From: Pseudomonadota bacterium
Lineage (GTDB): Bacteria; Pseudomonadota; Alphaproteobacteria; Caulobacterales; Parvularculaceae
Direction of reading: 5' to 3'
Assembly (NCBI GenBank): GCA_039183635.1
Contig: JBCDBL010000002.1
Coordinates: 802-64,801, forward strand
DNA length: 64,000 nucleotides
Part shown: piece by piece, positions 1-64,000 of the stretch
How positions within the stretch are numbered: the first letter of the stretch is position 1
How the letters are laid out: each line of letters begins with the position of its first letter
The notes under the pieces: generated by a model
The model's input: the letters and a program-made list of their open reading frames with translations, nothing else
Database searches by the model: none
What the model was told of the DNA's origin: nothing
Translations under genes and position numbers: made by a program

Positions 1-2
1 AC

Positions 3-1304
3 CTGGCGACGAACCAGTCGGGCGTCAAAGACTATTGGTGCCTCGCCATGCTGGCCGGGGCGAAGGCGGAAAGCCGGTTTCGAAGAGCCGATGCGGACCA
101 TATCGTGCATCGCATGGCGGAGCTCGATTTTTCCCCCGGCGCGCGGTTCGCCTACAGCAACACGAATTTCGCCATCCTGGGCTGGGTGCTGGAAACGGTG
201 TTCGACGCCCCCTATGCCGATATTTTACAACGGGAAATCTTCGCCCCCCTCGACATGACATCAACTTTTGTCGGCGCAGTAACGTCCGAGCCTCTGCCCG
301 GCGGCGCGACAGGCTATGAGTTCAACGCCGAAGGCGACCTGACGCCCGCCATCGTCGACATAGAGTGGGAAGGAGATGCAGGCATCGTCTCCACCCTGAA
401 CGATCTTTTGAAATGGGAGGCGAATTTCGAAGACAACAGGATCGGTCCAGCGGACTTAACAGCCCGCCTCACCGCAGACCATGCTTACGGCGACGGCGGC
501 AACGCCCCCTATCGCTACGGCGTGCGCGCCGCCGTGCGCAACGGCGTCCTCGGCCACAGCCACACCGGCGCGCTCAGGGGATGGCGTATGATGCGTCTGC
601 GCGCGCCGGAGGAAAACACGTCCGTCATTGTCCTGTTCAACCATTTGACGGCCCCGGAAAAAACGACCTTCGCGATTCTCGATCATGTTCTTCAGAATAA
701 AACTCAGCCCGTCACAGGCGCGCCCGCGCCCGCGCCCGACGGCGTCGCGGGACGGTATTTCGACGCCGAAGCGGGCCTTTCGGCGCTTATTGAGCCTTCC
801 GACAACGGCCTTACCCTTTCCTGCGGCGGGAGAACGTTTTCATTAAGACAAACGGAAACGAACGTTTTTGTCGCCGAGAATGACGCCGCATCGGTTCGTG
901 TTGAAACGGGTGCAAGCCCGATATTGCAGTTTACAGCGCCATCGGAAAACGTCAGCGCGACATTCCGGAAAAGCGCGCCGCCCTCAGACATGCATCCAGG
1001 CGATTATGTCGGCGCATATACATGCCGCGATTTCGACAGCGTCATGACCATCACCGCCGCCGGGGCCGGATTGACCGTCCGTTTTGAAGGGCGTCTCGGC
1101 GCGGCTGCCGCCATCCCATTAAATCCCGTGGACAAAGACGTTTTCATTTTTCCATGCCTCAGGGCCCTGGACCAGGCGCCGCCCGGGGAATTTACAATCG
1201 TCTTTGAGCGAAATGAAAGCGGCGTCGTGAGCCAAGCTGTCATCGGATGCTGGCTTGCACGTCATACTATATTCAACCGCACCGACGCGCCAGGCGGGGG
1301 GTAA
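3..1304 (+). CDS. Beta-lactamase-fold (peptidase S12-type) serine hydrolase, 5'-truncated by the window edge; D-aminopeptidase-like length and architecture
   Basis: The frame is open from position 3, with no stop before the first ATG at 48, so the N-terminus including the SxxK nucleophile lies upstream of the window. The YxN motif context FAYSNTNFAILG is typical of the class C beta-lactamase/DD-peptidase fold. A long C-terminal extension follows the catalytic domain. Confidence 0.75.
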   Translation: MATNQSGVKDYWCLAMLAGAKAESRFRRADADHIVHRMAELDFSPGARFAYSNTNFAILGWVLETVFDAPYADILQREIFAPLDMTSTFVGAVTSEPLPGGATGYEFNAEGDLTPAIVDIEWEGDAGIVSTLNDLLKWEANFEDNRIGPADLTARLTADHAYGDGGNAPYRYGVRAAVRNGVLGHSHTGALRGWRMMRLRAPEENTSVIVLFNHLTAPEKTTFAILDHVLQNKTQPVTGAPAPAPDGVAGRYFDAEAGLSALIEPSDNGLTLSCGGRTFSLRQTETNVFVAENDAASVRVETGASPILQFTAPSENVSATFRKSAPPSDMHPGDYVGAYTCRDFDSVMTITAAGAGLTVRFEGRLGAAAAIPLNPVDKDVFIFPCLRALDQAPPGEFTIVFERNESGVVSQAVIGCWLARHTIFNRTDAPGGG

Positions 1305-1310
1305 AGTCCT

Positions 1311-2759
1311 ATGGCGCAAAATTTCGCAACAGCCGACATCGCCAACGCCAATATTGACGGCCTGCCCACCGCCCATGAGCGGATGCTGCTGGATCTCGCC
1401 CTGATCGCAAAGGGGGTGTGCAGCGGCGTCTTCGTCTCCGGCCGGGAGATTGAGGAGATCCTCGCCCACAGCGTGAAGGCTGAAACCGAAGACGGCCGAC
1501 CCGTGCGCATCGAGGTCGACCGCGCCGCGGGGCTTGTGAAGGCGTCGACGGACGACGGCGTGACAAGGGCCGTCCGCCATTACGGGGACCAGGGCGCGGT
1601 GGTTCTGCCGGTGGGCTCAGCGAAAGCGTTTTTCACGCCCGCGCTGGTCACCTCGAACCTTCCGCCCGCCGATGAGGCGGCGTGGCCCCTGGGCGACGCC
1701 GGGGCCGCCGTCGCGCCTGGGGAAGCATGGGACAAAGCGCTGTTGGACGAGGCGGTGGAGACCGCATTTTCCAAAACGCCGGACACGTTCACAGCCGCCT
1801 TCCTTATCATTCACAACGGCCGCATCATCGCGGAACGCTACGGCGCGGGCGCCCACAAGGACATGCAGCTGCCGAGCTGGTCCATGGGCAAAACCCTCAC
1901 CGCCGCCATGGTCGGCCGCCTGATGCAGGACGGCGCCTTCGGTCTTCACGACCCCGCCCCCCTCGCCGAATGGCGGGGGGCGGACGACCCTCGCGGCGAC
2001 ATCACGATCGCGCATCTGTTACGGATGTCGAGCGGCCTTGATTTCTCAGCGGCCTGGGCGGCGGACTATGCGCCGGACAAGGGGTATCCGGATCATTCTT
2101 ATATGTATGGCGGGGCGATCGACATGTTCCAGCTCGCCCTGTCGCGCCCGGCCGCCCATCCGCCCGACACGCTCGGCGCCTATAAGAACGGCGACACCCT
2201 CGCCCTCGGCGCTGTTGTCAAACGCACGGTCGAGGCCCGGGGGGAGACGTATTTCCAATGGCCGCAGACGGCGCTGTTCGATAAGATCGGCGTGCGCCGC
2301 CTTGTTCTGGAGCCGGACCCGTACGGCAATCTTGCAACGTCCGGTTTTAATTACGGCGCGGCGCGGGATTGGGCGCGGCTCGGCCTTTTATTCCTGAACG
2401 ACGGCGTCACCGGCGGGGAGCGGCTCTTCCCCGAAGGCTTTGTCGACTTTATCCGATCGCCGGCGCCGGCCTGGTCCGGCCGCTATTGGACCGAGCCCGG
2501 ACCGGCCGGCTGGACCGATTCGGTCTATGGCGGCCAGGTTTGGTTGAACCGGTATCCGGATGAAGACCGCTGGCCGCTGCCCGTGGACGCCTATTTCATG
2601 CTTGGCATCGGCGGGCAATATACATTCGTGGTTCCGTCCATGAATATGGTGGTCGTCCGCATGGGCCATGTGCGCGGCGTTCTTGAGCAAAACGCCGGAC
2701 GCCAGCCTCTGTCCGACGCCCTCGCCCTTGTTATGAAAGCCTATCGCGCCCATGCCTGA
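1311..2759 (+). CDS. Beta-lactamase-fold (S12) serine hydrolase, paralog A
   Basis: 482-aa ORF starting 7 nt after the upstream stop. SxxK nucleophile in SWSMGKTLTAAMVG. It shares blocks with the 5562..6971 ORF: CSGVF, YGDQG.V.LP, AEWRGADDPR, DPYG and RDW.RLGLL. Confidence 0.85.
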   Translation: MAQNFATADIANANIDGLPTAHERMLLDLALIAKGVCSGVFVSGREIEEILAHSVKAETEDGRPVRIEVDRAAGLVKASTDDGVTRAVRHYGDQGAVVLPVGSAKAFFTPALVTSNLPPADEAAWPLGDAGAAVAPGEAWDKALLDEAVETAFSKTPDTFTAAFLIIHNGRIIAERYGAGAHKDMQLPSWSMGKTLTAAMVGRLMQDGAFGLHDPAPLAEWRGADDPRGDITIAHLLRMSSGLDFSAAWAADYAPDKGYPDHSYMYGGAIDMFQLALSRPAAHPPDTLGAYKNGDTLALGAVVKRTVEARGETYFQWPQTALFDKIGVRRLVLEPDPYGNLATSGFNYGAARDWARLGLLFLNDGVTGGERLFPEGFVDFIRSPAPAWSGRYWTEPGPAGWTDSVYGGQVWLNRYPDEDRWPLPVDAYFMLGIGGQYTFVVPSMNMVVVRMGHVRGVLEQNAGRQPLSDALALVMKAYRAHA

Positions 2760-3579
2760 CGCCGAGGACAGCATATTATCCCTTTGGCGTCTCCACGCCG
2801 TTCTTATCCTCAGTATTCTTATCGCCGAGTGGATTGGCGTCATCCGCCTGCCTGTCGGCGGTTTAACGCTGGTGTTCCTGCCGCTGATTTTTGCATTTTT
2901 CGTCGCGATCGCTTTTAACCCGAACATCGCGCCCTGGGCGAAGCGGTTTTTATCCGCCAGGGAGACGAAAGCCGCCGCCTCCGGCCTGTCCATCGCCGTC
3001 ATTCCGCTGATCGCGCTGCTGTCGGCCTATATCGGGCCGCAATTTCAGGAGGTGGCCTCGGTCGGCCTCGCCCTTGTCCTGCAAGAGCTTGGCAATCTCG
3101 GGACCATGGCGATCGCCATGCCCGTCGGGGTGCTGATCTTCGGCATGGGCCGGGAGGCGATCGGCGCCACCTTCTCCATCGCCCGGGAGGGGGGCCTCGC
3201 TTTCATATTCGGCAAGTTCGGCGGGGGTAGCCCGGAAGGCGCCGGCGTCATGGGCGTTTACATCTGCGGCACCGTGTTCGGCGTCATATTTTTCAGCCTC
3301 GCGCCGTCGCTGGTTGCGGCCCTCGACATTTTCGACCCCCGCGCCCTCGCCATGGCCTGCGGCACGGGAAGCGCCAGCATGACCGGCGCCTGCTCCACCA
3401 CCGTCGCCGCCGCCTATCCGGATCAGGCGGAACAAATCGTCGCCATCGCCGCCAGCAGCAACCTGATGACGGGCCTCACCGGACTGTTCATCATCATTTT
3501 CATAACCCTTCCGCTAGCGGAGCGGTATTACACAGCCCTTACGCGCATGCGGCTTGAAAAAGAAGGCAAGAGTTCATGA
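2752..3579 (+). CDS. Polytopic inner-membrane protein (resembles DUF3100 family; putative transporter)
   Basis: 8-nt overlap with the upstream gene. Very hydrophobic 275-aa product with about 8 TM segments. The motif ACGTGSASMTGA is one I associate with DUF3100 from memory; this is unverified. Confidence 0.65.
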   Translation: MPDAEDSILSLWRLHAVLILSILIAEWIGVIRLPVGGLTLVFLPLIFAFFVAIAFNPNIAPWAKRFLSARETKAAASGLSIAVIPLIALLSAYIGPQFQEVASVGLALVLQELGNLGTMAIAMPVGVLIFGMGREAIGATFSIAREGGLAFIFGKFGGGSPEGAGVMGVYICGTVFGVIFFSLAPSLVAALDIFDPRALAMACGTGSASMTGACSTTVAAAYPDQAEQIVAIAASSNLMTGLTGLFIIIFITLPLAERYYTALTRMRLEKEGKSS

Positions 3580-4037
3580 GCCGCCTCAAGGACCTTCGCC
3601 GGATTTCCGCCATCACCGCGCTCGCGCTGGCGATGACGTTTGTCGGCCATTTTCCAGCAGTCGGATTTGAGGCCGCGCTCAAAACGCCGATGGGCCTCCT
3701 CCTCATCTACGTCACGGTCATGATCGGATTTACGATCGCAAAGGTGCTGCCGTCGAAACTGCCGGATCTGTTCTGGGTCTCCATCATAGCGACTGCCGCA
3801 GGCTTCCCTGGCGTTCCGGGATCAGCCTTTTACATTTCGCAACTTTCGAATTTGAGCCTCATCGCAACCATTACGCCGGTTCTCGCTTTCGCCGGCTTGG
3901 CGCTTGGAAAAAAAGACATTGATCTGTTCAAAGCCGCCGGCGTTCAGATTGTTTTCATCTCGATCCTGGTGTTCCTTGGCACCTTCCTCGGCTCCGCCGT
4001 CATCGCCGAGGCGGTTTTACGGCTGAGCGGCGCTTGA
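3576..4037 (+). CDS. Small 4-TM membrane protein, translationally coupled partner of 2752..3579
   Basis: ATGA start/stop overlap at 3576-3579. 153-aa product with four hydrophobic segments. I recognise no family. Confidence 0.6.
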   Translation: MSRLKDLRRISAITALALAMTFVGHFPAVGFEAALKTPMGLLLIYVTVMIGFTIAKVLPSKLPDLFWVSIIATAAGFPGVPGSAFYISQLSNLSLIATITPVLAFAGLALGKKDIDLFKAAGVQIVFISILVFLGTFLGSAVIAEAVLRLSGA

Positions 4038-4135
4038 GAAGGGGACGAAGGGCATCTCCGGGGCATTGCCAATACTCAAGGACATCCCCTCAAAAGGGAT
4101 TAAACTCCTCTGTTAAATCGTATTGCAAAAAACAA

Positions 4136-4153
4136 AAAATAGCATGCTATTTT
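4136..4153. promoter_or_regulatory. Perfect 18-bp palindrome AAAATAGCATGCTATTTT in an AT-rich promoter region (candidate operator)
   Basis: Read directly from the sequence. It is its own reverse complement. It sits in the 200-bp AT-rich gap upstream of the SCP2/propeller/hydrolase operon. Confidence 0.35.
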
Positions 4154-4238
4154 ATGAAGAATAATGAAATTTGTTGATATTAGTGGATTAAATGGTATGC
4201 TAAATTAGAGTTTAGAGGGAAAGTGAGGCGAGAGACCT

Positions 4239-4541
4239 GTGACGACACTTGCTGAAATGACAGATTTTTTTACCGAGATCGCGCCCATGGCCGCAGGCCT
4301 TAACGCGCGCCTTAAGTTCGACCTGGAAGGTGACGGCGTGATCCTGCTGAATGCCGCGGCCGACCCGGTTTCGGTTAGCAATGAAGACGCCGAGGCGGAC
4401 ACGACATTCTATCTGACGCTCCAGGATCTTTCCGACATGTTGTCGAGAAAACTCGACGGCAGCCTCGCCTTCTCCATGGGCCGCCTGCGCGCCGAAGGCG
4501 ACATGATCAACGCCGTTCTTGTCACCCAGCTTTTTGGCTGA
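4239..4541 (+). CDS. SCP2 (sterol-carrier-protein-2-like) lipid-binding domain protein
   Basis: 100-aa product. The stretch KFDLEGDG...FYLTLQDLSDMLSRKLDGSLAFSMGRLRAEGDM matches the SCP2 C-terminal consensus (G.L....AF..GKLK..GD). Confidence 0.75.
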   Translation: MTTLAEMTDFFTEIAPMAAGLNARLKFDLEGDGVILLNAAADPVSVSNEDAEADTTFYLTLQDLSDMLSRKLDGSLAFSMGRLRAEGDMINAVLVTQLFG

Positions 4542-4589
4542 TGCGAAGACCCATCGCCTTCGCATTAAAAAAACAGGACACATTTTCCC

Positions 4590-5558
4590 ATGCTGTACCA
4601 GCAAAACACGATCGGCTCGGACATCACCGTCGTCGATGAAAAGAAGAATTACGAAAAAGTCGGCGTCATCACCCTGGGGGATAATCTGACCCCGGACAGC
4701 GTCGTGCTCTCCAACGACTACGCAACCCTCTACGTCAACGGCACCAATCGTTGGGAATTTTGGTCGAACCCCACCCTGGACCCGCGCAGCGTGTTCGCCG
4801 CCTTCGACGCCCATACGTTTGAAGAAAAATGGCGCGTGCCTCTGCTCGGTTCCATTGAACACTTCGCCGCTTCGCCGGACCGCCGCTATGTGTACAACGC
4901 CCATAATGACCGCAAGCTGGTGAGCAAGGTGGACACGCAAACCCAGGAAGTGACCCCAATCCAGATCGCCAATCTTGGCGGCCATAAAGTACGTGTCAGC
5001 GCCGATGGCTCCCGGGTTTATGTCGGCTCCATCATATGGGGCTCCCTCGACGAAATCGACGCCACGAACGACAGATGGACCCGCCACATCACATTCGAGG
5101 ATAATGTGCGGCCCTTCGCTCTGTCCAAGGACGGGCGCAAAGCCTATGTGCAGCTGTCTCGCATGCACGGTTTCCATGTGGTGGACATTGACGAATGGCG
5201 GGTGGAGCGCACAGTCGATCTGCCGCCCCTGCCCGACGATATTCCCCATGTGGAGAATAAATACCCCTTTACGATTGACCATGGCGTCGAAATCACGCCG
5301 GATGAGAAATATATCGTCCTGTTGGCGACAACAGGGCATTATGTGGCGGTTTATTCCTACCCTGACCTTAAACTGGTCAAAACCATCGATGTCGGCAAAC
5401 AGCCGAGCTACCTCACCATTTCCAAAGACTCTAAAACTTGCTATGTAAGTTGCCGCGTATCTTGTAGCTTACACGTTATATCGCTTGAGACATTGGAAAC
5501 AGTTCACGTGGTTGAGCGCATTGGCGCTTTCCCGCAACGCATTTGCGCAGATCATTGA
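4590..5558 (+). CDS. YVTN/YncE-like beta-propeller repeat protein (no signal peptide)
   Basis: Repeated units of roughly 40 aa with blade motifs RRYVYNA, DGSRVYVGS, DGRKAYVQ, DEKYIVLL and DSKTCYVS. The larger antisense ORF 4212..5339 has no recognisable motifs and is treated as a shadow ORF. Confidence 0.75.
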   Translation: MLYQQNTIGSDITVVDEKKNYEKVGVITLGDNLTPDSVVLSNDYATLYVNGTNRWEFWSNPTLDPRSVFAAFDAHTFEEKWRVPLLGSIEHFAASPDRRYVYNAHNDRKLVSKVDTQTQEVTPIQIANLGGHKVRVSADGSRVYVGSIIWGSLDEIDATNDRWTRHITFEDNVRPFALSKDGRKAYVQLSRMHGFHVVDIDEWRVERTVDLPPLPDDIPHVENKYPFTIDHGVEITPDEKYIVLLATTGHYVAVYSYPDLKLVKTIDVGKQPSYLTISKDSKTCYVSCRVSCSLHVISLETLETVHVVERIGAFPQRICADH

Positions 5559-5561
5559 CAT

Positions 5562-6971
5562 ATGCTTGGTATTGATCAGAACAACCCCGAATTGTGCGGC
5601 CTGTCCTGGGCGACGAAAGTCATCTGTTCCGGCGTTTTCATCACCGGCCGGGACCCGAAGGAAATTCTGACTTCAAGCTGTATTTGGATGGCCGCGTCGG
5701 ACCACATGGTCAAGCAGGCGATAGACAAAGGCGACCCATCGGCGCTTTTAGAGCTTCCCGTCGAAATCGACGTCGACCATGATACGAAAACCGTACAGCT
5801 TTCCTTAAACGGAAAAAAAGCATGGGCGCGCTATTTCGGCGACCAGGGTACGGTTATATTGCCGTCCCCCGACGCCGAAATCGCCTTTACGCCGAAGCCC
5901 GTGCCAGTCTCAGCAAAAGACGACAATCTGTGGGGCGCGCCAGGCGAGACCGGGGACGCAGGGCGAACGGGATGCGACCCGGAAAAGCTTAACGCCGCGG
6001 CGGACCTGCTGTTTGAAAATGATCTTCAGTTTACGAACGCCTTTCTTGTTATCCATAAGGGGGAGCTGCTGATCGAGCGCTATCGCGCGCCATTTAACGC
6101 CAAAACGCAATTCGAGTCCTGGTCCATGGGCAAAAGCATCGCCTCCACCCTTGTCGGCGTCGCCTGCCAGCGGGGAGATCTCAGCCTTGACGAGGCGGAC
6201 CTATTCGCTGAATGGCGCGGTGCGGACGACCCCAGGCGGGACATCAAAGTGCGGAACATCGTCAACATGGCGAGCGGTCTTGAATTTTTAGGAAGCTACG
6301 GCGTTGAAGAGGATCACTCGGTCAAATCCATCGACGGGCGCTTTCTCGACCATATTTATGTCTATGGCGGGGGCGTCGATTCCTATACGTTCTGCATCGA
6401 CAAACCGTTGCAAGACCCGCCGGGAACGGCCGGGCGGTATCGCAATTGCGATCCGCTTCTGGCGACAGCCTTGGTGCGCCAAAGGTCCGCTGGCGGAGAC
6501 ATCCAAGACTTTCTCACCTGGCCGCAAAAACACCTTTTCGACAAGCTTGGCATGACCGGAATGGTGTTGGAGACAGACCCCTACGGACATTTCCTGATTT
6601 CAGGCCACGATTACGGTCGCGCGCGAGATTGGGGGCGCCTCGGCCTGCTCTACGCACAGCGCGGCGCCTGGGGCCGTGAACAAATTATCCCTGAGGCCCA
6701 TGTTGATTTCGTCAGCACCCCCGCAAAAGAAGCCTGGGCGCATAATCCATATTATGGCGGCTTCTTCTACACCAACGCAACGAACCTCACTCCTGCGTTG
6801 CCGAAGGACGCTTATTTCATGAGCGGCGGCGGGAAGCAACGGGTCACCATCGTGCCGTCCCTCGACCTTGTCATGGTGCGTCTCGGCCATATGGCGGGAC
6901 AAATTTTCGGCCTTTTGGAAACCATGGACGACGCAAACAAGATGATTGTCGAAGCTATGCCGCGCGCCTGA
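5562..6971 (+). CDS. Beta-lactamase-fold (S12) serine hydrolase, paralog B
   Basis: Starts 4 nt after the propeller gene stop. SxxK in SWSMGKSIASTLVG. Collinear similarity to 1311..2759 over the whole length. Confidence 0.85.
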   Translation: MLGIDQNNPELCGLSWATKVICSGVFITGRDPKEILTSSCIWMAASDHMVKQAIDKGDPSALLELPVEIDVDHDTKTVQLSLNGKKAWARYFGDQGTVILPSPDAEIAFTPKPVPVSAKDDNLWGAPGETGDAGRTGCDPEKLNAAADLLFENDLQFTNAFLVIHKGELLIERYRAPFNAKTQFESWSMGKSIASTLVGVACQRGDLSLDEADLFAEWRGADDPRRDIKVRNIVNMASGLEFLGSYGVEEDHSVKSIDGRFLDHIYVYGGGVDSYTFCIDKPLQDPPGTAGRYRNCDPLLATALVRQRSAGGDIQDFLTWPQKHLFDKLGMTGMVLETDPYGHFLISGHDYGRARDWGRLGLLYAQRGAWGREQIIPEAHVDFVSTPAKEAWAHNPYYGGFFYTNATNLTPALPKDAYFMSGGGKQRVTIVPSLDLVMVRLGHMAGQIFGLLETMDDANKMIVEAMPRA

Positions 6972-7989
6972 GCGACATGGACAAAACGTACAGCGCCGCC
7001 AGCACCAGAAGCGCACCGAGATAACTGCCCAAAGTGGGCCAAGGCTCTGCGAAGGTCAAAGACAAAACTGCGGAGGCTGCAACGCCGGACAAAAGGCTGG
7101 CACCCCGGTTGACCGGTATGGCGAACGTGTTCTCTCTGGCGTCGAGATAGATCAACGTTCCAAACGTCAGCACCCCCCCGTAAAAAACGCCGATCAACAG
7201 CAATAACGGCCCGGAGGCTGAAAAAATAAGGGCGACGCCCTGGCGTATGTCAGTTCCGACAGAGAACGGCGCGAAGGCGAGTGCGCAGGTGACGAGAACA
7301 AGACACCCCAGGGATACGACCTGTTCGTCCGCGAAGTATTGAGCCCGTAACCCCGGCGCATGCGTTTTGGCGTAGCGCGTCATCAGTGTGAGGCGCAAAG
7401 CATAGGCGGCGAGATAGACGCCTAAATTGGCGATGGCGCCGAGCGACAAGGCGCCGTCGCGGGCGCCGAAAACACCGACCGCAACCGCTAGCACGCTGAG
7501 ACACAATGCCGCCAGAGCCTGGCCGGAGATCGCCCGCGCCTCCCTGCGATCGACAATCGGGGCAAGAAGCAAAACGCCGCCGCGCATTAACAAGAGCGCA
7601 AGCAGAACAGATACGCCCTCAAAAGCGTAGGCGAATGTCGTCGTACCGATGATGGCGGCTGTCGCCACGCCGGATAGCAGAACGGGACCGGAAAACAAGC
7701 CGCTCTTGCGCCCACCGTCCCCGAGCGCAGCGGCCCGCTTCCGCATACGCCATATGACCGCTGGCAATATCAGCAACAGCCCAAGCGTCAATCCAGGCAA
7801 CAGGGCCAATCGCGCCGGAGCATCAGTCAAATACCCGCCGGACACCGCCTTCACGTATCCGCCGTAAATCGCATAGATAGCGAAATAGCCCAGGGCAAAC
7901 ACCCAAATAGGCGTTTGACGCCATTGGGGGTTCGGCGCTTGGGTCGTTACGGAAGGCGCTTTATTCAATTGCAGGGCGCACTTGTACAT
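6955..7989 (-). CDS. Integral membrane protein, about 10 TM, possibly DMT/EamA-like
   Basis: 344-aa highly hydrophobic ORF. Its 3' end overlaps the convergent hydrolase gene by 17 nt. The family call is tentative. Confidence 0.6.
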   Translation of the reverse strand: MYKCALQLNKAPSVTTQAPNPQWRQTPIWVFALGYFAIYAIYGGYVKAVSGGYLTDAPARLALLPGLTLGLLLILPAVIWRMRKRAAALGDGGRKSGLFSGPVLLSGVATAAIIGTTTFAYAFEGVSVLLALLLMRGGVLLLAPIVDRREARAISGQALAALCLSVLAVAVGVFGARDGALSLGAIANLGVYLAAYALRLTLMTRYAKTHAPGLRAQYFADEQVVSLGCLVLVTCALAFAPFSVGTDIRQGVALIFSASGPLLLLIGVFYGGVLTFGTLIYLDARENTFAIPVNRGASLLSGVAASAVLSLTFAEPWPTLGSYLGALLVLAALYVLSMSLRRAA

Positions 7990-8021
7990 GCAGCCATTTG
8001 AATCTCAAGAAGATATATGTC

Positions 8022-8047
8022 AAAGGCCCCGCATGAAAGCGGGGCCT
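8022..8047 (-). terminator. Rho-independent-type terminator after the TonB-dependent receptor gene
   Basis: GGCCCCGC / GCGGGGCC 8-bp GC stem (8025-8032 and 8039-8046) with a 6-nt loop. It is followed on the minus strand by TTTG and lies about 25 nt downstream of the stop at 8069. Confidence 0.55.
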
Positions 8048-8068
8048 GTCTCTTTGAAAGCGCAGCGG

Positions 8069-10489
8069 CTACATGTTTAAGGAGATGCCGACGCCGAACA
8101 CTTGCGGTTCGCCTACAATGACATTGCCGCCGAGCGCATCGCCGTTCACGAGGTACACCTCGTCGAAAATGTTCGAACCGAACGCGAAGACGGAATAGTT
8201 ATCTTGTTCATAGGCGATGCGCAGATTTGAAATGGTGCGCGTATCGTTCGCCGGGCCTGTCAGATCGGGGTTTGGCAAAAACGCCTGGCTCTCAGATTGA
8301 AAATTCATATCGTAAGTTGCCGTGAAACCCGAAGGATGGCTCCAGGTCGCGCCCAACGTTGCTGTTACCGTTGGCGCAAACGGGAATTCATCACCTGTAA
8401 GATCACCAGCCTCCGTTACTTCGGTACTCAACAAACCGATTGATGCAAACAGATCCAAACTGTCGGAAACAAGATAAGAACCTTGGAATTCAACGCCGAA
8501 CAACTCGCTTTCACCGGCGTTAATCACGATTGTGTCCTGGGGTGTCGGCGTCACTTGTACTTCAAGTTGCTGGTCGGACCAATCGATATAGAACGCGTTT
8601 GCATTAAATATAACTTTACCGTCACGGCTCGCAGCCCTGAGAGCAAGTTCATAGTTCCAGGAAAATTCCGGATCAAACGCATAAATAATTTGCTGGACAG
8701 GGTTTATACCGAGCCCGCCGGGCCTGTAAGCGCGCTGAGCGCTGAACGATGTAGAGATTTCGTCAGACCACCGATACGTCGATACGAATTTCGGAAGGAA
8801 CACATCGAACGTGTCGCTTTGGTTCAGTGCAATAGGCGTTAACGGATCATCAGTACCGAAAGCGACTGTAATAGCTGTAAATGCGGCCCCTGGATAAGCC
8901 GCAGCGATTCCCGGCGTAGCCACAGCGCTTGCGGTCGCAGCATCGCTTGCACCAATTAACGGCGTTAAGTCCGTAACAAGAGCCGACTCAATCGCAGCTT
9001 CTAAACCCGGGACGCCCGTCGTCACAGCAGCGAGATCGCTTGCCTCTAATAGTATATTCACCTGGCTTGCGGTGTAATCTGCTTCTTCCTGCTCCCACCG
9101 AAATCCGAACGTCAAGGTTAGTGGATCAATGACATCATAGGCGAACTCGCCGAAGACCGCATAAGTTGTGAATTCAGGTTCGAATGTAAAATCAGACGCA
9201 AGCGGAAGAAAGCTTCCAAGCAGTAAAGGGTCAGCCAAGTTGTTCGGCGCACTCGCAGGAATGGGAATAGACGCAGCCCCACTGGTGGCGGCGTCCGTTT
9301 CATTAAGATAAACAGTGTTAAGGCCGAAAAGCGCCAAAGGAAGCGCCGGGACGCCAAAGGTTTGCCGCACACGGCTTATATCGTCTGATCCACGCTTCGC
9401 CGCCAATGCCCCAAATAAGGCTGTGAAATTGTCGTCATTGTCATAAACAAAGCGAATTTCCTGCAGAAAATCATCGCCTTCGCGCATATCTCGGCGGATG
9501 GAGGTTTCAGGCAAGCTCGGATCGGCAGGCAAACCGTCAAAATCGCCCACCTCTTCTGTCTCATATTTAGTATAACTGGTCTGCGAAATAATGCTGAGGT
9601 TGTCCGTAATATCGTAGGAAATCTCACTGCTGAACGCCATCAACTCGCGATCCGTCTCCGCCAGAACATCCGCCAGCTGCAGACGCGCATCCGGATTGGC
9701 GCCGTCGACGATGACACTGCCGTCTTCTTCGTCCGTATAGATACCGGTGAGTTTCACCTCAAGGCCTGGAAGCGCGTCGGGCGTGAATAACAACTTGCCG
9801 CGTAGTAAGGTGCTTGCCTCTTCATCACCGTTCAAACCGTCGGCTCGCGTTACGAAGCCGTCGCTCTCCAAACGCTGTGCTGCGATACGAAACGCCAGTT
9901 GGTCGTCAAGGATCGGTCCGCCGAAGGCCACAGACGTCTCCCAGGTGTTTTCAGAAGCGTAGGTCGCCCGCGCACGCGCATCCCAATCAAAAGTAGGATC
10001 TTCTGTCCGCACAACGATGGAGCCGATAAGTGAGTTCCGTCCCTGGACGGTGGATTGCGCGCCACGCAAAACCTCGAATTGCCGGACGTCCCAGCCGTTA
10101 GAGATGGCTGCGCCTACTGTCTGGTTTGGAATTACCGCACCGTCCACATAAAGCGTCGCCACGGGCGTCCCTGTACCCCCGGTAACACCTTGAGACTGCA
10201 CGCCGCGCAACACGAACTGATCATTTCTTCCACTGCCGACGGAGACGAAGCCCGCGTTGCCGATGCGGCGCAGCACGTCTTCCAGATCGACAATGTTCAG
10301 CTTCTCAATGTCCGCAGCGGTTGTGACCTGAATACTTGTCGTCGTTTCTTGAATAGACCGGTCGATTTTTTCACCGGTGACGACAATCGTTTCGTATTCG
10401 AGCCTGTCGTCATCCTGGGCGACCGCCGCCCCTGCCGTTAACGCCGCCAGAGCTGTTGTGGTGAAAAGCGAATGTAATACGCCGCGCAT
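8069..10489 (-). CDS. TonB-dependent outer-membrane receptor
   Basis: Signal peptide ending AGAAVAQ. Plug region ETIVVTGEKIDRSIQETTTSIQV...FVLRGVQS. 806-aa product with a beta-strand-rich barrel. Confidence 0.9.
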   Translation of the reverse strand: MRGVLHSLFTTTALAALTAGAAVAQDDDRLEYETIVVTGEKIDRSIQETTTSIQVTTAADIEKLNIVDLEDVLRRIGNAGFVSVGSGRNDQFVLRGVQSQGVTGGTGTPVATLYVDGAVIPNQTVGAAISNGWDVRQFEVLRGAQSTVQGRNSLIGSIVVRTEDPTFDWDARARATYASENTWETSVAFGGPILDDQLAFRIAAQRLESDGFVTRADGLNGDEEASTLLRGKLLFTPDALPGLEVKLTGIYTDEEDGSVIVDGANPDARLQLADVLAETDRELMAFSSEISYDITDNLSIISQTSYTKYETEEVGDFDGLPADPSLPETSIRRDMREGDDFLQEIRFVYDNDDNFTALFGALAAKRGSDDISRVRQTFGVPALPLALFGLNTVYLNETDAATSGAASIPIPASAPNNLADPLLLGSFLPLASDFTFEPEFTTYAVFGEFAYDVIDPLTLTFGFRWEQEEADYTASQVNILLEASDLAAVTTGVPGLEAAIESALVTDLTPLIGASDAATASAVATPGIAAAYPGAAFTAITVAFGTDDPLTPIALNQSDTFDVFLPKFVSTYRWSDEISTSFSAQRAYRPGGLGINPVQQIIYAFDPEFSWNYELALRAASRDGKVIFNANAFYIDWSDQQLEVQVTPTPQDTIVINAGESELFGVEFQGSYLVSDSLDLFASIGLLSTEVTEAGDLTGDEFPFAPTVTATLGATWSHPSGFTATYDMNFQSESQAFLPNPDLTGPANDTRTISNLRIAYEQDNYSVFAFGSNIFDEVYLVNGDALGGNVIVGEPQVFGVGISLNM

Positions 10490-10632
10490 TTAATCCTCCC
10501 CGGTTAAGAAACATGCAACTCGTACTGTTTTATCAATGGTATGCGATCTTGCGTACGATTTCTATGTTTTCGAATACAATTTTGAGCAACGCCGCGATCC
10601 GAGACATTTTTGCAACGCACCGAATGGTGCAA

Positions 10633-11910
10633 TCAGTTTTCGTTCCGAATCTTTTGCATCTGCTGCTCGATCGTGTCGTAGGATCGTATGAAAAAGACTA
10701 GGGCGCAGAGGGTTAGCAGCACATTAACGATAAAAAACCAGACCCAGCCCACCTGGGCCGCCAGAACGCCGGAAAAAGCGCCCGTGGCCGCATATCCTAA
10801 AAACCATGTGGACTGCTGAAATGTGAAATCGGTGCCCACCTGTTCGTCAGACGTCCAGCCCATACGGGCGGCGTAGAGCACCATGCGCGTGGGCGCGGTG
10901 CAGATGGTGGCCCAGAAGATTACGCCGATAACAGCGATGATGGGCGGCGCGTCCGACGCCGCCAGCCAGAGGAAACCGGGCGCGGCCAAAGGCCCGACGA
11001 ACAGCATTGCGATCGCCATGCGTTTCGGACCGATACGCGTTATGGCGACCGAGGCGACGCCAAGGGAAATGATCGCCCCGAAGCTCGCCGCGAGGCCGAT
11101 GGCGATGCCAATTTCCGTCAGTGTCAGCCCCTTATCGCCGAGGAACGGACCGATCACTGTGACGGGCATTTGCACGGAAAACGATACGGCGAAAACAATC
11201 GCCAAAACGTGAAGGTTCACCCGGCGCTTCAAGAACGCCCCAAGACGTGCGCCGCCCCCGTCCCGCGCTTTTTGTAAAGCTTTTTCCGGCGCCGGCGGCT
11301 CCTTGCGGATCAACGCAGGGGAATTGAAAAGAATGAACAACAGGGCGGCGGCGACAAACGCCGGGGACCAGCCATATATGTCGGCGACAAAAAGCAACCC
11401 CGCGGAGCCGATGATTTGTCCGAACTCTTTGCCCAGCCACACAACGCTGGAGCCGAGCCCGCGCTGGTCCGGTTTTACGTTTTCAACAACATACGCATCG
11501 GCCGCGATCTCCTGGGTTGCATAAAAAACCTGTTTCAGAATGATGAGCCCGATGATCACATAGAGCGTGTCCATGCTCGGCTGGACCAGAGATATCAGGA
11601 TGTATGTGGCGGCCACCGCGAACGTGCACGGCGCCAGCCAAGATTTGCGCCGGCCAAAAGACGCACGCCAATAGTTATCCACCATCGGCGCCCACACCCA
11701 TTTGAACGCCGTGACCACGAACGGCAGAAAAAACAGCCCAAGATATTCCAGAGGCATGCCAAGGCGCTTTATGAACAACGTCGGCGCCATGGTGGCGGTG
11801 AGCGCGTTCGGCAAATCATGCGCAATCTGAAGGCACATGATGACGCCGAATGTTTTCCAACTCGCCGCGTCGGTTGGAAATTTAGCTTTCGCGAGGGACT
11901 TTTTCAGCAT
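10633..11910 (-). CDS. MFS permease of the AmpG/PAT family (AmpG / RhtX / FptX-like)
   Basis: About 12 hydrophobic segments. FKWVWAPMVDNYW...FGRRKSW matches the E. coli AmpG signature FKFLWSPLMDRY...GRRRGW. Confidence 0.8.
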   Translation of the reverse strand: MLKKSLAKAKFPTDAASWKTFGVIMCLQIAHDLPNALTATMAPTLFIKRLGMPLEYLGLFFLPFVVTAFKWVWAPMVDNYWRASFGRRKSWLAPCTFAVAATYILISLVQPSMDTLYVIIGLIILKQVFYATQEIAADAYVVENVKPDQRGLGSSVVWLGKEFGQIIGSAGLLFVADIYGWSPAFVAAALLFILFNSPALIRKEPPAPEKALQKARDGGGARLGAFLKRRVNLHVLAIVFAVSFSVQMPVTVIGPFLGDKGLTLTEIGIAIGLAASFGAIISLGVASVAITRIGPKRMAIAMLFVGPLAAPGFLWLAASDAPPIIAVIGVIFWATICTAPTRMVLYAARMGWTSDEQVGTDFTFQQSTWFLGYAATGAFSGVLAAQVGWVWFFIVNVLLTLCALVFFIRSYDTIEQQMQKIRNEN

Positions 11911-11941
11911 GTTGCAAGACGATCCTTTAACCTGACTGAGC

Positions 11942-13873
11942 CTACGGAAGCCAGGTTATAAGGGGAACCCATCCGTTTACGGCGAGCAGCCCCCAAGCCA
12001 AGCATAAGACCACCGTTGCAACCGCAGCATAATATCTGAAGATTCGGTGTTCGAATGAAACAGAAAACAGTCTCCAAGCAGCGAACGCAACGGCGGCAGG
12101 ACCAATAACGCTAAGGGCGCACATGGAGATTGACACAAAACTCACCGTTCCCACCCGTACAAGCTGATCGAACGGCGCGAGCAGAGATTGGGTTGCAAAA
12201 AGTGCAAAAACACCAAGCAACGCAGCGCCCGCCGCAAACAGGGCGGCCCGCACCTGGCGGCCCGCCCCTTGGGGTAGGCGCCCAAACGCCGCCATTGGCG
12301 CCCAAAGCAGCAGATGCATACTGACAATAGCAGCGGTCAACAGCCCTGCGACGAATATTGTAAATGTTCCGAGCACGCGAATAGCGGAGACCCTTTCATA
12401 CGCCCCGCCGTTAATGAAAACGGTTTCACCGGCCGGGCCGGTTACAAAAGCAGCGGTTGCAATCGCGCGCCCCGGCCGCCGCAACAAACCGTCGCCCATG
12501 AATTCCAAGGCATAGGACGAATTGGTGGGCGAAAGAGGAGCGACAGCGACAATATCCCCTTGAACGCTAAGATGCACCGCGGTGTTCATCGTCCAAAGCC
12601 AACGACGCAACTTCATATTGTGCGTGATTGGTGCATACCACCCATCGTAGGCCGAGCCATCCTTCACAGAAATGGAGGGACGCAGGTCAGCCGGCGGATA
12701 ATCGCGCGTCAAATAACCGCCGATCAGGTTCCGCAACGCCGCGCGCGCGCCCTCGTCCTCACCATTAATGATAAAAGCAAAGCCCCGACCGGTGACAGGG
12801 TCATACCCGGTCCAGGTTTTATAACCATCCGTAGCCCCGCTATGACCACGGAAAATATGGCCATCGCCAGCAAAAAACCCGAAATTGCCAAGCCCGTAGC
12901 CGCCGTCAACAACGCCCTGGCGCGCCGCAGCCGAGGTGGAGGGCGTCTCCATACGCTTCAACAAAGCAGGCGCCACGAGCCCCGGCGCGCTTTGCCCGCG
13001 CGTTGCATAAAACCGCATAAGCTTTCCAAGGTCGTTGGCCGTCGTCAAAAGCGATCCGGACGGACGGATCGCCATCAACCAGAATGAGCTTTCCGTAACG
13101 CCATCGCTGCGATAGCTTTTACCGATACGGCCCTGATCGGCGCGGTCCAACAAAAACGTAGACGATGTCATACCGAGGGGCGCGAAGATCTCGTTTTCCA
13201 TAAAGTCGTCATATGAACAATTGCAGGCGTTCTCCATGGCGACAGCGGCGAGCGTATGGCCAGGATTGGCATAGGAGTAATAAAAGCCGGGCGGCCAGGC
13301 GACATCGAGCTTGCCCGCCATCATCTGCGCATATGTTTTGGGCGCAACGCCAGGCCGACTAAACGCGTATTCGTAATAGGTTGAACCTTCTATCCCCGCC
13401 GTATGCTCCAAGAGATGAGAGAGGAGAATCGGATAATTCTCCGTCCAAGGATTATCTATTACAATCTCTGGCGCGACCTCCGACAACGGGGCGTCCAACG
13501 CCAGAGCCTGTTCACCAACCAACCGCAGGACGCCAAGCGATGTGAGGTTCTTCGACAAGGAGCCCGCGCGCAAGATCGTGTCCGCCGTCATCGGCGTCCC
13601 GGCGTCCACATCGGCAAGCCCGTACCCCTTGGCGAGTCTCACCTCCCCGTTCTCCACAATCGCCACGACCGCGCCGGGGACAGGCGAAGCGGCGATCATA
13701 CGCGCAATCTCCGCGTCGAGGGCGTTCAGAGTCTTCGGCCCATCCTCAGCACCGCGCGCCGCACTTCCCAAAAACCAAAATAGTGCGAAAACAAGTACAA
13801 GAACGGCGCCGGCCAGACGCATCAAACCTCCCATAACTCCCTCTCTCGCGCTTGCTCTGTCACCCAACATCAC
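11942..13873 (-). CDS. Exported beta-lactamase-fold (S12) serine hydrolase with a C-terminal multi-TM anchor
   Basis: N-terminal signal/anchor MRLAGAVLVLVFALFWFLG. SxxK in GSLSKNLTSLG and YxN in YSYANPG. The last roughly 170 aa form 4-5 hydrophobic helices. GTGA start/stop overlap with the upstream ligase gene. The start could instead be ATG 13870 or the Met at about 13822. Confidence 0.85.
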   Translation of the reverse strand: MMLGDRASAREGVMGGLMRLAGAVLVLVFALFWFLGSAARGAEDGPKTLNALDAEIARMIAASPVPGAVVAIVENGEVRLAKGYGLADVDAGTPMTADTILRAGSLSKNLTSLGVLRLVGEQALALDAPLSEVAPEIVIDNPWTENYPILLSHLLEHTAGIEGSTYYEYAFSRPGVAPKTYAQMMAGKLDVAWPPGFYYSYANPGHTLAAVAMENACNCSYDDFMENEIFAPLGMTSSTFLLDRADQGRIGKSYRSDGVTESSFWLMAIRPSGSLLTTANDLGKLMRFYATRGQSAPGLVAPALLKRMETPSTSAAARQGVVDGGYGLGNFGFFAGDGHIFRGHSGATDGYKTWTGYDPVTGRGFAFIINGEDEGARAALRNLIGGYLTRDYPPADLRPSISVKDGSAYDGWYAPITHNMKLRRWLWTMNTAVHLSVQGDIVAVAPLSPTNSSYALEFMGDGLLRRPGRAIATAAFVTGPAGETVFINGGAYERVSAIRVLGTFTIFVAGLLTAAIVSMHLLLWAPMAAFGRLPQGAGRQVRAALFAAGAALLGVFALFATQSLLAPFDQLVRVGTVSFVSISMCALSVIGPAAVAFAAWRLFSVSFEHRIFRYYAAVATVVLCLAWGLLAVNGWVPLITWLP

Positions 13874-15432
13874 GGGCGCGGGCGCTGAAACGTCTTCGCG
13901 TTCTCCGTCAACTGTTTTTTATCGATCTTGTTGACGCCGGACAAAGGCAGCGCCTCCATAAACACTATAAAGCGCGGGTGAGCGTAGGCGGGGCCGTTTT
14001 CCAATGTGTAGTGTTTCACGTCCTCCTCCGTTAGGGAAGAGCCTGGCGCAGCCACAATGAAAGCCATCGGCAACGCGCCTTTTATGTCGTCCTCCACAGG
14101 CACGACCGCCGCCTGATCTATGAAAGGGTGCGTTTCAAGGAGTTTTTCCACTTCACCCGGATAGATATTTTCCCCGCCGCACACGAACATATCGTCGGCG
14201 CGGCTGACAAAAAAGTAAAACCCTTCCGCATCGCGACGCATAACGTCGCCCGTATCATACCACCCGTCGGAGATTTTCCGCGCCGTCTCTGTTGGAAGGT
14301 TCAGATAACCACGCGTCACCATTTTGGATCGCACGTGCAATACGCCTTCATTCGGCGCCCCTGTCCCGACGAGCCGCACCTCGACATCCGCCATGGGGTA
14401 TCCCAGGGACAAGACCGGCGCCGGGCGCCCTTCAGGATGAAGACCGAATATCGCCGGCCCGACTTCCGTCGTTCCGTACCCGTTGGAGATCATAGCGTTA
14501 GGAAAAAGAGCCGCCGTTCGATCCACAAGCGCCCGCGTTACAGGCGCAGAGCCCATCGCCACCGAGGTCACCGAGGACAGATCCGCCCCGAGCCCGGCTT
14601 CCTGGGCTTGTGCGGCCAAAGCAAACATGGTCGGCACGCCCGTAGCGCGGGCCACCTTGAATGTCTCAATGGCGCGCAGATACTCCTGCGCTTGAAACCG
14701 GGATGTGAGGACTGCGGTCCCACCGACGTAGAGCACGCTTTGAATGTGGAATTGCGCGTTCATATGGAACAGGGGCGCGGAAATAAGGGCGCTACGTCCT
14801 TCAAGGCTTTCCCTTAAAAAATCAAACTGTTCAATCGCCCAGAGATAACCCGCATGCGTGATCGGCACGCCTTTCGGACGGCCCGAAGAGCCAGACGTAT
14901 ACATAATAACAGCAAGATCTGTCTGTGACGGCGCAAAAGGCGATAACGGTCCCGGCTTCAAAAGCGCTCCGTATCCATCCTCGCCGCCGACATCGAAATC
15001 TATAATACGCGTTTCAGGAGCCAAAAACCCCTTGTTCTGCTCATCGGCAAACACAAGATCGACTTCGGCGTCATTTAAAATATGCCGAACACCCGCCGCT
15101 TTCAGCTTTTGGTTTATTGGAACCGCGACAAAGCCGGCGCGCATAACGCCCATATAGGCGATAAAATGCTCCGCACGATTGTCAGCCAGGATACCGATCC
15201 GGGCGCCTTTGGAAACACCCCGCGCCAAAAGTCCATTGGCGACAGCGTTGATTTCTTCGTTAAGCGCGTCGTAACTGAGAACGCGTTCCGCGCCCTGCTC
15301 ACCGATCATAACGATCGCATTCCGCTCCCGCGGCGCGTTCGGATCGATGACGCTGGACAGATTGCGTCCGACCATAACGCTAGCCGACAGCCGGACTGTA
15401 TGTGCCGCGACCGAGGGCGCATAGTTTGCCAT
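13870..15432 (-). CDS. AMP-dependent acyl-CoA synthetase/ligase
   Basis: AMP-binding motifs YTSGSSGRPKGV, GYGTTE and DGWYDTGD. The ORF-track start overlaps the thioesterase gene by 53 nt. The in-frame ATG at 15378 (VMVGRN...) would sit 1 nt after the thioesterase stop and is the more likely start. Confidence 0.85.
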   Translation of the reverse strand: MANYAPSVAAHTVRLSASVMVGRNLSSVIDPNAPRERNAIVMIGEQGAERVLSYDALNEEINAVANGLLARGVSKGARIGILADNRAEHFIAYMGVMRAGFVAVPINQKLKAAGVRHILNDAEVDLVFADEQNKGFLAPETRIIDFDVGGEDGYGALLKPGPLSPFAPSQTDLAVIMYTSGSSGRPKGVPITHAGYLWAIEQFDFLRESLEGRSALISAPLFHMNAQFHIQSVLYVGGTAVLTSRFQAQEYLRAIETFKVARATGVPTMFALAAQAQEAGLGADLSSVTSVAMGSAPVTRALVDRTAALFPNAMISNGYGTTEVGPAIFGLHPEGRPAPVLSLGYPMADVEVRLVGTGAPNEGVLHVRSKMVTRGYLNLPTETARKISDGWYDTGDVMRRDAEGFYFFVSRADDMFVCGGENIYPGEVEKLLETHPFIDQAAVVPVEDDIKGALPMAFIVAAPGSSLTEEDVKHYTLENGPAYAHPRFIVFMEALPLSGVNKIDKKQLTENAKTFQRPRP

Positions 15433-15799
15433 TTGCGTCGGTCACATCGATGTCGACCACGGCCACTGTGCGGCCCACGCGCCGCGCTGTAGCTGTCGCA
15501 ACCAAATAAGCACCGATGGACGGGCGCAGATAATCGACTCGAAAATTGATCGTGGGTACGCCGCCGCCCACCGCCAGCGCGACGGCATAATCGCCAGCCG
15601 TGTCGATGAGAGAGGCGATCGGACCGCCATGAAACTGCTCCGTTCCCGCAGCGCGTTCCAACTCAGGGCGCAATGGCATGCGCAAGGACACGCGCTTGCC
15701 GTCAATATCCATATCGTCCACCCTGAGGCCAAGAAAGGCGATGGCCGGACATCCGTCCAACTCTTCTTGAAGGCTTTGTTTCGTATAGTCTTTCGTCAT
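15380..15799 (-). CDS. PaaI-family hot-dog thioesterase
   Basis: 139-aa product with the motif FHGGPIASLIDTAGD, typical of PaaI/YdiI thioesterases. ATGA overlap with the upstream oxidoreductase gene. Confidence 0.8.
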   Translation of the reverse strand: MTKDYTKQSLQEELDGCPAIAFLGLRVDDMDIDGKRVSLRMPLRPELERAAGTEQFHGGPIASLIDTAGDYAVALAVGGGVPTINFRVDYLRPSIGAYLVATATARRVGRTVAVVDIDVTDANGKLCALGRGTYSPAVG

Positions 15800-16803
15800 A
15801 TTGACACCACCGCTTTGCCGAAGACCTTGCGTTCTATCAACTCTGTCATCAAAGAAGGCAACTCCTCAAGGGGGCGGACGTCGTGAATGGCGGGCGTCAA
15901 CGCGCCAGACGCCGTCATCCGGGTCAAGGCGTCTTGATCGTCGATCGTCCACCCATTCGACCCCACAACCGTCTGCTCAAAACTCCATATGTAGCGTAAA
16001 TCCGTTTGCGGATCATGCCCTGCGGTCGCGCCGCATACGAGAATCCGTCCGTGTTTGCGCACGGTTTTCAGCGCTTTGGCCCATGTATCGCCACCGATAT
16101 AATTGACGACGACGTCAACGCCGCCGTCGCCCGTACCGTCATAGGACGGTTTGCCGAAACGGTCGCGGACCGCAGCGAGAAAATCCTCCTCAGCCGTGTC
16201 GATCACGTGATCGGCGCCAACCTCCTTTAATTTGTCCAGCTTCCACCCGCCGCCCCCGCATGCAACGACCTCAGCCCCTGCGGCTTTGGCGAGCTGTATA
16301 CACGCCGCGCCGACGCCGCCCGTGGCGCCTAGGATTAAAACGCGCTCCCCGGCCTTAACGGCGCCGCGCACACCCATCATACGGTACGCCGTACCGTAAG
16401 CGACAGGAAGCGCCGCCGCATGCTCAAAAGAAACAGAGGCGGGAACGCGAACGAGACAACTCTCCGGCATGACGACATATTCGCAAGCCGCCCCGGACGT
16501 CACTTCGCCCATCATGCCTTTTTCGGGCAAAATCGGATATCCAGACACCCGGTCGCCTACGGACCACCCACCCTGGACATCCGATCCAAGACCGGCGATT
16601 TCTCCGGCGAAATCCCCGCAAGGGATCATCGGAAAAGGCGTTTTCAATTTGGTCGACCCTTGCAACATCATAGGATCGAAACCGTTCAATGCGGCCGCCC
16701 GCACGCGCACCAAAACCTCTCCAGCCCCGACATCCGGCTCGGGCGCATCAACATATTTCAGCTCTTCAACGCCGCCGTGCCGCTCAAAAACAATAGCTTT
16801 CAT
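15796..16803 (-). CDS. MDR-superfamily NAD(P)-dependent oxidoreductase (quinone oxidoreductase / Zn-ADH-like)
   Basis: GroES-like N-terminus MKAIVFERHGGVEELKYVDAPEP. Rossmann site ILGATGGVGAACIQLAKAAGA. Confidence 0.85.
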   Translation of the reverse strand: MKAIVFERHGGVEELKYVDAPEPDVGAGEVLVRVRAAALNGFDPMMLQGSTKLKTPFPMIPCGDFAGEIAGLGSDVQGGWSVGDRVSGYPILPEKGMMGEVTSGAACEYVVMPESCLVRVPASVSFEHAAALPVAYGTAYRMMGVRGAVKAGERVLILGATGGVGAACIQLAKAAGAEVVACGGGGWKLDKLKEVGADHVIDTAEEDFLAAVRDRFGKPSYDGTGDGGVDVVVNYIGGDTWAKALKTVRKHGRILVCGATAGHDPQTDLRYIWSFEQTVVGSNGWTIDDQDALTRMTASGALTPAIHDVRPLEELPSLMTELIERKVFGKAVVSI

Positions 16804-16877
16804 GATGTTTCACCATTCAATTTTACAACTTATAGTAACACTCTCACGCCTATGGTTGTGAGAAGGCCGCTTGCCGC

Positions 16878-17609
16878 GTGGGGTTTTACCCTATAATACC
16901 CCTCGCTTTAGCAGCGAGTCGGATAAGAGGCGCTCCCTTGTCGAAAGTAGACGAACGCAATACGGCCACGCGCAGCGATCAAATCGTTCGGGCGATCGAG
17001 GAGGAGATCATCTCCGGCCGGCGTGCGCCAGGCTCCCACCTGAACGAGCAAGAGATCGCCGACCGTTTTAACGTATCGCGCACACCGGTGCGCGAAGCCG
17101 TAAGGCATTTGTCCTCCGCCGGTCTTGTCGAGGTGCGTCCTCGCCGCGGCGCTTTTGTCGCGCGCGTTCCGATAACGCGCCTCATTCAAATGTTCGAGGT
17201 CATGTCGGAAATTGAGGGTACGTGCGCGCGCCTTGCGGCGCGGCGCATGCCGGCGGAAGACAAGCAGAAGCTGAAAGAACTGCATGATTCCTATGCACAG
17301 CATGCGGAAAACAATTCCGCTGACAGTTATTACGACGAAAGCATAGAATTCCATCGCCTTATTTTTAGGGGCACGCAGAACGAAGTTTTGGCGGAAATGG
17401 CGACCCGGCTTTACAATCAGTTGACGGGATACCGCCGGCGTCAACTGACCCTCAGCAAACGGGTGAAAAAATCGTTTCGGGAGCACGCCGAGGTGTTGGA
17501 CGCCATTTTGGACGGCGACGAGGACCGCGCCGAAAAAGCGATGCGCGATCATACTCATATCGTCGGCGATAATGTCATGGATCTCATCAGCACCCTCGGG
17601 GACGATTAG
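16878..17609 (+). CDS. GntR-family (FadR/FCD-type) transcriptional regulator
   Basis: wHTH LNEQEIADRFNVSRTPVREAVRHLSSAGLVEVRPRRGAFV followed by a helical C-terminal domain. Divergent from the 16803 operon. The true start may be the TTG at 16938. Confidence 0.85.
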   Translation: MGFYPIIPLALAASRIRGAPLSKVDERNTATRSDQIVRAIEEEIISGRRAPGSHLNEQEIADRFNVSRTPVREAVRHLSSAGLVEVRPRRGAFVARVPITRLIQMFEVMSEIEGTCARLAARRMPAEDKQKLKELHDSYAQHAENNSADSYYDESIEFHRLIFRGTQNEVLAEMATRLYNQLTGYRRRQLTLSKRVKKSFREHAEVLDAILDGDEDRAEKAMRDHTHIVGDNVMDLISTLGDD

Positions 17610-17611
17610 GC

Positions 17612-18847
17612 TTATTCCGCCGCCTGGGCAGGCGACGCCGGCGCGCCAACGGCGCCGTCAGCGACAAGTTCGTCAATCTTTTGTTGATCATACCCAAGAC
17701 TGTGCAAAACCTCGCATGTGTGCTGACCAAGAACAGGCGCGCCGGTTTTCACCTCCGCCGGTGTTTCTGAAAACCGAATAGGGCACCCAAGGGTTTTGAC
17801 GCGCCCAAGCGTTTGGTGTTCAACCTCCGTCACCATACCGCGCGCTTCGATTTGCGGGTCCTCAAGCATCTCTTTTACAGAATTGATCGGCCCCGTCGGC
17901 ACGCCAGCAGCATCCAGTACGGCCATCCAGTGAGCTTTCGGCTTTACAATGAAAATATCGCTCAGCGTTTCAATTAAAACGTCGAGATTTTCCACCCGCG
18001 CCGGATTATCAACAAAGCGCGGATCGTCCGCCAGATGCGGCGCGCCGATCGCTTTAACAAGCCGCAGCCAGTTGGCCTGGTTCGCAGCCCCCACCATGAC
18101 CCAACCGTCCGAGGCCTCAAACGCCTGGTAGGGCGCATCAAGAGGGTGCGCAGTCCCCATAGGCTTGGAAATTTCACCGTCGGCGAAATACATCGCCGCC
18201 GGCCAAGCCATATAAGATGCACACGCCTCAAATAATGAAGTGTCCACCTTCTGGCCGCGGCCGGTTTTGCGACGGTGCTCAAGCGCCGCCAGAATGCCAA
18301 TGACGCCATAAAGCCCGGCGCTGATGTCGCCCACGGGCACCCCGGCCTTGACCGGCGGGCGTCCCGGCCCTTCGCCCGTCACGCTGAGCACACCGCCCAT
18401 AGCCTGGGCGACGACGTCGAAACCACCGCGATCGGCATAGGGTCCGGTGCGGCCGAACCCTGAAATCTCACAATAAATTAAGCCAGGGTTCGCCGCAGTC
18501 AACGCATCGTAACCCGCGCCGAGTTTTTCCATAGTTCCCTTACGGAAATTTTCGATGAGAACATCTGCGTCTTTACATAAATCGAGTAAAACCTGTTTGC
18601 CGCCGTCGGTCTTCAAATTGACCGCAATGCCGCGCTTGTTGCGGTTCAACATCAAGAAACCAGCCGCCTCATCCCCTTGCCAGGGCGGCGCCATGCGTCG
18701 GCAATCTTCGCCTTCAAGACGTTCCAGTTTCACAACATCAGCGCCCATATCAGCGAGCATGCGCCCGCAGGTGGGGCCGGCCATCACATGGGCCAGTTCG
18801 ATGACCCGAAGGCCGGCAAGTGGTCCAAAAGTCTGCGTGTCGCCCAT
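17612..18847 (-). CDS. Family III CoA-transferase (CaiB/BaiF/Frc-like)
   Basis: N-terminus MGDTQTFGPLAGLRVIELAHVMAGPTCGRMLADMGADVVKLE. I chose the ATG at 18847, 1 nt after the crotonase stop, rather than the ORF-track start at 18943. Confidence 0.85.
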   Translation of the reverse strand: MGDTQTFGPLAGLRVIELAHVMAGPTCGRMLADMGADVVKLERLEGEDCRRMAPPWQGDEAAGFLMLNRNKRGIAVNLKTDGGKQVLLDLCKDADVLIENFRKGTMEKLGAGYDALTAANPGLIYCEISGFGRTGPYADRGGFDVVAQAMGGVLSVTGEGPGRPPVKAGVPVGDISAGLYGVIGILAALEHRRKTGRGQKVDTSLFEACASYMAWPAAMYFADGEISKPMGTAHPLDAPYQAFEASDGWVMVGAANQANWLRLVKAIGAPHLADDPRFVDNPARVENLDVLIETLSDIFIVKPKAHWMAVLDAAGVPTGPINSVKEMLEDPQIEARGMVTEVEHQTLGRVKTLGCPIRFSETPAEVKTGAPVLGQHTCEVLHSLGYDQQKIDELVADGAVGAPASPAQAAE

Positions 18848-18848
18848 G

Positions 18849-19625
18849 TCAGCGCCCCTTGAAGACCGGCTTTTCCTTCGCCAGAAAGCTGCGGTAGCCG
18901 GTTTTGTAATCCTCGGTCTCGAAACTGAGATAATGCTCGTCATAATCTTCGTCCGTCAGCGGACGGGGGTCCTGCAGACGATCAAAAAACTTTTTGTGCC
19001 AACGATTGACGAGCGGCGGCCCGTCTGCGATCGCCCGGGCGATCGCCGCGATCTCTTCGTCCAGAGCAGCAGCCTCGACGACGCGGTTAACAATGCCGCG
19101 CTGTTTGGCGTCCGCAGCATCGATGATGCGCCCTTCGACCAGAAACTCGAACATGGTCGGGCGATCTGCAATGCGCCAGATCGGAAGCATTTCTTCATAG
19201 GCCATTGTGAGGCCGAGACGGTTCAGCGGCGCGCCGAAGCGACTGTCGGAACTGGCGATGCGCATATCGCACATGGCGGCGATTTCCAGGCCCCCGCCGA
19301 CACAGGCGCCTTTTACCCGGGCGATCACCGGATGGGGGCAGGCGAGCATGGCCGTACGGCCGCGGTTCATAATGTCGGACAGGGCCCGCGCCCGCTCGGC
19401 GTTCGACCTGTGCTCTTCGAACTCGCTGATGTCATTGCCGGGGCAAAACCCGCGATCGCCTGCGCCGGTGACGATCACGCAGCGTACAGTATCGTCGGCG
19501 TTCAACGCTTCCCATGTCTCGGCGAAAGCGATCCACATATCGCGCGTCATGGCGTTAAGCTTGCCAGGATTATTAAGCGTTATCGTGACGACATCGCCGG
19601 CGCGCGCTTGGTCTATGGATCCCAT
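18849..19625 (-). CDS. Enoyl-CoA hydratase/isomerase (crotonase family)
   Basis: 258-aa product. VIVTGAGDRGFCPGNDISEF and ACVGGGLEIAAMCD are crotonase oxyanion-hole blocks. Confidence 0.85.
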   Translation of the reverse strand: MGSIDQARAGDVVTITLNNPGKLNAMTRDMWIAFAETWEALNADDTVRCVIVTGAGDRGFCPGNDISEFEEHRSNAERARALSDIMNRGRTAMLACPHPVIARVKGACVGGGLEIAAMCDMRIASSDSRFGAPLNRLGLTMAYEEMLPIWRIADRPTMFEFLVEGRIIDAADAKQRGIVNRVVEAAALDEEIAAIARAIADGPPLVNRWHKKFFDRLQDPRPLTDEDYDEHYLSFETEDYKTGYRSFLAKEKPVFKGR

Positions 19626-19807
19626 AATTACCTATTTCTATTGCTTTGCATGACTTTTACATCATATTGCATACAAAAATACAAATTTAAAAAACAATTC
19701 ATACGATATTCGCCTCGTATTTTCCGTAAGATATTATAAAGTCAAGAAAATCAGGCATAGCATGCGGACAGGCGCCGCCTGCACTTAATTGACATCGGTG
19801 ATCACCC

Positions 19808-20626
19808 ATGAAGCTATATGTATCGGCGGACATCGAAGGCGTCGCCGGCGTCGTCAGCCCGGATCAAACGCTGCAAACCGGGTTCGAGTATGAGACAGCC
19901 CGGCGCTGGATGACGGAAGAAACCCTGGCGGTGTGCGAAGCGGCCCTGGACAACGGTGTCACTCATATCGTTGTCAGCGATTCCCACGGCAACGGGCAAA
20001 ATCTACTGCTCGACGCCTTCCCGTCGTCCGTAGAGATCGTGCGGAACTGGCCCCGCCCCCTTGGTATGATGCAAGGGATAGAAGATGGCGACTATGTCGG
20101 GGCGATCCTTCTCGGCTATCATACGGGCGCTCACCACAGCGGCGGCGTGCTCGCCCACACAATGGCCGGCCGGATCTTTACCGAACTGCGCCTCAACGGT
20201 CGCCCCGCTTCGGAAACCATGCTGAGCGCGGCGATCGCGGGGCATTTCGCAACGCCTGTTTTGATGGCCACCGGCGACCGGGATTACGTTATACATGCCG
20301 AGGAGCTTCTCGGCGACATCGTATGCGTTGAAACAAAAACCGGATACGGACGAATTTCAGCACGCACGCTGACCCCGAACGCCGCTTGCGAAAAACTCGC
20401 CGCAGCCGTCCCCAAGGCCCTCGACCGCAGAGGACGTACGCCGTTTAAAATCGAAACGCCGGTGGTTCTGGAAGTGGATTTTCAGCGCCATCTCGGGGCG
20501 GAGCTTTTATCTTATCTCCCGGGGGTGGAGCGTACGGCCTCCAAAACCATACGATTTGAAGGCGCGGACATGACAAACATCTCGAAATTCCTCGCCGTCG
20601 TCGCCCATTACTCTTACAGCTTGTAA
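19808..20626 (+). CDS. Peptidase M55 D-aminopeptidase (DppA-like)
   Basis: N-terminus MKLYVSADIEGVAGV and SDSHGNG motif, as in Bacillus DppA. 272-aa product. Confidence 0.8.
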   Translation: MKLYVSADIEGVAGVVSPDQTLQTGFEYETARRWMTEETLAVCEAALDNGVTHIVVSDSHGNGQNLLLDAFPSSVEIVRNWPRPLGMMQGIEDGDYVGAILLGYHTGAHHSGGVLAHTMAGRIFTELRLNGRPASETMLSAAIAGHFATPVLMATGDRDYVIHAEELLGDIVCVETKTGYGRISARTLTPNAACEKLAAAVPKALDRRGRTPFKIETPVVLEVDFQRHLGAELLSYLPGVERTASKTIRFEGADMTNISKFLAVVAHYSYSL

Positions 20627-20629
20627 GTA

Positions 20630-21451
20630 TTAGGCGCCTTTGAAATAGGCAATGATTTTCTCCGTAGAAACGCCGGCGCCGGACAGGCTCCAGCCGCCGT
20701 CCACGGGCAAAACGACGCCACTGATATAAGCGGCGGCCGGAGACGCCAGGAAGAGCGCAGCATCACCCACTTCCTCAGCCCCGCCGAAACGTTTTAAAGG
20801 CACTGTCTCGACGATCATTTCCTTCAACTCATCGCCGGGCGCGAGGCGGTCCATACCCTCGGTGTCTTTGATCGGTCCGGGTACGATGGAATTGACGCGC
20901 ACGCCCTCCGGCCCCCATTCCATGGCGAGGACGCGGGTGATCATATCGACGCCGGCTTTGGCGGCGCAGACATGGGCCTGCATCTGCATGGGCGCGAAGG
21001 TCTGGGGCGCGGAGATATTGATGAACGCAGCGCCCGGCTTTTCCGCATAAGCATAAGCCGCCTTCATCACATGGAACGTGCCGAGCACGTCGATATCCAT
21101 AACGGATTTAAATCCGTTGGGGGACAAATCCGCCGCGGGCGCGGGAAAATTTCCCGCCGCGCCGGACACGACGGCGTTGAACGGTCCGTGGGCCTCCGCC
21201 GCCGCTTTCAGGGCGGCGTCGACGGCGTCGCTGTCGCGGACATCGGCCGCAAAGCCCGCCGCCGCACCGGCGCCCGCCTCTTTTAAAATCGCAACCGCCG
21301 CATCGACCTTGTCCTGGCTGCGGCTCATCACGGCGACCTTGGCGCCGGCCTCGGCAAATCGCCTGGCGATGCCGAGATTAATACCGCTTGTGCCGCCGGC
21401 CACGAAGACCGACGCGCCGGAAAAGTCGAACCTTACGGGAGCGGAGGTCAT
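20630..21451 (-). CDS. SDR oxidoreductase, 2,4-dienoyl-CoA-reductase-like
   Basis: VAGGTSGINLGIA cofactor site. AAKAGVDMITRVLAMEWGPEGVRVNSIVPGPIKDTEG closely parallels the DECR-type active-site region. I chose the ATG at 21451, preceded by AAAGGA, instead of 21565. Confidence 0.85.
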   Translation of the reverse strand: MTSAPVRFDFSGASVFVAGGTSGINLGIARRFAEAGAKVAVMSRSQDKVDAAVAILKEAGAGAAAGFAADVRDSDAVDAALKAAAEAHGPFNAVVSGAAGNFPAPAADLSPNGFKSVMDIDVLGTFHVMKAAYAYAEKPGAAFINISAPQTFAPMQMQAHVCAAKAGVDMITRVLAMEWGPEGVRVNSIVPGPIKDTEGMDRLAPGDELKEMIVETVPLKRFGGAEEVGDAALFLASPAAAYISGVVLPVDGGWSLSGAGVSTEKIIAYFKGA

Positions 21452-21464
21452 GGCGCGTCCTTTC

Positions 21465-23651
21465 TTATTCCGCCGCCTGCATGGCGGGCGCATCGTCAGG
21501 ATAGAACCGTTCGCCCTTCGCCACCATATCGCGCAGCATCTGCGGCGGCTCGAACCGTTTGCCATATTTTCCGGTCAACTCTTCGCAATCGGCCAGGAAC
21601 GCCGGCAGGCCGATTGTTTCGGCGTAGGAAATCACCCCGCCGTGGAATGGCGCAAACCCCCATCCGAAGATCGATCCTATGTCCGCATCGTCCGCCGCTG
21701 TGACGACTCCCTCCTCCATACAGCGCATGGTCTCGATAGACTGAATGTGCAGGAAGCGTTTTTTCAACTCATCAATACTCGGCTGGTCCTCTTTAGCTGG
21801 GAAACGGGCGCTAACCTCAGGCCAGATGCTGGTTTTCTTATTCGCATCGTCATACTCGTAAAAGCCCTTGCCGATTTTCTGGCCATAGCGTTTTTGATCG
21901 TCGACGATCCAATTCAAAACCTCCATCGCTTCGAACGGCTCGCCGCGTTTTTTCATCTCCTCTTCGCCGACCTCGCGGATGGTTTCGTGGATGATCTTAT
22001 GCCCGGTGTCGATGCCGACCATATCGATCAGCTCCAACGGCCCCATGGGCATGCCGGACGCCTTACCGGCGTTTTCAATGAGGGCCGGGTTTACGCCCTC
22101 GGTCAACATCATAAAGCCCTCCCGGGTATAGGTGCCGAAGACGCGGCTTGTGTAGAACCCGCGGCTGTCGTTGACGACAATCGGCGTTTTCTTGATGAGC
22201 TTTACGTAATCCATCGCCACCGCCGCAGCGTGGTCGGATGTTTTTTCGCCACGAATGATCTCCACAAGGGGCATTTTCTCAACCGGCGAGAAAAAGTGTA
22301 TGCCGACGAAATCGTCGGGGCGGGACGCCGCTTCGGCGAGCCCCGTAATCGGCAGGGTCGAAGTGTTGGTGCCGAAGACGTGGCCTTCGTCCGTCGCTTC
22401 TTCCGTCGCCTTCGTCACTTTCGCCTTGATGCCGCGATCCTCAAAAACAGCTTCGATAGTGAGCTGCGCGCCTTTCAGGTCGGCGTAATCCGTCGTTGAA
22501 TGAACGCGGGCGACAATGGCGTCCGCCTCTTCCTGGGTCAGGCGTTTCTTCTCAACCTGACGGGCGAAGTAATTGACCACATGCTGCCGGCCACGCTCCG
22601 CAGCTTCCGCGTTGATGTCGAGGAGATAAACGTCGCAACCGGCTTGCGCCGTACAGCTGGCGATGCCGGCGCCCATCACGCCAGCGCCGAGAACGGCCAC
22701 CTTTGTGAATTGCGTATCGGGAACGCCTTTGGGACGCTTTTCAAGTTTATTGGCGGCGTTGCGGCCGAACCAAAGCGTCCGGATCATATTTTTCGCCACA
22801 TCGCCGCTGAAGAGGGACGTAAACTGACGGCCTTCGAAAGCGAGCGCCTTATCCATATGCAATTGCAGTCCGTGATACACGCAGGCCATGATGCGCTGTG
22901 GCGAGGGATAATTGCCCTGTGTCTGCTGGCGCAGCATCGTGCCGCCGGCTGCAAAAGTCTCCGTCCACTCGCGCCCGTGAATACGGCCACCTGGCGGGGT
23001 CCACCCCTTTTCGTCCCAGGGCGCCTTCGCCGGAACCTTGCCGTCGAGGATGGCGGCCTTGGCCGCAGCGAGCAATTGATCGTGGGCGACGACCTCGTGC
23101 ACGACGCCGAACTTCAAGGCCTTGTCGGCGCGCATGTTTTTGCCCGTCGTCAAGTACGGCAGACAATCGCGAGGCCCCATGATCCTGGCGAGACGCTGGG
23201 TGCCGCCGGCGCCGGGCAACAGACCAAGCATGACCTCAGGAAGGCCGAGCTTAGCGCCCTTTTTGTCCGTCATCACCCGATAGCGGCAGCACAACGCCGT
23301 CTCCAGGCCACCGCCCAGAGCATCGCCGTTGACGGCGGCGACGGTGGGCTTTTCAGTGATCTCAATCTCACGGAAAAAACGCGTCAGGGTTTGGTTTTGT
23401 TCGAAGATCTCCGCCGGCGCGGAGTCGCGCAGCCGCCAGAGCATGTTGATGTCGGCGCCGACGATGAACTCGTCCCGCGCCGAGGTGACGATGATCCCCT
23501 TGACGGCGTCGTCCTCCACCAGCTTGCGCCACTCTTTTTCATAGGCCAGAAGAACTTCTTCCGACAGAACATTCATGGGATAGCCCTGCATGTCCCATGT
23601 GATGACGGCGACGCCGTCTGAATCGATTTCGGTTTTTAACAGGTCGGCCAT
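21465..23651 (-). CDS. fadB: Multifunctional fatty-acid oxidation alpha subunit (enoyl-CoA hydratase / 3-hydroxyacyl-CoA dehydrogenase)
   Basis: 728-aa product. N-terminal crotonase domain and central NAD site VAVLGAGVMGAGIA. Located immediately downstream of the thiolase gene on the minus strand. Confidence 0.9.
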   Translation of the reverse strand: MADLLKTEIDSDGVAVITWDMQGYPMNVLSEEVLLAYEKEWRKLVEDDAVKGIIVTSARDEFIVGADINMLWRLRDSAPAEIFEQNQTLTRFFREIEITEKPTVAAVNGDALGGGLETALCCRYRVMTDKKGAKLGLPEVMLGLLPGAGGTQRLARIMGPRDCLPYLTTGKNMRADKALKFGVVHEVVAHDQLLAAAKAAILDGKVPAKAPWDEKGWTPPGGRIHGREWTETFAAGGTMLRQQTQGNYPSPQRIMACVYHGLQLHMDKALAFEGRQFTSLFSGDVAKNMIRTLWFGRNAANKLEKRPKGVPDTQFTKVAVLGAGVMGAGIASCTAQAGCDVYLLDINAEAAERGRQHVVNYFARQVEKKRLTQEEADAIVARVHSTTDYADLKGAQLTIEAVFEDRGIKAKVTKATEEATDEGHVFGTNTSTLPITGLAEAASRPDDFVGIHFFSPVEKMPLVEIIRGEKTSDHAAAVAMDYVKLIKKTPIVVNDSRGFYTSRVFGTYTREGFMMLTEGVNPALIENAGKASGMPMGPLELIDMVGIDTGHKIIHETIREVGEEEMKKRGEPFEAMEVLNWIVDDQKRYGQKIGKGFYEYDDANKKTSIWPEVSARFPAKEDQPSIDELKKRFLHIQSIETMRCMEEGVVTAADDADIGSIFGWGFAPFHGGVISYAETIGLPAFLADCEELTGKYGKRFEPPQMLRDMVAKGERFYPDDAPAMQAAE

Positions 23652-23697
23652 GTGCGGCGTCCTTTCTCGGTAATCAGAAAATCAAAACGAAAACGCC

Positions 23698-24909
23698 TTA
23701 GTTGACGCGTTCGACAACCGTGGCGATGCCCATGCCGCTGCCGATGCACAACGTCGCAAGACCCGTTTCGAGGTCGCGGCGCTCCATCTCGTCCACAAGC
23801 GTGCCGAGAATCATCGCGCCTGTCGCGCCCAACGGGTGGCCCATCGCAATGGCGCCGCCATTGACGTTGATCTTGTCATGGGGAATGCTCAACTGATCCA
23901 TATACCGAAGAACGACCGCGGCGAAGGCCTCGTTCAACTCCCACAAATCAATGTCAGAGGCGGTCATACCGGTCCGCTCAAACAGGCGGAACGTCGCATC
24001 GCCCGGCCCTGTGAGCATGATGGTCGGCTCCGAGCCGATGGTTGCGAAAGCTTTCACGCGAGCGCGGGGCTTCAGACCCGCCTTTTCGCCGCCTTCCTTA
24101 GAGCCGATCAGAACAGCAGCGGCGCCGTCGACGATGCCGGACGAGTTGCCGGCGTGGTGGCGGTATTCGATTTTTTCAAGCTCGGGATACCGCTGAACCG
24201 CGACGGCGCCCATGCCCGCGAACTCTCCCATCAACTCGAAGGACGGCTTTAACGAGGCCAGAGACTGCATATCCGTTTCCGGCCGCATGTATTCATCATG
24301 ATCGAGAAGAGTCAGCCCGTTTTCATCCGTTACAGGAACAACGGATTTCTCAAAGCGCCCCTCATCCCACGCTGTTTTGGCGCGCTTTTGGCTTTCCACC
24401 GCATAGGAATCGAGATCGTCCCGGGAAAATCCATATTTCGTCGCCATAAGATCCGCAGCAACGCCTTGGGTAAGAAAGTAATTTGGCAATGACAGCAGGG
24501 GATCGGCCGCCAAAGGCATGCCGGTATCTCCGATCTGGACCCGGCTCATGCACTCAACGCCGCCGCCGATGACGAAATCGGATTGGCCCGACATGACGCG
24601 GGAGGCGGCCTGGTTGCAGGCCTCAAGACCGGAAGAACAGAAACGGTTCACCTGCACCCCGCCGACGGTTTGGTCGTAGCCGGCGTCGATCGCCGCCGTC
24701 CGGGGCACATTACCGCCTTGGTCGCCAATGGGCTCGACGATGCCGAAGACAACGTCGTCCACCAAAGTCGTATCGAGATTGTTGCGCGTCTGGAGCGCTT
24801 GCAGCACCTCCACCGACAACATATTCGGCGAGGCTTCCGTCAAAGCCCCGTCTTTCTTACCCTTGCCGCGCGGCGTGCGCACTGCGTCATATATATATGC
24901 GTCCGTCAT
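23698..24909 (-). CDS. fadA: Acetyl-CoA C-acyltransferase (3-ketoacyl-CoA thiolase)
   Basis: Active-site Cys context [12 protein letters not shown]-terminal [17 protein letters not shown] and CIGSGMG. Confidence 0.9.
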
Positions 24910-24937
24910 AGGATGATCCTGTTATTAAGGTGAAAAG

Positions 24938-26098
24938 CTAAAGAGATCTGGAAATGATCTCTTTCATTATTTCCGTGGTGCCGCCGTAAATGCGCTGCAC
25001 CCGGGCGTCAGCGTATCCGCGGGCGATGGGGTATTCCCACATATATCCGTACCCGCCGTGAATTTGCACCGCCTCGTCCACAACCCGGCAGAGCATTTCC
25101 GAAGTGGTGTATTTGGCCATGGCCGCGTTATCGATATCGAGCTTCTTGTCAAGCTCCAGTTCGAGACACCGGTCCACGAACACCCGCGCGATTTCGATCT
25201 CGGTTTTCATTTCGGCGAGCTTGAACCGCGTGTTCTGGAATTTCCCGATTGCCCGACCGAAGGCTGTACGATCCTGGGAGTAAGCATGCGCCTCTTTAAA
25301 GGCCATCTCCGCGCCGGCGACGCAAGCGATGGCGATCATAAGGCGCTCCCAGGCAAGCTCCGCCATCAACATCAAAAACGCGCCAGACGGTTCGCCAAGA
25401 AGGTTTGTCTTCGGCACGCGAACATCGGAAAAATGAAGTTGCGCCGTATCTTGAGCTTTCATGCCGACTTTTTTGAACGGCTTTTCTTTTGTAAAACCGT
25501 CGCGCCCCGCCTCGACGATTATGAGAGACATTTGGTCGGCGCCGCCTTTGGGATCGCCGGTCTTGGCGACAACAATGACGTGGTCGCACATATAGCCGTT
25601 CGTGATGAATATTTTCGACCCGTTGATGACGTATTCGTCGCCGTCTTCAACCGCCGTCGTCTTCACCGCTTGAAGGTCGGAGCCTGTGCCCGGTTCCGTC
25701 ATGGCGACGGCGCCGATCTTTTCCCCCCGCGCCATCTGAGGCAGCCAGTGTTTCTTCTGCGCCTCAGTGCCGTAATTCAAGATGTATGGCGCGATAATGT
25801 CGGAGTGCAGGCTGAACCCGGGACCAGTGGCGCCGATGATCGATAATTCTTCAAGGATGATGGCGCTGTAGCGCCGATCGACGCCGGAACCGCCATACGC
25901 TTCCGGCATGGTTGGACAAAGAAAGCCGGCCGCGCCGGCCTTTGTCCACAACTCCCGATCCACATGCCCCTGATCTTCCCAACGCTCATGGTGAGGGACG
26001 ATCTCTTTTTCCGCGAATTTACGGAAGTTTTCCCGAAACATATCATGTTCTTCGGTGAACAATGTGCGCGGTATCAACGGCTGCTCCTTAAAAATCAT
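24938..26098 (-). CDS. Acyl-CoA dehydrogenase
   Basis: 386-aa product. C-terminal signature QIHGGYGYMWEYPIARGYADARVQRIYGGTTEIMKEII. Confidence 0.9.
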   Translation of the reverse strand: MIFKEQPLIPRTLFTEEHDMFRENFRKFAEKEIVPHHERWEDQGHVDRELWTKAGAAGFLCPTMPEAYGGSGVDRRYSAIILEELSIIGATGPGFSLHSDIIAPYILNYGTEAQKKHWLPQMARGEKIGAVAMTEPGTGSDLQAVKTTAVEDGDEYVINGSKIFITNGYMCDHVIVVAKTGDPKGGADQMSLIIVEAGRDGFTKEKPFKKVGMKAQDTAQLHFSDVRVPKTNLLGEPSGAFLMLMAELAWERLMIAIACVAGAEMAFKEAHAYSQDRTAFGRAIGKFQNTRFKLAEMKTEIEIARVFVDRCLELELDKKLDIDNAAMAKYTTSEMLCRVVDEAVQIHGGYGYMWEYPIARGYADARVQRIYGGTTEIMKEIISRSL

Positions 26099-26186
26099 TG
26101 TATTGACGAGGGTGCGAATTTTACATACATTATGTACTGCAAATTTATGAAAAGCAAGGCGTCACACGTGCGAATGGCGCCTCAAA

Positions 26187-26879
26187 ATGATAAGAAGCCG
26201 CGTTATGGCGTTGAACGAAGCAAAGACGGCGAAACGCACCCAGGAGCAACGCAGTCGCGAGATGCGACAGCGCCTGATCGAGGCGACGCTTGCCTGCCTT
26301 GAGGCGGATGGATACGCCGGCGCCACGATCAGCCGCGTTGTGGAAAGCGCTGGCGTATCCCGGGGGGCGCATTTGCACCACTTCGAATCGAAGGCGGCGC
26401 TCCTCCATGCGGCGGCGGAACACCTTATGAAGTCGGTGTTCCGTGAACTTGGACGCATCGTCCTGTCCGTGGAAAACGCCGAAGATCGGCTGCCCATCCT
26501 GATCGACGCCATTTGGGAACAAGTGTTCTGCTCCCGTGACGGCAAGGTTATTTTAGAGCTCTTGATCGCCGCCCGGACCGATAAAGAACTGGCGGCGCAC
26601 CTTCAAAAACTCTTCTTGCGTTTGCGGGAGATGTTCGCTGAAGCTGCAAAACATTATTTCACCGCCGCGCCTGGCCTGTCTTTGGAAGTCGAGGATATTT
26701 TTCTCCAAAGCCAATGGCTGCTGCGCGGCATGCTTCTCGATTATCCATTGGTGGACGATCCCAACGCCTTTCGCACAAGCTTAGACAACTGGACAAAAAT
26801 GGCGCAAAGCCTTGTCATTGCGCGTACGGACGTTACGGGACCGCCTCCGAAGCCGGATTGGTGGGATGAACAGCTCTAA
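26187..26879 (+). CDS. TetR-family transcriptional regulator
   Basis: HTH region TLACLEADGYAGATISRVVESAGVSRGAHLHHFESKAALL. Divergent from the acyl-CoA dehydrogenase gene. An alternative start lies at 26205. Confidence 0.85.
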   Translation: MIRSRVMALNEAKTAKRTQEQRSREMRQRLIEATLACLEADGYAGATISRVVESAGVSRGAHLHHFESKAALLHAAAEHLMKSVFRELGRIVLSVENAEDRLPILIDAIWEQVFCSRDGKVILELLIAARTDKELAAHLQKLFLRLREMFAEAAKHYFTAAPGLSLEVEDIFLQSQWLLRGMLLDYPLVDDPNAFRTSLDNWTKMAQSLVIARTDVTGPPPKPDWWDEQL

Positions 26880-28575
26880 CACGCCTTCACAAACGACGCC
26901 TCCCCTATCGATACGTCCTAACGACCCGCCGCCCCTGCCCTACGCTACGGTGGACGCCCTGGTGCGCGACTGCGCGGGGAAGTACGGCGACGCGCCGTTC
27001 GCGACGACAGCGTTGCCGACCGGCGCCTCCGTCACGTTAAGTTATGACGAAATCGAGCGTCAATCTGCAGCGTTCGCAAAGTACTTGCGTACGGGCATCG
27101 GCCTCGCCAAGGGCGACGTGGTGGGCGTACAAGCGCCAAATTGCGTAAGTTACGTTGTCGGCATGCTTGGCGTGTTGCGCGCAGGACTTGTCCTCAGCAA
27201 CATTAACCCTCTGTACACTCCCCACGAAACCCAACGTCAATTGAAAGACTGCGGGGCCAAGGCCTTGATCGTGATAGACCTTTTCGGCGACAAGGTGGCC
27301 GACTCAATTAAAGATACAAAAGTCAGTACAGTGATAAGCGTATCGCTGCTCGATTTTTTCCCACCTGCCAGGGCTATGATTCTCGGCTTTGTTATGAAAC
27401 GCGTAAAGCGCATGGTTCCGCCCATGACGGCCCCTCACGTAAGGCTCGCCGACGCACTCAGCGCCGGCGCCGGGCTTAGCGCCGATGTTGCGCAATACAC
27501 TTCGGGCGCATCCCCGGACGATACGATTTTCTATCAATATTCCGGCGGCACCACAGGCGTGTCGAAGGGCGTAGAGCTCACTACGCGCAATTTACTCGTA
27601 AACATTGAACAGGCCGCCGCCATTGCGCCGGACACTCTAGGGAAAACCGGCCGGCGCGCGCTTATGGTGATGCCGCTCTATCACATGTTCGGCTTGTTCA
27701 TCACCTTAAGCGGCATGATGCGCGGGGGACAAGCGATCCTGACGCCGAGCGCACGCCCCTTGTCGAACCTGCGAAAACCTTTTGAGAAGTTTAAACCGGA
27801 TGTTTTTCCCGGGGTAAATACGCTGTTCGCGCATCTGATGCGGGAGCCATGGTTTAAAAACGCCCCCCCGCAAATCGATTTGACACTGACTGGCGCTACG
27901 GCGCTGCATGCTGATGTGGGGGCGGCGTGGACGAAAATGACCGGCGGGCCGATCGCGGTTTCCTACGGCATGACGGAGACAACGACAGTCCTCACTACAA
28001 ACCCGCCTGACGATCGCAATCGACCAGGCTCCGTCGGCCTGCCTTTACCCGGAGCGGAAGTGCGGATTATCGACGGCGATGATAATCCCTCGCCCCCTGG
28101 CGAGGCCGGGGAAATCCTCGCCCGCGGCCCCCAGGTCACCAAAGGGTATCTCAACAAGCCGGAGGAAAACGAGAAAGCGTTCCTGGACGGATGGATCCGC
28201 ACCGGCGATATGGGGTATCTCGACAAGGATGGGTATCTCTATCTTGTGGACCGCAAAAAGGACATGATCATCGTCAGCGGGTTCAACGTGTTCCCGAACG
28301 AAATAGAAGAAACGCTTACCGCCTGCAAAGGGGTCACGGAAGCTGGGGTCGTCGGCGTCAAAGATAAGGACGACGACGAGATTGTCGCCGCCTACATCGT
28401 CAAATCCTCAGACAGTCTCACAGAAGACGACATTAAAGAATTCTGTACAGACCGTCTAACGAATTACAAACGCCCGAAAATCATAGCCTTTGTGGACGAA
28501 TTACCGAAAACGCCGATTGGAAAAGTATTGCGTAAAGATTTACGCGATCGCGCACAGGCGGATTTCAACGCTTAA
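26866..28575 (+). CDS. Long-chain-fatty-acid--CoA ligase-like AMP-binding enzyme
   Basis: YSGGTTGVSKGV, YGMTETT and GWIRTGDMGYLDKDGYLYLVDRKKDMI. I chose the start ATG at 26866 (MNSSN...), which overlaps the TetR stop by 14 nt. Confidence 0.85.
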   Translation: MNSSNTPSQTTPPLSIRPNDPPPLPYATVDALVRDCAGKYGDAPFATTALPTGASVTLSYDEIERQSAAFAKYLRTGIGLAKGDVVGVQAPNCVSYVVGMLGVLRAGLVLSNINPLYTPHETQRQLKDCGAKALIVIDLFGDKVADSIKDTKVSTVISVSLLDFFPPARAMILGFVMKRVKRMVPPMTAPHVRLADALSAGAGLSADVAQYTSGASPDDTIFYQYSGGTTGVSKGVELTTRNLLVNIEQAAAIAPDTLGKTGRRALMVMPLYHMFGLFITLSGMMRGGQAILTPSARPLSNLRKPFEKFKPDVFPGVNTLFAHLMREPWFKNAPPQIDLTLTGATALHADVGAAWTKMTGGPIAVSYGMTETTTVLTTNPPDDRNRPGSVGLPLPGAEVRIIDGDDNPSPPGEAGEILARGPQVTKGYLNKPEENEKAFLDGWIRTGDMGYLDKDGYLYLVDRKKDMIIVSGFNVFPNEIEETLTACKGVTEAGVVGVKDKDDDEIVAAYIVKSSDSLTEDDIKEFCTDRLTNYKRPKIIAFVDELPKTPIGKVLRKDLRDRAQADFNA

Positions 28576-28592
28576 ATTAAGGATAGAAAGCC

Positions 28593-29783
28593 ATGAATGC
28601 TCTCGACGGCACCGTCGTTTTGGACTTAACGCGCCTCCTCCCAGGCCCTTTGGCGACACTGCAACTCGCAGATCACGGCGCTGAGGTCATTAAGATCGAA
28701 GACATCGGAAAGGGCGATTATGCGCGTAGAGAAATGGCGTTCGGCATATCTATGTCTCATCTGTTTCACGCCCTGAACCGCGGGAAAAAATCAGCGGCGA
28801 TAGACCTTAGAGCCGATGCAGGACGCGAGGCTTTTCTGAAGCTCGTAGCAACAGCGGACGTCGTTGTGGAAAGCTTTCGACCGGGCGTTCTCGATCGCCT
28901 CGGCATCGGATACGACCAGCTAAAAGAAGTGAAGAACGACATCATCCTCTGTTCTATCACCGCGTACGGACAAACAGGCCCTTACCGCGACCAAGCCGGA
29001 CACGATATAAACATGTGCGGTTACGCCGGCGTAAGCGATCAGTTGGGATTTGAAAACGGCGCGCCTGCGCCAAGCAACTTTCAAATTGGCGACATCGCCG
29101 GAGGCAGCCTCACCGCAACAACAGCGATCCTGATGGCCTTGTTGAAACGCGACAGGACACAGGATGGCGCGCATATTGATGTTTCCATTACGGACAGCCT
29201 GTTTGCATATAATCTGCTGCCATTTACAAACGCACAGCTGTTTCAAAAATCGCCTGAGCGGGGCGCCGATATTTTAACAGGGGGCCTTGGCTGTTACGGA
29301 TATTACGAAACATCGGATGGAGGATACATGGCCGTCGGCGCCTTGGAGCCGAAGTTCTGGCAAGCGTTTTGCAGAAAACTTGACCGTGAAGACCTTATTG
29401 AAGAACATCTTAAATTCGGCGACGAGGCCGCATCCCTGAAACAGACCTTGAAAGAGGTCTTTAAAACCAGAACCCGAGACGAATGGGCGGCGTTTCTGGG
29501 GGATGCGGATTGCTGCATCACGCCGGTGCTGACGCCGCTTGAGGCTCAAAACGACCCTCAAATTAAATCAAGAGGTCTTCTTTATACATCTGAAGACCCT
29601 GTAGATGGAGAGATGCTCCGGCTCGTTAATCCAATCCGCATGAATGGCGCCGCCCCCGCCCCCGCCGCGCCTGCGCCTCGGCTTGGGGAGCATACCGATG
29701 AGATATTGGGCCAGGCTGGCTATGACGGAAAAGGGATCGCTGCGCTTTATGAAACAGGCGTTGTAAAATCCGAGCAACCTTAA
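28593..29783 (+). CDS. Family III CoA-transferase (alpha-methylacyl-CoA racemase / CaiB-like)
   Basis: N-terminus LDGTVVLDLTRLLPGPLATLQLADHGAEVIKIE. 396-aa product. Confidence 0.85.
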   Translation: MNALDGTVVLDLTRLLPGPLATLQLADHGAEVIKIEDIGKGDYARREMAFGISMSHLFHALNRGKKSAAIDLRADAGREAFLKLVATADVVVESFRPGVLDRLGIGYDQLKEVKNDIILCSITAYGQTGPYRDQAGHDINMCGYAGVSDQLGFENGAPAPSNFQIGDIAGGSLTATTAILMALLKRDRTQDGAHIDVSITDSLFAYNLLPFTNAQLFQKSPERGADILTGGLGCYGYYETSDGGYMAVGALEPKFWQAFCRKLDREDLIEEHLKFGDEAASLKQTLKEVFKTRTRDEWAAFLGDADCCITPVLTPLEAQNDPQIKSRGLLYTSEDPVDGEMLRLVNPIRMNGAAPAPAAPAPRLGEHTDEILGQAGYDGKGIAALYETGVVKSEQP

Positions 29784-29795
29784 GGGAGCAGCCTC

Positions 29796-30158
29796 ATCAA
29801 AGATCTCGCGCCAGATATCGTCCGCAAACGCCTTCTTCTGGAAGGGTTCTACAAAGGCGACATGCCCGAGGCGCGGCTGCGCGCCTACATGATCGACGTC
29901 TGCGCCCATCTCGGCCTCAGGGCCTATGCGGAGCCCATGATCTACGCCCCGGCGGACGGCATGGGCAAAGATGAGAACGCCGGATACGATGCGTTCATGT
30001 CCTTGATCGACAGCGGCATATCCGCCTATATCTGGAAAAACAGGGCCTTTTTCTCAATCCTGCTGTATACGTGCAAAGATTTTGACGAGACCGCAGCCGT
30101 CGCCTTCACCCGCAAGGCCATGGAGTGCGACGGCGAGATTGAGACCGCGGCGTTTTAA
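29796..30158 (+). CDS. S-adenosylmethionine-decarboxylase-like (AdoMetDC fold) small protein, probable non-canonical ATC start
   Basis: LIDSGISAYIWKNRAFFSILLYTCKDFD parallels the SpeH-type block ESHISIHTWPE....DVFTCG. The open frame extends upstream of the first ATG (29862) and encodes IKDLAPDIVRKRLLLEGFY. A strong SD, AAGGGAG (29782-29788), lies 7 nt before the ATC at 29796. Confidence 0.55.
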   Translation: MKDLAPDIVRKRLLLEGFYKGDMPEARLRAYMIDVCAHLGLRAYAEPMIYAPADGMGKDENAGYDAFMSLIDSGISAYIWKNRAFFSILLYTCKDFDETAAVAFTRKAMECDGEIETAAF

Positions 30159-31120
30159 TCCTCCAGCGTGACGGACAGCCCCGCTTCCTGCGCCTGGCGC
30201 AGCGCCGTGACGGCCGCCGCCAAATCCTGCAGACCCATGCCGGTGCTGTCGAACAGGGTCACTTCTTGGGTGTCCGTACGCCCCGGATGCGCCCCCGACA
30301 ACACATGGCCGAGGGTCACGATGTCTTCCGGCGTGATGTCCCCCGCCGCATAGGCGTGCTGGCATTCTCCAAGCGTAACCGCCTGCTGCGCCTCGTCGCC
30401 GAACAGCGATGACCGCGCCACAAGCGCCGTCTCCACTTCCTGCTTGCCCCTGGTGTCGGCGCCCATGCACGCCAGATGCGTTCCTGGCTTCACCCAGGCG
30501 TCTTTCAGGATCGGCTTGAACGACGGCGTCACCGTGATGATAACGTCGGACTGCGCCGCCAAACGCTCCGGGTCCGTTATTTCGATCTTAAGGCCGTCGT
30601 CAGCGAGGGACGCCTTTAACTGTTCGGCGTTTTCCGCAGACGCATCGAAAATATAGAGGTCCTTGAAATCCCGCTCAGCAAGGGCGGCGCGCACCTGGAA
30701 CGTCGACTGTCCGCCGGCGCCGACAATGCCGAGGGACGCCGCATCCTTGCGGGCAAGGGCGCGAATGGACAAGGCGCTGGCCGCCGCCGTGCGCAGCGCC
30801 GTCAGATAGGTGCCGCGCACCAAGGCGTGGGGCCCGCCGGTGTCCGGATCGAACAACACAATCGTCGACTGATGGTTCGCAAGCCCCTTCGCCCGGTTCC
30901 CCGGCCACAATCCGCCGGCTTTGACGCCGAGGGTGGGGCCGGATTTATCGAACCCCGATTTAAACCCGAAAATGGCGTCGGCATAGCCGAGCGTTTCGCG
31001 CACCACAGGAAAATTAACCGCCGCCTCTGAGGCGAGGGCCTTGAAAATCCCCTCAATGGCGTCCGTGACGACGGCCTGGGAAACCGTTTTTTCAACGGCC
31101 TGTTCGGAAACGTAAAACAT
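30155..31120 (-). CDS. Ornithine cyclodeaminase / mu-crystallin family protein
   Basis: 321-aa product. Rossmann site LGIVGAGGQSTFQVRAL. Overall OCD-like layout. Confidence 0.8.
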   Translation of the reverse strand: MFYVSEQAVEKTVSQAVVTDAIEGIFKALASEAAVNFPVVRETLGYADAIFGFKSGFDKSGPTLGVKAGGLWPGNRAKGLANHQSTIVLFDPDTGGPHALVRGTYLTALRTAAASALSIRALARKDAASLGIVGAGGQSTFQVRAALAERDFKDLYIFDASAENAEQLKASLADDGLKIEITDPERLAAQSDVIITVTPSFKPILKDAWVKPGTHLACMGADTRGKQEVETALVARSSLFGDEAQQAVTLGECQHAYAAGDITPEDIVTLGHVLSGAHPGRTDTQEVTLFDSTGMGLQDLAAAVTALRQAQEAGLSVTLED

Positions 31121-31152
31121 GAGACTTTATACTCCGGGTTCGGTTAACGGCG

Positions 31153-32226
31153 TTACGCGCCGGCGATGGTTTGTGCAAAAAGCGCCGGGTCGACATTACC
31201 GCCGCTGATCACAACGCCCACTGTGCGGCCCTTCACATCGAGTTTGCCCGATAGGACTGCGGCGAGCGCCACTGCGCCCCCAGGCTCAATCACAAGCTTT
31301 AATGTGGAAAACGCATAGGCCATGGCGGCGCGCACCTCATCGTCGGTGACGGAAAAGCCGCCGGCCAGCGTTTGTTTGTTGATGGGAAACGTCAAAGCCC
31401 CCGGCTGCGGCGCCAACAGCGCATCGCAGATAGAGCGCGCCTCAGGACTGTTGCCTTCCCGTTCGCCGGATTTCAAGGACCTGAGATGGTCGTCAAACTC
31501 AGCAGGCTCGACGCTGTAGGTTTTCGTGTCCGGACTGAGCGCCGCAAAGGCCAGGGACGACCCGGCGATCAGACCGCCGCCCCCGCAACACACCAAAAGC
31601 GCATCAAGGGGCGCGCCCATAGTCCGAACTTGCTCCGCGAATTCAAAACCGCATGTGCCCTGACCGGCGATAATGTGCGGATCGTCATAAGACGGCACCA
31701 GCACCGCGCCGCGCTCCTCAGAAAGGCGGGTTCCGATCTCTTCCCGATTTTCCGTATAGCGATCATATCCGATCACCTCCGCGCCGTAGGCCCGGGTTTT
31801 GTCCGCTTTCACCTTCGGCGCATCCTTCGGCATGACGATGGCGGCGTGCACGCCGAGGATTTGCGCCGCCGCGGCGATCCCCTGGGCGTGGTTGCCCGAG
31901 GACCAGGCGACGACCCCCGCCTTTTTCTCCGCCGCATTCAACTGCGCCAGCCTGTTGAAGGCGCCGCGAAATTTAAACGAACCGGAACGTTGCAAGCATT
32001 CCGGCTTAATCAACACCCGCGCGCCAACATCGGCGTTCAAAACCGCGCTTTCCAGAACCGGCGTTCTTACCGCTTCCCCGGCGATGCGTGCGGCGGCGCG
32101 CGATATATCAGCGATGGTGATGGTTGGCGTATCCAAAGTGCGATCTCCCAAAGCGTTATGGACAAGCGTACAGCGCCGCAAAACTTGCGCCGCATGTGTT
32201 ATGTGCGGGAGGTTGGCATACGACAA
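31153..32226 (-). CDS. PLP-dependent threonine/serine ammonia-lyase-like enzyme (threonine dehydratase family)
   Basis: PLP-lysine motif SGSFKFRGA and glycine loop VCCGGGGLIAG. The ORF-track start is a TTG. In-frame TTG codons further downstream (for example 32136) are equally plausible starts. Confidence 0.8.
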   Translation of the reverse strand: MSYANLPHITHAAQVLRRCTLVHNALGDRTLDTPTITIADISRAAARIAGEAVRTPVLESAVLNADVGARVLIKPECLQRSGSFKFRGAFNRLAQLNAAEKKAGVVAWSSGNHAQGIAAAAQILGVHAAIVMPKDAPKVKADKTRAYGAEVIGYDRYTENREEIGTRLSEERGAVLVPSYDDPHIIAGQGTCGFEFAEQVRTMGAPLDALLVCCGGGGLIAGSSLAFAALSPDTKTYSVEPAEFDDHLRSLKSGEREGNSPEARSICDALLAPQPGALTFPINKQTLAGGFSVTDDEVRAAMAYAFSTLKLVIEPGGAVALAAVLSGKLDVKGRTVGVVISGGNVDPALFAQTIAGA

Positions 32227-32392
32227 AAAACCTCTTGATGTCGAGATATTTTTACCAAAACGACACTTCTAAAGGGCGCCCTGGAAGCTGTCAGCCAAAC
32301 ATTTTAAACACCAAATACCAACGCATGCGAAAGATGCGACGGCTAAAAATACGTAAGACTAAAGTATCTTGATTTGCGATTACTTTCAGCCT

Positions 32393-32430
32393 AGAGCTTC
32401 AAGAGGTGACTTGAAATCGCCTGAAGCTCT
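32393..32430. promoter_or_regulatory. 9-bp perfect inverted repeat AGAGCTTCA-N20-TGAAGCTCT with nested TTCAAG/CTTGAA (candidate operator or RNA structure)
   Basis: Read directly from the sequence. It lies in the divergent intergenic region between the dehydratase gene and marR. Confidence 0.35.
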
Positions 32431-32456
32431 AAATTCATTGTTGGCCGCGCCGGGGT

Positions 32457-32485
32457 AACGAATAACCGGTTCCCACTTATTCGTT
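32457..32485. promoter_or_regulatory. 9-bp perfect inverted repeat AACGAATAA-N11-TTATTCGTT (candidate MarR operator)
   Basis: Read directly from the sequence, 34 nt upstream of the marR ATG. MarR dimers typically bind palindromes overlapping their own promoter. Confidence 0.4.
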
Positions 32486-32518
32486 CGGCGCCCTAACCCT
32501 CAACGCATCGGCGGTTTT

Positions 32519-33040
32519 ATGCGCCGAAAAGCGCGGGAGATTTATGTGACGCAAGACCTTGTGGACCGATTGATCGCCGATTGGCGGCGCGAAGCGCCGG
32601 AGCTTGAGCCTGAAGGCATGGCCGTTATCGGACGGGTCGTCCAACTTGGCCGCAAGGTGGAGCAACGGATTCAAACAAAGCTCAAGCCCTATGGTCTCAC
32701 CTATACGGACTTTGACCTCCTGGCCACGCTTCGCCGATCCGGCGGCGATTATTGCCTCACCCCGACGGAGCTAAGACAATCCGTTTTGCTGACGTCAGGC
32801 GCCATGACTGCCGCCCTCGATCGGATTGAAGGCATGGGCCTTATTGAACGGGTGCGTACAAAACCGGATCGCCGCAGCCTTGCGGCGCGGTTAACCCCGG
32901 CGGGCCGCGCCTTGCTCGATAAAGTATTAAAGCTGCGTTTTGACGACGCCAACACACTGGTCGCCTCTTTAAGCAAAACCCAGCGGGACACCGCCGCGAC
33001 GGCCCTGCGCCGATTGCTTTTGGCGTGCACGGAAACTTAA
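32519..33040 (+). CDS. MarR-family transcriptional regulator
   Basis: 173-aa product. The wHTH region LTYTDFDLLATLRRSGGDYCLTPTELRQSVLLTSGAMTAALDRIEGMGLIERVRTKPDRR is typical of MarR. Confidence 0.85.
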   Translation: MRRKAREIYVTQDLVDRLIADWRREAPELEPEGMAVIGRVVQLGRKVEQRIQTKLKPYGLTYTDFDLLATLRRSGGDYCLTPTELRQSVLLTSGAMTAALDRIEGMGLIERVRTKPDRRSLAARLTPAGRALLDKVLKLRFDDANTLVASLSKTQRDTAATALRRLLLACTET

Positions 33041-33110
33041 CTCCCCATACCCGTAAGAAGGGTTGCAGAACACAAAGCTTAAGGCGCGCCCCCTCATGCG
33101 CGATAAAGAA

Positions 33111-35450
33111 TCAACGCCACCGCTTTTGCAATGTCCGCCCAATCATCGCAAAAAACCAAACGGACAAAGCTCCCGTACCTAAGGTGCAAATAGCGACCCA
33201 AGCCGCGACTGCGCCGATCTTCGCCTCGACAGCGGCAAACGCCATAAAACACAGCGTCGCCGGCGCAGCCAGATAACCGACGAGAAAGGCTATAAAAGGC
33301 TGCAATACCAAGGCGCGATCCGCCCCGGCCTCTTGTATGACACGCTTTGGAACGCTGGAACGCGATAAACTGGCTATGATCCAGGGATAGACCGCTCTGT
33401 CGGCGGCGCGCCCGTCGGGCATAATCGCCGGCAGGAGAGAAAGATCCGACCATAGCCTTAGTACGAAGACATGGAAGTACATGAAAAAACTGAAAATCAG
33501 CACGGGGAAAATTGCGAAGAACTGTCCGACCGTGATCACCAAATTCAGCCATGGCAACGGACTGACTTTATCAAGGCGACTTGTTTGCTCAACAGCATCA
33601 GCCGCGTCTCCTGGGAAAGCGATATTGAATGTCACGATGCAGGCGAACGCCAAAAGCAGCCCCAAGACCAGGAACATTCTTTGCCCATGCCGCGATATGT
33701 TTTCGATGGACGCTCTGATATCATTCAGATCAAGCGTGTCGGGAAGGATGACCCCTGAAAGATTAAGTCCCGAAAAATCGTTCAGCGTCAAACCTGTCGA
33801 CTCATCAAAGTTTGCATAACTTATCGTTTTGGCGTCACGTATGTTGTTCACAGCGCCATTGAACTGCGCCTCGACAAAAGTCGCGCCCTTCAAATCAGAC
33901 CCCGCAAACGATACGCCGTCAAACTGGCTTTCGGAAAAATCGGCCGCTTCCTTCTTCTTTTCAGCCTCACTCTCGATAAAAGCGACGTTATGAAAATTGG
34001 TGTAGGCCACAATCATTTTTGAAAATTCAACGCCGTTGGCTTTGCCGCCCTCTATGATGGAGTAATGAAGCGAGCCGTCATGGAAGCGCGCGCCGTCAAA
34101 ATCGACCTTCTTGATGAATGTATCTATGATTTTGGGCGCATCGAATTGCACATCGGATGCATTGAACACTTTCAATTTGCAATTGGCTATAGAGAAGGAC
34201 GGCTCATTGCCAAGGGCCCTGTCCACAGGACCAAAGTAGGTAAAGGTCTCCTCCAAATAGCGGCTGACGGCATCATTTTTTTCTTTGTTTTTAGTTTCGG
34301 TCGTCGCACCCCGGCCGACCGGCCTGTTCGGCGACGCCAAAACCGTGGAGAATTTCTGGAAAACCGCCCAATCGAAATTCGTATTGAAAAATAAAAGGTT
34401 TCGTACCGTTCCGTAAAAGCTAAACCGCTTAATGTGTGAATCGTTGACGCGAAAATCACGCACAGCCGTGCCGCGTTCCAACGGCCCCGGATAAACATAA
34501 TCTCTTTCAAACCGCATTGTTCGAAACTTAGACCACCGAACATAAAACGAGTTGTATACTGTATTCTTACAGGAAAAGACGTAAACTTCCGACTGTGTAA
34601 AGTCCTCTAATTCTCCCTTTGTGGGGTAATACCTAAATTGAAAGTTATCATTGTCGTCTTTCACAAAACATCCTGGCTCGAACCAAATGTCTGCGACCAG
34701 GCTACTCCCGATATGAAACGTGTGTATAATCGCGCAATATATGTCGACAACATTTGTAACGTGGCAGTTAACGATGTGTAAATCGTGTGCAACAGGCCGC
34801 ACCATAATGCCGTTAGGCGTTTCGACTGTCGCTTTGACATCCTTATCAAAAAAATCATTATTGAACTCATCGGGATATATATCCGAGAGCGGTTTATCGA
34901 AGCGCCTCAGGATTTTAGATAACTGCGCATCGTCTTTAAACGCATTGGCCGGCAATATTGGCTTGAGCACCAACCAGCGAATTATACATTGGTCGAATGA
35001 CACTCTGTACAGCAGACAACCGAAAAAATCCAAACTATAGAATTCACACCGTACAAACCTGACATTTTTAACCGATGAACAAAGAAAAGATGCGTAATCG
35101 AACCGGCAATTTATAAAGTGGGCGCCCTCCAAGGAAACGCCGGTCAAACCTTCGTCGGACGCGTCGACAATATCTCGATCCTTAAATTCAATAATCTCGT
35201 CGCCGCTGCGATTTTCTAATTCAGCAATGACGTCGTCCCAACTCGTTTCCTGCCTATTTTCGTCTTGCGCATCAGGCAGGCCAACTCTTTCTGTCGTAAT
35301 TGGATCTACTTGAATATCTGCATAGCGCGCGCCGGTCCGCCCTTTACGGCGAATGGGCGTGTCAAAAAAACTTTGAGAAGGCGCAACGCCTCCCCCGCGC
35401 GCGCCGGAAAAAACATTTAAGAAACGCACTTTAGCCCCCACGTATCCCAA
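33111..35450 (-). CDS. Large pentapeptide-repeat protein with a C-terminal 5-6 TM domain
   Basis: Pentapeptide register with every fifth residue L/F in GVSLE GAHFI NCRFD YASFL CSSVK NVRFV RCEFY SLDFF, and again in FSESQ FDGVS FAGSD LKGAT FVEAQ FNGAV. Hydrophobic helices occupy the last roughly 190 aa. The first in-frame ATG codes for Met216, so the start (TTG 35450 or a downstream GTG/TTG) is uncertain. The repeat-encoding part is visibly AT-richer than its neighbours. Confidence 0.75.
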   Translation of the reverse strand: MGYVGAKVRFLNVFSGARGGGVAPSQSFFDTPIRRKGRTGARYADIQVDPITTERVGLPDAQDENRQETSWDDVIAELENRSGDEIIEFKDRDIVDASDEGLTGVSLEGAHFINCRFDYASFLCSSVKNVRFVRCEFYSLDFFGCLLYRVSFDQCIIRWLVLKPILPANAFKDDAQLSKILRRFDKPLSDIYPDEFNNDFFDKDVKATVETPNGIMVRPVAHDLHIVNCHVTNVVDIYCAIIHTFHIGSSLVADIWFEPGCFVKDDNDNFQFRYYPTKGELEDFTQSEVYVFSCKNTVYNSFYVRWSKFRTMRFERDYVYPGPLERGTAVRDFRVNDSHIKRFSFYGTVRNLLFFNTNFDWAVFQKFSTVLASPNRPVGRGATTETKNKEKNDAVSRYLEETFTYFGPVDRALGNEPSFSIANCKLKVFNASDVQFDAPKIIDTFIKKVDFDGARFHDGSLHYSIIEGGKANGVEFSKMIVAYTNFHNVAFIESEAEKKKEAADFSESQFDGVSFAGSDLKGATFVEAQFNGAVNNIRDAKTISYANFDESTGLTLNDFSGLNLSGVILPDTLDLNDIRASIENISRHGQRMFLVLGLLLAFACIVTFNIAFPGDAADAVEQTSRLDKVSPLPWLNLVITVGQFFAIFPVLIFSFFMYFHVFVLRLWSDLSLLPAIMPDGRAADRAVYPWIIASLSRSSVPKRVIQEAGADRALVLQPFIAFLVGYLAAPATLCFMAFAAVEAKIGAVAAWVAICTLGTGALSVWFFAMIGRTLQKRWR

Positions 35451-35629
35451 GTATGTTCATAAGGTAAAGTATAGGCTCCGATTTACCAATATTTTTCTTG
35501 CCGCCGGTCGAGGCGACCGGTGCTGCGAAGCAACGCACGTCGAGTGTTAAGCAGTCGGCGCTTTGCCTGGCGCATGGGTCACCGCCAAACGGCTTTGCAC
35601 CCCGCCTTGCGCCCACGACGCCAGAGCCG

Positions 35630-36109
35630 TCACAACGTCTCCTGGCACGGCGCGCAATAGCCCGATAATTCAACAACCCTGTGTCTGACGGCAAAGCCAA
35701 GGCGTTTTGCATCCTCGTTGATGAGGCGCTCAACATTCGGGTTCTCAATTTCCTTTGCTCCGCCACACGTCTCGCAAACGAGAAAAACACAGGCGTGATC
35801 GTGCTCGGGGCGCCGGCAGGCCACATAGGCGTTGCGACTTTCGATACGCGCCGCGACCCCCTGCTCACAAAGGAAGTCAAGGGTTCGATAAATGCTCGGG
35901 GCGGCGATCTCGCGACCGGACGCTTCCGACACCAGATCTCGCATCTCATACGCGCCGAGCGGACGCCCCGCACCCCAAAGCGCCTTCAACACCGCTATGC
36001 GCAAAGACGTCATCCGCGCGCCGCGCAAGCGGCACAAGGCGACCGCCGAATGAATATCCTTTTCACCAGAGGACCGTGCGTTTGCAGACAGATGTTTCAG
36101 ATGCGGCAT
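35630..36109 (-). CDS. zur: Fur-family zinc uptake regulator
   Basis: 159-aa product with a Fur-family layout. Two CxxC pairs (VCETCGG and GYCAPCQ). It is divergent from a COG0523 gene across a Zur-box-like operator. Confidence 0.8.
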   Translation of the reverse strand: MPHLKHLSANARSSGEKDIHSAVALCRLRGARMTSLRIAVLKALWGAGRPLGAYEMRDLVSEASGREIAAPSIYRTLDFLCEQGVAARIESRNAYVACRRPEHDHACVFLVCETCGGAKEIENPNVERLINEDAKRLGFAVRHRVVELSGYCAPCQETL

Positions 36110-36127
36110 AAGCGGGATCGGAATCTC

Positions 36128-36160
36128 TTAAATGATATATTGTTGCATTTAATGATATAA
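36128..36160. promoter_or_regulatory. Zur-box-like operator (AATGATATA repeated at 20-bp spacing; AAATG-N11-CATTT dyad)
   Basis: TTAAATGATATATTGTTGCATTTAATGATATAAAA lies in the 87-bp AT-rich zur/COG0523 divergent region. It resembles the AT-rich AATGTTAT-type half-sites of proteobacterial Zur boxes. Confidence 0.5.
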
Positions 36161-36211
36161 AATACTATTTTTATTGGCAAGCTTGTTCTCAAACATATGC
36201 ATGGAAGAAAA

Positions 36212-37438
36212 ATGTCATTAGCATCGACTACTGATGATCGCCTGCCTGTAACGGTTCTTTCGGGATTTCTCGGCGCCGGCAAAACGACTTTGCTAAATCG
36301 AGTCTTGAACAACCGGGATGGACGACGGGTCGCTGTAATTGTCAACGATATGTCTGAGGTCAACATAGACGCCGACCTTGTTCGGGCTGGCTCTGAGCTT
36401 AGTCGTACGGACGAAACCCTTGTAGAGATGTCGAACGGCTGCATCTGCTGTACGTTGCGGGATGATCTTCTTGCTGAGGTAAAACGTCTCGCCGCCGAAG
36501 GTCGATTCGATTATCTGTTGATTGAATCGACAGGAATTTCGGAGCCATTGCCTGTCGCAGCTACATTCGATTTCCGAACCGAGGACGGCGACAGCTTATC
36601 CGATGTCGCGCGCATCGACACGATGGTGACTGTCGTCGACGCCGTTAATCTTCTGAAGGATTTTTCAAGCCATGACTTCCTGCGCGACCGCGGCGAGGTT
36701 TTAGGCGATGAAGACGATCGTACGATCGTTCATCTGTTAACTGATCAGATTGAGTTTTCTGATATTGTCATCCTTAATAAAGTCGACGATGCGCGCCCCG
36801 AACAAGTGGACGCCGCCCGCAAGATCGTCCGCAGCTTGAACGCCGACGTTCGAATCATCGAAACAAACTATTCTGACGTCCCTGCCGACGCGATCCTCGA
36901 TACAGGGCTTTTCGATTTCGGAAAGGCGCATGAGCATCCGATGTGGGCGAAAGAACTATATGGCTTCGCCGACCATACGCCAGAGACGGAAGAGTATGGG
37001 GTTACATCCTACGTCTACCGCGCGCGTCGCCCGTTTCAGCCGGAGGCCATACATGCTCTGTTGAACGGCCCGTTGCCCGGCGTACTTCGCGCAAAAGGCC
37101 ATTTCTGGATGGCGACACGGCCGGATTGGGTCGTGGAATATTCACTGGCGGGCGCCCTGTCGAGCGTTGCGCCCCTCGGCTCGTGGTGGGCGAGCGTTCC
37201 CCGGGAAAAGTGGCCGGAGGGAGACGTCATCGATGCCTATATAGCGGACCGATGGCAAGAACCTTTTGGCGACCGCCGTCAGGAAATCGTTTTCATTGGC
37301 GCGGGAATTGATTGGCCGGCGCTTAAGACGAAGCTTGATTTAGCTTTGTTGCCAGACGGAGAAGATTATTCGGTAGACGCCGTTCCCAACTTGCCTGACC
37401 CGTTTCCGCTCTGGCGTAGGGGCGAGCCCGAGGCGTAA
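36212..37438 (+). CDS. COG0523 (CobW/ZigA/YjiA-type) G3E GTPase, putative zinc metallochaperone
   Basis: Walker [13 protein letters not shown], metal motif GCICCT and a C-terminal CobW_C-like domain. The ORF track starts at 36197. I prefer the ATG at 36212. Confidence 0.85.
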
Positions 37439-37466
37439 TCGCCTTATACGCGCAAAGGAACGGATT

Positions 37467-37832
37467 ATGAAAGCCACGGATTCAACACTGGATGCATCGG
37501 CGACCAGCCTGTCGGTCATGTGCCTGATCCATTGTTTGTTGTTGCCCGTTATCGCTGCAGTTCTTCCTCTTGCCGGCGTTTTAGCGGAGATGGAATGGAT
37601 CCATAAAGCATTAGCGCTGGCCGCCCTTCCAATCACGGCCCTGGCCATCGCGCGTCATCAGGCCGGCAAAATCAACTTTATCTTCATTCTACTCGCGGTG
37701 CTCGGTCTTTGCCTTTTACTCGCAGCCGGCTTTATCGAAGAACTTCACGACTTCGAAACGCAGCTGACGACAGTTGGCGCCATTTCCTTGGCTACAGCGC
37801 ATATCTGGCGCTGGATGAACCGCACGGCCTGA
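37467..37832 (+). CDS. MerC-domain-like small membrane protein (4 TM, Cys-x-x-His-Cys motif)
   Basis: 121-aa product. SVMCLIHCLLLPVIAAVLP, with cysteines inside TM1, resembles MerC-domain proteins. It lies in the same transcription direction, 28 nt after the COG0523 gene. Confidence 0.55.
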   Translation: MKATDSTLDASATSLSVMCLIHCLLLPVIAAVLPLAGVLAEMEWIHKALALAALPITALAIARHQAGKINFIFILLAVLGLCLLLAAGFIEELHDFETQLTTVGAISLATAHIWRWMNRTA

Positions 37833-37864
37833 CAAAACCTTTTGTGCGATAGGAAATCAAAGGC

Positions 37865-38482
37865 ATGCCCCCCCAGACAAGCGCCCGTCACGAACCAGCC
37901 CACCCTGTGCAAACGATCCATAAGCTGCAAGATCTCGATGCGATCTTTCATGATGAGACAGACGCCGTCATTTGGGAACGACCAACGCCCCCGTCGGTTC
38001 TGTCAGCATTGAATAATTTGCCTACACACCAAATTACAAATGGACGATTTTGCGTTCCGGCAAGCGCGGTTGGTCGCTGCGTTGCGGATACTTTCAACGC
38101 ATGGGGGTTTGATGCAGAAGATGCACGGCGATGGTTGATCGCTGATATCGAAACGCTGGCGCGCCACATGGCGCGCATTCTTTCATCTTCGAATCTTTTA
38201 ATTCGTATAGAGGTCGTACGCGATGACGCCTGCCGAAAATTTCATCGCGATACGGTCAAAGCGCGTCTCATTTGCACCTATAACGGTCCAGGAACGGAGT
38301 TTGGCGTTTCCAACGGCAACGGATGCGCCGATGACATAAAAAACGCGCCTACAGGCGGCCCCATCTTGCTGAAGGGCAAACTTTGGCCTGGATCTCCCAG
38401 CCAAACCGTCTTGCATCGCTCGCCTCCAATTGCAGGGGCAGACACATCGCGATTGGTCATCGTGCTTAATGAGGCATGTTGA
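37865..38482 (+). CDS. Conserved hypothetical protein, DUF1826-like
   Basis: 205-aa soluble product. The block FHRDTVKARLICTYNGPGTEF and the position after a COG0523 gene match my recollection of DUF1826. Unverified. Confidence 0.5.
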   Translation: MPPQTSARHEPAHPVQTIHKLQDLDAIFHDETDAVIWERPTPPSVLSALNNLPTHQITNGRFCVPASAVGRCVADTFNAWGFDAEDARRWLIADIETLARHMARILSSSNLLIRIEVVRDDACRKFHRDTVKARLICTYNGPGTEFGVSNGNGCADDIKNAPTGGPILLKGKLWPGSPSQTVLHRSPPIAGADTSRLVIVLNEAC

Positions 38483-38647
38483 AACAGCTGGTGCGCGATC
38501 AATTTTACACCTTGTATGACCATATACAGATGAACTGACCCGGCTTGCAAAAGACTTAAAGGGCGTTGATAATTTGTCGCTACAGCGCCTTGCAAGCGAT
38601 GCAGGTCAGGGACGGGTCACAGCCTTGCCCAAACAACGGCATGGAGC

Positions 38648-40564
38648 TTATGCGGCGGCTTTCAACGGCAGTGTAATTGAAAAACAGGTCCCTTCGCCAG
38701 GCGTAGAGCGAACATTCAGCTTGCCACCATGGTTGACTTCGACAATGCGCTGGCAGATGGCGAGGCCTTGACCCGTTCCTTTACCCGGCGGCTTGGTTGT
38801 AAAGAAAAGGTCGAAGACCTTTTCAAGCGTGTCCGGTGGAATGCCTGGGCCATTGTCGGCGACGGCGATCTCAACCGCCTCACCTATGTTCCTGGCGTCA
38901 ATTGAGATCCGTCCCTTCTCGCCCGTTTCCTGTTCTTCAATAGCGTCAGCCGCATTTACAATCAAATTGATCAAAACCTGGCTGAGCTTACCGGCGACGC
39001 ATGGCACTTCACTGAGATCGCCCTCAAAGCGGCTGTTCACATCGGCGCGCAACTTCCATTGATTGCGGGAAACTGCAATTGTGTTTTCGATCACCGCACG
39101 CAAATCCTGTACATTCATTTTATCAGCATCAGGATGTGCAAACTCCTTGATAGAACGTACGATATCGGCGACCGTCGTGACGCCAGCCTGGGCGGCTGAG
39201 ACTGCATCGGGCCATTCCTCGCGCACGAAGTCCCAATCCAGTTCGTCGAGTTTTTCACGCAGCACCTTTTCAACATTCTCTTTTTCAGATGTACACGCAT
39301 CAATCGTATCCTGGATATCAGCGAGCGCTTCGCCAAGGAAGCGCAGATTGTCGCCGACATATTGTATTGGCGTGTTGATCTCATGGGCGATGCCGCTCGC
39401 CATCGTACCAAGGGCTTCCATTTTTTGGGTTTGCAACAGCTCCAGTTCAAGTTGACGGTTGCGTTGCAGCGCATCGTAGAGCTCCGTTACATCCTGTTCG
39501 ACCACGACGACCCCCCCGTTGGACATGCGTTGCTGGGTCGTAATCATAACGCGGCCGTCTTCAAGACGTGTCCGCCAGCTTGGGTGGTTTTCAGCGTCTC
39601 GAAGGCGCTCCAGGCGATCCTCAAGCGCAAACGGCCTTGGCTCGCCGCCAACGTCCTCCATGGGCGCCAATGTGGCCGCCGCGATGTCGGCGAAGACAGG
39701 CGTTCCAACCATAACATGCGCCGCATCGGCATAGTGCGTTCTGAAGCTGTGGTTTATGAACGATACGTTTTGATCCGCATCGACGATCAAGACCCCTTGG
39801 GGCATGGAATCCATGGCGTCGTTTAAAACCGTTTCGGCATGGGCGCGGCCGTCTTCGGCGCGTTGGCGCGCTTCTTCTGCATTTCGGGCGAACTCGGCAA
39901 GTTCTGCGGACATACGGTTAAAAGACTTTGTGGTATCCGCAAGCTCATCACGGCCGTGGACGTCAAGTTGATAGCCAAACTCTCCGGACGCGACCCGCCG
40001 CGCGGCGTCCCGTAATTTGGCGAGCTGACGCGTCAGCACCGTGCCGAGAATCAACCCAAAGATCCCGACAATAAGAATTTCCGATCCCGCAATCGTCAAC
40101 ATCCACCGCTGCGCTTCGGCCAGCACCTTATCGAGGTGATCTGTAGACAATCCAATTTCGACATGACCAAAGGTTTCACCCGCCACCTCAATCGGGGCGG
40201 TCACGTCTAAGCGCTTGTCGTTTTCTGCATTTGCTATGGTTGCATCAGCCTCGAAAGCGGCTGCAAGCGCCTCCGGCGCGCCGCCCTCAGACATAACGAC
40301 GTCATTGGCGCTCAGCACGCGTATGTAAACAACACCTTCATTTTGAAGAGTTTGGGCGACAAGTGCATCAAGGGTGGCGAGATCCATCGACAAAACCGCA
40401 TCGCTCGTCATCGTCGCGATCAGACGCGCCGTGACATGCGCACGACTCAAAAGTTCGGTTTCGCTTGAGCTGCGCAAATAAAACAGACCACTGACCACAA
40501 GAATAGCAAGAAGCGAGACTTCTATGAGCGCTATCCCTAAAATCGTTTTTAGCCGGAATGACAT
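38648..40564 (-). CDS. Membrane sensor histidine kinase (2 TM + sensor loop, HAMP, PAS, HisKA, HATPase)
   Basis: H-box [14 protein letters not shown]-box [12 protein letters not shown]-boxes DNGPGI and GTGQGL. Two TM segments flank a loop of about 130 aa. No receiver domain and no adjacent response regulator. Confidence 0.85.
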
Positions 40565-41439
40565 ATCACATCACCGTCTTCAACGATTTCCGTATGATTA
40601 CGCTCAAGACCTAAAGCCCGCACATCGTCCCAATCCGCATCGACTGCAGAAACAATTCCACTCATGCCGAGGTCGGCTAAAAGCTCCGGCCGGCTGTCTG
40701 CCAGACCCGTCAAGCTGTCGGCGATCCGTGCAAGCTTGTCAGCTGCGACATCGGGATGTGCGGCGAAAGCATGGGGCGTATACCCACTTGTTCTATAAAT
40801 AATCTTGAGCGTGTCGCGAACATCCTTCGGAACGGTGTTGAAGGTGCGTACGACACCGCCGCCGGCTGGCAACAATCCAGCGCTGACCGCCCGGTAGACA
40901 GAATCGTGTGACTTTACATACTTCGGTGTAAAGTTAATGCCCTGGCTCTTCATTTCAGCACGCGGAATGATGCTGGCGCCAAACGCCGCCGGTGAGGGAA
41001 ACGCTATGGTTTCGCCACGCAAATCTTTCAAGGCGCCGATGTCAGCGTCTTGACGTACAACGATAAGCCCGCGCAGCTGCTTATCTTTTTGCTTTGCAAA
41101 TGCGCGGTAGCCCGGCGCATTATGAAACACTGAGTAGTGATAAGGGTTCATGTAAGCAATATCGTACGCGCCCTTTGCAAGACAGGCTTCAAAGGTTGGA
41201 ATATCTTTGGCGGTGACAAAGGTAAGAAGCTCTCCGGATTGTGCGCTTACTTCCTTTAGGAGGGGTGTCCAAACCTTGGCCAACCGCGTTGCGGATTGTT
41301 GCGGCACGATGCTTACGGTAAGACCTTCAGCGACAGCAGGCGCAGGTTTGGCGGCGCACAAAAAGAGTATGGCTGTCAAAAAAAGGACGGCCGTCTCTTT
41401 GTAACGAGGAGCGAAAATAGCGGCGTTTGCGACAAACAT
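40549..41439 (-). CDS. PhnD/SsuA-like periplasmic substrate-binding protein
   Basis: Signal-like N-terminus, then LTVSIVPQQSATRLAKVWTPLLKEVS...YDIAYMNPYHY, typical of phosphonate-type SBPs. 16-nt overlap with the kinase gene. No ABC permease or ATPase nearby. Confidence 0.75.
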   Translation of the reverse strand: MFVANAAIFAPRYKETAVLFLTAILFLCAAKPAPAVAEGLTVSIVPQQSATRLAKVWTPLLKEVSAQSGELLTFVTAKDIPTFEACLAKGAYDIAYMNPYHYSVFHNAPGYRAFAKQKDKQLRGLIVVRQDADIGALKDLRGETIAFPSPAAFGASIIPRAEMKSQGINFTPKYVKSHDSVYRAVSAGLLPAGGGVVRTFNTVPKDVRDTLKIIYRTSGYTPHAFAAHPDVAADKLARIADSLTGLADSRPELLADLGMSGIVSAVDADWDDVRALGLERNHTEIVEDGDVICHSG

Positions 41440-41639
41440 GGAAAGGGCCTCTTTTGTTTCTCAATATGGGACAAAAGTTAGCTCAGAAAGCCAACAAGCG
41501 CCGCCCCCATATGGGGAGAGTGAAGCGCAAAAGCAGTTACCCCTTCGTAAATATTGCACCTTTGAAAATCCCCGCCCCTTGCCGCCGCCCGGCCCAATCA
41601 GGCTTTGGTGATAACAGCCCGAGGAGGCTTTGATACAAG

Positions 41640-41810
41640 GACCTCCGGCGGTTCTGGGCATCCAGAATAATAAGGAAGTTGGTGCGAGGCCAACGCTGTT
41701 CCCGCAACTGTATTTGGCGAGCCGGCGATCAAGCCACTGGAGGTATCCGGGAAGGCGATTGCGAGAAAGGCGACGACCCATAAGTCAGGAGACTTGCCGC
41801 CTACGTCGTC
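41640..41810 (+). promoter_or_regulatory. Cobalamin (B12) riboswitch aptamer
   Basis: The core AAGGAAGTTGGTGCGAGGCCAACGCTGTTCCCGCAACTGTA matches the conserved AGGGAA..GGTG..CCG..GCTG.CCCGCAACTGTA pattern. GCCACTGG...CCGGGAAGGC is present. B12 box AGTCAGGAGACTTGCC at 41783-41798. Closing helix GGCGG (41647) / CCGCC (41797). Boundaries are approximate. Confidence 0.8.
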
Positions 41811-41912
41811 CGCACTTGCGACCGGGACAGTCGTAGGCGCCGGAAAACCGTTGAGACGACCTCATTATTCACGCCGGACGTTCTGAACGTGCGGATAGAA
41901 AGGGCTGTCGAA

Positions 41913-43511
41913 ATGGTCGCTGTCAGAACTTTTTGTGTCATCCTGACGATGATTTTGGGGGCGAACGCGGCGTTTGCTGAAAGCCTGTTCGGCATTGTTT
42001 CTGAACGCAACTCAGCCACAGCCGCGGCGGCGGCCAAACAATTCAAAGACGCCTATCCTGAAGCGGATATCTCCCTCCGCACCCCAAGGCAGGTAAGTCT
42101 GCTTACCGATGCGGACGTTATCGCAAAAATTCGTCAGTCAGATGTCTTTTTTGTCGCCGGCGTTTTCAGCGATGACGCCGATCGACTTCAAAGGCTGGTT
42201 GAGACCTCCGGGAAGACGGACAACATCTATATTGTCAGCTCGACGCAAGGGCTGATTTCGCTCTCGCGAAACAGAGACGGCGCCCCGCTCGCCATCGACC
42301 CGGCGACGTCGGGAGAAACAGTGGCCGACGGCGGTGGCTGGCGGTCAGCGAATGACTACTGGCAGGCGCGGGGCGTCGCCAACATCGCCAATCTGTTTGC
42401 CGCCTTGCTTTATCCGGACCGCATGAACGAGATAGCGGCGCCGGTCCCCCTCGCCCCGGTTCGCTTTGCTGAGCGTATAGGACAGCCAGGGGCGCCGACC
42501 ATCGCTTTGGTGGATTATGAAACCGGCGACCAAGCCGGCAATGCTGACCTGCATGACCGTCTTTGCGAGGAATTGGTTGCAACAGGTCTGGCGTGCCAGT
42601 CGGTTTTTGCCGGTTGGGGCGCCGCCAGCGCCGATGCGTTGGAACACCTCAGTGATATGAATGTTTCCGGCATAGTCCTTCTTCAAGACTTCGCCATCGG
42701 CGATAGCTTCCTGGGCCGCGCCAGCAATTTGTACGGTCTGGTCGATAACAATGACGCGTTCGACTATCTGGGCGGTTTGAACCTGGCTGTGGAATCTGTC
42801 CGTGGGCGGGCGTCTAAAGGATATGTTGTTGATGTAAGCGATCCCGACAATCCCGAGACCTCGCCGCTCGCCAGTGCGATTGTGCAGGAGTTGCGGGCGC
42901 GTCAGTTGAACCCAAACTGGATCAAATCCTTGATGCCTCACGGATATGCCGGCGCCCGGACCATGAACGTCGCATTCTTTGAAAATCTCTGGGGGTGGGA
43001 AGCAACGGACCCGGAGCTGTTTCCCGATGAGATTTGGGAGGATGCAAAAGACATCTACATTGACGACCGCTACGCGCTGGGGCTGGAGGCGTTTTTCGAT
43101 GAGGCCAACAACAAGCCTGTCAAAGCCAACATTCTGGCCATCATGCTCGTGGCGGCGCACAAGGGGTATTGGCGAGCCGACGCTGAAACTATCACCAAAT
43201 TGGCCGAGAAATTTGCCGCCGCTGTGATCGAAGCAGGGCTGCCAGGCAGCGGTCATACACGCCCGGATCATCCCATGCTGGACTGGCTCGGCGATGTTCT
43301 GCCCGAAGAAACAAGCGCAAAGTTGACGGACGTGCGCAACGCCGCGCGCGGACCTGTAATGCCTGAGGCGGCGGCGCCGGAAACGATTAGGGAATTGCAG
43401 GCACGCGAGTCCTCGCCCAACGCTTCCACCCGGTCTTCCTGGTGGACCCTTATTCCCGCGTTCTTGCTTGTGGGGGTTGGCGTTTTCTTAGGGAGAAGAT
43501 CGCAAGTATGA
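41913..43511 (+). CDS. Exported, membrane-anchored CobN/Mg-chelatase-homologous protein of reduced size
   Basis: Signal peptide MVAVRTFCVILTMILGANAAFA. The C-terminal block NPNWIKSLMPHGYAGARTMNVAFFENLWGWEATD...AIMLVAAHKGYW parallels the conserved CobN/ChlH C-terminus (NP.W...HGY.GA...W.AT). LYGLVDNNDAFDYLGG is another CobN-like block. The terminal TM segment is WWTLIPAFLLVGVGVFLG. The ORF track starts at GTG 41889. Confidence 0.75.
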   Translation: MVAVRTFCVILTMILGANAAFAESLFGIVSERNSATAAAAAKQFKDAYPEADISLRTPRQVSLLTDADVIAKIRQSDVFFVAGVFSDDADRLQRLVETSGKTDNIYIVSSTQGLISLSRNRDGAPLAIDPATSGETVADGGGWRSANDYWQARGVANIANLFAALLYPDRMNEIAAPVPLAPVRFAERIGQPGAPTIALVDYETGDQAGNADLHDRLCEELVATGLACQSVFAGWGAASADALEHLSDMNVSGIVLLQDFAIGDSFLGRASNLYGLVDNNDAFDYLGGLNLAVESVRGRASKGYVVDVSDPDNPETSPLASAIVQELRARQLNPNWIKSLMPHGYAGARTMNVAFFENLWGWEATDPELFPDEIWEDAKDIYIDDRYALGLEAFFDEANNKPVKANILAIMLVAAHKGYWRADAETITKLAEKFAAAVIEAGLPGSGHTRPDHPMLDWLGDVLPEETSAKLTDVRNAARGPVMPEAAAPETIRELQARESSPNASTRSSWWTLIPAFLLVGVGVFLGRRSQV

Positions 43512-43945
43512 GTAACCTATCGTTTGTTCTGCATACGCTGGTTGATGCGCTGTTGTGGCCGGTGATCGCCGCTTTGCTCATCTTGACCTGTGGGATTGCG
43601 ATTGAAATCGGAGTCGCTATCGGTGAGCGGCTCGGCGGCGTTCAAAAGTTCAAAGCGCTGGGTTTTGACCGCCTCAATGACCTTGCGCGGCGACGAATCG
43701 GGCGTGTTGACGTCATTGCGCGCATAAGTCCGATATTGGGCCTCATGGGTACGCTCATACCTTTAGGGCCCGGCATCGCGGCGATGGGAAACGGCGATTT
43801 TGCAACGCTTGCATCGGCTATAACCACGGCGTTCGACACAACGGTGCTCGGACTGTTTGTCGGCGTTCTCGCCATGCTGATCGGTCGTTTTCGGCGCGGC
43901 GCTTATGATGCAGCTTTAACCGAACTCGAGAGTTCGAATGCGTGA
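43508..43945 (+). CDS. MotA/TolQ/ExbB-family proton-channel-like protein (minimal, 3 TM)
   Basis: ATGA overlap with the CobN-like stop. LGLMGTLIPLG and AFDTTVLGLFVGVLAMLIG match the ExbB/TolQ C-terminal signature (GLLGTV.G ... T..GL.VA.P). Confidence 0.7.
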   Translation: MSNLSFVLHTLVDALLWPVIAALLILTCGIAIEIGVAIGERLGGVQKFKALGFDRLNDLARRRIGRVDVIARISPILGLMGTLIPLGPGIAAMGNGDFATLASAITTAFDTTVLGLFVGVLAMLIGRFRRGAYDAALTELESSNA

Positions 43946-44213
43946 TTTCAGCTCAACCCGTTTCGACAGCGACGCCCATGCGGCCGATGTCGGGCATCTG
44001 CCCAACCTGATGGACTTGATGCTCGTCTTCGCCGTTGGCCTCATCGCCGCGCTGGCGAGCTTCGACAGGCGTCCCATTGTGATCGAGGATGCACAAGCGG
44101 GCCCCGAATTGCCGGAGACGCCCGCGTCTGCGGACGCTGACGGGGAAGGCCTGGAAGCCGTCGGGCAAGTTTATCGTGATCCGGAAACAGGTAAGCTGTA
44201 TATCATAAAGTAA
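43938..44213 (+). CDS. Small single-TM protein, ExbD-like topology (DUF2149-like)
   Basis: 8-nt overlap with the ExbB-like gene. 91-aa product with TM segment LMDLMLVFAVGLIAALASF and the tail VYRDPETGKLYII. The family call is from memory. Confidence 0.5.
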   Translation: MRDFSSTRFDSDAHAADVGHLPNLMDLMLVFAVGLIAALASFDRRPIVIEDAQAGPELPETPASADADGEGLEAVGQVYRDPETGKLYIIK

Positions 44214-44319
44214 GCTGTGCGCGACCAACGCCTGGCCCCTGTGCGCTTGCACGGGAGGGAGGTCTTGGGCCAAGCTGCGTCACGGTTGCGACAAGAGTAC
44301 AAACACGCCGAGGCCAACT

Positions 44320-45891
44320 TTGAAACTTCAATTCCTCACGATCCTATCCGCTTGCAGCATGCTTTTATCGACGGCGCACGCCCAAATCCTGTACCGGGGG
44401 AATGACGGCGACCCGGAAACCCTCGACCATCACGGGACCGCGACCGTCGCCGAGGGAAGGTTGTTGGATGACCTTTATTCAGGATTGGTGGACTTCTCCG
44501 CGCGCGCCACGGTCACGCCGGGCGTCGCAGAACGGTGGGATATTTCCGATGATGGGCTAACCTATGTTTTTTATCTCAGAGAGGATGCAGCGTGGTCGAA
44601 CGGCGACCCTGTCACAGCCCACGACTTTGCGTTCGCTTATCGGCGGCTGATGGACCCGCTCACCAACGCCAAATACGCCATCATTCTTTATCCGATAAAA
44701 AACGCCGAGAAAGTCAATTCTGGCGTGTTGGACCCGTCCGAGTTAGGCGTGAGAGCGATTGATGAGCGGACGCTCGAGATCACTCTTGAACAGCCCACCC
44801 CCTATTTTCTGGATCAGTTGACCCACCAAACGGGTAAGCCCCTTCACCAAAAGTCAGTTGAAGCGTTTGGCGACCAATTCGTGAAGCCGGGCAACCTGGT
44901 GACGAATGGCGCATACGTCCTTCAGTCATTTACACTGAACGATCGTATCATCATGCGGAAAAACGAGTATTTCTACGATGCCGACAACGTCGCTATTGAG
45001 GAGGTGCACTATATTCCGTTTGAGGATCGCTCAACCTGCGTGCGGGCGTGGGAAGCAGGGGAAGTCCATATCTGCTCCGATCTGCCCGCCCAGGACCTTG
45101 AGCGGCTTGAGCAATATGGCGCCTCGCTGAAGATCGAACCTTATCTCGGCACCTATTACTATGCGCTCGACACAACGGATGAATTTTTATCCGATCCGGA
45201 GGTCCGGTTGGCCATGTCCATGGTGATCGACCGGGAGTTTCTGGCCGAAGAAATCTGGCCCGGCATGATTCCGGCGACGAGCTTTGTTCCCGTCGGCATC
45301 AACAATTACGAAGGCGGATCACCAAAGACGGACTATTTCCTAATGTCGATGCTGGACCGGGAAGATGAAGCCGCCGCGATCATGGCGCGAAAGGGCGTCA
45401 CGAAGGAAAACCCGGTGACCGTTGAGTTGATGTACAATAGCGGCGAGAACCACAAAAATACAGCAACCGCCATCGCCGATATGTGGTCTCACATCGGGAT
45501 CAACATAACCTACAAGATCCGAGATGCAGCGGCGCACTATGCGTACTTACGGGATCGGGGGCGGATGCAGGTCGCCCGCGCAGGTTGGGTCGGCGACTAT
45601 TCAGATCCGCAAAATTTTCTCTTTGGCCTTGAGTCCCATAATGTGGGCTTCAACTATGCAAAGTATGAAAACCCCGAGTATGACGCGCTGATGGTGCGCG
45701 CCGCCAATGAATTGGACCTTGTGAAACGTGCGGATATCTTGCGCCAGGCCGAGGCTATTGTGATGCGGGACACGCCCTTCCTCAGCATTTTCTACTATTC
45801 GTCTTTTGGGCTGGTGTCGCCTAAGGTGCGCGGGTGGGAAAGCAATGTTATGAACAAACATCTGACCCGTTATCTTACGCTGGAAGAATAA
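44320..45891 (+). CDS. ABC transporter substrate-binding protein, family 5 (OppA/DppA/MppA/NikA type)
   Basis: TTG start. Signal peptide MKLQFLTILSACSMLLSTAHA. VTPGVAERWDISDDGLTYVFYLREDAAWSNGDPVTAHDF is typical of peptide-binding family 5 SBPs. Confidence 0.85.
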   Translation: MKLQFLTILSACSMLLSTAHAQILYRGNDGDPETLDHHGTATVAEGRLLDDLYSGLVDFSARATVTPGVAERWDISDDGLTYVFYLREDAAWSNGDPVTAHDFAFAYRRLMDPLTNAKYAIILYPIKNAEKVNSGVLDPSELGVRAIDERTLEITLEQPTPYFLDQLTHQTGKPLHQKSVEAFGDQFVKPGNLVTNGAYVLQSFTLNDRIIMRKNEYFYDADNVAIEEVHYIPFEDRSTCVRAWEAGEVHICSDLPAQDLERLEQYGASLKIEPYLGTYYYALDTTDEFLSDPEVRLAMSMVIDREFLAEEIWPGMIPATSFVPVGINNYEGGSPKTDYFLMSMLDREDEAAAIMARKGVTKENPVTVELMYNSGENHKNTATAIADMWSHIGINITYKIRDAAAHYAYLRDRGRMQVARAGWVGDYSDPQNFLFGLESHNVGFNYAKYENPEYDALMVRAANELDLVKRADILRQAEAIVMRDTPFLSIFYYSSFGLVSPKVRGWESNVMNKHLTRYLTLEE

Positions 45892-45943
45892 TCCACATGA
45901 CTTTTAAAACATGCGAGCGCCAGGCCGTTCGGCAGAGGGGCCT

Positions 45944-46861
45944 ATGCTCAATTACACGTTGAAACGGGTGCTCACGATCATCCCGACGCTTTTCGTCATC
46001 ATCACATTGACGTTCTTTCTAATGCGGGTGGCGCCGGGAGGGCCATTCGATGAAGAGCGCCCTCTGGCGCCCGCAGTCCTTGAAAACATCCGGGCGAGCT
46101 ACGGGCTCGACAAACCGTTGGTCGAGCAGTACTGGACCTATATGGGGAACCTGCTGAAGGGCGATCTTGGTCCATCGTTCGTGTACAGAGACAAACGCGT
46201 TCACGAAGTCCTTGGCGAGGGCCTGCCGATCTCCATGACGCTTGGCGCAACAGCGCTCACGATCGCGCTGATTATAGGCGTACTTCTGGGGACGATCGCC
46301 GCACTCAACCAGAACAAGGGCGCCGACTACGCCATTGTAACGTTTGCGACCTTTGGCATCACCATACCGAACTATGTCCTCGCGCCCATCCTTACTCTGA
46401 TTTTAGCCCTCACATTTAACCTATTGCCGGCGACGGGATGGGGAACTCCGTCTCAAATGGTTCTGCCTGTTCTCTCCCTCGCCTTGCCGCAGGTCGCGAT
46501 TATCACGCGCCTGATGCGCGGCTCTATGCTGGAGGCGTTGAAGTCCGACCATGTCAGAACAGCACGGGCCTACGGGTTGCCGCTCACAAAAGTTGTCGGC
46601 AAGCACGCGTTGCGCTCGGCCTTCATTCCGGTCTTAACATATCTCGGCCCCGCGGCGGCGGCGCTGTTGACCGGTTCAATTGTCGTGGAGCAGATTTTCA
46701 ATATTCCCGGTATTGGCCGCTATTTTGTCTCAAGCGCCCTCAACCGCGACTACACGATGGTGATGGGCACAGTCGTCATCGTCGCGACTTTTGTCTTGAT
46801 CTTCAATCTCATCATCGATCTGCTTTATTCCGTCCTCGATCCACGGGTGCGATATGAATAG
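45944..46861 (+). CDS. Peptide ABC transporter permease (DppB/OppB-like)
   Basis: N-terminus MLNYTLKRVL. Conserved loop SDHVRTARAYGL. 6 TM segments. Confidence 0.85.
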   Translation: MLNYTLKRVLTIIPTLFVIITLTFFLMRVAPGGPFDEERPLAPAVLENIRASYGLDKPLVEQYWTYMGNLLKGDLGPSFVYRDKRVHEVLGEGLPISMTLGATALTIALIIGVLLGTIAALNQNKGADYAIVTFATFGITIPNYVLAPILTLILALTFNLLPATGWGTPSQMVLPVLSLALPQVAIITRLMRGSMLEALKSDHVRTARAYGLPLTKVVGKHALRSAFIPVLTYLGPAAAALLTGSIVVEQIFNIPGIGRYFVSSALNRDYTMVMGTVVIVATFVLIFNLIIDLLYSVLDPRVRYE

Positions 46862-47984
46862 TCGATCCGACGCTATGGAAGCCGCCCCCGAGAGCCGGTC
46901 GCTTCTCGACACGGCGTTCCTGCGCCTGAAGCGGAATCGCGCGGCGATGGTCTCCATATGGGTCGTCATCGCCATGACTCTTGCCGCGATTGTCGGCCCA
47001 TGGATTTCGCCGCACCCTTATAACGAGGTGTACAATAATTTCGTGGGCGCGAAGCCTTCCCTCACCGCCTATCCGAAAGACAATCAGATTGTCCCGATCG
47101 CTGAACGGGCGCTGAAGCGCGCACGGGTAAACGTTGAGACGATCGATGCATCACATGACCGGGTTGAGATTGACATCGTCAATCGTATTGATGAGCCGCT
47201 CGATCCACGGATTACAAGATATCTCGTCCGCTCTGACGTGTTTGAAAATGTCGAGATGTCAATCAATGCGGCGGACGCCACCCGGGCCCGCATGACGGCC
47301 GATGTGAAAAAGCTTTATTTTCTCATGGGGACCGACCAAAACGGCCGTGATCTTCTGACCCGTATTTTGATTTCCCTACGAATATCGCTTCTGGTCGCCG
47401 CACTCGCCACGGGGGTGGCGCTGTTAATTGGCGTCACTTACGGGTCCATCGCCGGTTTTATCGGCGGGCAGGTCGACAATCTCATGATGCGGGTCGTGGA
47501 TCTGTTGTATTCGCTTCCCTTCGTCTTCTTTGTCATTTTATTGGTCGTCTTCTTCGGCAACAATATCGTCCTGATATTTATCGCCATCGGTGCCATCGAA
47601 TGGCTCGATATGGCGCGGATCGTCCGGGGGCAGACCCTTCAGCTCAAGCAGAAGGAGTTCGTGCAAGCCGCCCAGGCGCTCGGCGTGAGCAAACTGGATA
47701 TGATCAAACGCCACATTGTCCCGAATGTTGCAGGGACAGTGGCCATATATATGACGCTTCTGATCCCCAAAGTGATCTTGCTCGAAAGCTTCCTCAGCTT
47801 TCTGGGTCTCGGGGTCCAAGAACCGCTGACCTCGCTGGGCGTGCTGATCGCCGAAGGCGCGCGCTATATGCGGAACGACCCTTACATGTTGATTTTTCCG
47901 GCGCTGACGATGTCCATACTCCTGTTCGCCCTCAATTTCCTGGGCGACGGGTTGCGTGACGCGCTGGACCCGAAGGATCGATAA
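46854..47984 (+). CDS. Peptide ABC transporter permease (DppC/OppC-like) with a long periplasmic loop
   Basis: 8-nt overlap with the previous gene. Loop KEFVQAAQALGVS. C-terminal LGDGLRDALDP. Confidence 0.85.
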   Translation: MNSRSDAMEAAPESRSLLDTAFLRLKRNRAAMVSIWVVIAMTLAAIVGPWISPHPYNEVYNNFVGAKPSLTAYPKDNQIVPIAERALKRARVNVETIDASHDRVEIDIVNRIDEPLDPRITRYLVRSDVFENVEMSINAADATRARMTADVKKLYFLMGTDQNGRDLLTRILISLRISLLVAALATGVALLIGVTYGSIAGFIGGQVDNLMMRVVDLLYSLPFVFFVILLVVFFGNNIVLIFIAIGAIEWLDMARIVRGQTLQLKQKEFVQAAQALGVSKLDMIKRHIVPNVAGTVAIYMTLLIPKVILLESFLSFLGLGVQEPLTSLGVLIAEGARYMRNDPYMLIFPALTMSILLFALNFLGDGLRDALDPKDR

Positions 47985-47985
47985 G

Positions 47986-49632
47986 ATGAGCACCGTGACG
48001 CCGCCTCAACCCGTTTTGGACATTGAGGACCTGAAGGTCGATTTCGAGACGCCCGACGGCGCCGTCCACGCCGTTAAGGGGATGTCGATGTCGGTCGCCC
48101 CCGGAGAGGTGGTCGCCATTGTTGGCGAAAGCGGCTCCGGCAAGAGCCAGATCGCCATGTCGACCCTTGGCATCCTTGCCTCCAACGGCCGCGCATCGGG
48201 CAAGATCCGATTCCAGGGGCGCGATCTTCTCGGCCTCTCCCGACGCCAAATGAACGAAATACGCGGCGCCAGAATCTCTATGATCTTTCAGGAGCCGATG
48301 ACGTCCCTGGACCCGCTCTATCATGTCGGCGATCAAATCATTGAACTGCTGATGACCCATAAGGGACTGGCGAAATCAGAGGCGAAGTCAAAAGCGCTGG
48401 ACCTTCTCAAACGGGTTCAGATCCCCGAACCGGAGCGCCGTATGCGGTCATACCCCACGGAATTGTCCGGCGGACAACGCCAGCGCGTGATGATTGCGAT
48501 GGCGCTCGCGAATGAGCCGGAACTCCTCATCGCAGACGAGCCGACGACGGCGCTCGACGTAACGACGCAAGCCGGCATCCTCCAGCTTCTCGCCGCGCTC
48601 AACCGCGACTTGGGCATGAGCATCGTTTTTATCACCCACGACCTTGGCATCGTCGAAGCCTTTGCAGACCGGGTCTACGTCATGCAGAGGGGGGAGCTGA
48701 AAGAGACCGGGAAGACCAGCAAGGTTTTTAAAAGTCCGGAGACAGCGTATACGCAAAGTCTCCTTGCGGCAGAACCGGAAGGCGCCAAGCCGCCCGTCGA
48801 TGACAACGCAGATGTTATTCTTGATGCGAAGAGTATCGAAGTCGTCTACGGAAATGGACCGGGGTTTCTTCGGAAAGACACCCGCTTTAAGGCGGTCAAA
48901 GGCGTTAGCCTCAATCTGCGGGAAGGCCAGACCGTCGGTCTTGTGGGGGAAAGCGGATCGGGAAAATCAACGCTCGGCCGCGCCCTGTTAAGGTTGACGG
49001 AAAGCACCGGAAGGATCGCCTATCTCGGGAACGACCTGCAAAGCCTGTCTCCCGGCGACATGAAGCCTTTACGCAAGGAACTTCAAATGGTCTTCCAGGA
49101 TCCGTATGGGTCTCTCTCCCCGAGGATGACGGTTCTCGACATTGTTGAGGAAGGTTTGCGAACCCACGCGCCGCACTTGGCGAAAAAGGACCGCGACGCC
49201 CAAGCCCTGGACGCGCTTGAAAAGGTCGGCCTCGATGCCTCGGTCAAAAACCGGTTTCCCCATGAGTTCTCAGGGGGGCAACGTCAACGGATCGCCATCG
49301 CCCGGGCCATGCTGCTGAAACCCCGCGTCGTTGTTCTGGACGAGCCAACATCGGCGCTTGACCGGACCGTCCAAAAAGAGGTGGCTCAACTCCTACGCGA
49401 TCTGCAGTCAGAGTTTTCATTGTCATACGTTTTCATCAGCCACGATCTGGCGGTTGTACGCGCCATGGCTGACTATGTGATGGTTATGCGCGAGGGGACA
49501 ATTGTCGAAGAGGGCGTAACACAGAAAGTTTTTGATACCCCTCGGGAGGATTATACCCGAAATTTGATAAAAAGCTCTTTTAACCTCAAGGACCTTCTGG
49601 GGGCGAAGACGGACGTACAGACAAACGCGTAA
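47986..49632 (+). CDS. Fused double ATPase of a peptide ABC transporter (DppD-DppF-like)
   Basis: Two Walker A motifs (GESGSGKS twice) and two signature motifs (LSGGQRQR, FSGGQRQR). Confidence 0.9.
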   Translation: MSTVTPPQPVLDIEDLKVDFETPDGAVHAVKGMSMSVAPGEVVAIVGESGSGKSQIAMSTLGILASNGRASGKIRFQGRDLLGLSRRQMNEIRGARISMIFQEPMTSLDPLYHVGDQIIELLMTHKGLAKSEAKSKALDLLKRVQIPEPERRMRSYPTELSGGQRQRVMIAMALANEPELLIADEPTTALDVTTQAGILQLLAALNRDLGMSIVFITHDLGIVEAFADRVYVMQRGELKETGKTSKVFKSPETAYTQSLLAAEPEGAKPPVDDNADVILDAKSIEVVYGNGPGFLRKDTRFKAVKGVSLNLREGQTVGLVGESGSGKSTLGRALLRLTESTGRIAYLGNDLQSLSPGDMKPLRKELQMVFQDPYGSLSPRMTVLDIVEEGLRTHAPHLAKKDRDAQALDALEKVGLDASVKNRFPHEFSGGQRQRIAIARAMLLKPRVVVLDEPTSALDRTVQKEVAQLLRDLQSEFSLSYVFISHDLAVVRAMADYVMVMREGTIVEEGVTQKVFDTPREDYTRNLIKSSFNLKDLLGAKTDVQTNA

Positions 49633-49659
49633 AAGGCGGGCTGGATAGGGGAAGAGGTT

Positions 49660-51213
49660 TTGTCGATATTACGTTCTGCGAAGGATCTCACCAAGCTTTG
49701 GCGCACTGTATTTCAGCGCGTATTCGTCCTGTGGGCCATTGTCATACCCCTCGCCGCCGTCCCGGCCTACAGTCGAGACGCCAACCGAGCTGACCCCTAC
49801 CCGGCTCTCGCCGGGCTGCGTTACGGGATCTCAGTGACCGACCTTGATGGAAACATTCTTGTGGCGCATCGGGCGGATGAACGGTTTACGCCGGCTTCAA
49901 ACGTCAAATTATTCGTGACCGCCGCGGCCCTTGCAGCCCAAACCAAGATTTCGGCGCTGGATGCCGGATTAAAGGTGGTGTTGGAGCCGACTGAGTCCGG
50001 GCCTCCTGCTCTCGTGTTGATAGGACATGGAGATCCGACGATTGGGGCCGGTGCGAATTGCAATGTACGCTGCATCGAAACCCTGGCGGCGGCCGTGGCG
50101 GCGTCAGGGATCGGGCGCGTCGGCGATATTATCGGCGACGATCAATGGTTCGCCGACGAGCGACGCCCCCTGGGGTGGAGTTGGGACGATCTGAAGTTCG
50201 GCCACGGAACATCTATTTCAGCGATCGCTGTCAACGATAATATCCTCTCTTTAAGAGTCTCGCCGGCCCGCGCAGCGGGGACCAGCGTTCGGGCGTCTTG
50301 GGCGGACGCCGGACAAAGCTATTTCGCTCTCAAAAATGGGGCGAAGACCGGCGAGGCAACCAGGCGAAAAGCGCTACGGTTGGAGCGACGCATCGGCGAG
50401 CGCACAGCACGGCTTTACGGTGAACTGCCCATTGGGTCAAAGCCGATGACGCTCGATCTTGGCGTCGACGACCCGGCGCACTTCGCCGCATGGACGTTCA
50501 AGAGAGCGCTGGAGGCCAAAGGCGTTTCGGTTTCAGGACAACTGCGGACCCGCCGCCGCCCCCTCCAATATGCCGACGAACCGCAGTCAACCGACCCAGG
50601 CGTCCCGGACGCCCCGGCTTCTGCGATGGAGTGTATCCCGCAAGGCGAAGTTAGGCCCGCCGAAACCGTGATCGCATCGCTCCCGCCCGCGCCGCTCCAG
50701 GACATCGTAACTGAGATTAACCGCAATAGCCAAAATCTGTACGCCGAAGTTCTGCTTCGGCAATTGGGCCGTACGGCGGGAAGAGGGTCTTCCTTTTGCG
50801 GATTGCTGCAGATCCAGAATCTCTTAGAGGATATCGGAGCGCCCCGTACGTCCTATGACATCGCTGACGGTTCTGGCCTGTCCAGTTATAACCGGGCGAG
50901 CCCCGCGACCATCACCGCCCTCCTCCGTCACGCCGTCGCAGCGCCCTGGGGGGAGGCCTATCGTGCGAGTTTGCCGGTAGGCGGCGCATCGGCGGGGTCG
51001 CTGAAATACCGATTCCGCGGTTCAGCGTTGGAGGGGAAAATCTTTGCAAAGACGGGAACGCTCAATCACGTGGATGCATTATCCGGCTACATGGAGGCCC
51101 GCAGCGGGCAAATGTTGATCTTTTCCATTATTGTGAACGACCGCCCCCTCGACTCCCCGTCTGCAATGCGCGGCATCGACTCCACCCTTCTGATGATTGC
51201 CGAGCAATATTAA
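49660..51213 (+). CDS. dacB: D-alanyl-D-alanine carboxypeptidase/endopeptidase, PBP4 family (peptidase S13)
   Basis: SxxK in TPASNVKLF. KTG box FAKTGTLNHV. N-terminal hydrophobic signal. TTG start 27 nt after the ATPase stop. Confidence 0.8.
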   Translation: MSILRSAKDLTKLWRTVFQRVFVLWAIVIPLAAVPAYSRDANRADPYPALAGLRYGISVTDLDGNILVAHRADERFTPASNVKLFVTAAALAAQTKISALDAGLKVVLEPTESGPPALVLIGHGDPTIGAGANCNVRCIETLAAAVAASGIGRVGDIIGDDQWFADERRPLGWSWDDLKFGHGTSISAIAVNDNILSLRVSPARAAGTSVRASWADAGQSYFALKNGAKTGEATRRKALRLERRIGERTARLYGELPIGSKPMTLDLGVDDPAHFAAWTFKRALEAKGVSVSGQLRTRRRPLQYADEPQSTDPGVPDAPASAMECIPQGEVRPAETVIASLPPAPLQDIVTEINRNSQNLYAEVLLRQLGRTAGRGSSFCGLLQIQNLLEDIGAPRTSYDIADGSGLSSYNRASPATITALLRHAVAAPWGEAYRASLPVGGASAGSLKYRFRGSALEGKIFAKTGTLNHVDALSGYMEARSGQMLIFSIIVNDRPLDSPSAMRGIDSTLLMIAEQY

Positions 51214-51479
51214 ATGCACAGCGCTTTATGACCCTGCCAGGGCGATATCGCCGTTTTCAGGTACAGCACTCATCTTCTGGGCGACTTGAGACGCCGCCAT
51301 ATCCGCGATAGCGATGATCCATAGCGGACCGGAATCCGCGCCCAGCAGCCGACTGCAAGGTTCAGCAGACGCATGACGGCTTATAAGGCGAAAACGCCAT
51401 TTGCGCAGATTTCTTCTGCAGCGACTTGCTTATCTCAATGCCGTTAGTAGTCTGAACGCAGAAACGATGGAGCAAAAAC

Positions 51480-52757
51480 ATGATCCGATACGGTTTGGCT
51501 GGCGCGCTGGCGTTGATCGCTCAGGGCTGCGCACAATCGCTAACAGGAGCGGGAGATTCGCCAACGCTCGACGCCGCCGCCAATGCGTTAAATACTGCTG
51601 CGATCCATGACTCCGTTCTAACCCTTGATGCGCATCTCGATACGCCGGCCCTGTTTCGCCGAGACGGCTACGATTTTTCAGAACGCGGCTCCTTTGCTGA
51701 GGACCAGACCAATGTCGACCTGCCGCGCCTGAAGGACGGTCGGCTCGATGGCGGGTTTTGGGTGATTTACACCGGGCAGGGTCCGCTGGATGAAGCGTCA
51801 TACATCACGGCCCGCACCTCCGCGCTTTTACGACAAATGTCGATCCGGGAAATGACGGCTAAATACGCGGACTTTGTCGAGCTCGCATTCGCTGCAGACG
51901 ATGCGGAACGTATTCAAAAAGAAGGCAAGGTTATTGTTTTTCAGAGCATGGAAAACGCCTATCCGCTGGGAGAGGATATCTCGCTTTTAGAGACCTTTTA
52001 TGTCGGCGGGCTGCGTATGCTAGGCCCTGTGCACTTCAGCAATAATCAGTTTGCGGACAGTTCAACCGATGATGAAGCGCCGTTTGGGGGGCTGAGCCCG
52101 CTTGGCGAGGACTTGGTTCGTGAAGCCAATCGACTGGGAATCATTGTCGATGGATCGCATGCGTCAGACGATGCGTTGCGTGACATGATGGCGGTTTCAA
52201 AGACACCGGTGATTCTGTCCCATAGCGGGCCTGACGGCGTATATGAGCATGCGCGGAACGTGCCCGATGCGTTGCTGCTCGAACTCGCCGAGAGCGGCGG
52301 CGTCATCCATGTCAACGCGTTTGGCGGCTATCTTGAAGAACTGCAGCCCACGCCCGAACGCGCCGCAGCGCTTGATGCGCTTGACGCCGAATACGGCGCC
52401 GACCCGTCGGCCATGCCGGAGGATCAGAGGGCGGCGTACTGGGCAGACCGAAGCGCGCTCGATCAGCAGTTCCCGCGGCCCCGCTCCAGCTTCGAAAAGT
52501 ATGTTGAACACCTTCTTTACACGCTTGACCTTGTCGGGCCGGACCATGTCGGCATCGGCGCCGATTGGGACGGAGGCGGCGGCGTGGACGGCATGGCGGA
52601 TGTCGCCGCCGTGCCAAAGATAACGCAAGCCCTGGTCGACGCCGGATACAGTGAAGCGGACATCGCAAAGATCTGGAGCGGCAATCTCCTGCGATTGATG
52701 CGAGAGGTTGAAGCAGCCAAAACGACGACGCTTCAATCACCCAATGTCGTCAAATAG
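51480..52757 (+). CDS. Membrane (renal-type) dipeptidase, peptidase M19, lipoprotein
   Basis: Lipobox LIAQGC. Zinc-ligand motif LDAHLDTP. HVGIGADWDG block typical of M19. Confidence 0.85.
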   Translation: MIRYGLAGALALIAQGCAQSLTGAGDSPTLDAAANALNTAAIHDSVLTLDAHLDTPALFRRDGYDFSERGSFAEDQTNVDLPRLKDGRLDGGFWVIYTGQGPLDEASYITARTSALLRQMSIREMTAKYADFVELAFAADDAERIQKEGKVIVFQSMENAYPLGEDISLLETFYVGGLRMLGPVHFSNNQFADSSTDDEAPFGGLSPLGEDLVREANRLGIIVDGSHASDDALRDMMAVSKTPVILSHSGPDGVYEHARNVPDALLLELAESGGVIHVNAFGGYLEELQPTPERAAALDALDAEYGADPSAMPEDQRAAYWADRSALDQQFPRPRSSFEKYVEHLLYTLDLVGPDHVGIGADWDGGGGVDGMADVAAVPKITQALVDAGYSEADIAKIWSGNLLRLMREVEAAKTTTLQSPNVVK

Positions 52758-52909
52758 CGTTTGGAACCGACCGCCATTTCTTGACATGGCTCAACACGTC
52801 AAATTGACAAGCAAAGCCAGTATTCGATCTGCTATTCATAAGTACCTGCTTGCGGCGATCTTCGGAGGTCCTGGGCGCAGATCGATACGGCCCTCAGCAG
52901 GCGTTAAAC

Positions 52910-52944
52910 CGTCGTCGCTTTACTCGGAATAGAGACGACGTTTT
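52910..52944 (+). terminator. Possible intrinsic terminator after the dipeptidase gene
   Basis: CGTCGTC / GACGACG 7-bp stem with a 17-nt loop, followed by TTTTCAGTCTTTGTTTTC. Confidence 0.45.
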
Positions 52945-52960
52945 CAGTCTTTGTTTTCTA

Positions 52961-53168
52961 GATTTCCGGACGGCGAACCGCACACACTTCGCCTGGAAAC
53001 GCTTCTTGGTTTTACGCGTTTCCGGACGGCGAACCGTACACACTTCGCCTGGAAACGCTCTTTTGGCAACGCGTTTCCGGACGGCGAACCGTACACACTT
53101 CGCCTGGAAACGCTCTTTTGGCAACGCGTTTCCGGACGGCGAACCGTACACACTTCGCCTGGAAACGC
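52961..53168. repeat. Four tandem copies (period 55-56 bp) of a 43-nt hairpin-forming element GCGTTTCCGGACGGCGAACCGTACACACTTCGCCTGGAAACGC
   Basis: Copies at 52961-53002 (degenerate left arm, one C/T change), 53016-53058, 53071-53113 and 53126-53168. Copies 2-4 are identical. The linkers TCTTTTGGCAAC are identical. Each unit folds as GCGTTTCC/GGAAACGC plus GGCGAA/TTCGCC stems. Confidence 0.9.
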
Positions 53169-53300
53169 TTTAAACGCCTTGCTTATGAGGGTCCGTGACA
53201 TTCAAAAGCGGGAGCATGCAGCGCCCGGTGACGTTACGCTCCATCTCCTGATAGATTAACGCTTGACGATTTCGCTATGTCCCTTGAGAGGAAGACGACG

Positions 53301-55397
53301 ATGAGGCATTTTCTGAAATTCGCTATCACAGGGGCGTTGGCCATCACGCTGGCGGCCTGCACCTCTGAAACCCCATCCGACGAAGAGATTGCGGATGTTC
53401 CGCAGACCTCAACCGAAGACGCCAGCGTAGAGGTTGATGCCGACCTTATCCCGCGGGAGCTGTTTTTCGGCAATCCGACCTATACAAGTGTTCAGATCAG
53501 TCCGGACGGCTCCCGGATAAGCTATCTCGCTCCAGTGGCGGGCGTCATGAATATCTGGGTCGCCCCCGCGGACGATATTCAAGCCGCAACCCCGGTCACC
53601 CGCGACACCGGCCGCGGCGTTCGCAATTATGGCTGGGTCGCCGGCATGGATCGCCTTATCTACATCCAGGACAAGGGGGGAGACGAGAACTTCCTACTTT
53701 ACGGCGTTGATCCCGCCACAGGCGAGGAGACAAATTATACGCCGTTTGAAAACACGCGCGTGATGTTCCTTGCCAGCGACGAGGATATCCCCGGCAAACA
53801 GATTATCGGCGTCAATAACCGCGACCCGCGATGGCATGATGCCTATGAGCTGGATATTGAAACCGGCGCGCTCACCCTGATTTATGAAAATACGGAAGAA
53901 TTCGGCGGCTTCACCTTCGACAATAATCTTGAGCTTCGGTTCGCCGAGAAGTCGACATCTGAAGGCGGCATGGAGTATTATCGCCGCAATGACAGTGGTT
54001 GGGACCTATTCATGGAGGTCTTACCGGAAGATCTGTACACAACCCGCCTTGCCGGATTTAGCGAAGACAACGCCACCCTCTATGTCATCAAAAGCGAGGG
54101 CCGGGACACCGGCGCCTTGTTCGCCATGAATATGCAAAGCGGCGAGAAGACCCTGATTGCGTCCGATGAGCGGGCCGATATTGGCGGCGCCTGGCGCGAC
54201 CCGGAGACTGGCGAACCTTATGTTTACGCTGTCACCTATGACAAAACCCAGTATACGGCGCTTGATGAGCGCGGGGAAGCGATCCTTGCAGCGCTCGACG
54301 CCCATTTTGAGGGTGAGACCTCCCGGGTGTCCGTCACAGACGACGATTCCACATGGGTGCTGGTCAATACCGAATCCGATCAAGTCCCGACCTATTATGT
54401 ATGGGACAGGGACGAAAACAGCTTCACCAAGCTTTTCGCAGTGCGCCCGGCGCTTGAGGACAAGACCCTCGCCGCCATGACGCCGGAGTTGATCCCATCG
54501 CGCGATGGGTTGACCCTTGTGTCTTATCTCACCCTGCCGCCGGGGGCGGATACGGATGGCGACGGGCGTCCCGAACGTCCTGTTCCGATGGTGTTGAATG
54601 TCCATGGCGGTCCGTGGGCGCGGGATTTTTATGGCTATAACCCTACGGCTCAGTGGCTCTCCAACCGAGGCTACGCCGTGCTCCGGGTGAATTTCCGGGG
54701 TTCGACAGGTTTTGGGAAATCCTTTGTCAATGCGGGCAATCTGCAATGGGGCCTCAAAATGCATGACGACCTCATCGATGCTGTCGATTGGGCCGTCGCC
54801 GAAGGGATCACGGCGGACGATACGGTTGCGATTATGGGCGGGTCCTATGGCGGGTATGCGACGCTTGCCGGCCTTACCTTCACGCCGGAGACATTCGCAT
54901 GCGGCGTTGATATCGTCGGGCCGTCAAACCTGATCACTTTACTGGAGTCGATCCCGCCCTATTGGGAGAGCTTTCGCCGGGTGCTTGAAAAACGCGTGGG
55001 CGATCCGAACTCGGAAGAAGGGCGCGCGATCCTTGAAGCGGCCTCGCCGCTGAACAGTGTCGACACGATTACGAAACCCCTTCTCATTGGTCAGGGGGCG
55101 AACGACCCCCGCGTGAAACAAGCCGAATCCGATCAAATCGTCACCGCGATGCAGGACAAGGGCATTCCCGTGACCTATGTGCTCTTCCCGGATGAAGGAC
55201 ATGGCCTCGCACGGCCGGAAAACCGTCTGGCTTTTTACAGCGTCGCAGAGGGCTTCCTGTCCGCCTGCCTCGGCGGCAGGGCTGAACCGATCGGGGACGA
55301 TTTCGAAGGGTCAAGCCTCACCGCGCCAACAGGCGCGGCGTTTATCCACGGCCTGCCGGAGGCGCTTGAAGGGTTCACCCCTGAAGAGCGGGGATAA
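53301..55397 (+). CDS. Peptidase S9 (prolyl oligopeptidase / dipeptidyl- or acylaminoacyl-peptidase family), lipoprotein
   Basis: Lipobox LAAC in MRHFLKFAITGALAITLAACTSE. Nucleophile elbow GGSYGGYA. GANDPRV and DEGHG catalytic-triad contexts. N-terminal beta-propeller-like half. Confidence 0.85.
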   Translation: MRHFLKFAITGALAITLAACTSETPSDEEIADVPQTSTEDASVEVDADLIPRELFFGNPTYTSVQISPDGSRISYLAPVAGVMNIWVAPADDIQAATPVTRDTGRGVRNYGWVAGMDRLIYIQDKGGDENFLLYGVDPATGEETNYTPFENTRVMFLASDEDIPGKQIIGVNNRDPRWHDAYELDIETGALTLIYENTEEFGGFTFDNNLELRFAEKSTSEGGMEYYRRNDSGWDLFMEVLPEDLYTTRLAGFSEDNATLYVIKSEGRDTGALFAMNMQSGEKTLIASDERADIGGAWRDPETGEPYVYAVTYDKTQYTALDERGEAILAALDAHFEGETSRVSVTDDDSTWVLVNTESDQVPTYYVWDRDENSFTKLFAVRPALEDKTLAAMTPELIPSRDGLTLVSYLTLPPGADTDGDGRPERPVPMVLNVHGGPWARDFYGYNPTAQWLSNRGYAVLRVNFRGSTGFGKSFVNAGNLQWGLKMHDDLIDAVDWAVAEGITADDTVAIMGGSYGGYATLAGLTFTPETFACGVDIVGPSNLITLLESIPPYWESFRRVLEKRVGDPNSEEGRAILEAASPLNSVDTITKPLLIGQGANDPRVKQAESDQIVTAMQDKGIPVTYVLFPDEGHGLARPENRLAFYSVAEGFLSACLGGRAEPIGDDFEGSSLTAPTGAAFIHGLPEALEGFTPEERG

Positions 55398-55414
55398 ACA
55401 CAAAGCCCCACATT

Positions 55415-55441
55415 CCCCGGCGCGGAATAAATGCGCCGGGG
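55415..55441 (+). terminator. GC-rich hairpin after the S9 peptidase gene (CCCCGGCGC-N9-GCGCCGGGG)
   Basis: Perfect 9-bp stem 18 nt after the stop. There is no clear T-tract, so terminator function is tentative. Confidence 0.45.
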
Positions 55442-55842
55442 CGCGTCACTCATATGTTCTCGTCTCGACAATCGCCCGATACGCGCGCGCTCCGATTGTC
55501 CTTCCGCAAAGTTCTGTTTTTGCAAAACAATCGTGAACGGCATGCCCGGACATTAAGCGCTTTGGAAACTCGTGATTATTTTACAACAGCTTTTTGGTTA
55601 GATCTTAGCGGGGAATTGCGCACCGCTTAAAAAGTGTTCTATCATACGAGTATGGCTAACTTGGAACATAACCAAGTCATTGGACGCTGTTCCGTCGACT
55701 ACCAACTCAGCGAGTGGTTCGACGAGTGATCCCTGCGCCGGGGCAACAGCGCCGGCGGTCACCCCTATGATGTGAGCCCGCGCTGCGGCCTCGGCCTATC
55801 AAATTAAACACAATGTTTAATCTGTCAGGCAGGGGAAAAGCC

Positions 55843-58665
55843 ATGAAAAATCATCAGAATTTACTTCGCATATTGTTGTTGAGCACAGCAATCGTCGCAC
55901 CGTCGGCATATGCGCAAGATACCGGCGTTGAGACCGTTCCGGACCAACCGGAAACGGCGTCGCCGGAGGATACGTTTGTCATCACAGGCACCCGTATCAA
56001 AGGACTGCAGGTAGACGGCGCCGTTCAGGCAATTACGGTGGACCGGGATGACCTCCTGGAGTCAGGACAATCATCGCTCGCCGAAGCGCTAAGAGAGCTG
56101 CCGGTGACCGGCGGGGGGCGCGGCACGTTCACCACATCCACGGCAGGCGCTTTGTCTGGCGACACGCCGCCTGGCGCTGCGACCGTCTCTCTGCGCGGGC
56201 TTGGCCCAAGCTCCACCCTCACCCTCATCAATGGGCGCCGTGCTGCGATTTCATCTTTTGCTCTGGGCCAAGAAAACTTTATTGACGTCAATGCGATCCC
56301 GTTCGCCGCAGTCGACCGGGTGGAGGTGTTGCCGAACGGCGCCTCGGCCATTTACGGCGCCGACGCTATCGCAGGCGTTGTAAACTATGTGCTGCGTGAC
56401 GACTTCAACGGATTTGAGGTGGAAACATCGTACGGAAACTCCACCGCCGACACGGATGAAGGCCGCTTCAATGTAAACGCCGTATGGGGACGGGCCAATG
56501 AAACCCGGTCCGTCATGCTGGTGGCTGACTATTATAAGCGTAATGCCTTTTTTGACCGTGATCGCGACAGTACGGCAAATAGCGTCAGGCCAAGCCAGCA
56601 GGGATTTTACCCGAGCTTTAACGACTTGTTCTTAATGACCTTTGACCAAACCGAAGAACCGGAAGATGGGGGCTGTCCGGCCGATGACTTCGGTTTCGGC
56701 GGCCTGGGCGAGTTCTGCGAGGTCAACACCAATGCGTTTACATCCACGGAAGACGCGTATGAAAGCCTGTCATTTATGGGCGTGTTCAAGCAAGATTTAG
56801 GCGCCAATACAACGTGGTTTAATGAATTTATCTTTTCTACAAACGATAGCGAAGGCACGTCCTCCCCTGCAAACTTCTCCCGCGCGCCGGTCGACCCTGA
56901 GAACCCTTTCTTTCCCGCTGCGCTTATCGACGATATTGTTGAAGAAGCAAGGCTTGAAGACTCAAATGCGGTTTACCCCGACTTTTTCGGCTTTCCGATT
57001 TTTGCATGGGGCAAGTTCCTGGACCCTCGCGCAGTTGAAGTTGAGAGTAAAACCTGGCGCATTGTCTCAGGCATTGAGCACGAAGCAGACAATGGCTGGA
57101 ACTATGAGGCGGCCCTCATCTATGGCCGCAACAAATCCACGCAGCGCGGTCTGTCTGGCCTCTACCGCTCAGAACCATTTTACGACGCTCTTTTGGGTAA
57201 TGTGTGTACCGACGGTACGCGCGTGGAACGCTGGGATGTCGACCCTGAACGACCGAATGCGTTCTTTATTGGCGATACATGTGAAGATACTGGACGCACC
57301 ACCCTTTGGTACAATCCCTTCGGCGGTCAAGTGAACCAGGAAGACGGCATCGACGCGCTCATACGCACCGACGCGGAGCGCAACGGTGAAGCCAGCATGT
57401 TCATCGCCGACTTCGCCATGTCCGGGGAGCTCACGCAGTTTCGAGGGCGTGCGGTGAGTGCGGCGTTCGGGGCGGAATATCGGTATGAGGAGGTGGAGGA
57501 CACGCCGTCCGGCGCAGCCGTGGCGACACGGGATAATCCGGAGCCCATCCTTGGTTTTTCCTCCACTTCAGCCGACGCCGACCGCGCCCAGTGGGCGGCG
57601 TTTGGCGAGCTGTATATCCCGCTTGCAGATGAATTGGATTTACAACTCGCCGCCCGGTACGACTCCACCGACGATTACGGCGACAGCTTCAATCCGAAAG
57701 TCGCACTTCGATACCAACCGTTTGAACAGCTTGTTTTACGCGGAAATTGGTCGACCTCGTTCCGTGCGCCCTCCCTGGCGCAGGTCGGCGCCGGCACGAG
57801 GCTGACGTCCTTTACCGTGGACTGTACGATAACGCCGGGGGCCTGTGATGGAGATTCTGGCGCCGACGGCTTGGCTTTGCTGTCTGAAGAAGTCGGCAAT
57901 CTCAACCTCGACCCGGAGGAAGCTGAAACGTGGTCGATCGGCGCTGTGTTCGAGCCAACCGAAAACGTCACATTTACGGTTGATTTTTGGAATATCCGCC
58001 ATGAAGACCTTGTCGGCGTTGATGAAGATGACTTCATCGTACGCGCGCTGGCGGGCGAATTCGCCGTCATCGACGTGGCCAATGGCTTCTTGCCGACCGG
58101 TACGCCAGGGCTTGAGGTGACCAACGGATTTGTCACGGATGCGCACTTTGCATTGACCAACCTTGGTTACCAGGAAACCAGCGGTATCGATGCGACATAC
58201 ACCCAGTATATTGACTTGAACGCGGGTACGTTAGCTTTCCTTGTCGACGGCAGTTACTTGCTCGAGTTCGAACGTCAAGCCTCAGACGGTGCGGACGTTA
58301 TCGATGAAGCCGGCGAATTCACTTATCCGCAATTGCGGCTTCGCGGAACGGCGCGGTGGACCCAAGGGCCCTTACGTTTGTCGGCAAGCGTCGATTACAC
58401 CTCCGACTATGAAGATGACCCAAGCAATCGTGTTCGCGATGCGCTTGGCATCGCCGACGACGCGGAGGTTACAGTCGACAGTTGGACAACCGTCGACCTT
58501 TCAGCGATCTACGACCTTGGAGAAAGCTCATTCGTTCAGCTGTCCGTGCAAAACGTGTTTGACGAGGAACCGCCGTTGGCCCTTGGCACAGGGGCGAATG
58601 TGGACTTCTTCAACCACGACAGTCTCGGTCGGTTCGTCACCCTTCGCCTCGGCCACAGCTTCTAA
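55843..58665 (+). CDS. TonB-dependent outer-membrane receptor
   Basis: SD AGGGGAAAAG, then MKNHQNLLRILLLSTAIVAPSAYAQ. TonB-box/plug EDTFVITGTRI...VSLRGLG. C-terminal barrel ending RLGHSF with the terminal aromatic residue. Confidence 0.9.
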   Translation: MKNHQNLLRILLLSTAIVAPSAYAQDTGVETVPDQPETASPEDTFVITGTRIKGLQVDGAVQAITVDRDDLLESGQSSLAEALRELPVTGGGRGTFTTSTAGALSGDTPPGAATVSLRGLGPSSTLTLINGRRAAISSFALGQENFIDVNAIPFAAVDRVEVLPNGASAIYGADAIAGVVNYVLRDDFNGFEVETSYGNSTADTDEGRFNVNAVWGRANETRSVMLVADYYKRNAFFDRDRDSTANSVRPSQQGFYPSFNDLFLMTFDQTEEPEDGGCPADDFGFGGLGEFCEVNTNAFTSTEDAYESLSFMGVFKQDLGANTTWFNEFIFSTNDSEGTSSPANFSRAPVDPENPFFPAALIDDIVEEARLEDSNAVYPDFFGFPIFAWGKFLDPRAVEVESKTWRIVSGIEHEADNGWNYEAALIYGRNKSTQRGLSGLYRSEPFYDALLGNVCTDGTRVERWDVDPERPNAFFIGDTCEDTGRTTLWYNPFGGQVNQEDGIDALIRTDAERNGEASMFIADFAMSGELTQFRGRAVSAAFGAEYRYEEVEDTPSGAAVATRDNPEPILGFSSTSADADRAQWAAFGELYIPLADELDLQLAARYDSTDDYGDSFNPKVALRYQPFEQLVLRGNWSTSFRAPSLAQVGAGTRLTSFTVDCTITPGACDGDSGADGLALLSEEVGNLNLDPEEAETWSIGAVFEPTENVTFTVDFWNIRHEDLVGVDEDDFIVRALAGEFAVIDVANGFLPTGTPGLEVTNGFVTDAHFALTNLGYQETSGIDATYTQYIDLNAGTLAFLVDGSYLLEFERQASDGADVIDEAGEFTYPQLRLRGTARWTQGPLRLSASVDYTSDYEDDPSNRVRDALGIADDAEVTVDSWTTVDLSAIYDLGESSFVQLSVQNVFDEEPPLALGTGANVDFFNHDSLGRFVTLRLGHSF

Positions 58666-58676
58666 CAGCTGTTTTC

Positions 58677-58730
58677 ATCGGGTAGCCTGTCTATGCGTTG
58701 GCGTCAGCCAACACTTTAAGGCTACCCGAT
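58677..58730 (+). promoter_or_regulatory. Intercistronic stem-loop: 11-bp perfect inverted repeat ATCGGGTAGCC...GGCTACCCGAT enclosing a GTTGGC/GCCAAC hairpin
   Basis: Read directly from the sequence. It lies between the receptor stop (58665) and the SD/ATG of the next gene (GGAG at 58735, ATG at 58746). Confidence 0.5.
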
Positions 58731-58745
58731 CATTTGGAGTGGGCA

Positions 58746-60182
58746 ATGACAGACCATGGCGCGGCAAAGCCGCAAATGCGGGCGCCCGATACGCTATTGA
58801 TCGTATTCGGGATCGCCTTTTTTGCCTGGATTGCAACTTATATCGTGCCGCGCGGCGCGTTTGGCGGCGGCAGTGAGGGCTTTTCTCTTAAAACCTTCAC
58901 ATCCAGCGGCATAGAGGGCGCGCCGCTTTTCGGGAACGACGAGGCCGTTGGCCTGCTGAACTTCTTCTTTGAGGGCTTGGTCAGCGGGGATCGCTACGGC
59001 GCAACCATAGGGTTGATGGCCTTCCTCTTAATCGTGGGCGGCGCCTTTGGGGTTATCTCAAAAACACGCGCCCTGGAAAGAGCGTTAACGGGATTCTTAA
59101 ATGGGTCGGATCAGATGACGGATTGGTCCCTGGGCGTGCTCTTTATACTGTTCTCCCTTGCCGGTGCAGTCTTCGGGATGGGCGAGGAAGCGATTGTTTT
59201 TGTCGTCGTCCTGGCCCCTGCGCTGTTGCGCGCCGGCTATGATCGTCCGACAGCTGTAATTGTCGCCTACGTCGCAACGCAGATCGGCTTCGCCACAAGC
59301 TGGATGAACCCATTTTCGGTCACTGTGGCCCAAGGCATCGCACAGTTGCCAGCTCTGTCAGGTTGGGAGTTTCGCGCCGCGATGTGGGCTGTCTTTACCC
59401 TGCTCGGAGCGATATGGGTTGTTTGGCGCGCAACGGGCGTTCGGCAAAGACCTCAGCCAAGCGACGCGTCATCTGCGGCCCCCCTTGAACACCTAGACAG
59501 CCGCCTGAAACTCGGCCATTGGCTCATCATTGCAGTCGTAACCCTTGGAATCATTTGGATCGCATGGGGTGTCGCCGTCAATCGGCATTACTTTCCCGAG
59601 ATCAGCGCCCAGTTTTTCGCGATTGGCCTTGCAGCTGGCTTCATCGCCATACTGTTCAAACTGGAAGGCATGACGCCAAATGATGCATTGACCGGTTTTC
59701 GCGATGGCGCTGCGGGCCTTTTGCCGGCTGTCCTGATCATCGGAGCGGCCAAAGGCATCGTTCTGCTTCTCGGCGGTGACGACCCGTCGTCACAAAGCGT
59801 ATTGAATACAGCGCTCCATGCAATGGGCGGCGCAACACAAGACTTGCCCCCGTCGGTTTCTGCTGTCGGAATGTTCGGCCTGCAATCCGTCATCAACCTT
59901 TTTGTTGTTTCAGGTTCGGGACAGGCCGCGCTTACAATGCCCATAATGGCGCCGTTGGCCGATCTGAACGGGCTATCCCGCCAGATAGCGGTTTTATCCT
60001 TTCAACTGGGGGATGGTCTGACAAACCTTATTTGCCCGGCGTCCGCCGCATTAATGGGGTCCCTGGCCGCCGCACGCGTGGAATGGACGTCGTGGCTTAG
60101 CGTTATTTGGAAACCGCTTCTGGTCGCAATGTTTTTGGCGGTCGCCTTTATCCTCACGGCTGTTAGCATAGGATATTCATAA
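58746..60182 (+). CDS. YfcC/DcuC-type (C4-dicarboxylate anaerobic carrier fold) membrane transporter
   Basis: 478-aa polytopic protein. The N-terminus ...APDTLLIVFGIAFFAWIATYIVPRGAF resembles the YfcC family start. I chose the start at 58746 (SD GGAG) rather than 58698. Confidence 0.7.
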   Translation: MTDHGAAKPQMRAPDTLLIVFGIAFFAWIATYIVPRGAFGGGSEGFSLKTFTSSGIEGAPLFGNDEAVGLLNFFFEGLVSGDRYGATIGLMAFLLIVGGAFGVISKTRALERALTGFLNGSDQMTDWSLGVLFILFSLAGAVFGMGEEAIVFVVVLAPALLRAGYDRPTAVIVAYVATQIGFATSWMNPFSVTVAQGIAQLPALSGWEFRAAMWAVFTLLGAIWVVWRATGVRQRPQPSDASSAAPLEHLDSRLKLGHWLIIAVVTLGIIWIAWGVAVNRHYFPEISAQFFAIGLAAGFIAILFKLEGMTPNDALTGFRDGAAGLLPAVLIIGAAKGIVLLLGGDDPSSQSVLNTALHAMGGATQDLPPSVSAVGMFGLQSVINLFVVSGSGQAALTMPIMAPLADLNGLSRQIAVLSFQLGDGLTNLICPASAALMGSLAAARVEWTSWLSVIWKPLLVAMFLAVAFILTAVSIGYS

Positions 60183-60186
60183 ACAT

Positions 60187-61419
60187 ATGATGCGTATAAA
60201 GGCCATATTCACTTTTCTTCTCATCAGCCTGTCGCCGCAAGCGGCAATGTCAGAAGGACGGCTCATTATAGCGGGAGGCGCGGTTGCAAAAGCCAACGCC
60301 CCTGTGTGGGAAGCGTTTATCGAAAGTCTGCCTGAAGAAGGGCACGTCTTCGTCGTTGCCGCGGCGTCCTCCGCACCTTCTTCGTCAGCACAAAGCGCAC
60401 GCTCCGCGTTAGCATCCCATGGGCTTGCCATGGAGCGCATCAAAGTCGCACCGCTCGCCGTTCTGGACGATAAAGGCACGCCGAGTACAAACGAATCAAA
60501 ATGGCGTAAAAACGCCTTTGATTCTAAGCTATCCAACATGCTGCAAGAGGCCGCCGGGTTCTGGTTTACCGGCGGCGACCAGTTGAGAATTACAAACCTG
60601 TTACAAGATGGAGAAGAAGCCCCTGCCCTAACCGCCATTCGTCGAGCTCATGCAAATGGCGCCAGTCTCGGCGGCGCCAGCGCCGGCGCCGCTATTATGA
60701 GCGACCTGATGATATATGGCGGGGAAAGTCTTTCCGCACTTCTCCAGCCTCCAACTCGGAGCGGCGGAGACGGACTGCTCATCACGCAAGGCCTTGGTTT
60801 TTTTACCCATGGCGTCGTTGACCAACATTTTGGAGAACGGGCGCGCCTCGGCCGCCTTATTCGAGCCATCTCCATTCTTCCTCAACCTGAGCAGCGGCTC
60901 GGTTTTGGAATCGATGAAGGCACAGCGCTTGTTGTAGACGCAGCGGGCCGCCTGTCCGTTGTCGGGGAAAATTATGTCACTGTTGTGGACGGAACGACGG
61001 CGGCTTTTAGCGAAACAAAGGGAAGATTATCCGTTAACGGTTTAACTCTTCATCTGCTCGGGCCAACAGACGCCTTAAACCTTGCCACCGGCGCCGTCAC
61101 ACCGGCCGCGTATCGCAAGGCAACGGTTACAAATCCATACTTCAACACCCCCCTGCCCGGAGGCGGCGGCATGGCTTTGAACGGCCAAACCCTTTCAAGC
61201 GTGATTGGCGACGGGCTGGTCGATAACGCAGCCGCCAGCCAAATAATAAGAGACAGTTTTGATGATAAAGGCCGGGGCGCCAGATATCGCTTTACGCAAC
61301 GGTCAAACACCAGAGGGTTTTGGGGACGGAATAAAAACAATGTCGCACATTACTCAGTCATTAGTGTAAAGATGGATGTTATCCCAATACAAGTCACCAT
61401 TGAAGAGTTAGATCATTGA
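60187..61419 (+). CDS. cphE: Exported cyanophycinase (peptidase S51, CphE-like)
   Basis: Signal peptide MMRIKAIFTFLLISLSPQAAMS. Motifs FTGGDQLRIT, GGASAGAAIMS (nucleophile Ser) and VVDQHFGERARLGRL are the conserved cyanophycinase blocks. Confidence 0.8.
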   Translation: MMRIKAIFTFLLISLSPQAAMSEGRLIIAGGAVAKANAPVWEAFIESLPEEGHVFVVAAASSAPSSSAQSARSALASHGLAMERIKVAPLAVLDDKGTPSTNESKWRKNAFDSKLSNMLQEAAGFWFTGGDQLRITNLLQDGEEAPALTAIRRAHANGASLGGASAGAAIMSDLMIYGGESLSALLQPPTRSGGDGLLITQGLGFFTHGVVDQHFGERARLGRLIRAISILPQPEQRLGFGIDEGTALVVDAAGRLSVVGENYVTVVDGTTAAFSETKGRLSVNGLTLHLLGPTDALNLATGAVTPAAYRKATVTNPYFNTPLPGGGGMALNGQTLSSVIGDGLVDNAAASQIIRDSFDDKGRGARYRFTQRSNTRGFWGRNKNNVAHYSVISVKMDVIPIQVTIEELDH

Positions 61420-62300
61420 CCACAGAACACCGATACGCCCTTGCCATTCACGGCGGCGCCGGCCCGCGTCCAGGTAGAGATTATTCGGAAGTCGAAGACC
61501 ACTTACGTCGCGTAATATATAACGGCGAGCGCCTTCTTCTAAAAGGCTGGGCTGCGATAGACGTCGTTCAGGAAGTGGTGACGGATATGGAGACAAGCGG
61601 TCTTTACGTCGCAGGTCGCGGCACAGCGCCCAACGCAGCAGGCTGGTACGAAATGGACGCATCCATTATGGATGGCGCACGCGCCAAGGCGGGCGGCGTT
61701 GCAGCTGTGCAAGATTTGGAAAGCCCCATCAAAGCGGCGCGCGCCGTCCTCGAAAACACCGCCCACGTCTTGCTTGTCGGGCAAGGCGCAAATTTGTTAG
61801 CAACCTCTTTAGGGCACAAGCGCATCAGTCAACCTGAATCCTGGTACAGATTGCCGGTTGGCGTTACTTCAGAAGAAGCAACCGCGGATGAGCTCTCTCA
61901 CGGCACGGTCGGCGCCGTCGCCCTGGATAAACAAGGGCGGCTCGCCGCAGCGACATCCACTGGAGGTTTATTTGGCCGCAGAGCAGGACGCATTGGGGAC
62001 TCTGGAATTATCGGATATGGGTCGTGGGCCGATGAACAAGTCGCTGTCTCTTGTACGGGAATCGGCGAGTGCTTCATACTGGGCGGCGGCGCCAGAGAGG
62101 TCGCTTCAAGAATACGGCACAAACACGATGCCTTGCATATGGCTGTAAGGGGCATGCTAACAGATGTTGAACGCTGGGGCGGCGATGGCGGGGCCATCGC
62201 CATCAATAAGAAAGGCGAGGTTGTCTGCATGTTTAATTCACAAGGACTGAAACATGCCTACGTCAGCCAGGGCGAACCAGCAAAAGTTGCGGTTTTTTAG
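61416..62300 (+). CDS. iaaA: Isoaspartyl peptidase / L-asparaginase (Ntn hydrolase, IaaA-like)
   Basis: TTG start overlapping the cphE stop. AIHGGAG N-terminus. Autoprocessing site HGTVGAVALD. No signal peptide. Confidence 0.85.
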   Translation: MTTEHRYALAIHGGAGPRPGRDYSEVEDHLRRVIYNGERLLLKGWAAIDVVQEVVTDMETSGLYVAGRGTAPNAAGWYEMDASIMDGARAKAGGVAAVQDLESPIKAARAVLENTAHVLLVGQGANLLATSLGHKRISQPESWYRLPVGVTSEEATADELSHGTVGAVALDKQGRLAAATSTGGLFGRRAGRIGDSGIIGYGSWADEQVAVSCTGIGECFILGGGAREVASRIRHKHDALHMAVRGMLTDVERWGGDGGAIAINKKGEVVCMFNSQGLKHAYVSQGEPAKVAVF

Positions 62301-62614
62301 CTTCGATACTTTGACCAAAAAGGCTCATTACTATCAAACCCTTTAAAACCACCATCAAGCTCTCTGTAAAATATCCGCCTTAAAACAAAAGATTTATGAA
62401 ATAGCGCACTTGGACCACATTGCTTTGAACCAGTTGTGGGAAGAACTTGGCGACTGGAAGCAGGTTCTGGAACGCTACGATTTCTGAATCTTTGCCAGTA
62501 CCTCGCATTATCTCACACAACCTTACATGCCTTTTTGGGTATTAACGGGTTGAGTTTTGGGTATTTTTCTTAATTAACTTGATTTTATGGATATTTTTGG
62601 ATATATTTATGGGT

Positions 62615-63673
62615 ATGAGCTACAATCTCGATACCCTACAAATTACACCTGAAATTCTGTCTCTCATTGCAGAGATCGATGAGTTCAAAGGTGCATGGCA
62701 AGCGCTCGGTACGTTGGCGCCAGAAAGACTATCTGCGCTTCGGCATGTGGCGACTATTGAGAGCATTGGTTCGTCCACACGGATCGAGGGGAGTAAACTT
62801 TCTGACATTGAAGTTGAACGTCTTCTGAGTAAGTTGGCTGTTCAAACCTTTGAAACGCGAGATGGGCAGGAAGTCGCGGGCTATGCAGAAGTTATGGAGC
62901 TGATCTTTCAAAGCTACGATCAAATTCCGCTTTCAGCGAACTACGTCAAGCAACTCCATAAAGACGTTTTGAAATATAGCACGAAAGATGCTCATCATCG
63001 CGGTGAATACAAAACTTCACCCAACCACGTCAGCGCGTTTGATCCAGACGGAAAAGAAATCGGCATTGTGTTCGAAACAGCGACGCCGTTCGATACGCCT
63101 CGATTTATGAATGATCTGCTTATTTGGACAGTTGATACATTGGAAGCGAATAAGCTGCATCCGCTGCTTGTGGTCTCGATATTTATCGTCGTTTTTTTAG
63201 AAATCCATCCGTTTCAGGATGGAAACGGCAGGCTATCGCGCGTGTTAACAACATTGCTCTTACTGAAAACCGGATATAGCTATGTTCCATACAGCTCAAT
63301 GGAAAGCATCATTGAGCAAAACAAGGAAAGCTACTATATCGCCTTACGAAGAACTCAGGGCACAATCCGCACCGATCATCCGGACTGGCAGCCATGGGTG
63401 CAGTTTTTTCTACAAACATTGCAAAATCAGAAAAAGCGTCTTGAGATCAAAATCGAGCGTGAACAGATTTCTTTAAAAACGCTTCCAGAGCTTTCTATTC
63501 AAATTCTGGAAATCGCGAAACAGCATGGCCGCATTACAAATGCGATGATTACCAAGACAACAGGCGCAAACCGAAACACCATCAAAGCACATTTAAGACA
63601 ATTGGTTGAAACGAACCAGCTTGAGAAACACGGTACAGGTAAAGGGACTTGGTATTCTCGAACGTCGTCCTAG
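62615..63673 (+). CDS. Fic-domain protein (AMPylase-type motif) with N-terminal inhibitory helix and C-terminal wHTH
   Basis: Canonical Fic motif HPFQDGNGRLSR. Inhibitory (S/T)xxxE(G/N) motif in SSTRIEGS. C-terminal HTH-like NRNTIKAHLRQLVETNQLEKHG. AT-rich relative to flanks. The start could be 62579, 62609 or 62615. Confidence 0.85.
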   Translation: MSYNLDTLQITPEILSLIAEIDEFKGAWQALGTLAPERLSALRHVATIESIGSSTRIEGSKLSDIEVERLLSKLAVQTFETRDGQEVAGYAEVMELIFQSYDQIPLSANYVKQLHKDVLKYSTKDAHHRGEYKTSPNHVSAFDPDGKEIGIVFETATPFDTPRFMNDLLIWTVDTLEANKLHPLLVVSIFIVVFLEIHPFQDGNGRLSRVLTTLLLLKTGYSYVPYSSMESIIEQNKESYYIALRRTQGTIRTDHPDWQPWVQFFLQTLQNQKKRLEIKIEREQISLKTLPELSIQILEIAKQHGRITNAMITKTTGANRNTIKAHLRQLVETNQLEKHGTGKGTWYSRTSS

Positions 63674-63785
63674 CGAGCAAGATTCGAACCGAGAAAACTA
63701 TTTACTTTCAGATAGATAAGCGGCTTTAATCTGAACAGTCTCAAAAGGTTGGAAATTTATCCAAACAAAATCAATGACTTGTACG

Positions 63786-63862
63786 TGGCGCACCGGGGAG
63801 GATTCGAACCCCCGACCCCCAGATTCGTAGTCTGGTGCTCTATCCAGCTGAGCTACCGGTGC
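63786..63862 (-). tRNA. tRNA-Arg (anticodon ACG), CCA encoded
   Basis: The reverse complement reads GCACCGGTAGCTCAGCTGGATAGAGCACCAGACTACGAATCTGGGGGTCGGGGGTTCGAATCCTCCCCGGTGCGCCA. It forms a cloverleaf with anticodon loop CTACGAA and is near-identical in layout to E. coli tRNA-Arg(ACG). Confidence 0.95.
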
Positions 63863-64000
63863 TTACCTATAAGGCTGTGCTGGGTAGCAAGAAGCGTCGC
63901 CTGGTGCAAGCGATATACGAATTTTGTATTCGTAAAACTTACAGTCGCATCGCGTGGAAGAAACGCGCCGGCCATCATAGATATGCTTTGCTTAGTCCAG

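Follow-up and report, generated by a model that had tools for sequence, protein, structure and literature searches.

The DNA analysed here (the window) is a stretch of 64,000 nucleotides from a Parvularculaceae genome, and the gene under study lies on its minus strand with marR and zur as its neighbours (Table 1). As the first-pass annotation had pointed out, the maximal open reading frame of 779 codons begins with a non-ATG codon, and the first methionine is indeed residue 216. Among the candidate starts, the GTG at 35429 is preceded by an SD-like GGGGG and shows the strongest pairing with the anti-SD sequence (−8.4 kcal/mol, as compared with 0.4 to −4.2 kcal/mol for the other candidates). 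This GTG is likely the best candidate start. Between codons 8 and 102 there is no in-frame ATG, GTG or TTG, and the tail that follows the GTG (aa 8-57) has a GC3 of 0.42, a GC1 of 0.62 and a GC2 of 0.56, which is the inverse of the pattern seen in the rest of the gene; the GC3 of ORF codons 1-60 lies at the 0.8th percentile. The reading frame is open through all 779 codons at 48% GC, and the ORF is a real, coding gene for an inner-membrane protein.

Table 1. Features of the locus, with their positions in the window and in the protein.
Feature	Position	Strand	Extent	Basis or remark
Maximal ORF	33111..35450	minus	779 codons from TTG	
Likely CDS	33111-35429	minus	772 aa from GTG	database gene call also 772 aa
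N-terminal tail, coding status doubtful	35280..35429	minus	aa 8-57	base composition per codon position
Terminator-like hairpin and U-run	35366..35395	minus	inside codons 19-29 of the long ORF	hairpin scan
Pentapeptide tract 1	34974..35138	minus	aa 105-159	Pfam PF13599 (aa 106-157) and register scan
Central region	34152..34973	minus	aa 160-433	no relatives; three short 4-pentad runs
Pentapeptide tract 2	33738..34151	minus	aa 434-571	Pfam, register scan, family alignment
Conserved membrane domain	33114..33728	minus	aa 575-779	homologue matches, invariant columns, AlphaFold, hydropathy
TM helices		minus	TM1 aa 575/589-611, TM2 aa 641-670, TM3 aa 712-742, TM4 aa 746-778	AlphaFold and hydropathy
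Signature loop, TM2-TM3	33381..33434	minus	aa 673-690	invariant L, P, P, D, P, W columns
Spacer, zur stop to TTG	35451..35629	minus	179 nt, GC 0.59	scanned for signals
zur, upstream neighbour, Fur family	35630..36109	minus		Pfam FUR

The protein belongs to the pentapeptide-repeat superfamily, as PF00805, PF13599 and PF13576 all score above their gathering thresholds, and the two repeat tracts that had been recognised by eye were borne out by these models together with a register scan. Pentapeptide-repeat proteins are defined by at least eight contiguous in-register pentads (PMC8145042), a number exceeded by tract 1, which consists of 11 contiguous pentads rich in Phe and Cys and matches PF13599 at 47.8 bits (cut-off 38) over aa 106-157. 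Its top PDB sequence match is the AlbG/McbG-like structure 2xt4 (E=2e-4). Tract 2 matches PF00805 at 39.8 bits (cut-off 20.2) over aa 503-533 and PF13576 at 34 bits (cut-off 27), the two models together spanning about aa 501-535, and the register scan identified further pentad runs at aa 434-468, 503-532 and 552-571. This tract corresponds to the N-terminal arm common to the family described below and ends at a conserved linker, ...L.G..LP... Over the whole protein, 40 pentads fall within tracts, compared with 5.4 ± 4.5 in shuffled sequences.

The central region had been described as having an unclear fold. In agreement with this, comparison of the family profile with aa 161-420 by hhalign gave no support for a pentapeptide fold (probability 0.1), but the region is not free of repeats, as it contains three runs of four pentads each (aa 235-254, 282-301 and 328-347). 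AlphaFold with the single sequence produced a poor model (pLDDT 36.7), and no relatives of the first ~430 residues were found.

The conserved membrane domain consists of an amphipathic pre-helix followed by four TM helices. The earlier count of five to six C-terminal TM helices is therefore not upheld, since both the structural model and hydropathy give four long ones. When AlphaFold was supplied with 50 family sequences, a pTM of 0.73 was obtained and the pLDDT over the domain was mostly above 90. The loop between TM2 and TM3 carries the signature of the family, LPAVFPDG........PW (LPAxFPDG...YPW), which reads LPAIMPDG, eight residues and PW in the query, and the query keeps all of the 12 invariant columns in the family alignment. 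The invariant positions are occupied by Pro, Leu, Phe, Trp and one Asp, with no catalytic-type set among them, and no conserved charged residues were found inside the TM helices of the family alignment. Because of these two properties, the four-TM domain would be an anchor or assembly module rather than an enzyme. The signature loop is rich in Lys and Arg, which by the positive-inside rule would place it in the cytoplasm. No signal peptide was detected in the query protein, and this, together with the even number of TM helices and the K/R-rich loops, suggests a cytoplasmic location for the whole beta-helix arm as well as for the signature loop and the C-terminus. No curated model for the four-TM domain exists in Pfam, NCBIfam or PADLOC. 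Foldseek comparison of the TM domain with solved (PDB) and viral (BFVD) structures gave no significant match, and the best structural matches (E of 0.16 and 0.07) were both located on the repeat part.

When homologues were sought with a word index, neither the full-length protein nor aa 585-779 retrieved anything but the gene itself, and relatives surfaced only through an exhaustive HMMER search of 1.84 billion representatives. That search gave 1534 matches with a limit of E≤1e-3; at the stricter E≤1e-10 there were 895 cluster representatives, with the best-matching stretches at aa ~500-775. The closest family matches scored 86-116 bits at 24-36% identity, and the sole match above 36% identity was the gene itself. 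A profile search returned 1339 matches, whose names were limited to "pentapeptide repeat-containing protein" or "YjbI". Pairwise alignment with a homologue from the same class (G077) gave 107 bits over tract 2, TM1, TM2, the loop and TM3, and a query restricted to the TM domain retrieved family members from the class, with E-values from 7.7e-18 to 2.8e-5. As judged from these alignments, the C-terminal ~280-350 residues (tract 2 and the four-TM domain) are part of a very large bacterial family, and the protein is no orphan. The gene can be called lineage-specific insofar as none of 60 relatives yielded an orthologue, but not with respect to its C-terminal part.

Sequence comparison also indicates that the query is a divergent, one-armed member and an outlier of this unnamed and so far unstudied family. 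It has in common with the others tract 2, the linker, the amphipathic helix, the four TM helices and the loop. A typical member, however, has ~630 aa, with ~240 residues ahead of the motif and a C-terminal repeat arm of ~300 residues. In the query, 672 residues precede the motif (family median 237, maximum 602-607), which makes its N-terminal arm the longest, and 107 residues run from the start of the motif to the C-terminus (family median 380). The second pentapeptide arm that typically follows TM4 is absent from the query, and the C-terminal part is equally short in 6 of the 76 complete family ORFs. Examples of the family include a protein from a Desulfobacterales MAG (P0153) and one from a Planctomycetota MAG (P0047).

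Family loci were located by a hand-written, degenerate motif scan. The exact loop motif is present in at least 120 species genomes, and the family is spread across many phyla, mostly uncultured. Across ~120 family loci there was no conserved neighbour and no neighbour cluster occurred in more than five of the 120, nor was a partner gene common to seven annotated family contexts. Among 72,556 plasmids there was one partial match, and among 50,697 phages none. The family proteins are stand-alone, in that no partner gene recurs, and chromosomal. To our knowledge, membrane-anchored pentapeptide-repeat proteins are common and nearly all unstudied, HglK being the only one with a phenotype. What is shown here is a large family with a conserved four-helix domain that lies outside Pfam and NCBIfam and has neither a structure match nor a partner gene, and this domain is a concrete target for domain definition and a first functional study.

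One interpretation of these results is that a module which recurs in bacteria, in proteins that number well above a thousand, is present in divergent form in the C-terminal ~350 residues; in this module, a pentapeptide beta-helix would lead through the conserved linker and the amphipathic helix into the four-helix membrane domain. The second repeat arm of typical members, which comes after TM4, would also be cytoplasmic. The query may have lost, or never had, this C-terminal arm, and would carry instead a unique N-terminal extension of ~430 residues with an additional pentapeptide tract. From residue conservation and topology, the four-TM domain would serve as a membrane anchor or assembly module, and the rigid beta-helix arms, held at the inner membrane face, could serve as a surface on which another macromolecule docks. 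The explanation that we favour, with moderate confidence, is that of a genuine gene, whose product is an inner-membrane protein of ~772 aa that stands alone and carries a divergent copy of the family module, presumably in an anchoring role; the gene was probably gained laterally and came to lie next to zur by accident. Oligomers of the TM domain may alternatively form a pore or channel; the structural model is that of a monomer.

A pore is the central element of another possibility, namely, that the protein is a membrane-disrupting effector of the HalA type, whose arm would respond to a cue from phage or stress by opening an oligomeric TM pore. HalA, the ion-channel effector of the Hailong anti-phage system, resembles the query in being a membrane protein whose cytoplasmic part is beta-helix-like. 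It is also the best NCBIfam match of the query (NF051894, E=1.6e-7), and its structure, 9nyi, matches tract 1 at E=0.077; one family member, moreover, adjoins a type I R-M system and a NERD gene. The NCBIfam match, however, amounts to 30.9 bits against a cut-off of 250 and covers only 49 repeat residues (aa 108-156), so that identity with HalA was rejected. The TM part of HalA has no match to the TM domain of the query, and 9nyi was retrieved neither by the TM-domain profile nor by the model. The family members match neither HalA nor any PADLOC model. There is no HalB nucleotidyltransferase next to the ORF, where marR and zur are found, and no nucleotidyltransferase or other partner recurs in the family. 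The absence of the module from phages and its near absence from plasmids argue against this possibility, as does the lack of conserved charged residues in the TM helices, and we consider it decidedly unlikely.

The first-pass annotation had also drawn comparisons with Qnr, MfpA and HglK, which proved apt with respect to fold or layout but extend no further than analogy. The DNA mimics AlbG/McbG, Qnr and MfpA have the right-handed quadrilateral beta-helix repeat in common with the query but, unlike it, are soluble dimers of ~200 aa without a membrane domain. Identity with Qnr or MfpA was rejected: the scores were 17.8-26.4 bits against NCBIfam cut-offs of 240-500, and the query has 772-779 aa and four TM helices. 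HglK is a cytoplasmic-membrane protein of ~730 aa with four TM segments and a long pentapeptide-repeat domain that its function requires (PMC8145042), and it is widespread in Cyanobacteriota (PMC12669612). The matching list of parts, and the need of HglK for its repeat domain, might be taken to mean that the query, like HglK in Anabaena, has an organising role for septal structures or envelope lipid. The order of the parts is reversed, however, as HglK of Anabaena/Nostoc sp. PCC 7120 has its TM segments first and its repeats last. Furthermore, homology of the four-TM region was examined indirectly, with a TM-domain query from a Vampirovibrionia member; none of 250 other genomes of the Cyanobacteriota contained a match, so that membership in HglK was rejected on this indirect basis, and no envelope genes recur beside family members. 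A role of this kind therefore has very little probability.

The outlier architecture, the lack of any relative above 36% identity, and the 5′ end of the ORF, which lacks a canonical start from codon 8 to codon 102 and has a non-coding-like GC3 in codons 8-57, could also be explained if the gene were a decaying, non-functional remnant that has lost its C-terminal arm and drifted in sequence. Several observations make this improbable: the 779-codon frame is unbroken at 48% GC, 12 of the 12 invariant columns are kept, the TM domain is modelled confidently with the family alignment, the pentad register is far above chance, and the SD-like GGGGG stands ahead of the GTG at 35429. The missing C-terminal arm, for its part, is a trait of 6 of the 76 complete family ORFs.

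In our favoured explanation, that of a stand-alone anchor protein, the neighbourhood of zur would have no regulatory meaning. The first-pass annotation had placed zur about 180 nt upstream on the same strand, which is accurate, 179 nt separating its stop codon from the TTG, and from this had suggested a link to zinc status. Zur is the top NCBIfam match of the zur product, at 105 bits, under the cut-off of 167. The gene is divergent from zigA, and exact copies of AATGATATA are located at 36131 and 36151, in the zur-zigA promoter. In the spacer (35451-35629), there was no sigma-70-like promoter, terminator-like or Zur-box-like match, and AATGATATA with up to one mismatch was absent, with the reservation that the true Zur box of the host may differ. 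Because the spacer holds no sigma-70-like promoter, read-through from zur could still reach the ORF. The statement that no convincing terminator separates the two genes is true of the 179-nt spacer; a short way into the ORF from its 5′ end, however, there is a terminator-like hairpin of 9 bp (6 GC, −13.6 kcal/mol), with AAAG and a U7 run behind it. This hairpin is within chance expectation (7 sites versus 6.1 expected), and its folding is no better than that of shuffled sequences (z-score −0.04).

One could envision that the gene is co-transcribed with zur by read-through, is induced by zinc limitation and acts in membrane zinc homeostasis. The same-strand position 179-200 nt downstream of zur, the spacer free of promoter-like and terminator-like matches, the two AATGATATA boxes in the zur promoter region, and the neighbouring zigA, merC-like and DUF1826 genes, which make up a zinc-type module, would all be in keeping with this. 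However, no Zur-box-like motif lies upstream of the ORF, and the terminator-like hairpin and U-run (35395-35366) follow zur. The adjacency is not conserved either: in the sole relative that retains the zur-zigA-merC-DUF1826 block, zur is followed instead by genes for an AraC regulator and a TonB receptor. No zinc genes were found beside family members in ~127 contexts. The protein itself contains no CxxC or His-rich metal motif, and His makes up 1.9% of its soluble part. A zinc or zur link is thus unsupported, and we regard this scenario as unlikely. A broader variant, in which the four-TM domain is a novel module (an oligomeric pore or an arm-controlled signalling anchor) and the one-armed query is made zinc-responsive by zur read-through, appears very unlikely. 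For this genome, a tempting connection to zinc regulation is thereby removed, and the gene seems to have come to lie behind zur by a chance insertion.

The suggestion that the gene is horizontally acquired or fast-evolving is borne out in part, lateral gain being probable, although the compositional evidence for it is only moderate. The ORF has a GC content of 0.484, compared with 0.573 for the genome, and falls among the lowest 3.4% of 2.3-kb windows of the genome; the repeat-coding parts (0.43-0.48) are lower than the TM-coding part (0.54). The AT-richness noted by eye is thus real, but its source is mainly amino-acid composition: among 1620 long ORFs, the percentile ranks are 0.7 for GC1 and 6.6 for GC2, compared with 11 for GC3 (0.543) and 8 for synonymous codon usage, and a native neighbour, DUF1826, has a GC3 of 0.512, below that of this ORF. 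A search for insertion scars, direct or inverted repeats, and tRNA or mobile genes flanking the gene gave nothing meaningful. Among the relatives, all of them distant, the zur-zigA block was kept in one only, and marR was beside it in none. Alternatively, vertical descent combined with rapid divergence and loss in other lineages may account for the distribution. The case for lateral gain by this lineage is supported in part by the absence of an orthologue from 60 family- and order-level relatives and by the patchy occurrence of the TM domain, which is present in five of 300 genomes of the class, each from a different family.

The ORF is a real gene. Its frame runs without interruption through 779 codons, and a register scan found 11 pentads in unbroken succession in tract 1, further runs in tract 2 and three short runs of four pentads each in the central region, giving a total of 40 pentads in tracts as compared with 5.4 ± 4.5 in shuffled sequence. 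The frame, the Pfam models and the register scan together bear out the first-pass annotation, which had described a 779-codon ORF with two pentapeptide tracts. The 3′ end is convergent with a MarR gene.

Features of the ORF and its surroundings (nt, positions in the window; aa, residues numbered from TTG 35450)
Feature	Position	Remarks
ORF, minus strand	35450-33111	TTG 35450; stop 33111-33113
Pentapeptide PF13599	aa 106-157	above Pfam gathering score
Pentapeptide PF00805 + PF13576	aa ~501-535	above Pfam gathering scores
Tract 1	aa 105-159	register scan
Other pentad runs	aa 434-468, 503-532, 552-571	register scan
Four long helices	aa 575-611, 641-670, 712-742, 746-778	AlphaFold; hydropathy agrees
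Motif LPAIMPDG…YPW	aa 673-690
Hairpin	35395-35366	9 bp, -13.6 kcal/mol, then AAAG and seven U; within codons 8-57
Upstream ORF, minus strand	35431-35460	9 codons; ATG 35460, TAA 35433-35431
AGCGCGCGCCG, plus strand	34085-34095, 35324-35334, 35396-35406	11-nt GC-only word
AATGATATA, two exact copies	36131-36159	zur-zigA promoter
DUF1826 gene	37865-38482	zinc module

Word-index searches of 5.8 billion proteins with the whole protein and with aa 585-779 returned nothing beyond the gene itself. An exhaustive HMMER search over 1.84 billion cluster representatives gave 1534 matches at E<=1e-3 (895 at E<=1e-10), the best at 86-116 bits and 24-36% identity, and nearly all lay on aa ~500-775. These relatives, 280-1220 aa long, carry as their sole Pfam domains pentapeptide repeats flanking an unmodelled hydrophobic block. 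Their alignment revealed a conserved order consisting of the final repeat coil, a linker (…L.G..LP…), an amphipathic helix, TM1, a PLP loop, TM2 ending in …LQRLW…, the signature (LPAVFPDG, 8 residues, PW), TM3 and TM4. The query keeps 12 of the 12 invariant columns. All 1339 proteins found in a profile search are named only "pentapeptide repeat-containing protein" or "YjbI with pentapeptide repeats". A degenerate DNA motif scan matched at least 120 species genomes; carriers among the matches listed are nearly all MAGs, from Acidobacteriota, Planctomycetota, Nitrospirota, Nitrospinota, Desulfobacterota, Armatimonadota, Alphaproteobacteria and Vampirovibrionia.

We compared arm lengths with those of 76 complete family ORFs. 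The query has 672 residues N-terminal of the motif (family median 237, maximum 602), the longest such arm seen, and 107 from the motif to the C-terminus (median 380); its C-terminal repeat arm is missing, as it is in only 6 of the 76. The segment aa 61-420 does not match the family profile and, among 300 genomes of the class, turned up no relatives apart from marginal matches of tract 1. Within this large, uncharacterised family of membrane pentapeptide proteins, the ORF product is a divergent member with a single arm.

An AlphaFold model of aa 415-779, built with a 50-sequence alignment, reached a pTM of 0.73; pLDDT exceeded 90 over most of the membrane domain, and the signature loop was modelled with short helices. 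The model and hydropathy place four C-terminal TM helices where five or six had been annotated. The protein has no signal peptide, the TM2-TM3 loop and C-terminal tail are K/R-rich and the TM1-TM2 loop is acidic; given the even number of helices, the positive-inside rule therefore predicts an N-in/C-in topology that places both the beta-helix arm and the signature loop on the cytoplasmic side. No solved structure matched the TM domain by profile or by fold, nor did any entry of a viral structure library. Invariant positions are occupied by Pro, Leu, Phe, Trp and a single Asp, and the family alignment shows no conserved charge inside the TM helices; this would suit an anchoring or assembly module more than an enzyme or a selective channel. 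Our best guess is that the protein would serve as a membrane-anchored, cytoplasmic beta-helix docking platform.

We also considered known pentapeptide systems. HalA, the top NCBIfam match, was rejected as the identity of the ORF: its score of 30.9 bits, over 49 repeat residues, fell short of the cut-off of 250, and no 4-TM family member matched a HalA or PADLOC model. The HalA structure 9nyi came up only weakly, against tract 1 (E=0.077). HglK has the same parts list, four TM segments plus repeats (PMC8145042), and is widespread in Cyanobacteriota (PMC12669612); a TM-domain query from a Vampirovibrionia member had 0 matches in 250 other genomes of that phylum. With Qnr, MfpA and AlbG the ORF protein has the repeat fold alone in common.

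The earliest Met is residue 216, as first noted, and the in-frame starts before TTG102 are limited to TTG1, GTG4 and GTG8. GTG8 (35429), preceded six bases upstream by GGGGG, has by far the best anti-SD pairing (-8.4 kcal/mol) and is where the 772-aa gene call in the database begins; it is likely to be the start. Codons 8-57 have GC3 0.42, GC1 0.62 and GC2 0.56, the reverse of the pattern in the remaining gene. The 9-codon upstream ORF stops one base before this likely start, a translational-coupling layout, but the SD-like GGAG of this small ORF lies 16-19 nt away.

The zur stop lies 179 nt upstream of TTG 35450 on the same strand, in agreement with the reported spacing of about 180 nt. A consensus scan found no promoter-like or terminator-like site in this spacer; the earlier view that no convincing terminator separates the genes holds there, but a terminator-type hairpin and U-run lies just inside the 5′ end of the ORF. 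The hairpin is no statistical outlier (7 scan sites versus 6.1 expected; fold z-score -0.04), and read-through from zur may occur. Two AGCGCGCGCCG copies flank the hairpin region.

The zur product is a Fur-family protein (top NCBIfam match, Zur), and its gene is divergent from those for a ZigA-type GTPase, a MerC-like protein and DUF1826. Judged from sequence, the AATGATATA pair, spaced at 20 bp within the AT-rich divergent promoter, is likely to be a Zur operator. The word is absent upstream of the ORF. The zur-zigA-merC-DUF1826 arrangement is kept in one relative only (locus L009, genome G005), in which an AraC-family gene and then a TonB-dependent receptor follow zur (6211-9901), and no zinc genes were seen beside family members in the contexts examined. 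The adjacency of the ORF and zur therefore looks incidental, and sequence and context comparisons yielded no evidence tying the ORF to zinc. In L009, zur overlaps the AraC-family gene by 22 nt.

The ORF has a GC content of 0.484 against 0.573 for the genome, within the lowest 3.4% of 2.3-kb windows. The AT-richness first remarked upon is real but mainly amino-acid driven. Ranked against 1620 long ORFs of the genome, the deviation falls mostly on codon positions 1 and 2 (0.7th and 6.6th percentile), reflecting the high content of Phe, Asp, Asn, Ser and Lys in the protein; for GC3 (0.543) the ORF ranks just at the 11th percentile, and for synonymous codon usage at the 8th. GC3 is lower still in the native DUF1826 neighbour, and composition alone is therefore only moderate evidence of foreign origin. 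In the DUF1826 gene itself, codon usage is atypical for the genome and GC3 is unusually low at 0.512 (6th percentile). The ORF is lineage-specific here, with no orthologue in 60 genomes drawn from its family and order, and was probably acquired laterally. The proposal of horizontal acquisition or fast evolution is supported in part. Within the window, the ORF is not marked by repeats on its flanks, by tRNA genes or by mobile genes.

Among 300 other genomes of the class, 5 carry the TM domain, no two of them from one family, and the ORF's own genome contains no paralogue of it. It is nearly absent from plasmids (one partial match in 72,556) and absent from phages (0 of 50,697). No neighbour cluster exceeded 5 of 120 loci, and seven annotated family contexts have no partner gene in common. 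A PilZ/Rce1-like pair recurs in three of the seven, probably from one lineage. A small PilZ-like gene lies upstream in all three of the metagenome family members L017, L024 and L026, two of which also have an Rce1-like/CPBP protease gene; such neighbours may reflect lineage synteny or be a weak functional hint. In a setting not seen in the remaining annotated contexts, the family member at L025 (1-4479) directly follows a type I restriction-modification system and a NERD-domain gene, resembling a defence island.

Follow-up and report, generated by a model that had tools for sequence, protein, structure and literature searches.

A cobalamin riboswitch-controlled BtuS/Hmu-like operon whose CobN-like gene has probably been crippled by a recent in-frame deletion

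Introduction

An operon that stands behind a cobalamin riboswitch and starts with a gene for an apparently exported relative of the cobaltochelatase subunit CobN raises the question of what such a system does, and whether its CobN-like protein is still able to do it. We addressed this question for a locus within a window of 64,000 nucleotides, which is the whole stretch of DNA analysed here (contig JBCDBL010000002.1, Parvularculaceae). A preliminary description of the locus had suggested a periplasmic module for corrinoid or cobalt handling that is coupled to the proton motive force, had pointed to a parallel with the haem-uptake (hmu) loci of Bacteroidetes and had regarded the mechanism as undescribed. 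The parallel proved right, since HmuS, HmuU and HmuV of the hmuYRSTUV operon are a CobN-like, a MotA/TolQ/ExbB and a DUF2149 protein, respectively (PMC11681262), and the trio is a known kind of system, namely the HmuS/HmuU/HmuV module of the hmu operons of Bacteroidota. The novelty of the module did not hold, as BtuS, the HmuS dechelatase, PA1922-25 and riboswitch-preceded Hmu-like operons had already been published.

Results

The Trio Is Preceded by a Complete Cobalamin Riboswitch

The features of the locus are listed in Table 1. A search with RF00174 yielded 107.2 bits (gathering score 31.5; E 7e-26) and covered model positions 1-189 of 189 including the B12 box, which bears out the riboswitch core that had been noted ahead of the trio. 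A spacer of 97 nt separates the aptamer from the ATG of ORF1; in relatives, orthologous aptamers with comparable scores are located 95-160 nt 5' of the same CobN-like gene. No intrinsic terminator was found in the leader 3' of the aptamer, and the leader fold was no better than that of shuffled sequences (z -1.0). In relatives the 3' segment of the B12 box is complementary to the SD region, a complementarity that is weaker in the window and for which there was no covariation support among the relatives. Plentiful adenosylcobalamin would be expected to turn the operon off, probably at the level of translation initiation.

Table 1. Features of the riboswitch-controlled operon (window coordinates)
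Feature	Position	Strand	Basis
Cobalamin riboswitch aptamer (RF00174)	41632..41815	+	covariance-model match
Leader / expression platform	41816..41912	+	between aptamer and ORF1 ATG
ORF1, BtuS/HmuS-type CobN-like gene, predicted to be exported, internal in-frame deletion, 532 aa	41913(ATG)..43511	+	
Predicted Sec signal peptide (aa 1-22, cleavage between AFA and E) or N-terminal anchor	41913..41978	+	sequence, hydropathy
Deletion joint (between Gly263 and Asp264)	42699..42704	+	DNA alignment; ~2,496 nt / 832 codons missing vs loci L001-L005
Retained domain V motif LVDNNDAFDYLGG, equivalent of HmuS LSLDH1209xxEFMGG	42738..42776	+	
Predicted C-terminal transmembrane anchor, aa 508-527, then RRSQV	43434..43493	+	hydropathy; kept in relatives
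ORF2, short MotA/TolQ/ExbB-family protein, HmuU-like, 145 aa	43508..43945	+	Pfam MotA_ExbB
ORF3, DUF2149 protein, HmuV-like, 91 aa, single TM helix	43938..44213	+	Pfam DUF2149

The three ORFs are translationally coupled exactly as had been described, whereby the start of ORF2 overlaps the stop of ORF1 (ATGA at 43508-43511) and ORF2 and ORF3 share 8 nt (43938-43945). HMM searches confirmed the family assignments, with matches to CobN-Mg_chel, MotA_ExbB and DUF2149. The trio is flanked upstream by genes for a PhnD-like binding protein and a histidine kinase and downstream by an Opp-type ABC system. In agreement with the preliminary description, no gene for a TonB-dependent receptor, BtuFCD, CobS/T or ChlI/D adjoins it, and genes for a TonB, TolA or peptidoglycan-binding partner are likewise absent from the vicinity. 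An exact-protein look-up returned no record for P0001 or the PhnD-like neighbour and did find the histidine kinase and the DUF2149 protein.

ORF1 Encodes a BtuS/HmuS-Type Protein Rather Than CobN Proper

The ORF1 product scored 154.7 bits against Pfam CobN-Mg_chel (PF02514; cutoff 24.5), with matches at the two ends of the model only (positions ~2-141 and 938-1090), whereas its best score against the NCBIfam CobN equivalog was 157.9 bits at a cutoff of 1619. Its best PDB match was HmuS (9d26). Hydropathy analysis yielded two hydrophobic segments, aa 1-26 and 508-527, the first of which contains the signal-like sequence MVAVRTFCVILTMILGANAAFA followed by ES; this N-terminal segment is kept in the homologue P0008. 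The proposed envelope location is thus in agreement with hydropathy as a predicted export. Judged from the score far below the equivalog cutoff, the predicted signal peptide and transmembrane anchor, and the absence of an AAA+ neighbour, the protein is not cobaltochelatase CobN proper. An N-terminal signal or anchor together with a C-terminal TM anchor would fit the BtuS/HmuS-type layout.

The retained domain V motif, which was placed by alignment to HmuS and to CobN of M. tuberculosis, is invariant in the family and corresponds to a motif described for HmuS (PMC12583661). The family has an Asp where HmuS has the metal ligand His-1209, and genuine CobN likewise has an Asp. The identity of the N-terminal part rests on matches to DUF3479 in 9 of 39 family members and to the N-terminus of the CobN model in 21 of 39; a profile of this part gave no meaningful match to PDB sequences. 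Only two homologues of the N-terminal 263 aa were retrieved, which is too few for a modelling alignment, and an AlphaFold2 model of the 532-aa protein calculated without alignment was unusable (mean pLDDT 38.8).

An In-Frame Deletion Has Removed 832 Codons Including the Catalytic Core

The preliminary description had overlooked that its CobN homologue is only 532 aa long and matches the CobN model at both ends and not in between. The 70 full-length relatives comprise 1181-1479 aa (median 1426), and the two parts of ORF1, an N-terminal one of 263 aa and a C-terminal one of ~270 aa that are joined in frame in the window, lie ~830 aa apart in them. ORF1 is collinear with both termini of these relatives: residues 1-272 of P0008 align to 1-272 of the query before P0008 runs on for >630 aa, and in many homologues the last ~270 aa align to 262-532 of the query. 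In the DNA alignment, window positions 41669-42702 correspond to 6480-7505 of locus L003 and 42695-44199 to 10000-11504, with the junction between 42701 and 42702. Both breakpoints carry, at the codon level, a microhomology of ~7 nt (ATCRGCG). The gene has thus undergone an in-frame deletion of ~2,496 nt that is bounded by short, imperfect repeats.

The loss comprises the whole of domains III and IV, the greater share of domain II and a portion of domain V. On its N-terminal side the product still has the predicted signal peptide, the head domain and the beginning of the neck, and on its C-terminal side the last portion of domain V, domain VI and the predicted anchor. Among the 399 columns that are conserved to >=90% in the family, 289 (72%) fall into the deleted part. 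The catalytic-His motif is missing from the window protein: the conserved His of 'GRHSTYEF' in the close relative L002, which aligns with His-538 of HmuS, sits in the deleted segment, and the H538A exchange in HmuS abolishes dechelation (PMC12583661). With the catalytic cavity removed, chelatase or dechelatase chemistry by the local module is unlikely, and since 832 codons including the catalytic core are gone, the local copy is probably broken.

The deletion appears to be a recent event, as the retained conserved positions are kept (26 of 26 in the N-terminal part and 83 of 84 in the C-terminal part), the overlaps between the genes have been preserved and the score of the riboswitch is comparable to that in relatives. 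A truncated ORF that is intact and without decay would also fit a retained function.

The same joint is present in an independent assembly, contig L082 of Logan (run SRR22824305), which crosses it by 42 nt. At a distance of 12 nt from the joint there is a branch in the Logan graph. A coexisting intact allele is probably not the simplest reading of this branch, because in that case a merge would be expected at or before 42702 and the left contig should split, which it does not. The branch point falls into the most conserved motif of the family, where 31-mers shared across species of the community are plausible. In JGI metagenomes, neither the joint nor the adjacent sequence had an exact match (0 each), which is uninformative on the deletion because the lineage is absent there. 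A search of 5.8 billion clusters and of 486 genome hits yielded no other protein with the same deleted architecture. Two further 'mini' forms were rejected, P0002 as a contig-edge fragment and P0039 as one half of a frameshift-split gene.

The Membrane Partners Resemble a Stator Unit in Part

ORF2 scored 43.8 bits against MotA_ExbB (cutoff 22.9; model positions 39-126 of 127) and has three hydrophobic segments as well as conserved Thr- and Gly-rich motifs, with GLMGTLIPLGP and AFDTT..GL being invariant. Its family profile matches MotA (6ysl; E 1.3e-4) and TolQ across TM2-TM3, i.e., the conserved core that it shares with ExbB-ExbD, TolQ-TolR and MotA-MotB, whereas its length of 145 aa compares to roughly 230-290 aa for ExbB/TolQ/MotA stator proteins.

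ORF3 lies barely over the DUF2149 cutoff (28.3 versus 27.1 bits). An alignment of 38 sequences revealed an invariant Asp26 within NLMDLMLVF (NL.D.MLVF in the family) near the start of the predicted TM helix, like Asp25 of ExbD, and a C-terminal motif VG.V..D..TGKL. Only ~50 residues extend beyond the helix, without an ExbD, TolR or OmpA-like periplasmic domain. No match of the DUF2149 profile to the PDB and no sequence homology to ExbD, TolR or MotB was detected; hhalign against E. coli ExbD aligned the TM helix only (probability 2.8%). Thus, from the earlier designation as an ExbD-like partner the single predicted TM segment with a conserved protonatable Asp stands, whereas homology to ExbD or TolR does not, and the comparison to a stator is founded on one partner and the TM Asp.

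The Operon Belongs to a Widespread, Corrinoid-Associated Family

At least 486 species-representative genomes contain relatives of the operon, among them those of culturable Azotobacter, Pseudomonas, Novosphingobium, Methylophaga and Eilatimonas, and many related species that carry the gene (L001-L022) belong to the same community. The neighbourhood survey showed that the trio is nearly always conserved as a unit and is usually preceded by a riboswitch: it was intact and adjacent in 70 of 73 fetched loci, and a cobalamin riboswitch directly precedes it in 43 of 70 and lies at a greater distance 5' on the same strand in another 6. The surrounding genes serve mainly the uptake and salvage of corrinoids and include those for BtuB-type receptors, parts of BtuFCD, CobQ, CbiB, CobC/D, CobU, CobO, CobB, CbiZ, CobT and BluB-like proteins. 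Along their body, the full-length relatives can be aligned with CobN (7C6O; E 3e-91) as well as with ChlH (E 1e-82).

Only 24 of 80 loci have a gene for a TonB-dependent receptor at a distance of up to 10 kb, which, together with the near-constant adjacency of the trio, counts for a motor that serves the CobN-like protein. In 8 loci, L002 being one of them, the receptor gene immediately adjoins on the same strand, and in some loci (L009 and L011 among them) it lies between the riboswitch and the CobN-like gene. No TonB-like gene was found among the recurrent neighbours.

Discussion

Comparison to Known Systems

The closest counterparts of the trio are the hmu operons of P. gingivalis (PG1553, PG1555, PG1556) and B. 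thetaiotaomicron (HmuS, PDB 9D26), with the same three families in the same order, a CobN-like protein that is exported and anchored by terminal helices (both predicted in the window trio) and no AAA+ partner. HmuS of B. thetaiotaomicron has been demonstrated to be a haem dechelatase and its cryo-EM structure has been solved; helices at both of its termini are predicted to serve as anchors, and a tetrapyrrole is bound where head and neck meet, at a distance from the catalytic cavity (PMC12583661). In vitro, dechelation depended on NADH, whereas ATP and a membrane potential were dispensable (PMC12583661), which counts against a proton-motive coupling of CobN-like proteins. The hmu operons differ in being iron-regulated, haem-directed and equipped with HmuY, HmuR and HmuT, whereas the window trio has a B12 riboswitch and none of these three. 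HmuS furthermore has its metal ligand in domain V where the family of the window has an Asp, and the local gene also lacks domains III and IV.

The name BtuS was introduced in 2003 for CobN-like proteins under B12 regulation (Rodionov 2003, cited via PMC6460266). According to PMC6460266, BtuS is related to CobN but stands outside the CobN and ChlH groups and is predicted to act in metalloporphyrin salvage, and BtuS1/2 mutants of Bacteroidota are affected in the use of haem iron. Riboswitch-preceded Hmu-like operons have also been noted in Bacteroides fragilis (PMC10100974). These systems are CobN-related and B12-regulated as is the one described here, but they were described in Bacteroidota, and we found no experimental study of the proteobacterial riboswitch-controlled trio in the literature consulted. 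PA1922-25, by description, resembles the trio in gene content (TonB-dependent receptor, CobN-like, ExbB/D-like and a small hypothetical protein) but is controlled by zinc, through repression by Zur and induction upon zinc starvation, instead of by B12 (PMC4542158). CobNST and ChlHID belong to the same superfamily of class I chelatases, and the relatives share the CobN-like Asp in the domain V motif; CobN, however, is cytoplasmic, has neither signal peptide nor anchors and works with the AAA+ proteins CobS/T and ATP.

Interpretation of the Window Locus and Its Intact Relatives

The explanation that we consider likely is that of a B12 riboswitch-controlled BtuS/Hmu-like operon, in which the local CobN-like gene has recently been crippled by the deletion. 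The operon would encode a periplasmic homologue of the class I chelatase large subunit that is anchored in the inner membrane, a MotA/ExbB-family channel protein and a DUF2149 protein. In intact relatives, the CobN-like protein may handle a corrinoid or another cobalt tetrapyrrole in the periplasm by metal exchange, metal removal or passing on of the ligand, whereby the ExbB-like/DUF2149 pair could supply proton-motive energy via the membrane-embedded Asp and replace the AAA+ proteins CobS/T. In the window genome the enzyme part would no longer work, and the locus would consequently be an allele that has recently lost its function but continues to be expressed under the control of B12.

Alternatively, the 532-aa protein might be a CobN-like module that has been reduced by nature to a minimal form and still works, which takes part in corrinoid or cobalt acquisition together with the ExbB-like/DUF2149 pair and keeps the head domain as a ligand-binding unit besides domain VI and the anchor. 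The open, in-frame ORF, the conservation of all but one position in the retained parts, the intact coupling and riboswitch, and the position of the HmuS tetrapyrrole site off the catalytic cavity (PMC12583661) would suit this reading. We nevertheless regard it as very unlikely, as the form is unique among the clusters and genome hits searched, its short-form candidates turned out to be a fragment and a split gene, and most of the conserved positions as well as the catalytic His are gone; the neck, which supplies half of the head/neck site in HmuS, is mostly missing, and an absence of decay is expected after any recent deletion. It is highly improbable that the deletion is instead an assembly artefact and that the real gene has a normal length of ~1,380 codons. 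The source is a metagenome-assembled genome, many gene-carrying species coexist in the community and the Logan graph branches close to the joint, but the identical joint occurs in two different assemblies, one of them with a k=31 contig running across it, and the microhomology is far shorter than the k-mer of any assembler. Moreover, the join is in frame and connects collinear parts of one gene, and the branch can plausibly be ascribed to 31-mers shared between species. A real and recent deletion that probably disabled the CobN-like gene is the reading that we retain.

At the level of the family, the ExbB-like/DUF2149 pair could be an additional ExbB/ExbD-type unit that energises a TonB-dependent corrinoid receptor and not the CobN-like protein. 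This corresponds to the published models, in which HmuU/V energise the outer-membrane receptor HmuR (PMC12583661), and likewise for PA1922-25 (PMC4542158), and it suits the loci with an adjoining receptor on the same strand or with a receptor inserted behind the riboswitch. We consider it rather unlikely, since the fetched flanks of 56 of 80 loci contain no receptor and yet the pair regularly adjoins the CobN-like gene, since TonB-like genes do not recur among the neighbours, and since the short DUF2149 extension has no match to an ExbD-type domain. The far-reaching version of the coupling, in which the intact trio is a self-contained periplasmic metal chelatase/dechelatase for corrinoids that is driven by the proton motive force, with a MotA/ExbB-type 5:2 motor in place of the AAA+ CobS/T and with the window allele as a natural domain deletion, is in our view unlikely. 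If it were true, bacteria could strip cobalt from scavenged corrinoids, or load it into them, outside the cytoplasm.

For the BtuS/Hmu-like operon with a crippled CobN-like gene, which remains our preferred reading, the value of the window itself is mostly corrective. The automated label 'cobaltochelatase subunit CobN' misleads twice, as it names the wrong subfamily and a protein whose catalytic core is absent, and the striking 'minimal exported CobN' of the window is probably a deletion remnant and not a new design. The question that the locus opens concerns the family, namely whether these proteins do with cobalt corrinoids what HmuS was shown in 2025 to do with haem iron, and what powers the CobN-like proteins.

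A Cobalamin Riboswitch Precedes Three Overlapping Genes

The preliminary description had predicted, from the sequence alone, a cobalamin riboswitch in front of three translationally coupled genes for a CobN-like, an ExbB-like, and a DUF2149 protein (ORF1 to ORF3, together the trio). Rfam, ORF calls, and Pfam found all of them where they had been placed, and the ORFs overlap as described, once by ATGA and once by 8 nt.

Coordinates of the features in the window
Feature	Position	Strand	Observation
Cobalamin riboswitch	41632-41815	+	Rfam 107.2 bits (gathering score 31.5), whole model covered
ORF1	41913-43511	+	Pfam CobN-Mg_chel, 154.7 bits
ORF2	43508-43945	+	Pfam MotA_ExbB, 43.8 bits
ORF3	43938-44213	+	Pfam DUF2149, 28.3 bits, barely over the cutoff of 27.1
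TonB-dependent receptor	8072-10489	-	31 kb upstream of the operon, no adjoining riboswitch; at most 37% identity, in partial alignments, to receptors of related loci
TonB-dependent receptor	55813-58662	+	12 kb downstream of the operon, no adjoining riboswitch
779-aa protein	33114-35450	-	pentapeptide-repeat regions
tRNA-Arg(ACG)	63786-63862	-	sole tRNA of the window

The riboswitch is the only one of its class that Rfam detects in the 64-kb window, whereby the tRNA is the sole other match. The ATG at 41913, and not the GTG at 41889, lines up with the ORF1 starts in the closest relatives; with this ATG taken as the start, the aptamer ends 97 nt upstream of ORF1. Hydropathy analysis yielded a signal-like N-terminus (…GANAAFA/ES) and a C-terminal TM helix for ORF1, three hydrophobic segments for ORF2, and one for ORF3. 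The genes on either side are unrelated: upstream are those for a histidine kinase and a PhnD-like binding protein, downstream those of an ABC system of the Opp type.

The ExbB-like family (37 sequences) shares the invariant motifs GLMGTLIPLGP and AFDTT..GL, and over TM2-TM3 its profile matches the stator structures of MotA (E 1.3e-4) and TolQ. The ORF2 protein genuinely belongs to the MotA/TolQ/ExbB family and, with 145 aa, is unusually short for it. Invariant in the DUF2149 family (38 sequences) are an Asp that starts the single TM helix (NL.D.MLVF) and the C-terminal motif VG.V..D..TGKL. A profile search of PDB sequences gave no sequence-level match of DUF2149 to ExbD, TolR, or MotB, and an hhalign comparison with E. 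coli ExbD aligned the TM helix alone, with Asp26 opposite Asp25, at 2.8% probability. DUF2149 would act like the Asp-bearing partner of a stator, but by sequence it is no recognisable ExbD homologue.

The Trio Is a Conserved Unit Associated With Corrinoid Salvage

A one-genome-per-species scan with the CobN-like protein's C-terminal half identified relatives in 486 genomes, of which the best 80 matches were examined as loci L001-L080. The Alpha- and Gammaproteobacteria among these include Eilatimonas, Croceicoccus, Novosphingobium, Pseudomonas, Azotobacter, Azomonas, Methylophaga, Allohahella, Halioglobus, Endozoicomonas, Thalassotalea, and Vibrio, and other loci are from Myxococcota, Acidobacteriota, Pirellulaceae, and Opitutae. 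The ExbB-like and DUF2149 genes directly follow the CobN-like gene in 70 of 73 loci whose downstream sequence suffices. By Rfam, a riboswitch lies immediately upstream in 10 of 14 loci tested. A covariance model built from 14 riboswitch sequences of the family, including that of the window, was run on all 80 loci and placed a riboswitch at most 600 nt (mostly 95-160 nt) upstream in 43 of the 70 loci whose 5' end is complete, and farther upstream on the same strand in six more. The neighbours belong mainly to corrinoid uptake and salvage; those that recur are TonB-dependent receptors, BtuC/D/F-type ABC parts, CobQ, CbiB, CobC/D aminotransferase, CobU, CobO, CobB-like amidase, CbiZ, CobT, and BluB-like nitroreductase. 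The checks that the preliminary description had set as able to refute it thus all speak for a real, conserved, and B12-linked unit.

A TonB-dependent receptor is encoded within 10 kb in 24 of the 80 loci and directly adjoins on the same strand in eight of them. The latter include L002, which is the closest among intact relatives on long contigs and where a 755-aa receptor (11651-13918) follows DUF2149 by 135 nt on the same strand. Since an OppA-like gene occupies that position in the window, the local operon is also without the receptor of this relative.

Some loci showed peculiarities of their own. In Allohahella sp. A8 (NZ_CP172312.1), the btuB/btuF/cobQ/CobN-like/ExbB-like/DUF2149 region is present twice, about 36 kb apart (L044, 1472060-1492800; L045, 1508269-1529009), and is 100% identical over 20,741 nt, which is either a large duplication of very recent date or one introduced in assembly. 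In a Myxococcota MAG (L079), three cobalamin riboswitches share one strand over less than 8 kb (6210-6434, 11513-11706, 13902-14085), one ahead of the CobN-like trio and two after it. In Pseudomonas taeanensis (L034), an unrelated sucC RNA motif (RF01759, 75.5 bits) is located at 3400-3467, some 3 kb upstream from the riboswitch.

ORF1 Has Lost Its Central Part

The preliminary description overlooked that the CobN-like protein of the window comprises 532 aa, compared to a median of 1426 aa in 70 full-length relatives. Among 5.8 billion protein clusters, it is found as a singleton. Residues 1-272 of the homologue P0008 align gap-free to query residues 1-272 and are followed by more than 630 further residues, whereas in dozens of other homologues just the last ~270 residues align, to query 262-532. 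In every complete locus both halves belong to a single ORF and are ~830 residues apart. At the DNA level, window 41669-42702 corresponds to 6480-7505 of locus L003, and window 42695-44199 to 10000-11504. At the left breakpoint the relatives read …GAC TTC GCC ATC GGC/GGC AGC…, at the right one …ATC AGC/GAT AGT TTT CTA GGG…, and the window reads …ATC GGC GAT AGC TTC CTG GGC…, which fuses Gly263 to Asp264 at nt 42701/42702. ORF1 has thus lost ~2,496 nt (832 codons) in frame between imperfect 7-nt repeats (ATCRGCG).

The joint was independently reproduced in the Logan assembly of run SRR22824305, which was made with a different assembler (k=31), since its contig L082 (window 36925-42743, 6 mismatches) passes the joint by 42 nt. 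A 7-nt microhomology cannot mislead a k-mer assembler. A second Logan contig, L081, covers window 42714-48565 with 5 mismatches, so that, over 11.6 kb, both contigs together show 11 SNPs relative to the window. They overlap by exactly 30 nt (k-1; window 42714-42743), which indicates that the assembly graph branches 12 nt past the joint, on its right side. This branch could derive from a second, intact allele of the same strain; such an allele, however, would be expected to merge at or before 42702 and to break up the left contig as well, but that contig is continuous. It is likelier that the branch reflects k-mers shared across species, as it sits in the most conserved motif of the family (GRASNLYGLVDNND) and the community holds many related species (L001-L022).

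Intact L002 aligns along its body with HmuS (E 3e-94), CobN (3e-91), and ChlH (1e-82). The retained N-terminal part is the head and the start of the neck, because it matches DUF3479, the chelatase N-terminal domain, at aa 33-119 (a match recurring in 9 of 39 family members) and the first ~140 positions of the CobN model at aa 148-261 (21 of 39). The retained C-terminal part begins exactly at the domain V motif LVDNNDAFDYLGG (window 42738-42776), the counterpart of HmuS LSLDH(1209)xxEFMGG, and includes domain VI and the anchor as well. Mapped onto the domains of HmuS, the deletion takes out III and IV completely, II for the most part, and V at its beginning, so that no central cavity can form. 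Of the 399 columns conserved to at least 90% across the family, 289 (72%) fall into the deleted part, and so does the conserved His of L002 (HLGRHSTYEF) that aligns with HmuS His-538 (HFGTHGSLEF). Conserved positions are still present in 26 of 26 cases in the N-terminal and 83 of 84 in the C-terminal part, the trio has kept its overlapping starts and stops, and with the covariance model the riboswitch equals those of the relatives in score. Thus, either the deletion happened recently or selection acts on the remnant.

Other short CobN-like database entries were considered as mini forms and rejected, being a contig-edge fragment and a frameshift-split gene. On the long-read ENA contig L084 (2371-6464), the CobN-like gene falls into two overlapping ORFs (887 and 487 aa), and a nearby TonB-dependent receptor gene is likewise split, probably by frameshift errors; such fragments swell the count of "short CobN" entries.

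Relation to Known Systems and Possible Function

The parallel to the Bacteroidota haem-uptake loci, drawn in the preliminary description, proved right and extends further: hmuYRSTUV of Porphyromonas, Prevotella, and Bacteroides encodes HmuS (CobN-like), HmuT, HmuU (MotA/TolQ/ExbB), and HmuV (DUF2149) (PMC11681262; PMC10434189), so that the trio is the same module as HmuS/HmuU/HmuV. HmuS is also the best solved-structure match of the window protein (E 1.9e-22). It is predicted to be anchored to the inner membrane, on the periplasmic side, by N- and C-terminal helices, and its removal of iron from haem, for which His-538 is essential, was shown genetically, biochemically, and by cryo-EM (PMC12583661). 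For HmuT, HmuU, and HmuV, the literature still calls the roles unclear (PMC12094164). CobN-like proteins of this type received the name BtuS from Rodionov et al. (2003) and were regarded as a third type of CobN relative, under B12 regulation and with predicted metalloporphyrin salvage (quoted in PMC6460266). A cobalamin riboswitch precedes Hmu-like operons in Bacteroides fragilis (PMC10100974), and a Zur-regulated cluster of Pseudomonas aeruginosa (PA1922-25) encodes a receptor, CobN-like, ExbB/D-like, and small protein (PMC4542158). The mechanism had initially been taken as undescribed; this kind of system is, however, known from these examples, and the window operon is a new, damaged member of it from an uncultured Pseudomonadota.

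In intact relatives, AdoCbl bound to the riboswitch would repress the operon. No terminator was found after the aptamer in the window leader, and the sole conserved long-range leader feature is a 3' B12-box segment complementary to the Shine-Dalgarno region, without covariation; translational control is therefore favoured as the probable mode. By analogy to HmuS, the periplasm-facing CobN-like protein would handle a corrinoid or a cobalt tetrapyrrole. The position of the HmuS metal ligand His-1209 is an invariant Asp throughout L001-L080 (DNNDA[FY]DY), as it is in M. tuberculosis CobN (DSDDYFQYHGG), which may reflect a metal or substrate other than that of the haem dechelatase. The published hmu model draws the outer-membrane receptor as partner of HmuU/HmuV, and HmuS turnover in vitro required NADH and not membrane potential (PMC12583661). 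The ExbB-like/DUF2149 pair is, however, kept beside the CobN-like gene with or without a nearby receptor (70/73 vs 24/80), which favours the CobN-like protein as its partner.

The enzyme core of ORF1 is absent, and the best reading of the locus is a recent loss-of-function allele, presumably still transcribed and translated under B12 control. The window itself is a cautionary example and not a new mechanism. The function of the B12-regulated branch is a question accessible to experiment, for which the survey provides culturable carriers and specific residues to mutate.

What the first reader, a model, noticed from the sequence alone, without database searches (positions are those of the whole stretch)
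55843..62300. Cyanophycin-utilisation locus coupled to a TonB-dependent receptor
Seen: four co-directional genes with short gaps or overlaps encode a TonB-dependent receptor, a YfcC-type inner-membrane carrier, a signal-peptide-bearing cyanophycinase (GGDQLRIT, GASAGAA, DQHFGERARLGRL) and a cytoplasmic isoaspartyl peptidase (GTVGAV), which starts inside the cyanophycinase stop. Established: CphE-type cyanophycinases cleave cyanophycin to beta-Asp-Arg/Lys dipeptides, and isoaspartyl dipeptidases hydrolyse those dipeptides. Inference: the compartment logic suggests active outer-membrane uptake of cyanophycin fragments via the receptor, periplasmic depolymerisation, dipeptide import by YfcC and cytosolic cleavage. 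TonB-dependent uptake of cyanophycin-derived material and a YfcC-type beta-dipeptide carrier are, to my knowledge, not experimentally described.
Basis: partly seen in the sequence, partly recalled or inferred. Interest (0 to 1): 0.6.

Follow-up and report, generated by a model that had tools for sequence, protein, structure and literature searches.

The report
Cyanophycin-scavenging cassette with TonB receptor
This bacterium cannot make the nitrogen-storage polymer cyanophycin, but it carries a widely conserved gene cassette (outer-membrane receptor, inner-membrane carrier, exported cyanophycinase, cytoplasmic dipeptidase) that most likely lets it feed on other microbes' cyanophycin, and a small conserved leader peptide not found in the papers or family libraries searched sits in front of it.

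Summary
Four co-directional genes encode a TonB-dependent receptor (55843-58665), a YfcC-type carrier (58747-60182), a 410-aa CphE-type cyanophycinase with an N-terminal signal sequence (60187-61419) and an IaaA-type isoaspartyl peptidase (61416-62300, start overlapping the cphE stop).

The genome has no cyanophycin synthetase, so the locus is a scavenging system.

The coupling to the receptor is not chance:
- Starting from CphE, the same receptor orthologue (52-70% identity) lies next to it in many Alpha- and Gammaproteobacteria.
- Starting from eight receptor orthologues picked without regard to CphE, 8/8 have CphE and an isoaspartyl dipeptidase adjacent, and 7/8 have YfcC.
- In Gammaproteobacteria IaaA is replaced by the unrelated IadA.

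Whether CphE acts outside the cell or in the periplasm cannot be decided from sequence. I favour extracellular release of beta-Asp-Arg and receptor uptake of the dipeptide.

The pairing of a TonB receptor with cyanophycinase was already predicted from gene context (Tang 2012; Ben Hania 2017 as cited by Sharon 2023). I found no experiments.

New here is a conserved 25-codon leader peptide (ending SEWFDE-stop, 55652-55729) followed by a hairpin, found ahead of the cassette in 18 loci. This scan has reported the same cassette and leader on other genomes.

The parts
55652..55729 (+). Leader peptide ORF (25 codons, ends ...SVDYQLSEWFDE-stop)
   Evidence: The same peptide lies upstream of the first cassette gene in 18 loci. 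Codon-position entropy is 13.0/10.2/21.7, Ser codons switch between TCN and AGC, and all three stop codons are used. The 15-nt motif is unique in the genome. The 24-nt pattern has no hit in 400 other genomes.
55736..55757 (+). GC-rich hairpin 6 nt after the leader stop codon
   Evidence: A hairpin starts 1-22 nt after the leader stop in 18/18 loci. Mean dG is -9.0 against -4.1 for shuffles. The sequences differ while the position is kept.
55843..58665 (+). TonB-dependent receptor (940 aa from ATG 55843), unnamed subfamily
   Evidence: Plug plus barrel. It scores below the cut-off of every NCBIfam TBDR model. Orthologues at 52-71% identity are linked to cphE.
58677..58730 (+). Nested stem-loop between receptor and yfcC
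   Evidence: MFE of the 85-nt gap is -36.5 kcal/mol, z = -5.0, with 0 of 200 shuffles as stable. A strong hairpin directly after the receptor stop is seen in about 14 of the 17 loci folded, by my reading of the printed folds.
58747..60182 (+). YfcC-type (DcuC/ArcD-like) inner-membrane carrier
   Evidence: NF008611 'putative basic amino acid antiporter YfcC', 546 bits against a cut-off of 500. PF03606. It is adjacent to CphE in Proteobacteria and lies within the ±8-kb flanks in Firmicutes and Bacteroidales loci.
60187..61419 (+). CphE-type cyanophycinase, signal sequence plus S51 domain plus C-terminal domain of about 100 aa
   Evidence: TIGR02069 scores over its cut-off. Catalytic and pocket residues are conserved. 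AF2 model has pLDDT 91.8, and its best PDB matches are cyanophycinases 7uqv/7uqw/3en0.
61416..62300 (+). IaaA-type isoaspartyl peptidase (Ntn hydrolase), no signal peptide
   Evidence: PF01112. T164 aligns with the first residue of the processed beta subunits of solved IaaA structures.

Best explanation
This is a self-contained cassette for scavenging exogenous cyanophycin.
1. CphE is exported through Sec and hydrolyses cyanophycin to beta-Asp-Arg (or beta-Asp-Lys) dipeptides, most likely outside the cell or at its surface.
2. The dedicated TonB-dependent receptor pumps the cyanophycin-derived beta-aspartyl peptide, most likely the dipeptide, across the outer membrane.
3. YfcC carries it across the inner membrane.
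4. Cytoplasmic IaaA splits it into Asp and Arg.

Expression is probably set by a translated leader peptide whose stop codon lies just upstream of a hairpin. A strong hairpin after the receptor gene probably sets the ratio of receptor to downstream products.

Shown: gene identities, conserved residues, absence of cphA, two-way synteny, dipeptidase displacement, and conservation of the leader at the peptide level.

Inferred: substrates of the receptor and YfcC, location of CphE, and function of the leader and hairpins.
For: Gene families.

CphE residues: Q132, S165, D212-Q213-H214, R218, R220, R223 and E244 are invariant in 26 homologues. They align with the GGDQ, SAGA, DQHF..R.R..R and GIDE motifs of solved CphB. 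The fold matches cyanophycinases with TM 0.85-0.89.

No cphA over the cut-off in a 96.7%-complete genome.

Forward synteny: TBDR-YfcC-CphE-IaaA is found in Parvularculaceae, Maricaulis, Oceanicaulis, Erythrobacter, Sphingopyxis, Brevundimonas and others. A rearranged version is found in Microbulbifer, Haliea and Parahaliea. The same order holds in a genome of the same order as this one.

Reverse synteny: 8/8 receptor orthologues have CphE and a dipeptidase adjacent, and 7/8 have YfcC.

IaaA is replaced by IadA (TIGR01975 over its cut-off in 3 of 4 tested) in the gamma versions. Aspartase lies next to cphE in one Microbulbifer.

Only these four genes are conserved; the flanks vary.

Both alternative dipeptidases have the lengths of the cytoplasmic forms, so a carrier across the inner membrane is required, and YfcC is the only one in the cassette.

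CphE is described as the extracellular form, and cyanophycinase as an exo-enzyme giving dipeptides (PMC10206079). T2SS secretins are present.

Leader and hairpins.
Against: No experiment of any kind is available.

The location of CphE is unknown. Nothing in the sequence separates a periplasmic from a secreted enzyme.

A 289-Da dipeptide could also cross through porins, so the need for a 940-aa receptor is an argument from ecology, not a result.

The hairpin after the receptor gene could be a terminator, which would make the receptor a separate transcript.

The closest solved structure by E-value is deposited as a 'pseudo-CphB'. I could not read what that name implies.

IaaA enzymes from such clusters are promiscuous (PMC10206079). 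The last step is therefore not specific to cyanophycin.
Confidence: 0.75

Rival explanations
1. The receptor imports soluble cyanophycin chains or oligomers. CphE stays in the periplasm and degrades them there. YfcC then imports the dipeptides and IaaA cleaves them, in the style of a PUL.
For: CphE has only a Sec-type signal and no recognisable secretion or anchoring motif. The PUL-like cyanophycin locus of Bacteroidota is cited as precedent. A large 940-aa receptor is typical of receptors for oligomers. CphE is always encoded next to the receptor. Periplasmic depolymerisation would keep the products private.
Against: The cassette has no second, endo-acting enzyme to make importable fragments. 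Cyanophycinase is described as an exo-enzyme, and CphE as extracellular. From my own knowledge, cyanophycin is largely insoluble and 25-100 kDa in size. Homologues of the same 400-aa family in Firmicutes must act outside the cell. T2SS secretins are available.
Confidence: 0.3
2. The cassette is a general salvage system for isoaspartyl (beta-Asp) peptides from damaged proteins. The S51 protein is a dipeptidase-E-like or otherwise non-cyanophycinase peptidase.
For: IaaA and IadA are promiscuous beta-aspartyl dipeptidases. The IaaA here is below the E. coli equivalog cut-off. A 'pseudo-CphB' exists among solved structures. The upstream neighbours are peptidases (S9, M19, PBP4).
Against: The TIGR02069 equivalog scores over its cut-off, whereas the generic S51 Pfam match is only 38.7 bits. 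All Arg-rich pocket residues of CphB are invariant. PepE is a much weaker structural match, with TM 0.37-0.38 on the query length and 0.60-0.64 on the target. The upstream peptidase genes are not conserved with the cassette.
Confidence: 0.07
3. The receptor is an unrelated (for example iron or siderophore) receptor that merely sits upstream, as source annotations such as 'Fe transport' suggest.
For: Source names for orthologues read 'outer membrane receptor protein involved in Fe transport'. There is a strong hairpin between the receptor and yfcC.
Against: 8/8 orthologues are adjacent to CphE, in two different gene orders. The receptor scores below the cut-offs of all siderophore, haem and B12 receptor models. 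The leader peptide precedes whichever cassette gene comes first, including cphE itself in Saccharospirillum.
Confidence: 0.03

Closest known systems
Cyanophycin-scavenging clusters / 'cyanophycin utilization locus' (Ben Hania et al. 2017 for strain L21-Spi-D4, as described in Sharon et al. 2023, PMC10206079)
   Same: Cyanophycinase and an isoaspartyl dipeptidase are clustered with a transporter in a genome without cphA1. Sharon et al. count 30 of 32 such iaaA genomes as clustered.
   Different: This is a proteobacterial cassette with a classical TonB-dependent receptor (no SusD partner), a YfcC carrier and a leader peptide. The 2023 survey does not mention TonB or YfcC (0 occurrences of 'tonb' and 'permease').
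TBDT next to cyanophycinase in Citromicrobium sp. JLT1363 (Tang et al. 2012, PMC3400609)
   Same: Same idea from gene context: cyanophycin listed as a predicted TBDT substrate in a marine alphaproteobacterium of the Erythrobacter group. That group also carries this cassette.
   Different: It was a single adjacency in a figure. There was no orthologue survey, no YfcC or IaaA link, no leader and no experiment.
Extracellular cyanophycinase CphE of Pseudomonas anguilliseptica BI (Obst et al. 2002, cited)
   Same: A signal-peptide-bearing S51 cyanophycinase of about 410-420 aa (size from my memory) that is longer than CphB and is used to feed on foreign cyanophycin.
   Different: I could not compare the sequences directly. 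Localisation of the enzyme here is unknown, and it is embedded in a receptor-carrier-dipeptidase cassette.
AotJQMP/AotO (CphZ) route for beta-Asp-Arg in Pseudomonas aeruginosa (PMC9974463)
   Same: Uptake of free beta-Asp-Arg followed by cytoplasmic hydrolysis, shown by mutants. It shows that bacteria do feed on the free dipeptide.
   Different: Non-homologous parts. P. aeruginosa uses an ABC importer and an M14-type CphZ, where this cassette has YfcC and IaaA. It has no dedicated outer-membrane receptor and no cyanophycinase.
Ligand-sensing ribosome-arrest leader peptides (TnaC, SpeFL, fungal arginine attenuator peptide)
   Same: A short conserved peptide whose last residues before the stop codon are the most conserved, placed ahead of a catabolic or uptake operon, with an RNA element immediately downstream of the stop. 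AAP is a 24-residue peptide that stalls in response to arginine, with a critical Asp-12 (PMC7038982). From memory its core (S-x-D-Y-L-S-D..W) resembles S-x-D-Y-x-L-S-E-W here.
   Different: No stalling has been shown. It matches no NCBIfam or Rfam family. The resemblance to AAP is recalled from memory and was not verified in text, and the spacing to the stop codon differs.

Membership tests
Cyanophycinase (S51, TIGR02069), CphE type | Family model over the curated cut-off | tested here: met
   193.4 bits against a cut-off of 126.6.
Cyanophycinase (S51, TIGR02069), CphE type | Ser-His-Glu catalytic residues and the Gln/Asp/Gln/3xArg substrate pocket of CphB | tested here: met
   S165, H214, E244, Q132, D212, Q213, R218, R220 and R223 are invariant in 26 homologues. 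They are aligned to 3en0 and 7uqv. The residue numbering of CphB is from my memory of Law et al. 2009.
Cyanophycinase (S51, TIGR02069), CphE type | Export signal and extra C-terminal domain that distinguish CphE from the roughly 270-aa intracellular CphB | tested here: met
   Judged by eye, the N-terminus has a charged stretch followed by a hydrophobic stretch. Solved CphB structures cover only about the first 290 residues. Residues 310-410 form a confident extra domain with no PDB match. No signal-peptide predictor was available.
Cyanophycinase (S51, TIGR02069), CphE type | Hydrolysis of cyanophycin to beta-Asp-Arg | not testable with these tools
   Needs an enzyme assay.
IaaA-type isoaspartyl peptidase (Ntn hydrolase, PF01112) | Family model, and the Thr nucleophile at the autoprocessing site | tested here: met
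   PF01112 scores 240.7 bits. T164 aligns with residue 1 of the beta subunits in 1jn9, 8dqm and others.
IaaA-type isoaspartyl peptidase (Ntn hydrolase, PF01112) | Equivalog of E. coli IaaA (NF007589) | tested here: not met
   176.8 bits against a cut-off of 567. It is a family member, not an E. coli equivalog.
YfcC family (NF008611; Pfam DcuC) | Family model over the curated cut-off | tested here: met
   546.4 bits against a cut-off of 500.
YfcC family (NF008611; Pfam DcuC) | Transported substrate (a basic amino acid or beta-Asp-Arg) | not testable with these tools
   No paper links YfcC and cyanophycin. The only evidence is gene context.
TonB-dependent receptor | Plug plus 22-strand barrel domains, signal peptide, TonB box, C-terminal Phe | tested here: met
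   PF07715 and PF00593. AYA/Q cleavage site, DTFVITG and a terminal F are seen in the sequence.
Named TBDR subfamilies (siderophore, haem, B12, SusC/RagA, Xanth-Caul) | Any subfamily model over its cut-off | tested here: not met
   All 18 matches are far below their cut-offs. The SusC model did not match this receptor. It matched two orthologues only far below its cut-off: 27.4 and 18.2 bits against 368.
Cyanophycin scavenging cluster (sensu Sharon 2023 / Ben Hania 2017) | Cyanophycinase and isoaspartyl dipeptidase within 5 kb, transporter adjacent, no cphA1 in the genome | tested here: met
   The genes overlap. YfcC and the TBDR are adjacent. There is no cphA over the cut-off.
Bacteroidota-type PUL | SusC/SusD pair | tested here: not met
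   No SusD-like gene lies in the cassette. The receptor is not SusC-type.
Regulatory (arrest or attenuator) leader peptide | Selection on the peptide rather than on the RNA | tested here: met
   Third codon positions vary about twice as much as first and second. Ser codon families are swapped, and all three stop codons are used.
Regulatory (arrest or attenuator) leader peptide | Ligand-dependent ribosome stalling that controls downstream expression | not testable with these tools
   Needs toeprinting and reporter fusions.

The most novel reading that the evidence does not exclude
The conserved leader peptide (consensus ..R-x-S-V-[DQE]-[YF]-x-L-[STA]-[ED]-W-F-[ND]-E-stop) is a ribosome-arrest peptide. 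It senses arginine or beta-Asp-Arg in the exit tunnel, stalls at its stop codon, prevents the adjacent hairpin from forming and so switches on the cyanophycin cassette. This would be a bacterial counterpart of the fungal arginine attenuator peptide and of SpeFL/TnaC. With it, the receptor would be the first TonB-dependent transporter assigned to a beta-aspartyl dipeptide.
Probability: 0.3. Interest if true: 0.8.

Novelty: new variant of a known kind. Interest (0 to 1): 0.58.

Why it matters
Cyanophycin locks up large amounts of fixed nitrogen in cyanobacteria. How marine heterotrophs recover it after cell lysis is known only in outline.

This cassette gives a complete, testable route from polymer to Asp plus Arg, with a specific candidate for each membrane step:
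- It would assign substrates to a large unnamed subfamily of TonB-dependent receptors, which sources currently annotate as iron receptors.
- It would assign a substrate to the poorly understood YfcC carriers.
- The leader peptide offers a new candidate metabolite-sensing nascent peptide in bacteria, of which only a handful are known.

Tried and rejected
- Rfam found nothing in 55300-62700.
- NCBIfam has no model for the leader.
- A metagenome scan with the receptor alone gave only two loci. One was the closest relative, with the same gene order.
- Sampling 300 and 400 genomes of the same class found neither the receptor orthologue nor the leader pattern outside this genome. Only two receptor candidates were scored per genome. 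This shows that the cassette is sporadic and the pattern specific, but it gave no extra loci.
- My crude ORF clustering mis-called several genes in GC-rich loci because of antisense ORFs. I relied on tblastn and on the called genes of the look-up of encoding contigs instead.
- One locus (L114) at first seemed to lack cphE, which would have argued for dipeptide-only scavenging. tblastn showed that the gene is there, split into two frames, so I dropped that argument.
- A classical Arg-codon attenuator was considered and rejected. The Arg-Arg pair is not conserved (R-C, R-T, R-V, C-R occur), while the C-terminal W-F-[ND]-E is.
- I could not find the paper that defines 'pseudo-CphB', nor the printed sequence of the fungal AAP.
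- The organism was not identified. The closest relatives of all four proteins are MAGs of Parvularculaceae, Hyphomonadaceae and Maricaulaceae.


Full report
**1. What is there**

Between 55.6 and 62.3 kb of the window, all on the + strand, lie four genes.

- A TonB-dependent receptor. The ORF runs 55813-58665, and the likely start is ATG 55843, preceded by AGGGGA. It has Plug and barrel domains.
- A YfcC-type carrier. The ORF starts at TTG 58698, but the likely start is ATG 58747, preceded by GGAG. It matches NF008611 with 546 bits against a cut-off of 500.
- A 410-residue S51 peptidase at 60187-61419. It passes the cyanophycinase equivalog model TIGR02069 with 193 bits against a cut-off of 126.6.
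- A 294-residue Asparaginase_2/IaaA-type protein at 61416-62300.

The yfcC stop and the cphE ATG are 4 nt apart. The iaaA TTG overlaps the cphE TGA as TTGA.

A terminator-like hairpin follows the upstream S9 peptidase gene. About 445 nt then separate that gene from the receptor. After the iaaA stop, G+C falls from about 55% to about 45%, and a Fic gene follows. The four genes are therefore bounded on both sides.

**2. The enzymes look functional**

*CphE.* In an alignment of 26 homologues (40-58% identical to the window protein), the following residues are invariant:
- the GGDQ glutamine (Q132);
- the serine of G-x-SAGA (S165);
- D212-Q213-H214;
- R218, R220 and R223;
- the glutamate of GIDE (E244).

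They align with the corresponding motifs of the solved Synechocystis enzyme 3en0 and of 7uqv. The spacing after the histidine (+4, +6, +9, +27 in CphB) matches what I remember of CphB: Ser132/His174/Glu201 and Arg178/180/183.

An AlphaFold model built on this alignment is confident (pLDDT 91.8). Its best PDB matches are the three cyanophycinase entries (TM 0.84-0.89 on the target). Peptidase E is far behind.

The solved enzymes cover only about the first 290 residues. Residues 310-410 form an extra beta-rich domain that is conserved in the family and has no PDB counterpart.

The N-terminus (MMRIK followed by a hydrophobic stretch and an Ala-rich end) looks like a Sec signal, and all homologues have one. 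This is judged by eye, because no predictor was available.

*IaaA.* T164 aligns with the first residue of the processed beta subunits of solved isoaspartyl peptidases. These include 8dqm, deposited as an isoaspartyl aminopeptidase. The protein starts directly with the mature domain, so it is cytoplasmic.

**3. It is a scavenging system**

The genome (96.7% complete) has one cyanophycinase. It has no cyanophycin synthetase: the best match to TIGR02068 scores 44 bits against a cut-off of 850.

Sister genera of the same family instead carry a long CphA-like gene next to a fused double-S51 protein. That pairing points to an internal cyanophycin cycle.

**4. The receptor really belongs to the cassette**

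*Forward test.* I fetched 80 genomic loci that encode relatives of the cyanophycinase and searched them with the window's four proteins.

- TBDR-YfcC-CphE-IaaA is found in the same order. Receptor identity is 53-70%, higher than that of the cyanophycinase itself (39-50%).
- Named records with this order include Maricaulis, Aquidulcibacter, Oceanicaulis, Erythrobacter, Sphingopyxis, Brevundimonas and Sandaracinobacter, plus unnamed alphaproteobacterial MAGs.
- A Parvularculaceae MAG has the first three genes in the same order, but no IaaA hit.
- A genome of the same order as the window's has the full cassette.
- So does the closest metagenomic relative, at 89/73/60/72% identity for the four proteins.
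- Outside the four genes nothing is conserved.

*Gammaproteobacterial versions.* In Microbulbifer, Haliea, Parahaliea, Halioglobus and Exilibacterium the same receptor orthologue (52-62%), YfcC and CphE are present in other gene orders. IaaA is replaced by an amidohydrolase that matches the IadA equivalog TIGR01975, over its cut-off in 3 of 4 tested.

IaaA and IadA are unrelated enzymes with the same beta-aspartyl dipeptidase activity. Their exchange within one module is strong evidence that the module's product is a beta-aspartyl dipeptide. One Microbulbifer also has aspartase next to cphE.

*Reverse test.* From the list of receptor homologues I took eight orthologues (58-64% identical). I chose them on long contigs and without a contig-length match to my CphE list, and read their neighbourhoods.
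- All eight have CphE adjacent. One copy is split into two frames.
- All eight have IaaA or IadA adjacent.
- Seven have YfcC adjacent.

*What the receptor is not.* It is below the cut-off of every named receptor model in NCBIfam. Sources label orthologues 'Fe transport', which is probably wrong.

*YfcC beyond Proteobacteria.* YfcC homologues also lie within the ±8-kb flanks of CphE in Firmicutes and Bacteroidales.

**5. How it most likely works**

The receptor is in the outer membrane, YfcC in the inner membrane and the dipeptidase in the cytoplasm. These assignments follow from family knowledge and from the presence or absence of signal sequences. What remains open is where CphE works and what the receptor carries.

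I favour extracellular or surface depolymerisation with receptor uptake of beta-Asp-Arg:
- The literature read here calls CphE the extracellular form and cyanophycinases exo-enzymes that yield dipeptides (PMC10206079).
- The cassette has no second, fragment-making enzyme.
- The same 400-residue family in Firmicutes must act outside the cell.
- The genome has three GspD-type secretins.
- P. aeruginosa is known to grow on free beta-Asp-Arg (PMC9974463).

It cannot be excluded. I give it about 0.3.

**6. Regulation**

*A conserved leader peptide.* While comparing the regions upstream of the receptor genes, I found a shared motif. It is the end of a small ORF.

- In the window it is the 25-codon ORF at 55652-55729, ending ...SVDYQLSEWFDE-stop.
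- The same peptide is present in 18 loci including the window. Its consensus is ..R-x-S-V-[DQE]-[YF]-x-L-[STA]-[ED]-W-F-[ND]-E-stop.
- These include Gammaproteobacteria. It always sits ahead of the first gene of the cassette. In Saccharospirillum that gene is cphE itself.

*It is translated.* Summed entropy over the last 19 codons is 13.0, 10.2 and 21.7 for codon positions 1, 2 and 3. A conserved Ser uses both TCN and AGC codons, and all three stop codons occur.

*It is specific to this locus.* The 15-nt motif occurs once in this genome. A 24-nt version occurs in none of 400 other genomes of the class.

*A hairpin follows it.* A hairpin of varying sequence starts 1-22 nt after the stop codon in all 18 loci. 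Mean dG is -9.0 against -4.1 kcal/mol for shuffles. In the window it lies at 55736-55757. In about two-thirds of the loci it starts 11 nt or less after the stop, within reach of a ribosome paused there.

*Alternative regulators.* The leader was not found in the Halieaceae-type loci, which start with an RpiR-family regulator instead. It was also not found in a Brevundimonas locus. There the receptor ORF is longer (1017 aa). Some similarly long receptor homologues carry an STN signalling domain (PF07660), but I did not scan the Brevundimonas protein itself.

Alternative regulatory devices at the same place suggest that the leader is itself a regulatory device.

*What kind of device.* Its strictly conserved C-terminus argues for a nascent-peptide (arrest) mechanism. 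A classical codon-starvation attenuator is unlikely, because the Arg-Arg pair is not conserved. No Rfam or NCBIfam family matches.

From memory, the core resembles the fungal arginine attenuator peptide. The papers read here confirm that this peptide has 24 residues, responds to arginine and depends on Asp-12. I could not verify its sequence in text, so this is only a lead.

*The hairpin after the receptor gene.* A second structure, the nested hairpin at 58677-58730, is very stable: -36.5 kcal/mol, z = -5.0. A GC-rich hairpin directly after the receptor stop recurs, with different sequences, in about 14 of the 17 loci I folded, by my reading of the printed folds. Some are followed by a T-run.

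It may be a partial terminator or a 3'-end stabiliser that makes the receptor more abundant than the downstream products. In one relative the gap is only 9 nt, so co-transcription is likely at least there.

**7. What was known**

- Tang et al. 2012 showed a TBDT next to a cyanophycinase gene in Citromicrobium and listed cyanophycin among predicted TBDT substrates.
- Sharon et al. [quoted passage not shown] They cite Ben Hania et al. 2017 for a 'cyanophycin utilization locus'. From memory, that paper describes a PUL-like transport complex in a Bacteroidota isolate. It is not in the library.
- I found no paper that links YfcC with cyanophycin.
- I found no experiment on a cyanophycin-related TonB receptor.
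- I did not search the papers for the leader peptide itself. No NCBIfam or Rfam family matches it.
- This scan has already reported the same cassette and leader on other genomes (e1-3144114, e1-5273722). I read those notes after finding the leader myself.

**8. Verdict**

The order of the extracellular and periplasmic steps is open, and nothing is tested at the bench.

The locus is a proteobacterial variant of a known, computationally described kind. Three elements are new:
- a dedicated receptor subfamily;
- a nearly constant YfcC partner;
- a conserved leader peptide.

Noticed in passing
window 62301-63862: G+C drops from about 55% to about 45% right after the iaaA stop, and a Fic/DOC plus wHTH gene (62579-63673) follows. 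It marks the 3' boundary of the cassette.
   Followed up: no
L120:4938-11125 (G007, same family); also L013-L017: Sister genera lack this cassette. They carry a 1321-aa CphA-like protein (Cyanophycin_syn N-domain, ATP-grasp, Mur ligase) directly followed by a 734-aa protein with two S51 domains. This would be an internal cyanophycin cycle with a fused double cyanophycinase.
   Followed up: partly
L113:2477-3376, L114:2429-3328, L115:2531-3418, L050:1620-2495, L035:1511-2422: Halieaceae-type versions of the cassette begin with an RpiR-family regulator (HTH_6 plus SIS), and the leader peptide was not found in them. A SIS-domain regulator for a dipeptide pathway is unexpected.
   Followed up: partly
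L056 (Brevundimonas MAG); proteins P0171, P0199, P0200, P0205: Some receptor orthologues of about 1015 aa carry an N-terminal STN signalling domain (PF07660), which suggests control by cell-surface signalling in those lineages. The Brevundimonas receptor ORF is similarly long (1017 aa) and its locus shows no leader motif. I did not scan it for STN.
   Followed up: no
L114:8929-10090: The cphE next to this receptor orthologue is split into two reading frames and was called as two unannotated genes. It is either a frameshift or an assembly error.
   Followed up: partly
L041:9256-10731: Aspartate ammonia-lyase (TIGR00839, just over its cut-off) lies directly after cphE in Microbulbifer guangxiensis. 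It links the cassette to Asp catabolism.
   Followed up: no
L083:123-1016, L041:8-826, L118:12358-14811: Several gammaproteobacterial loci have a second S51 paralogue beside the long CphE: short forms of about 270-300 aa in Microbulbifer and a second long one in Exilibacterium. Two enzymes could divide outside and periplasmic work.
   Followed up: no
It ends 6 nt before the leader's ATG, and no Shine-Dalgarno sequence precedes that ATG. The leader may therefore be translated from a leaderless transcript. The consensus scan did not report this pair.
   Followed up: no
window 49660-55397: Upstream on the same strand lie PBP4 (S13), an M19 membrane dipeptidase and an S9 prolyl-oligopeptidase-family protein. 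They are not conserved with the cassette in other genomes.
   Followed up: partly
G000 contigs C165, C5, C28: The genome has three GspD-type secretins over the TIGR02517 cut-off, which suggests several type II secretion or related systems.
   Followed up: no
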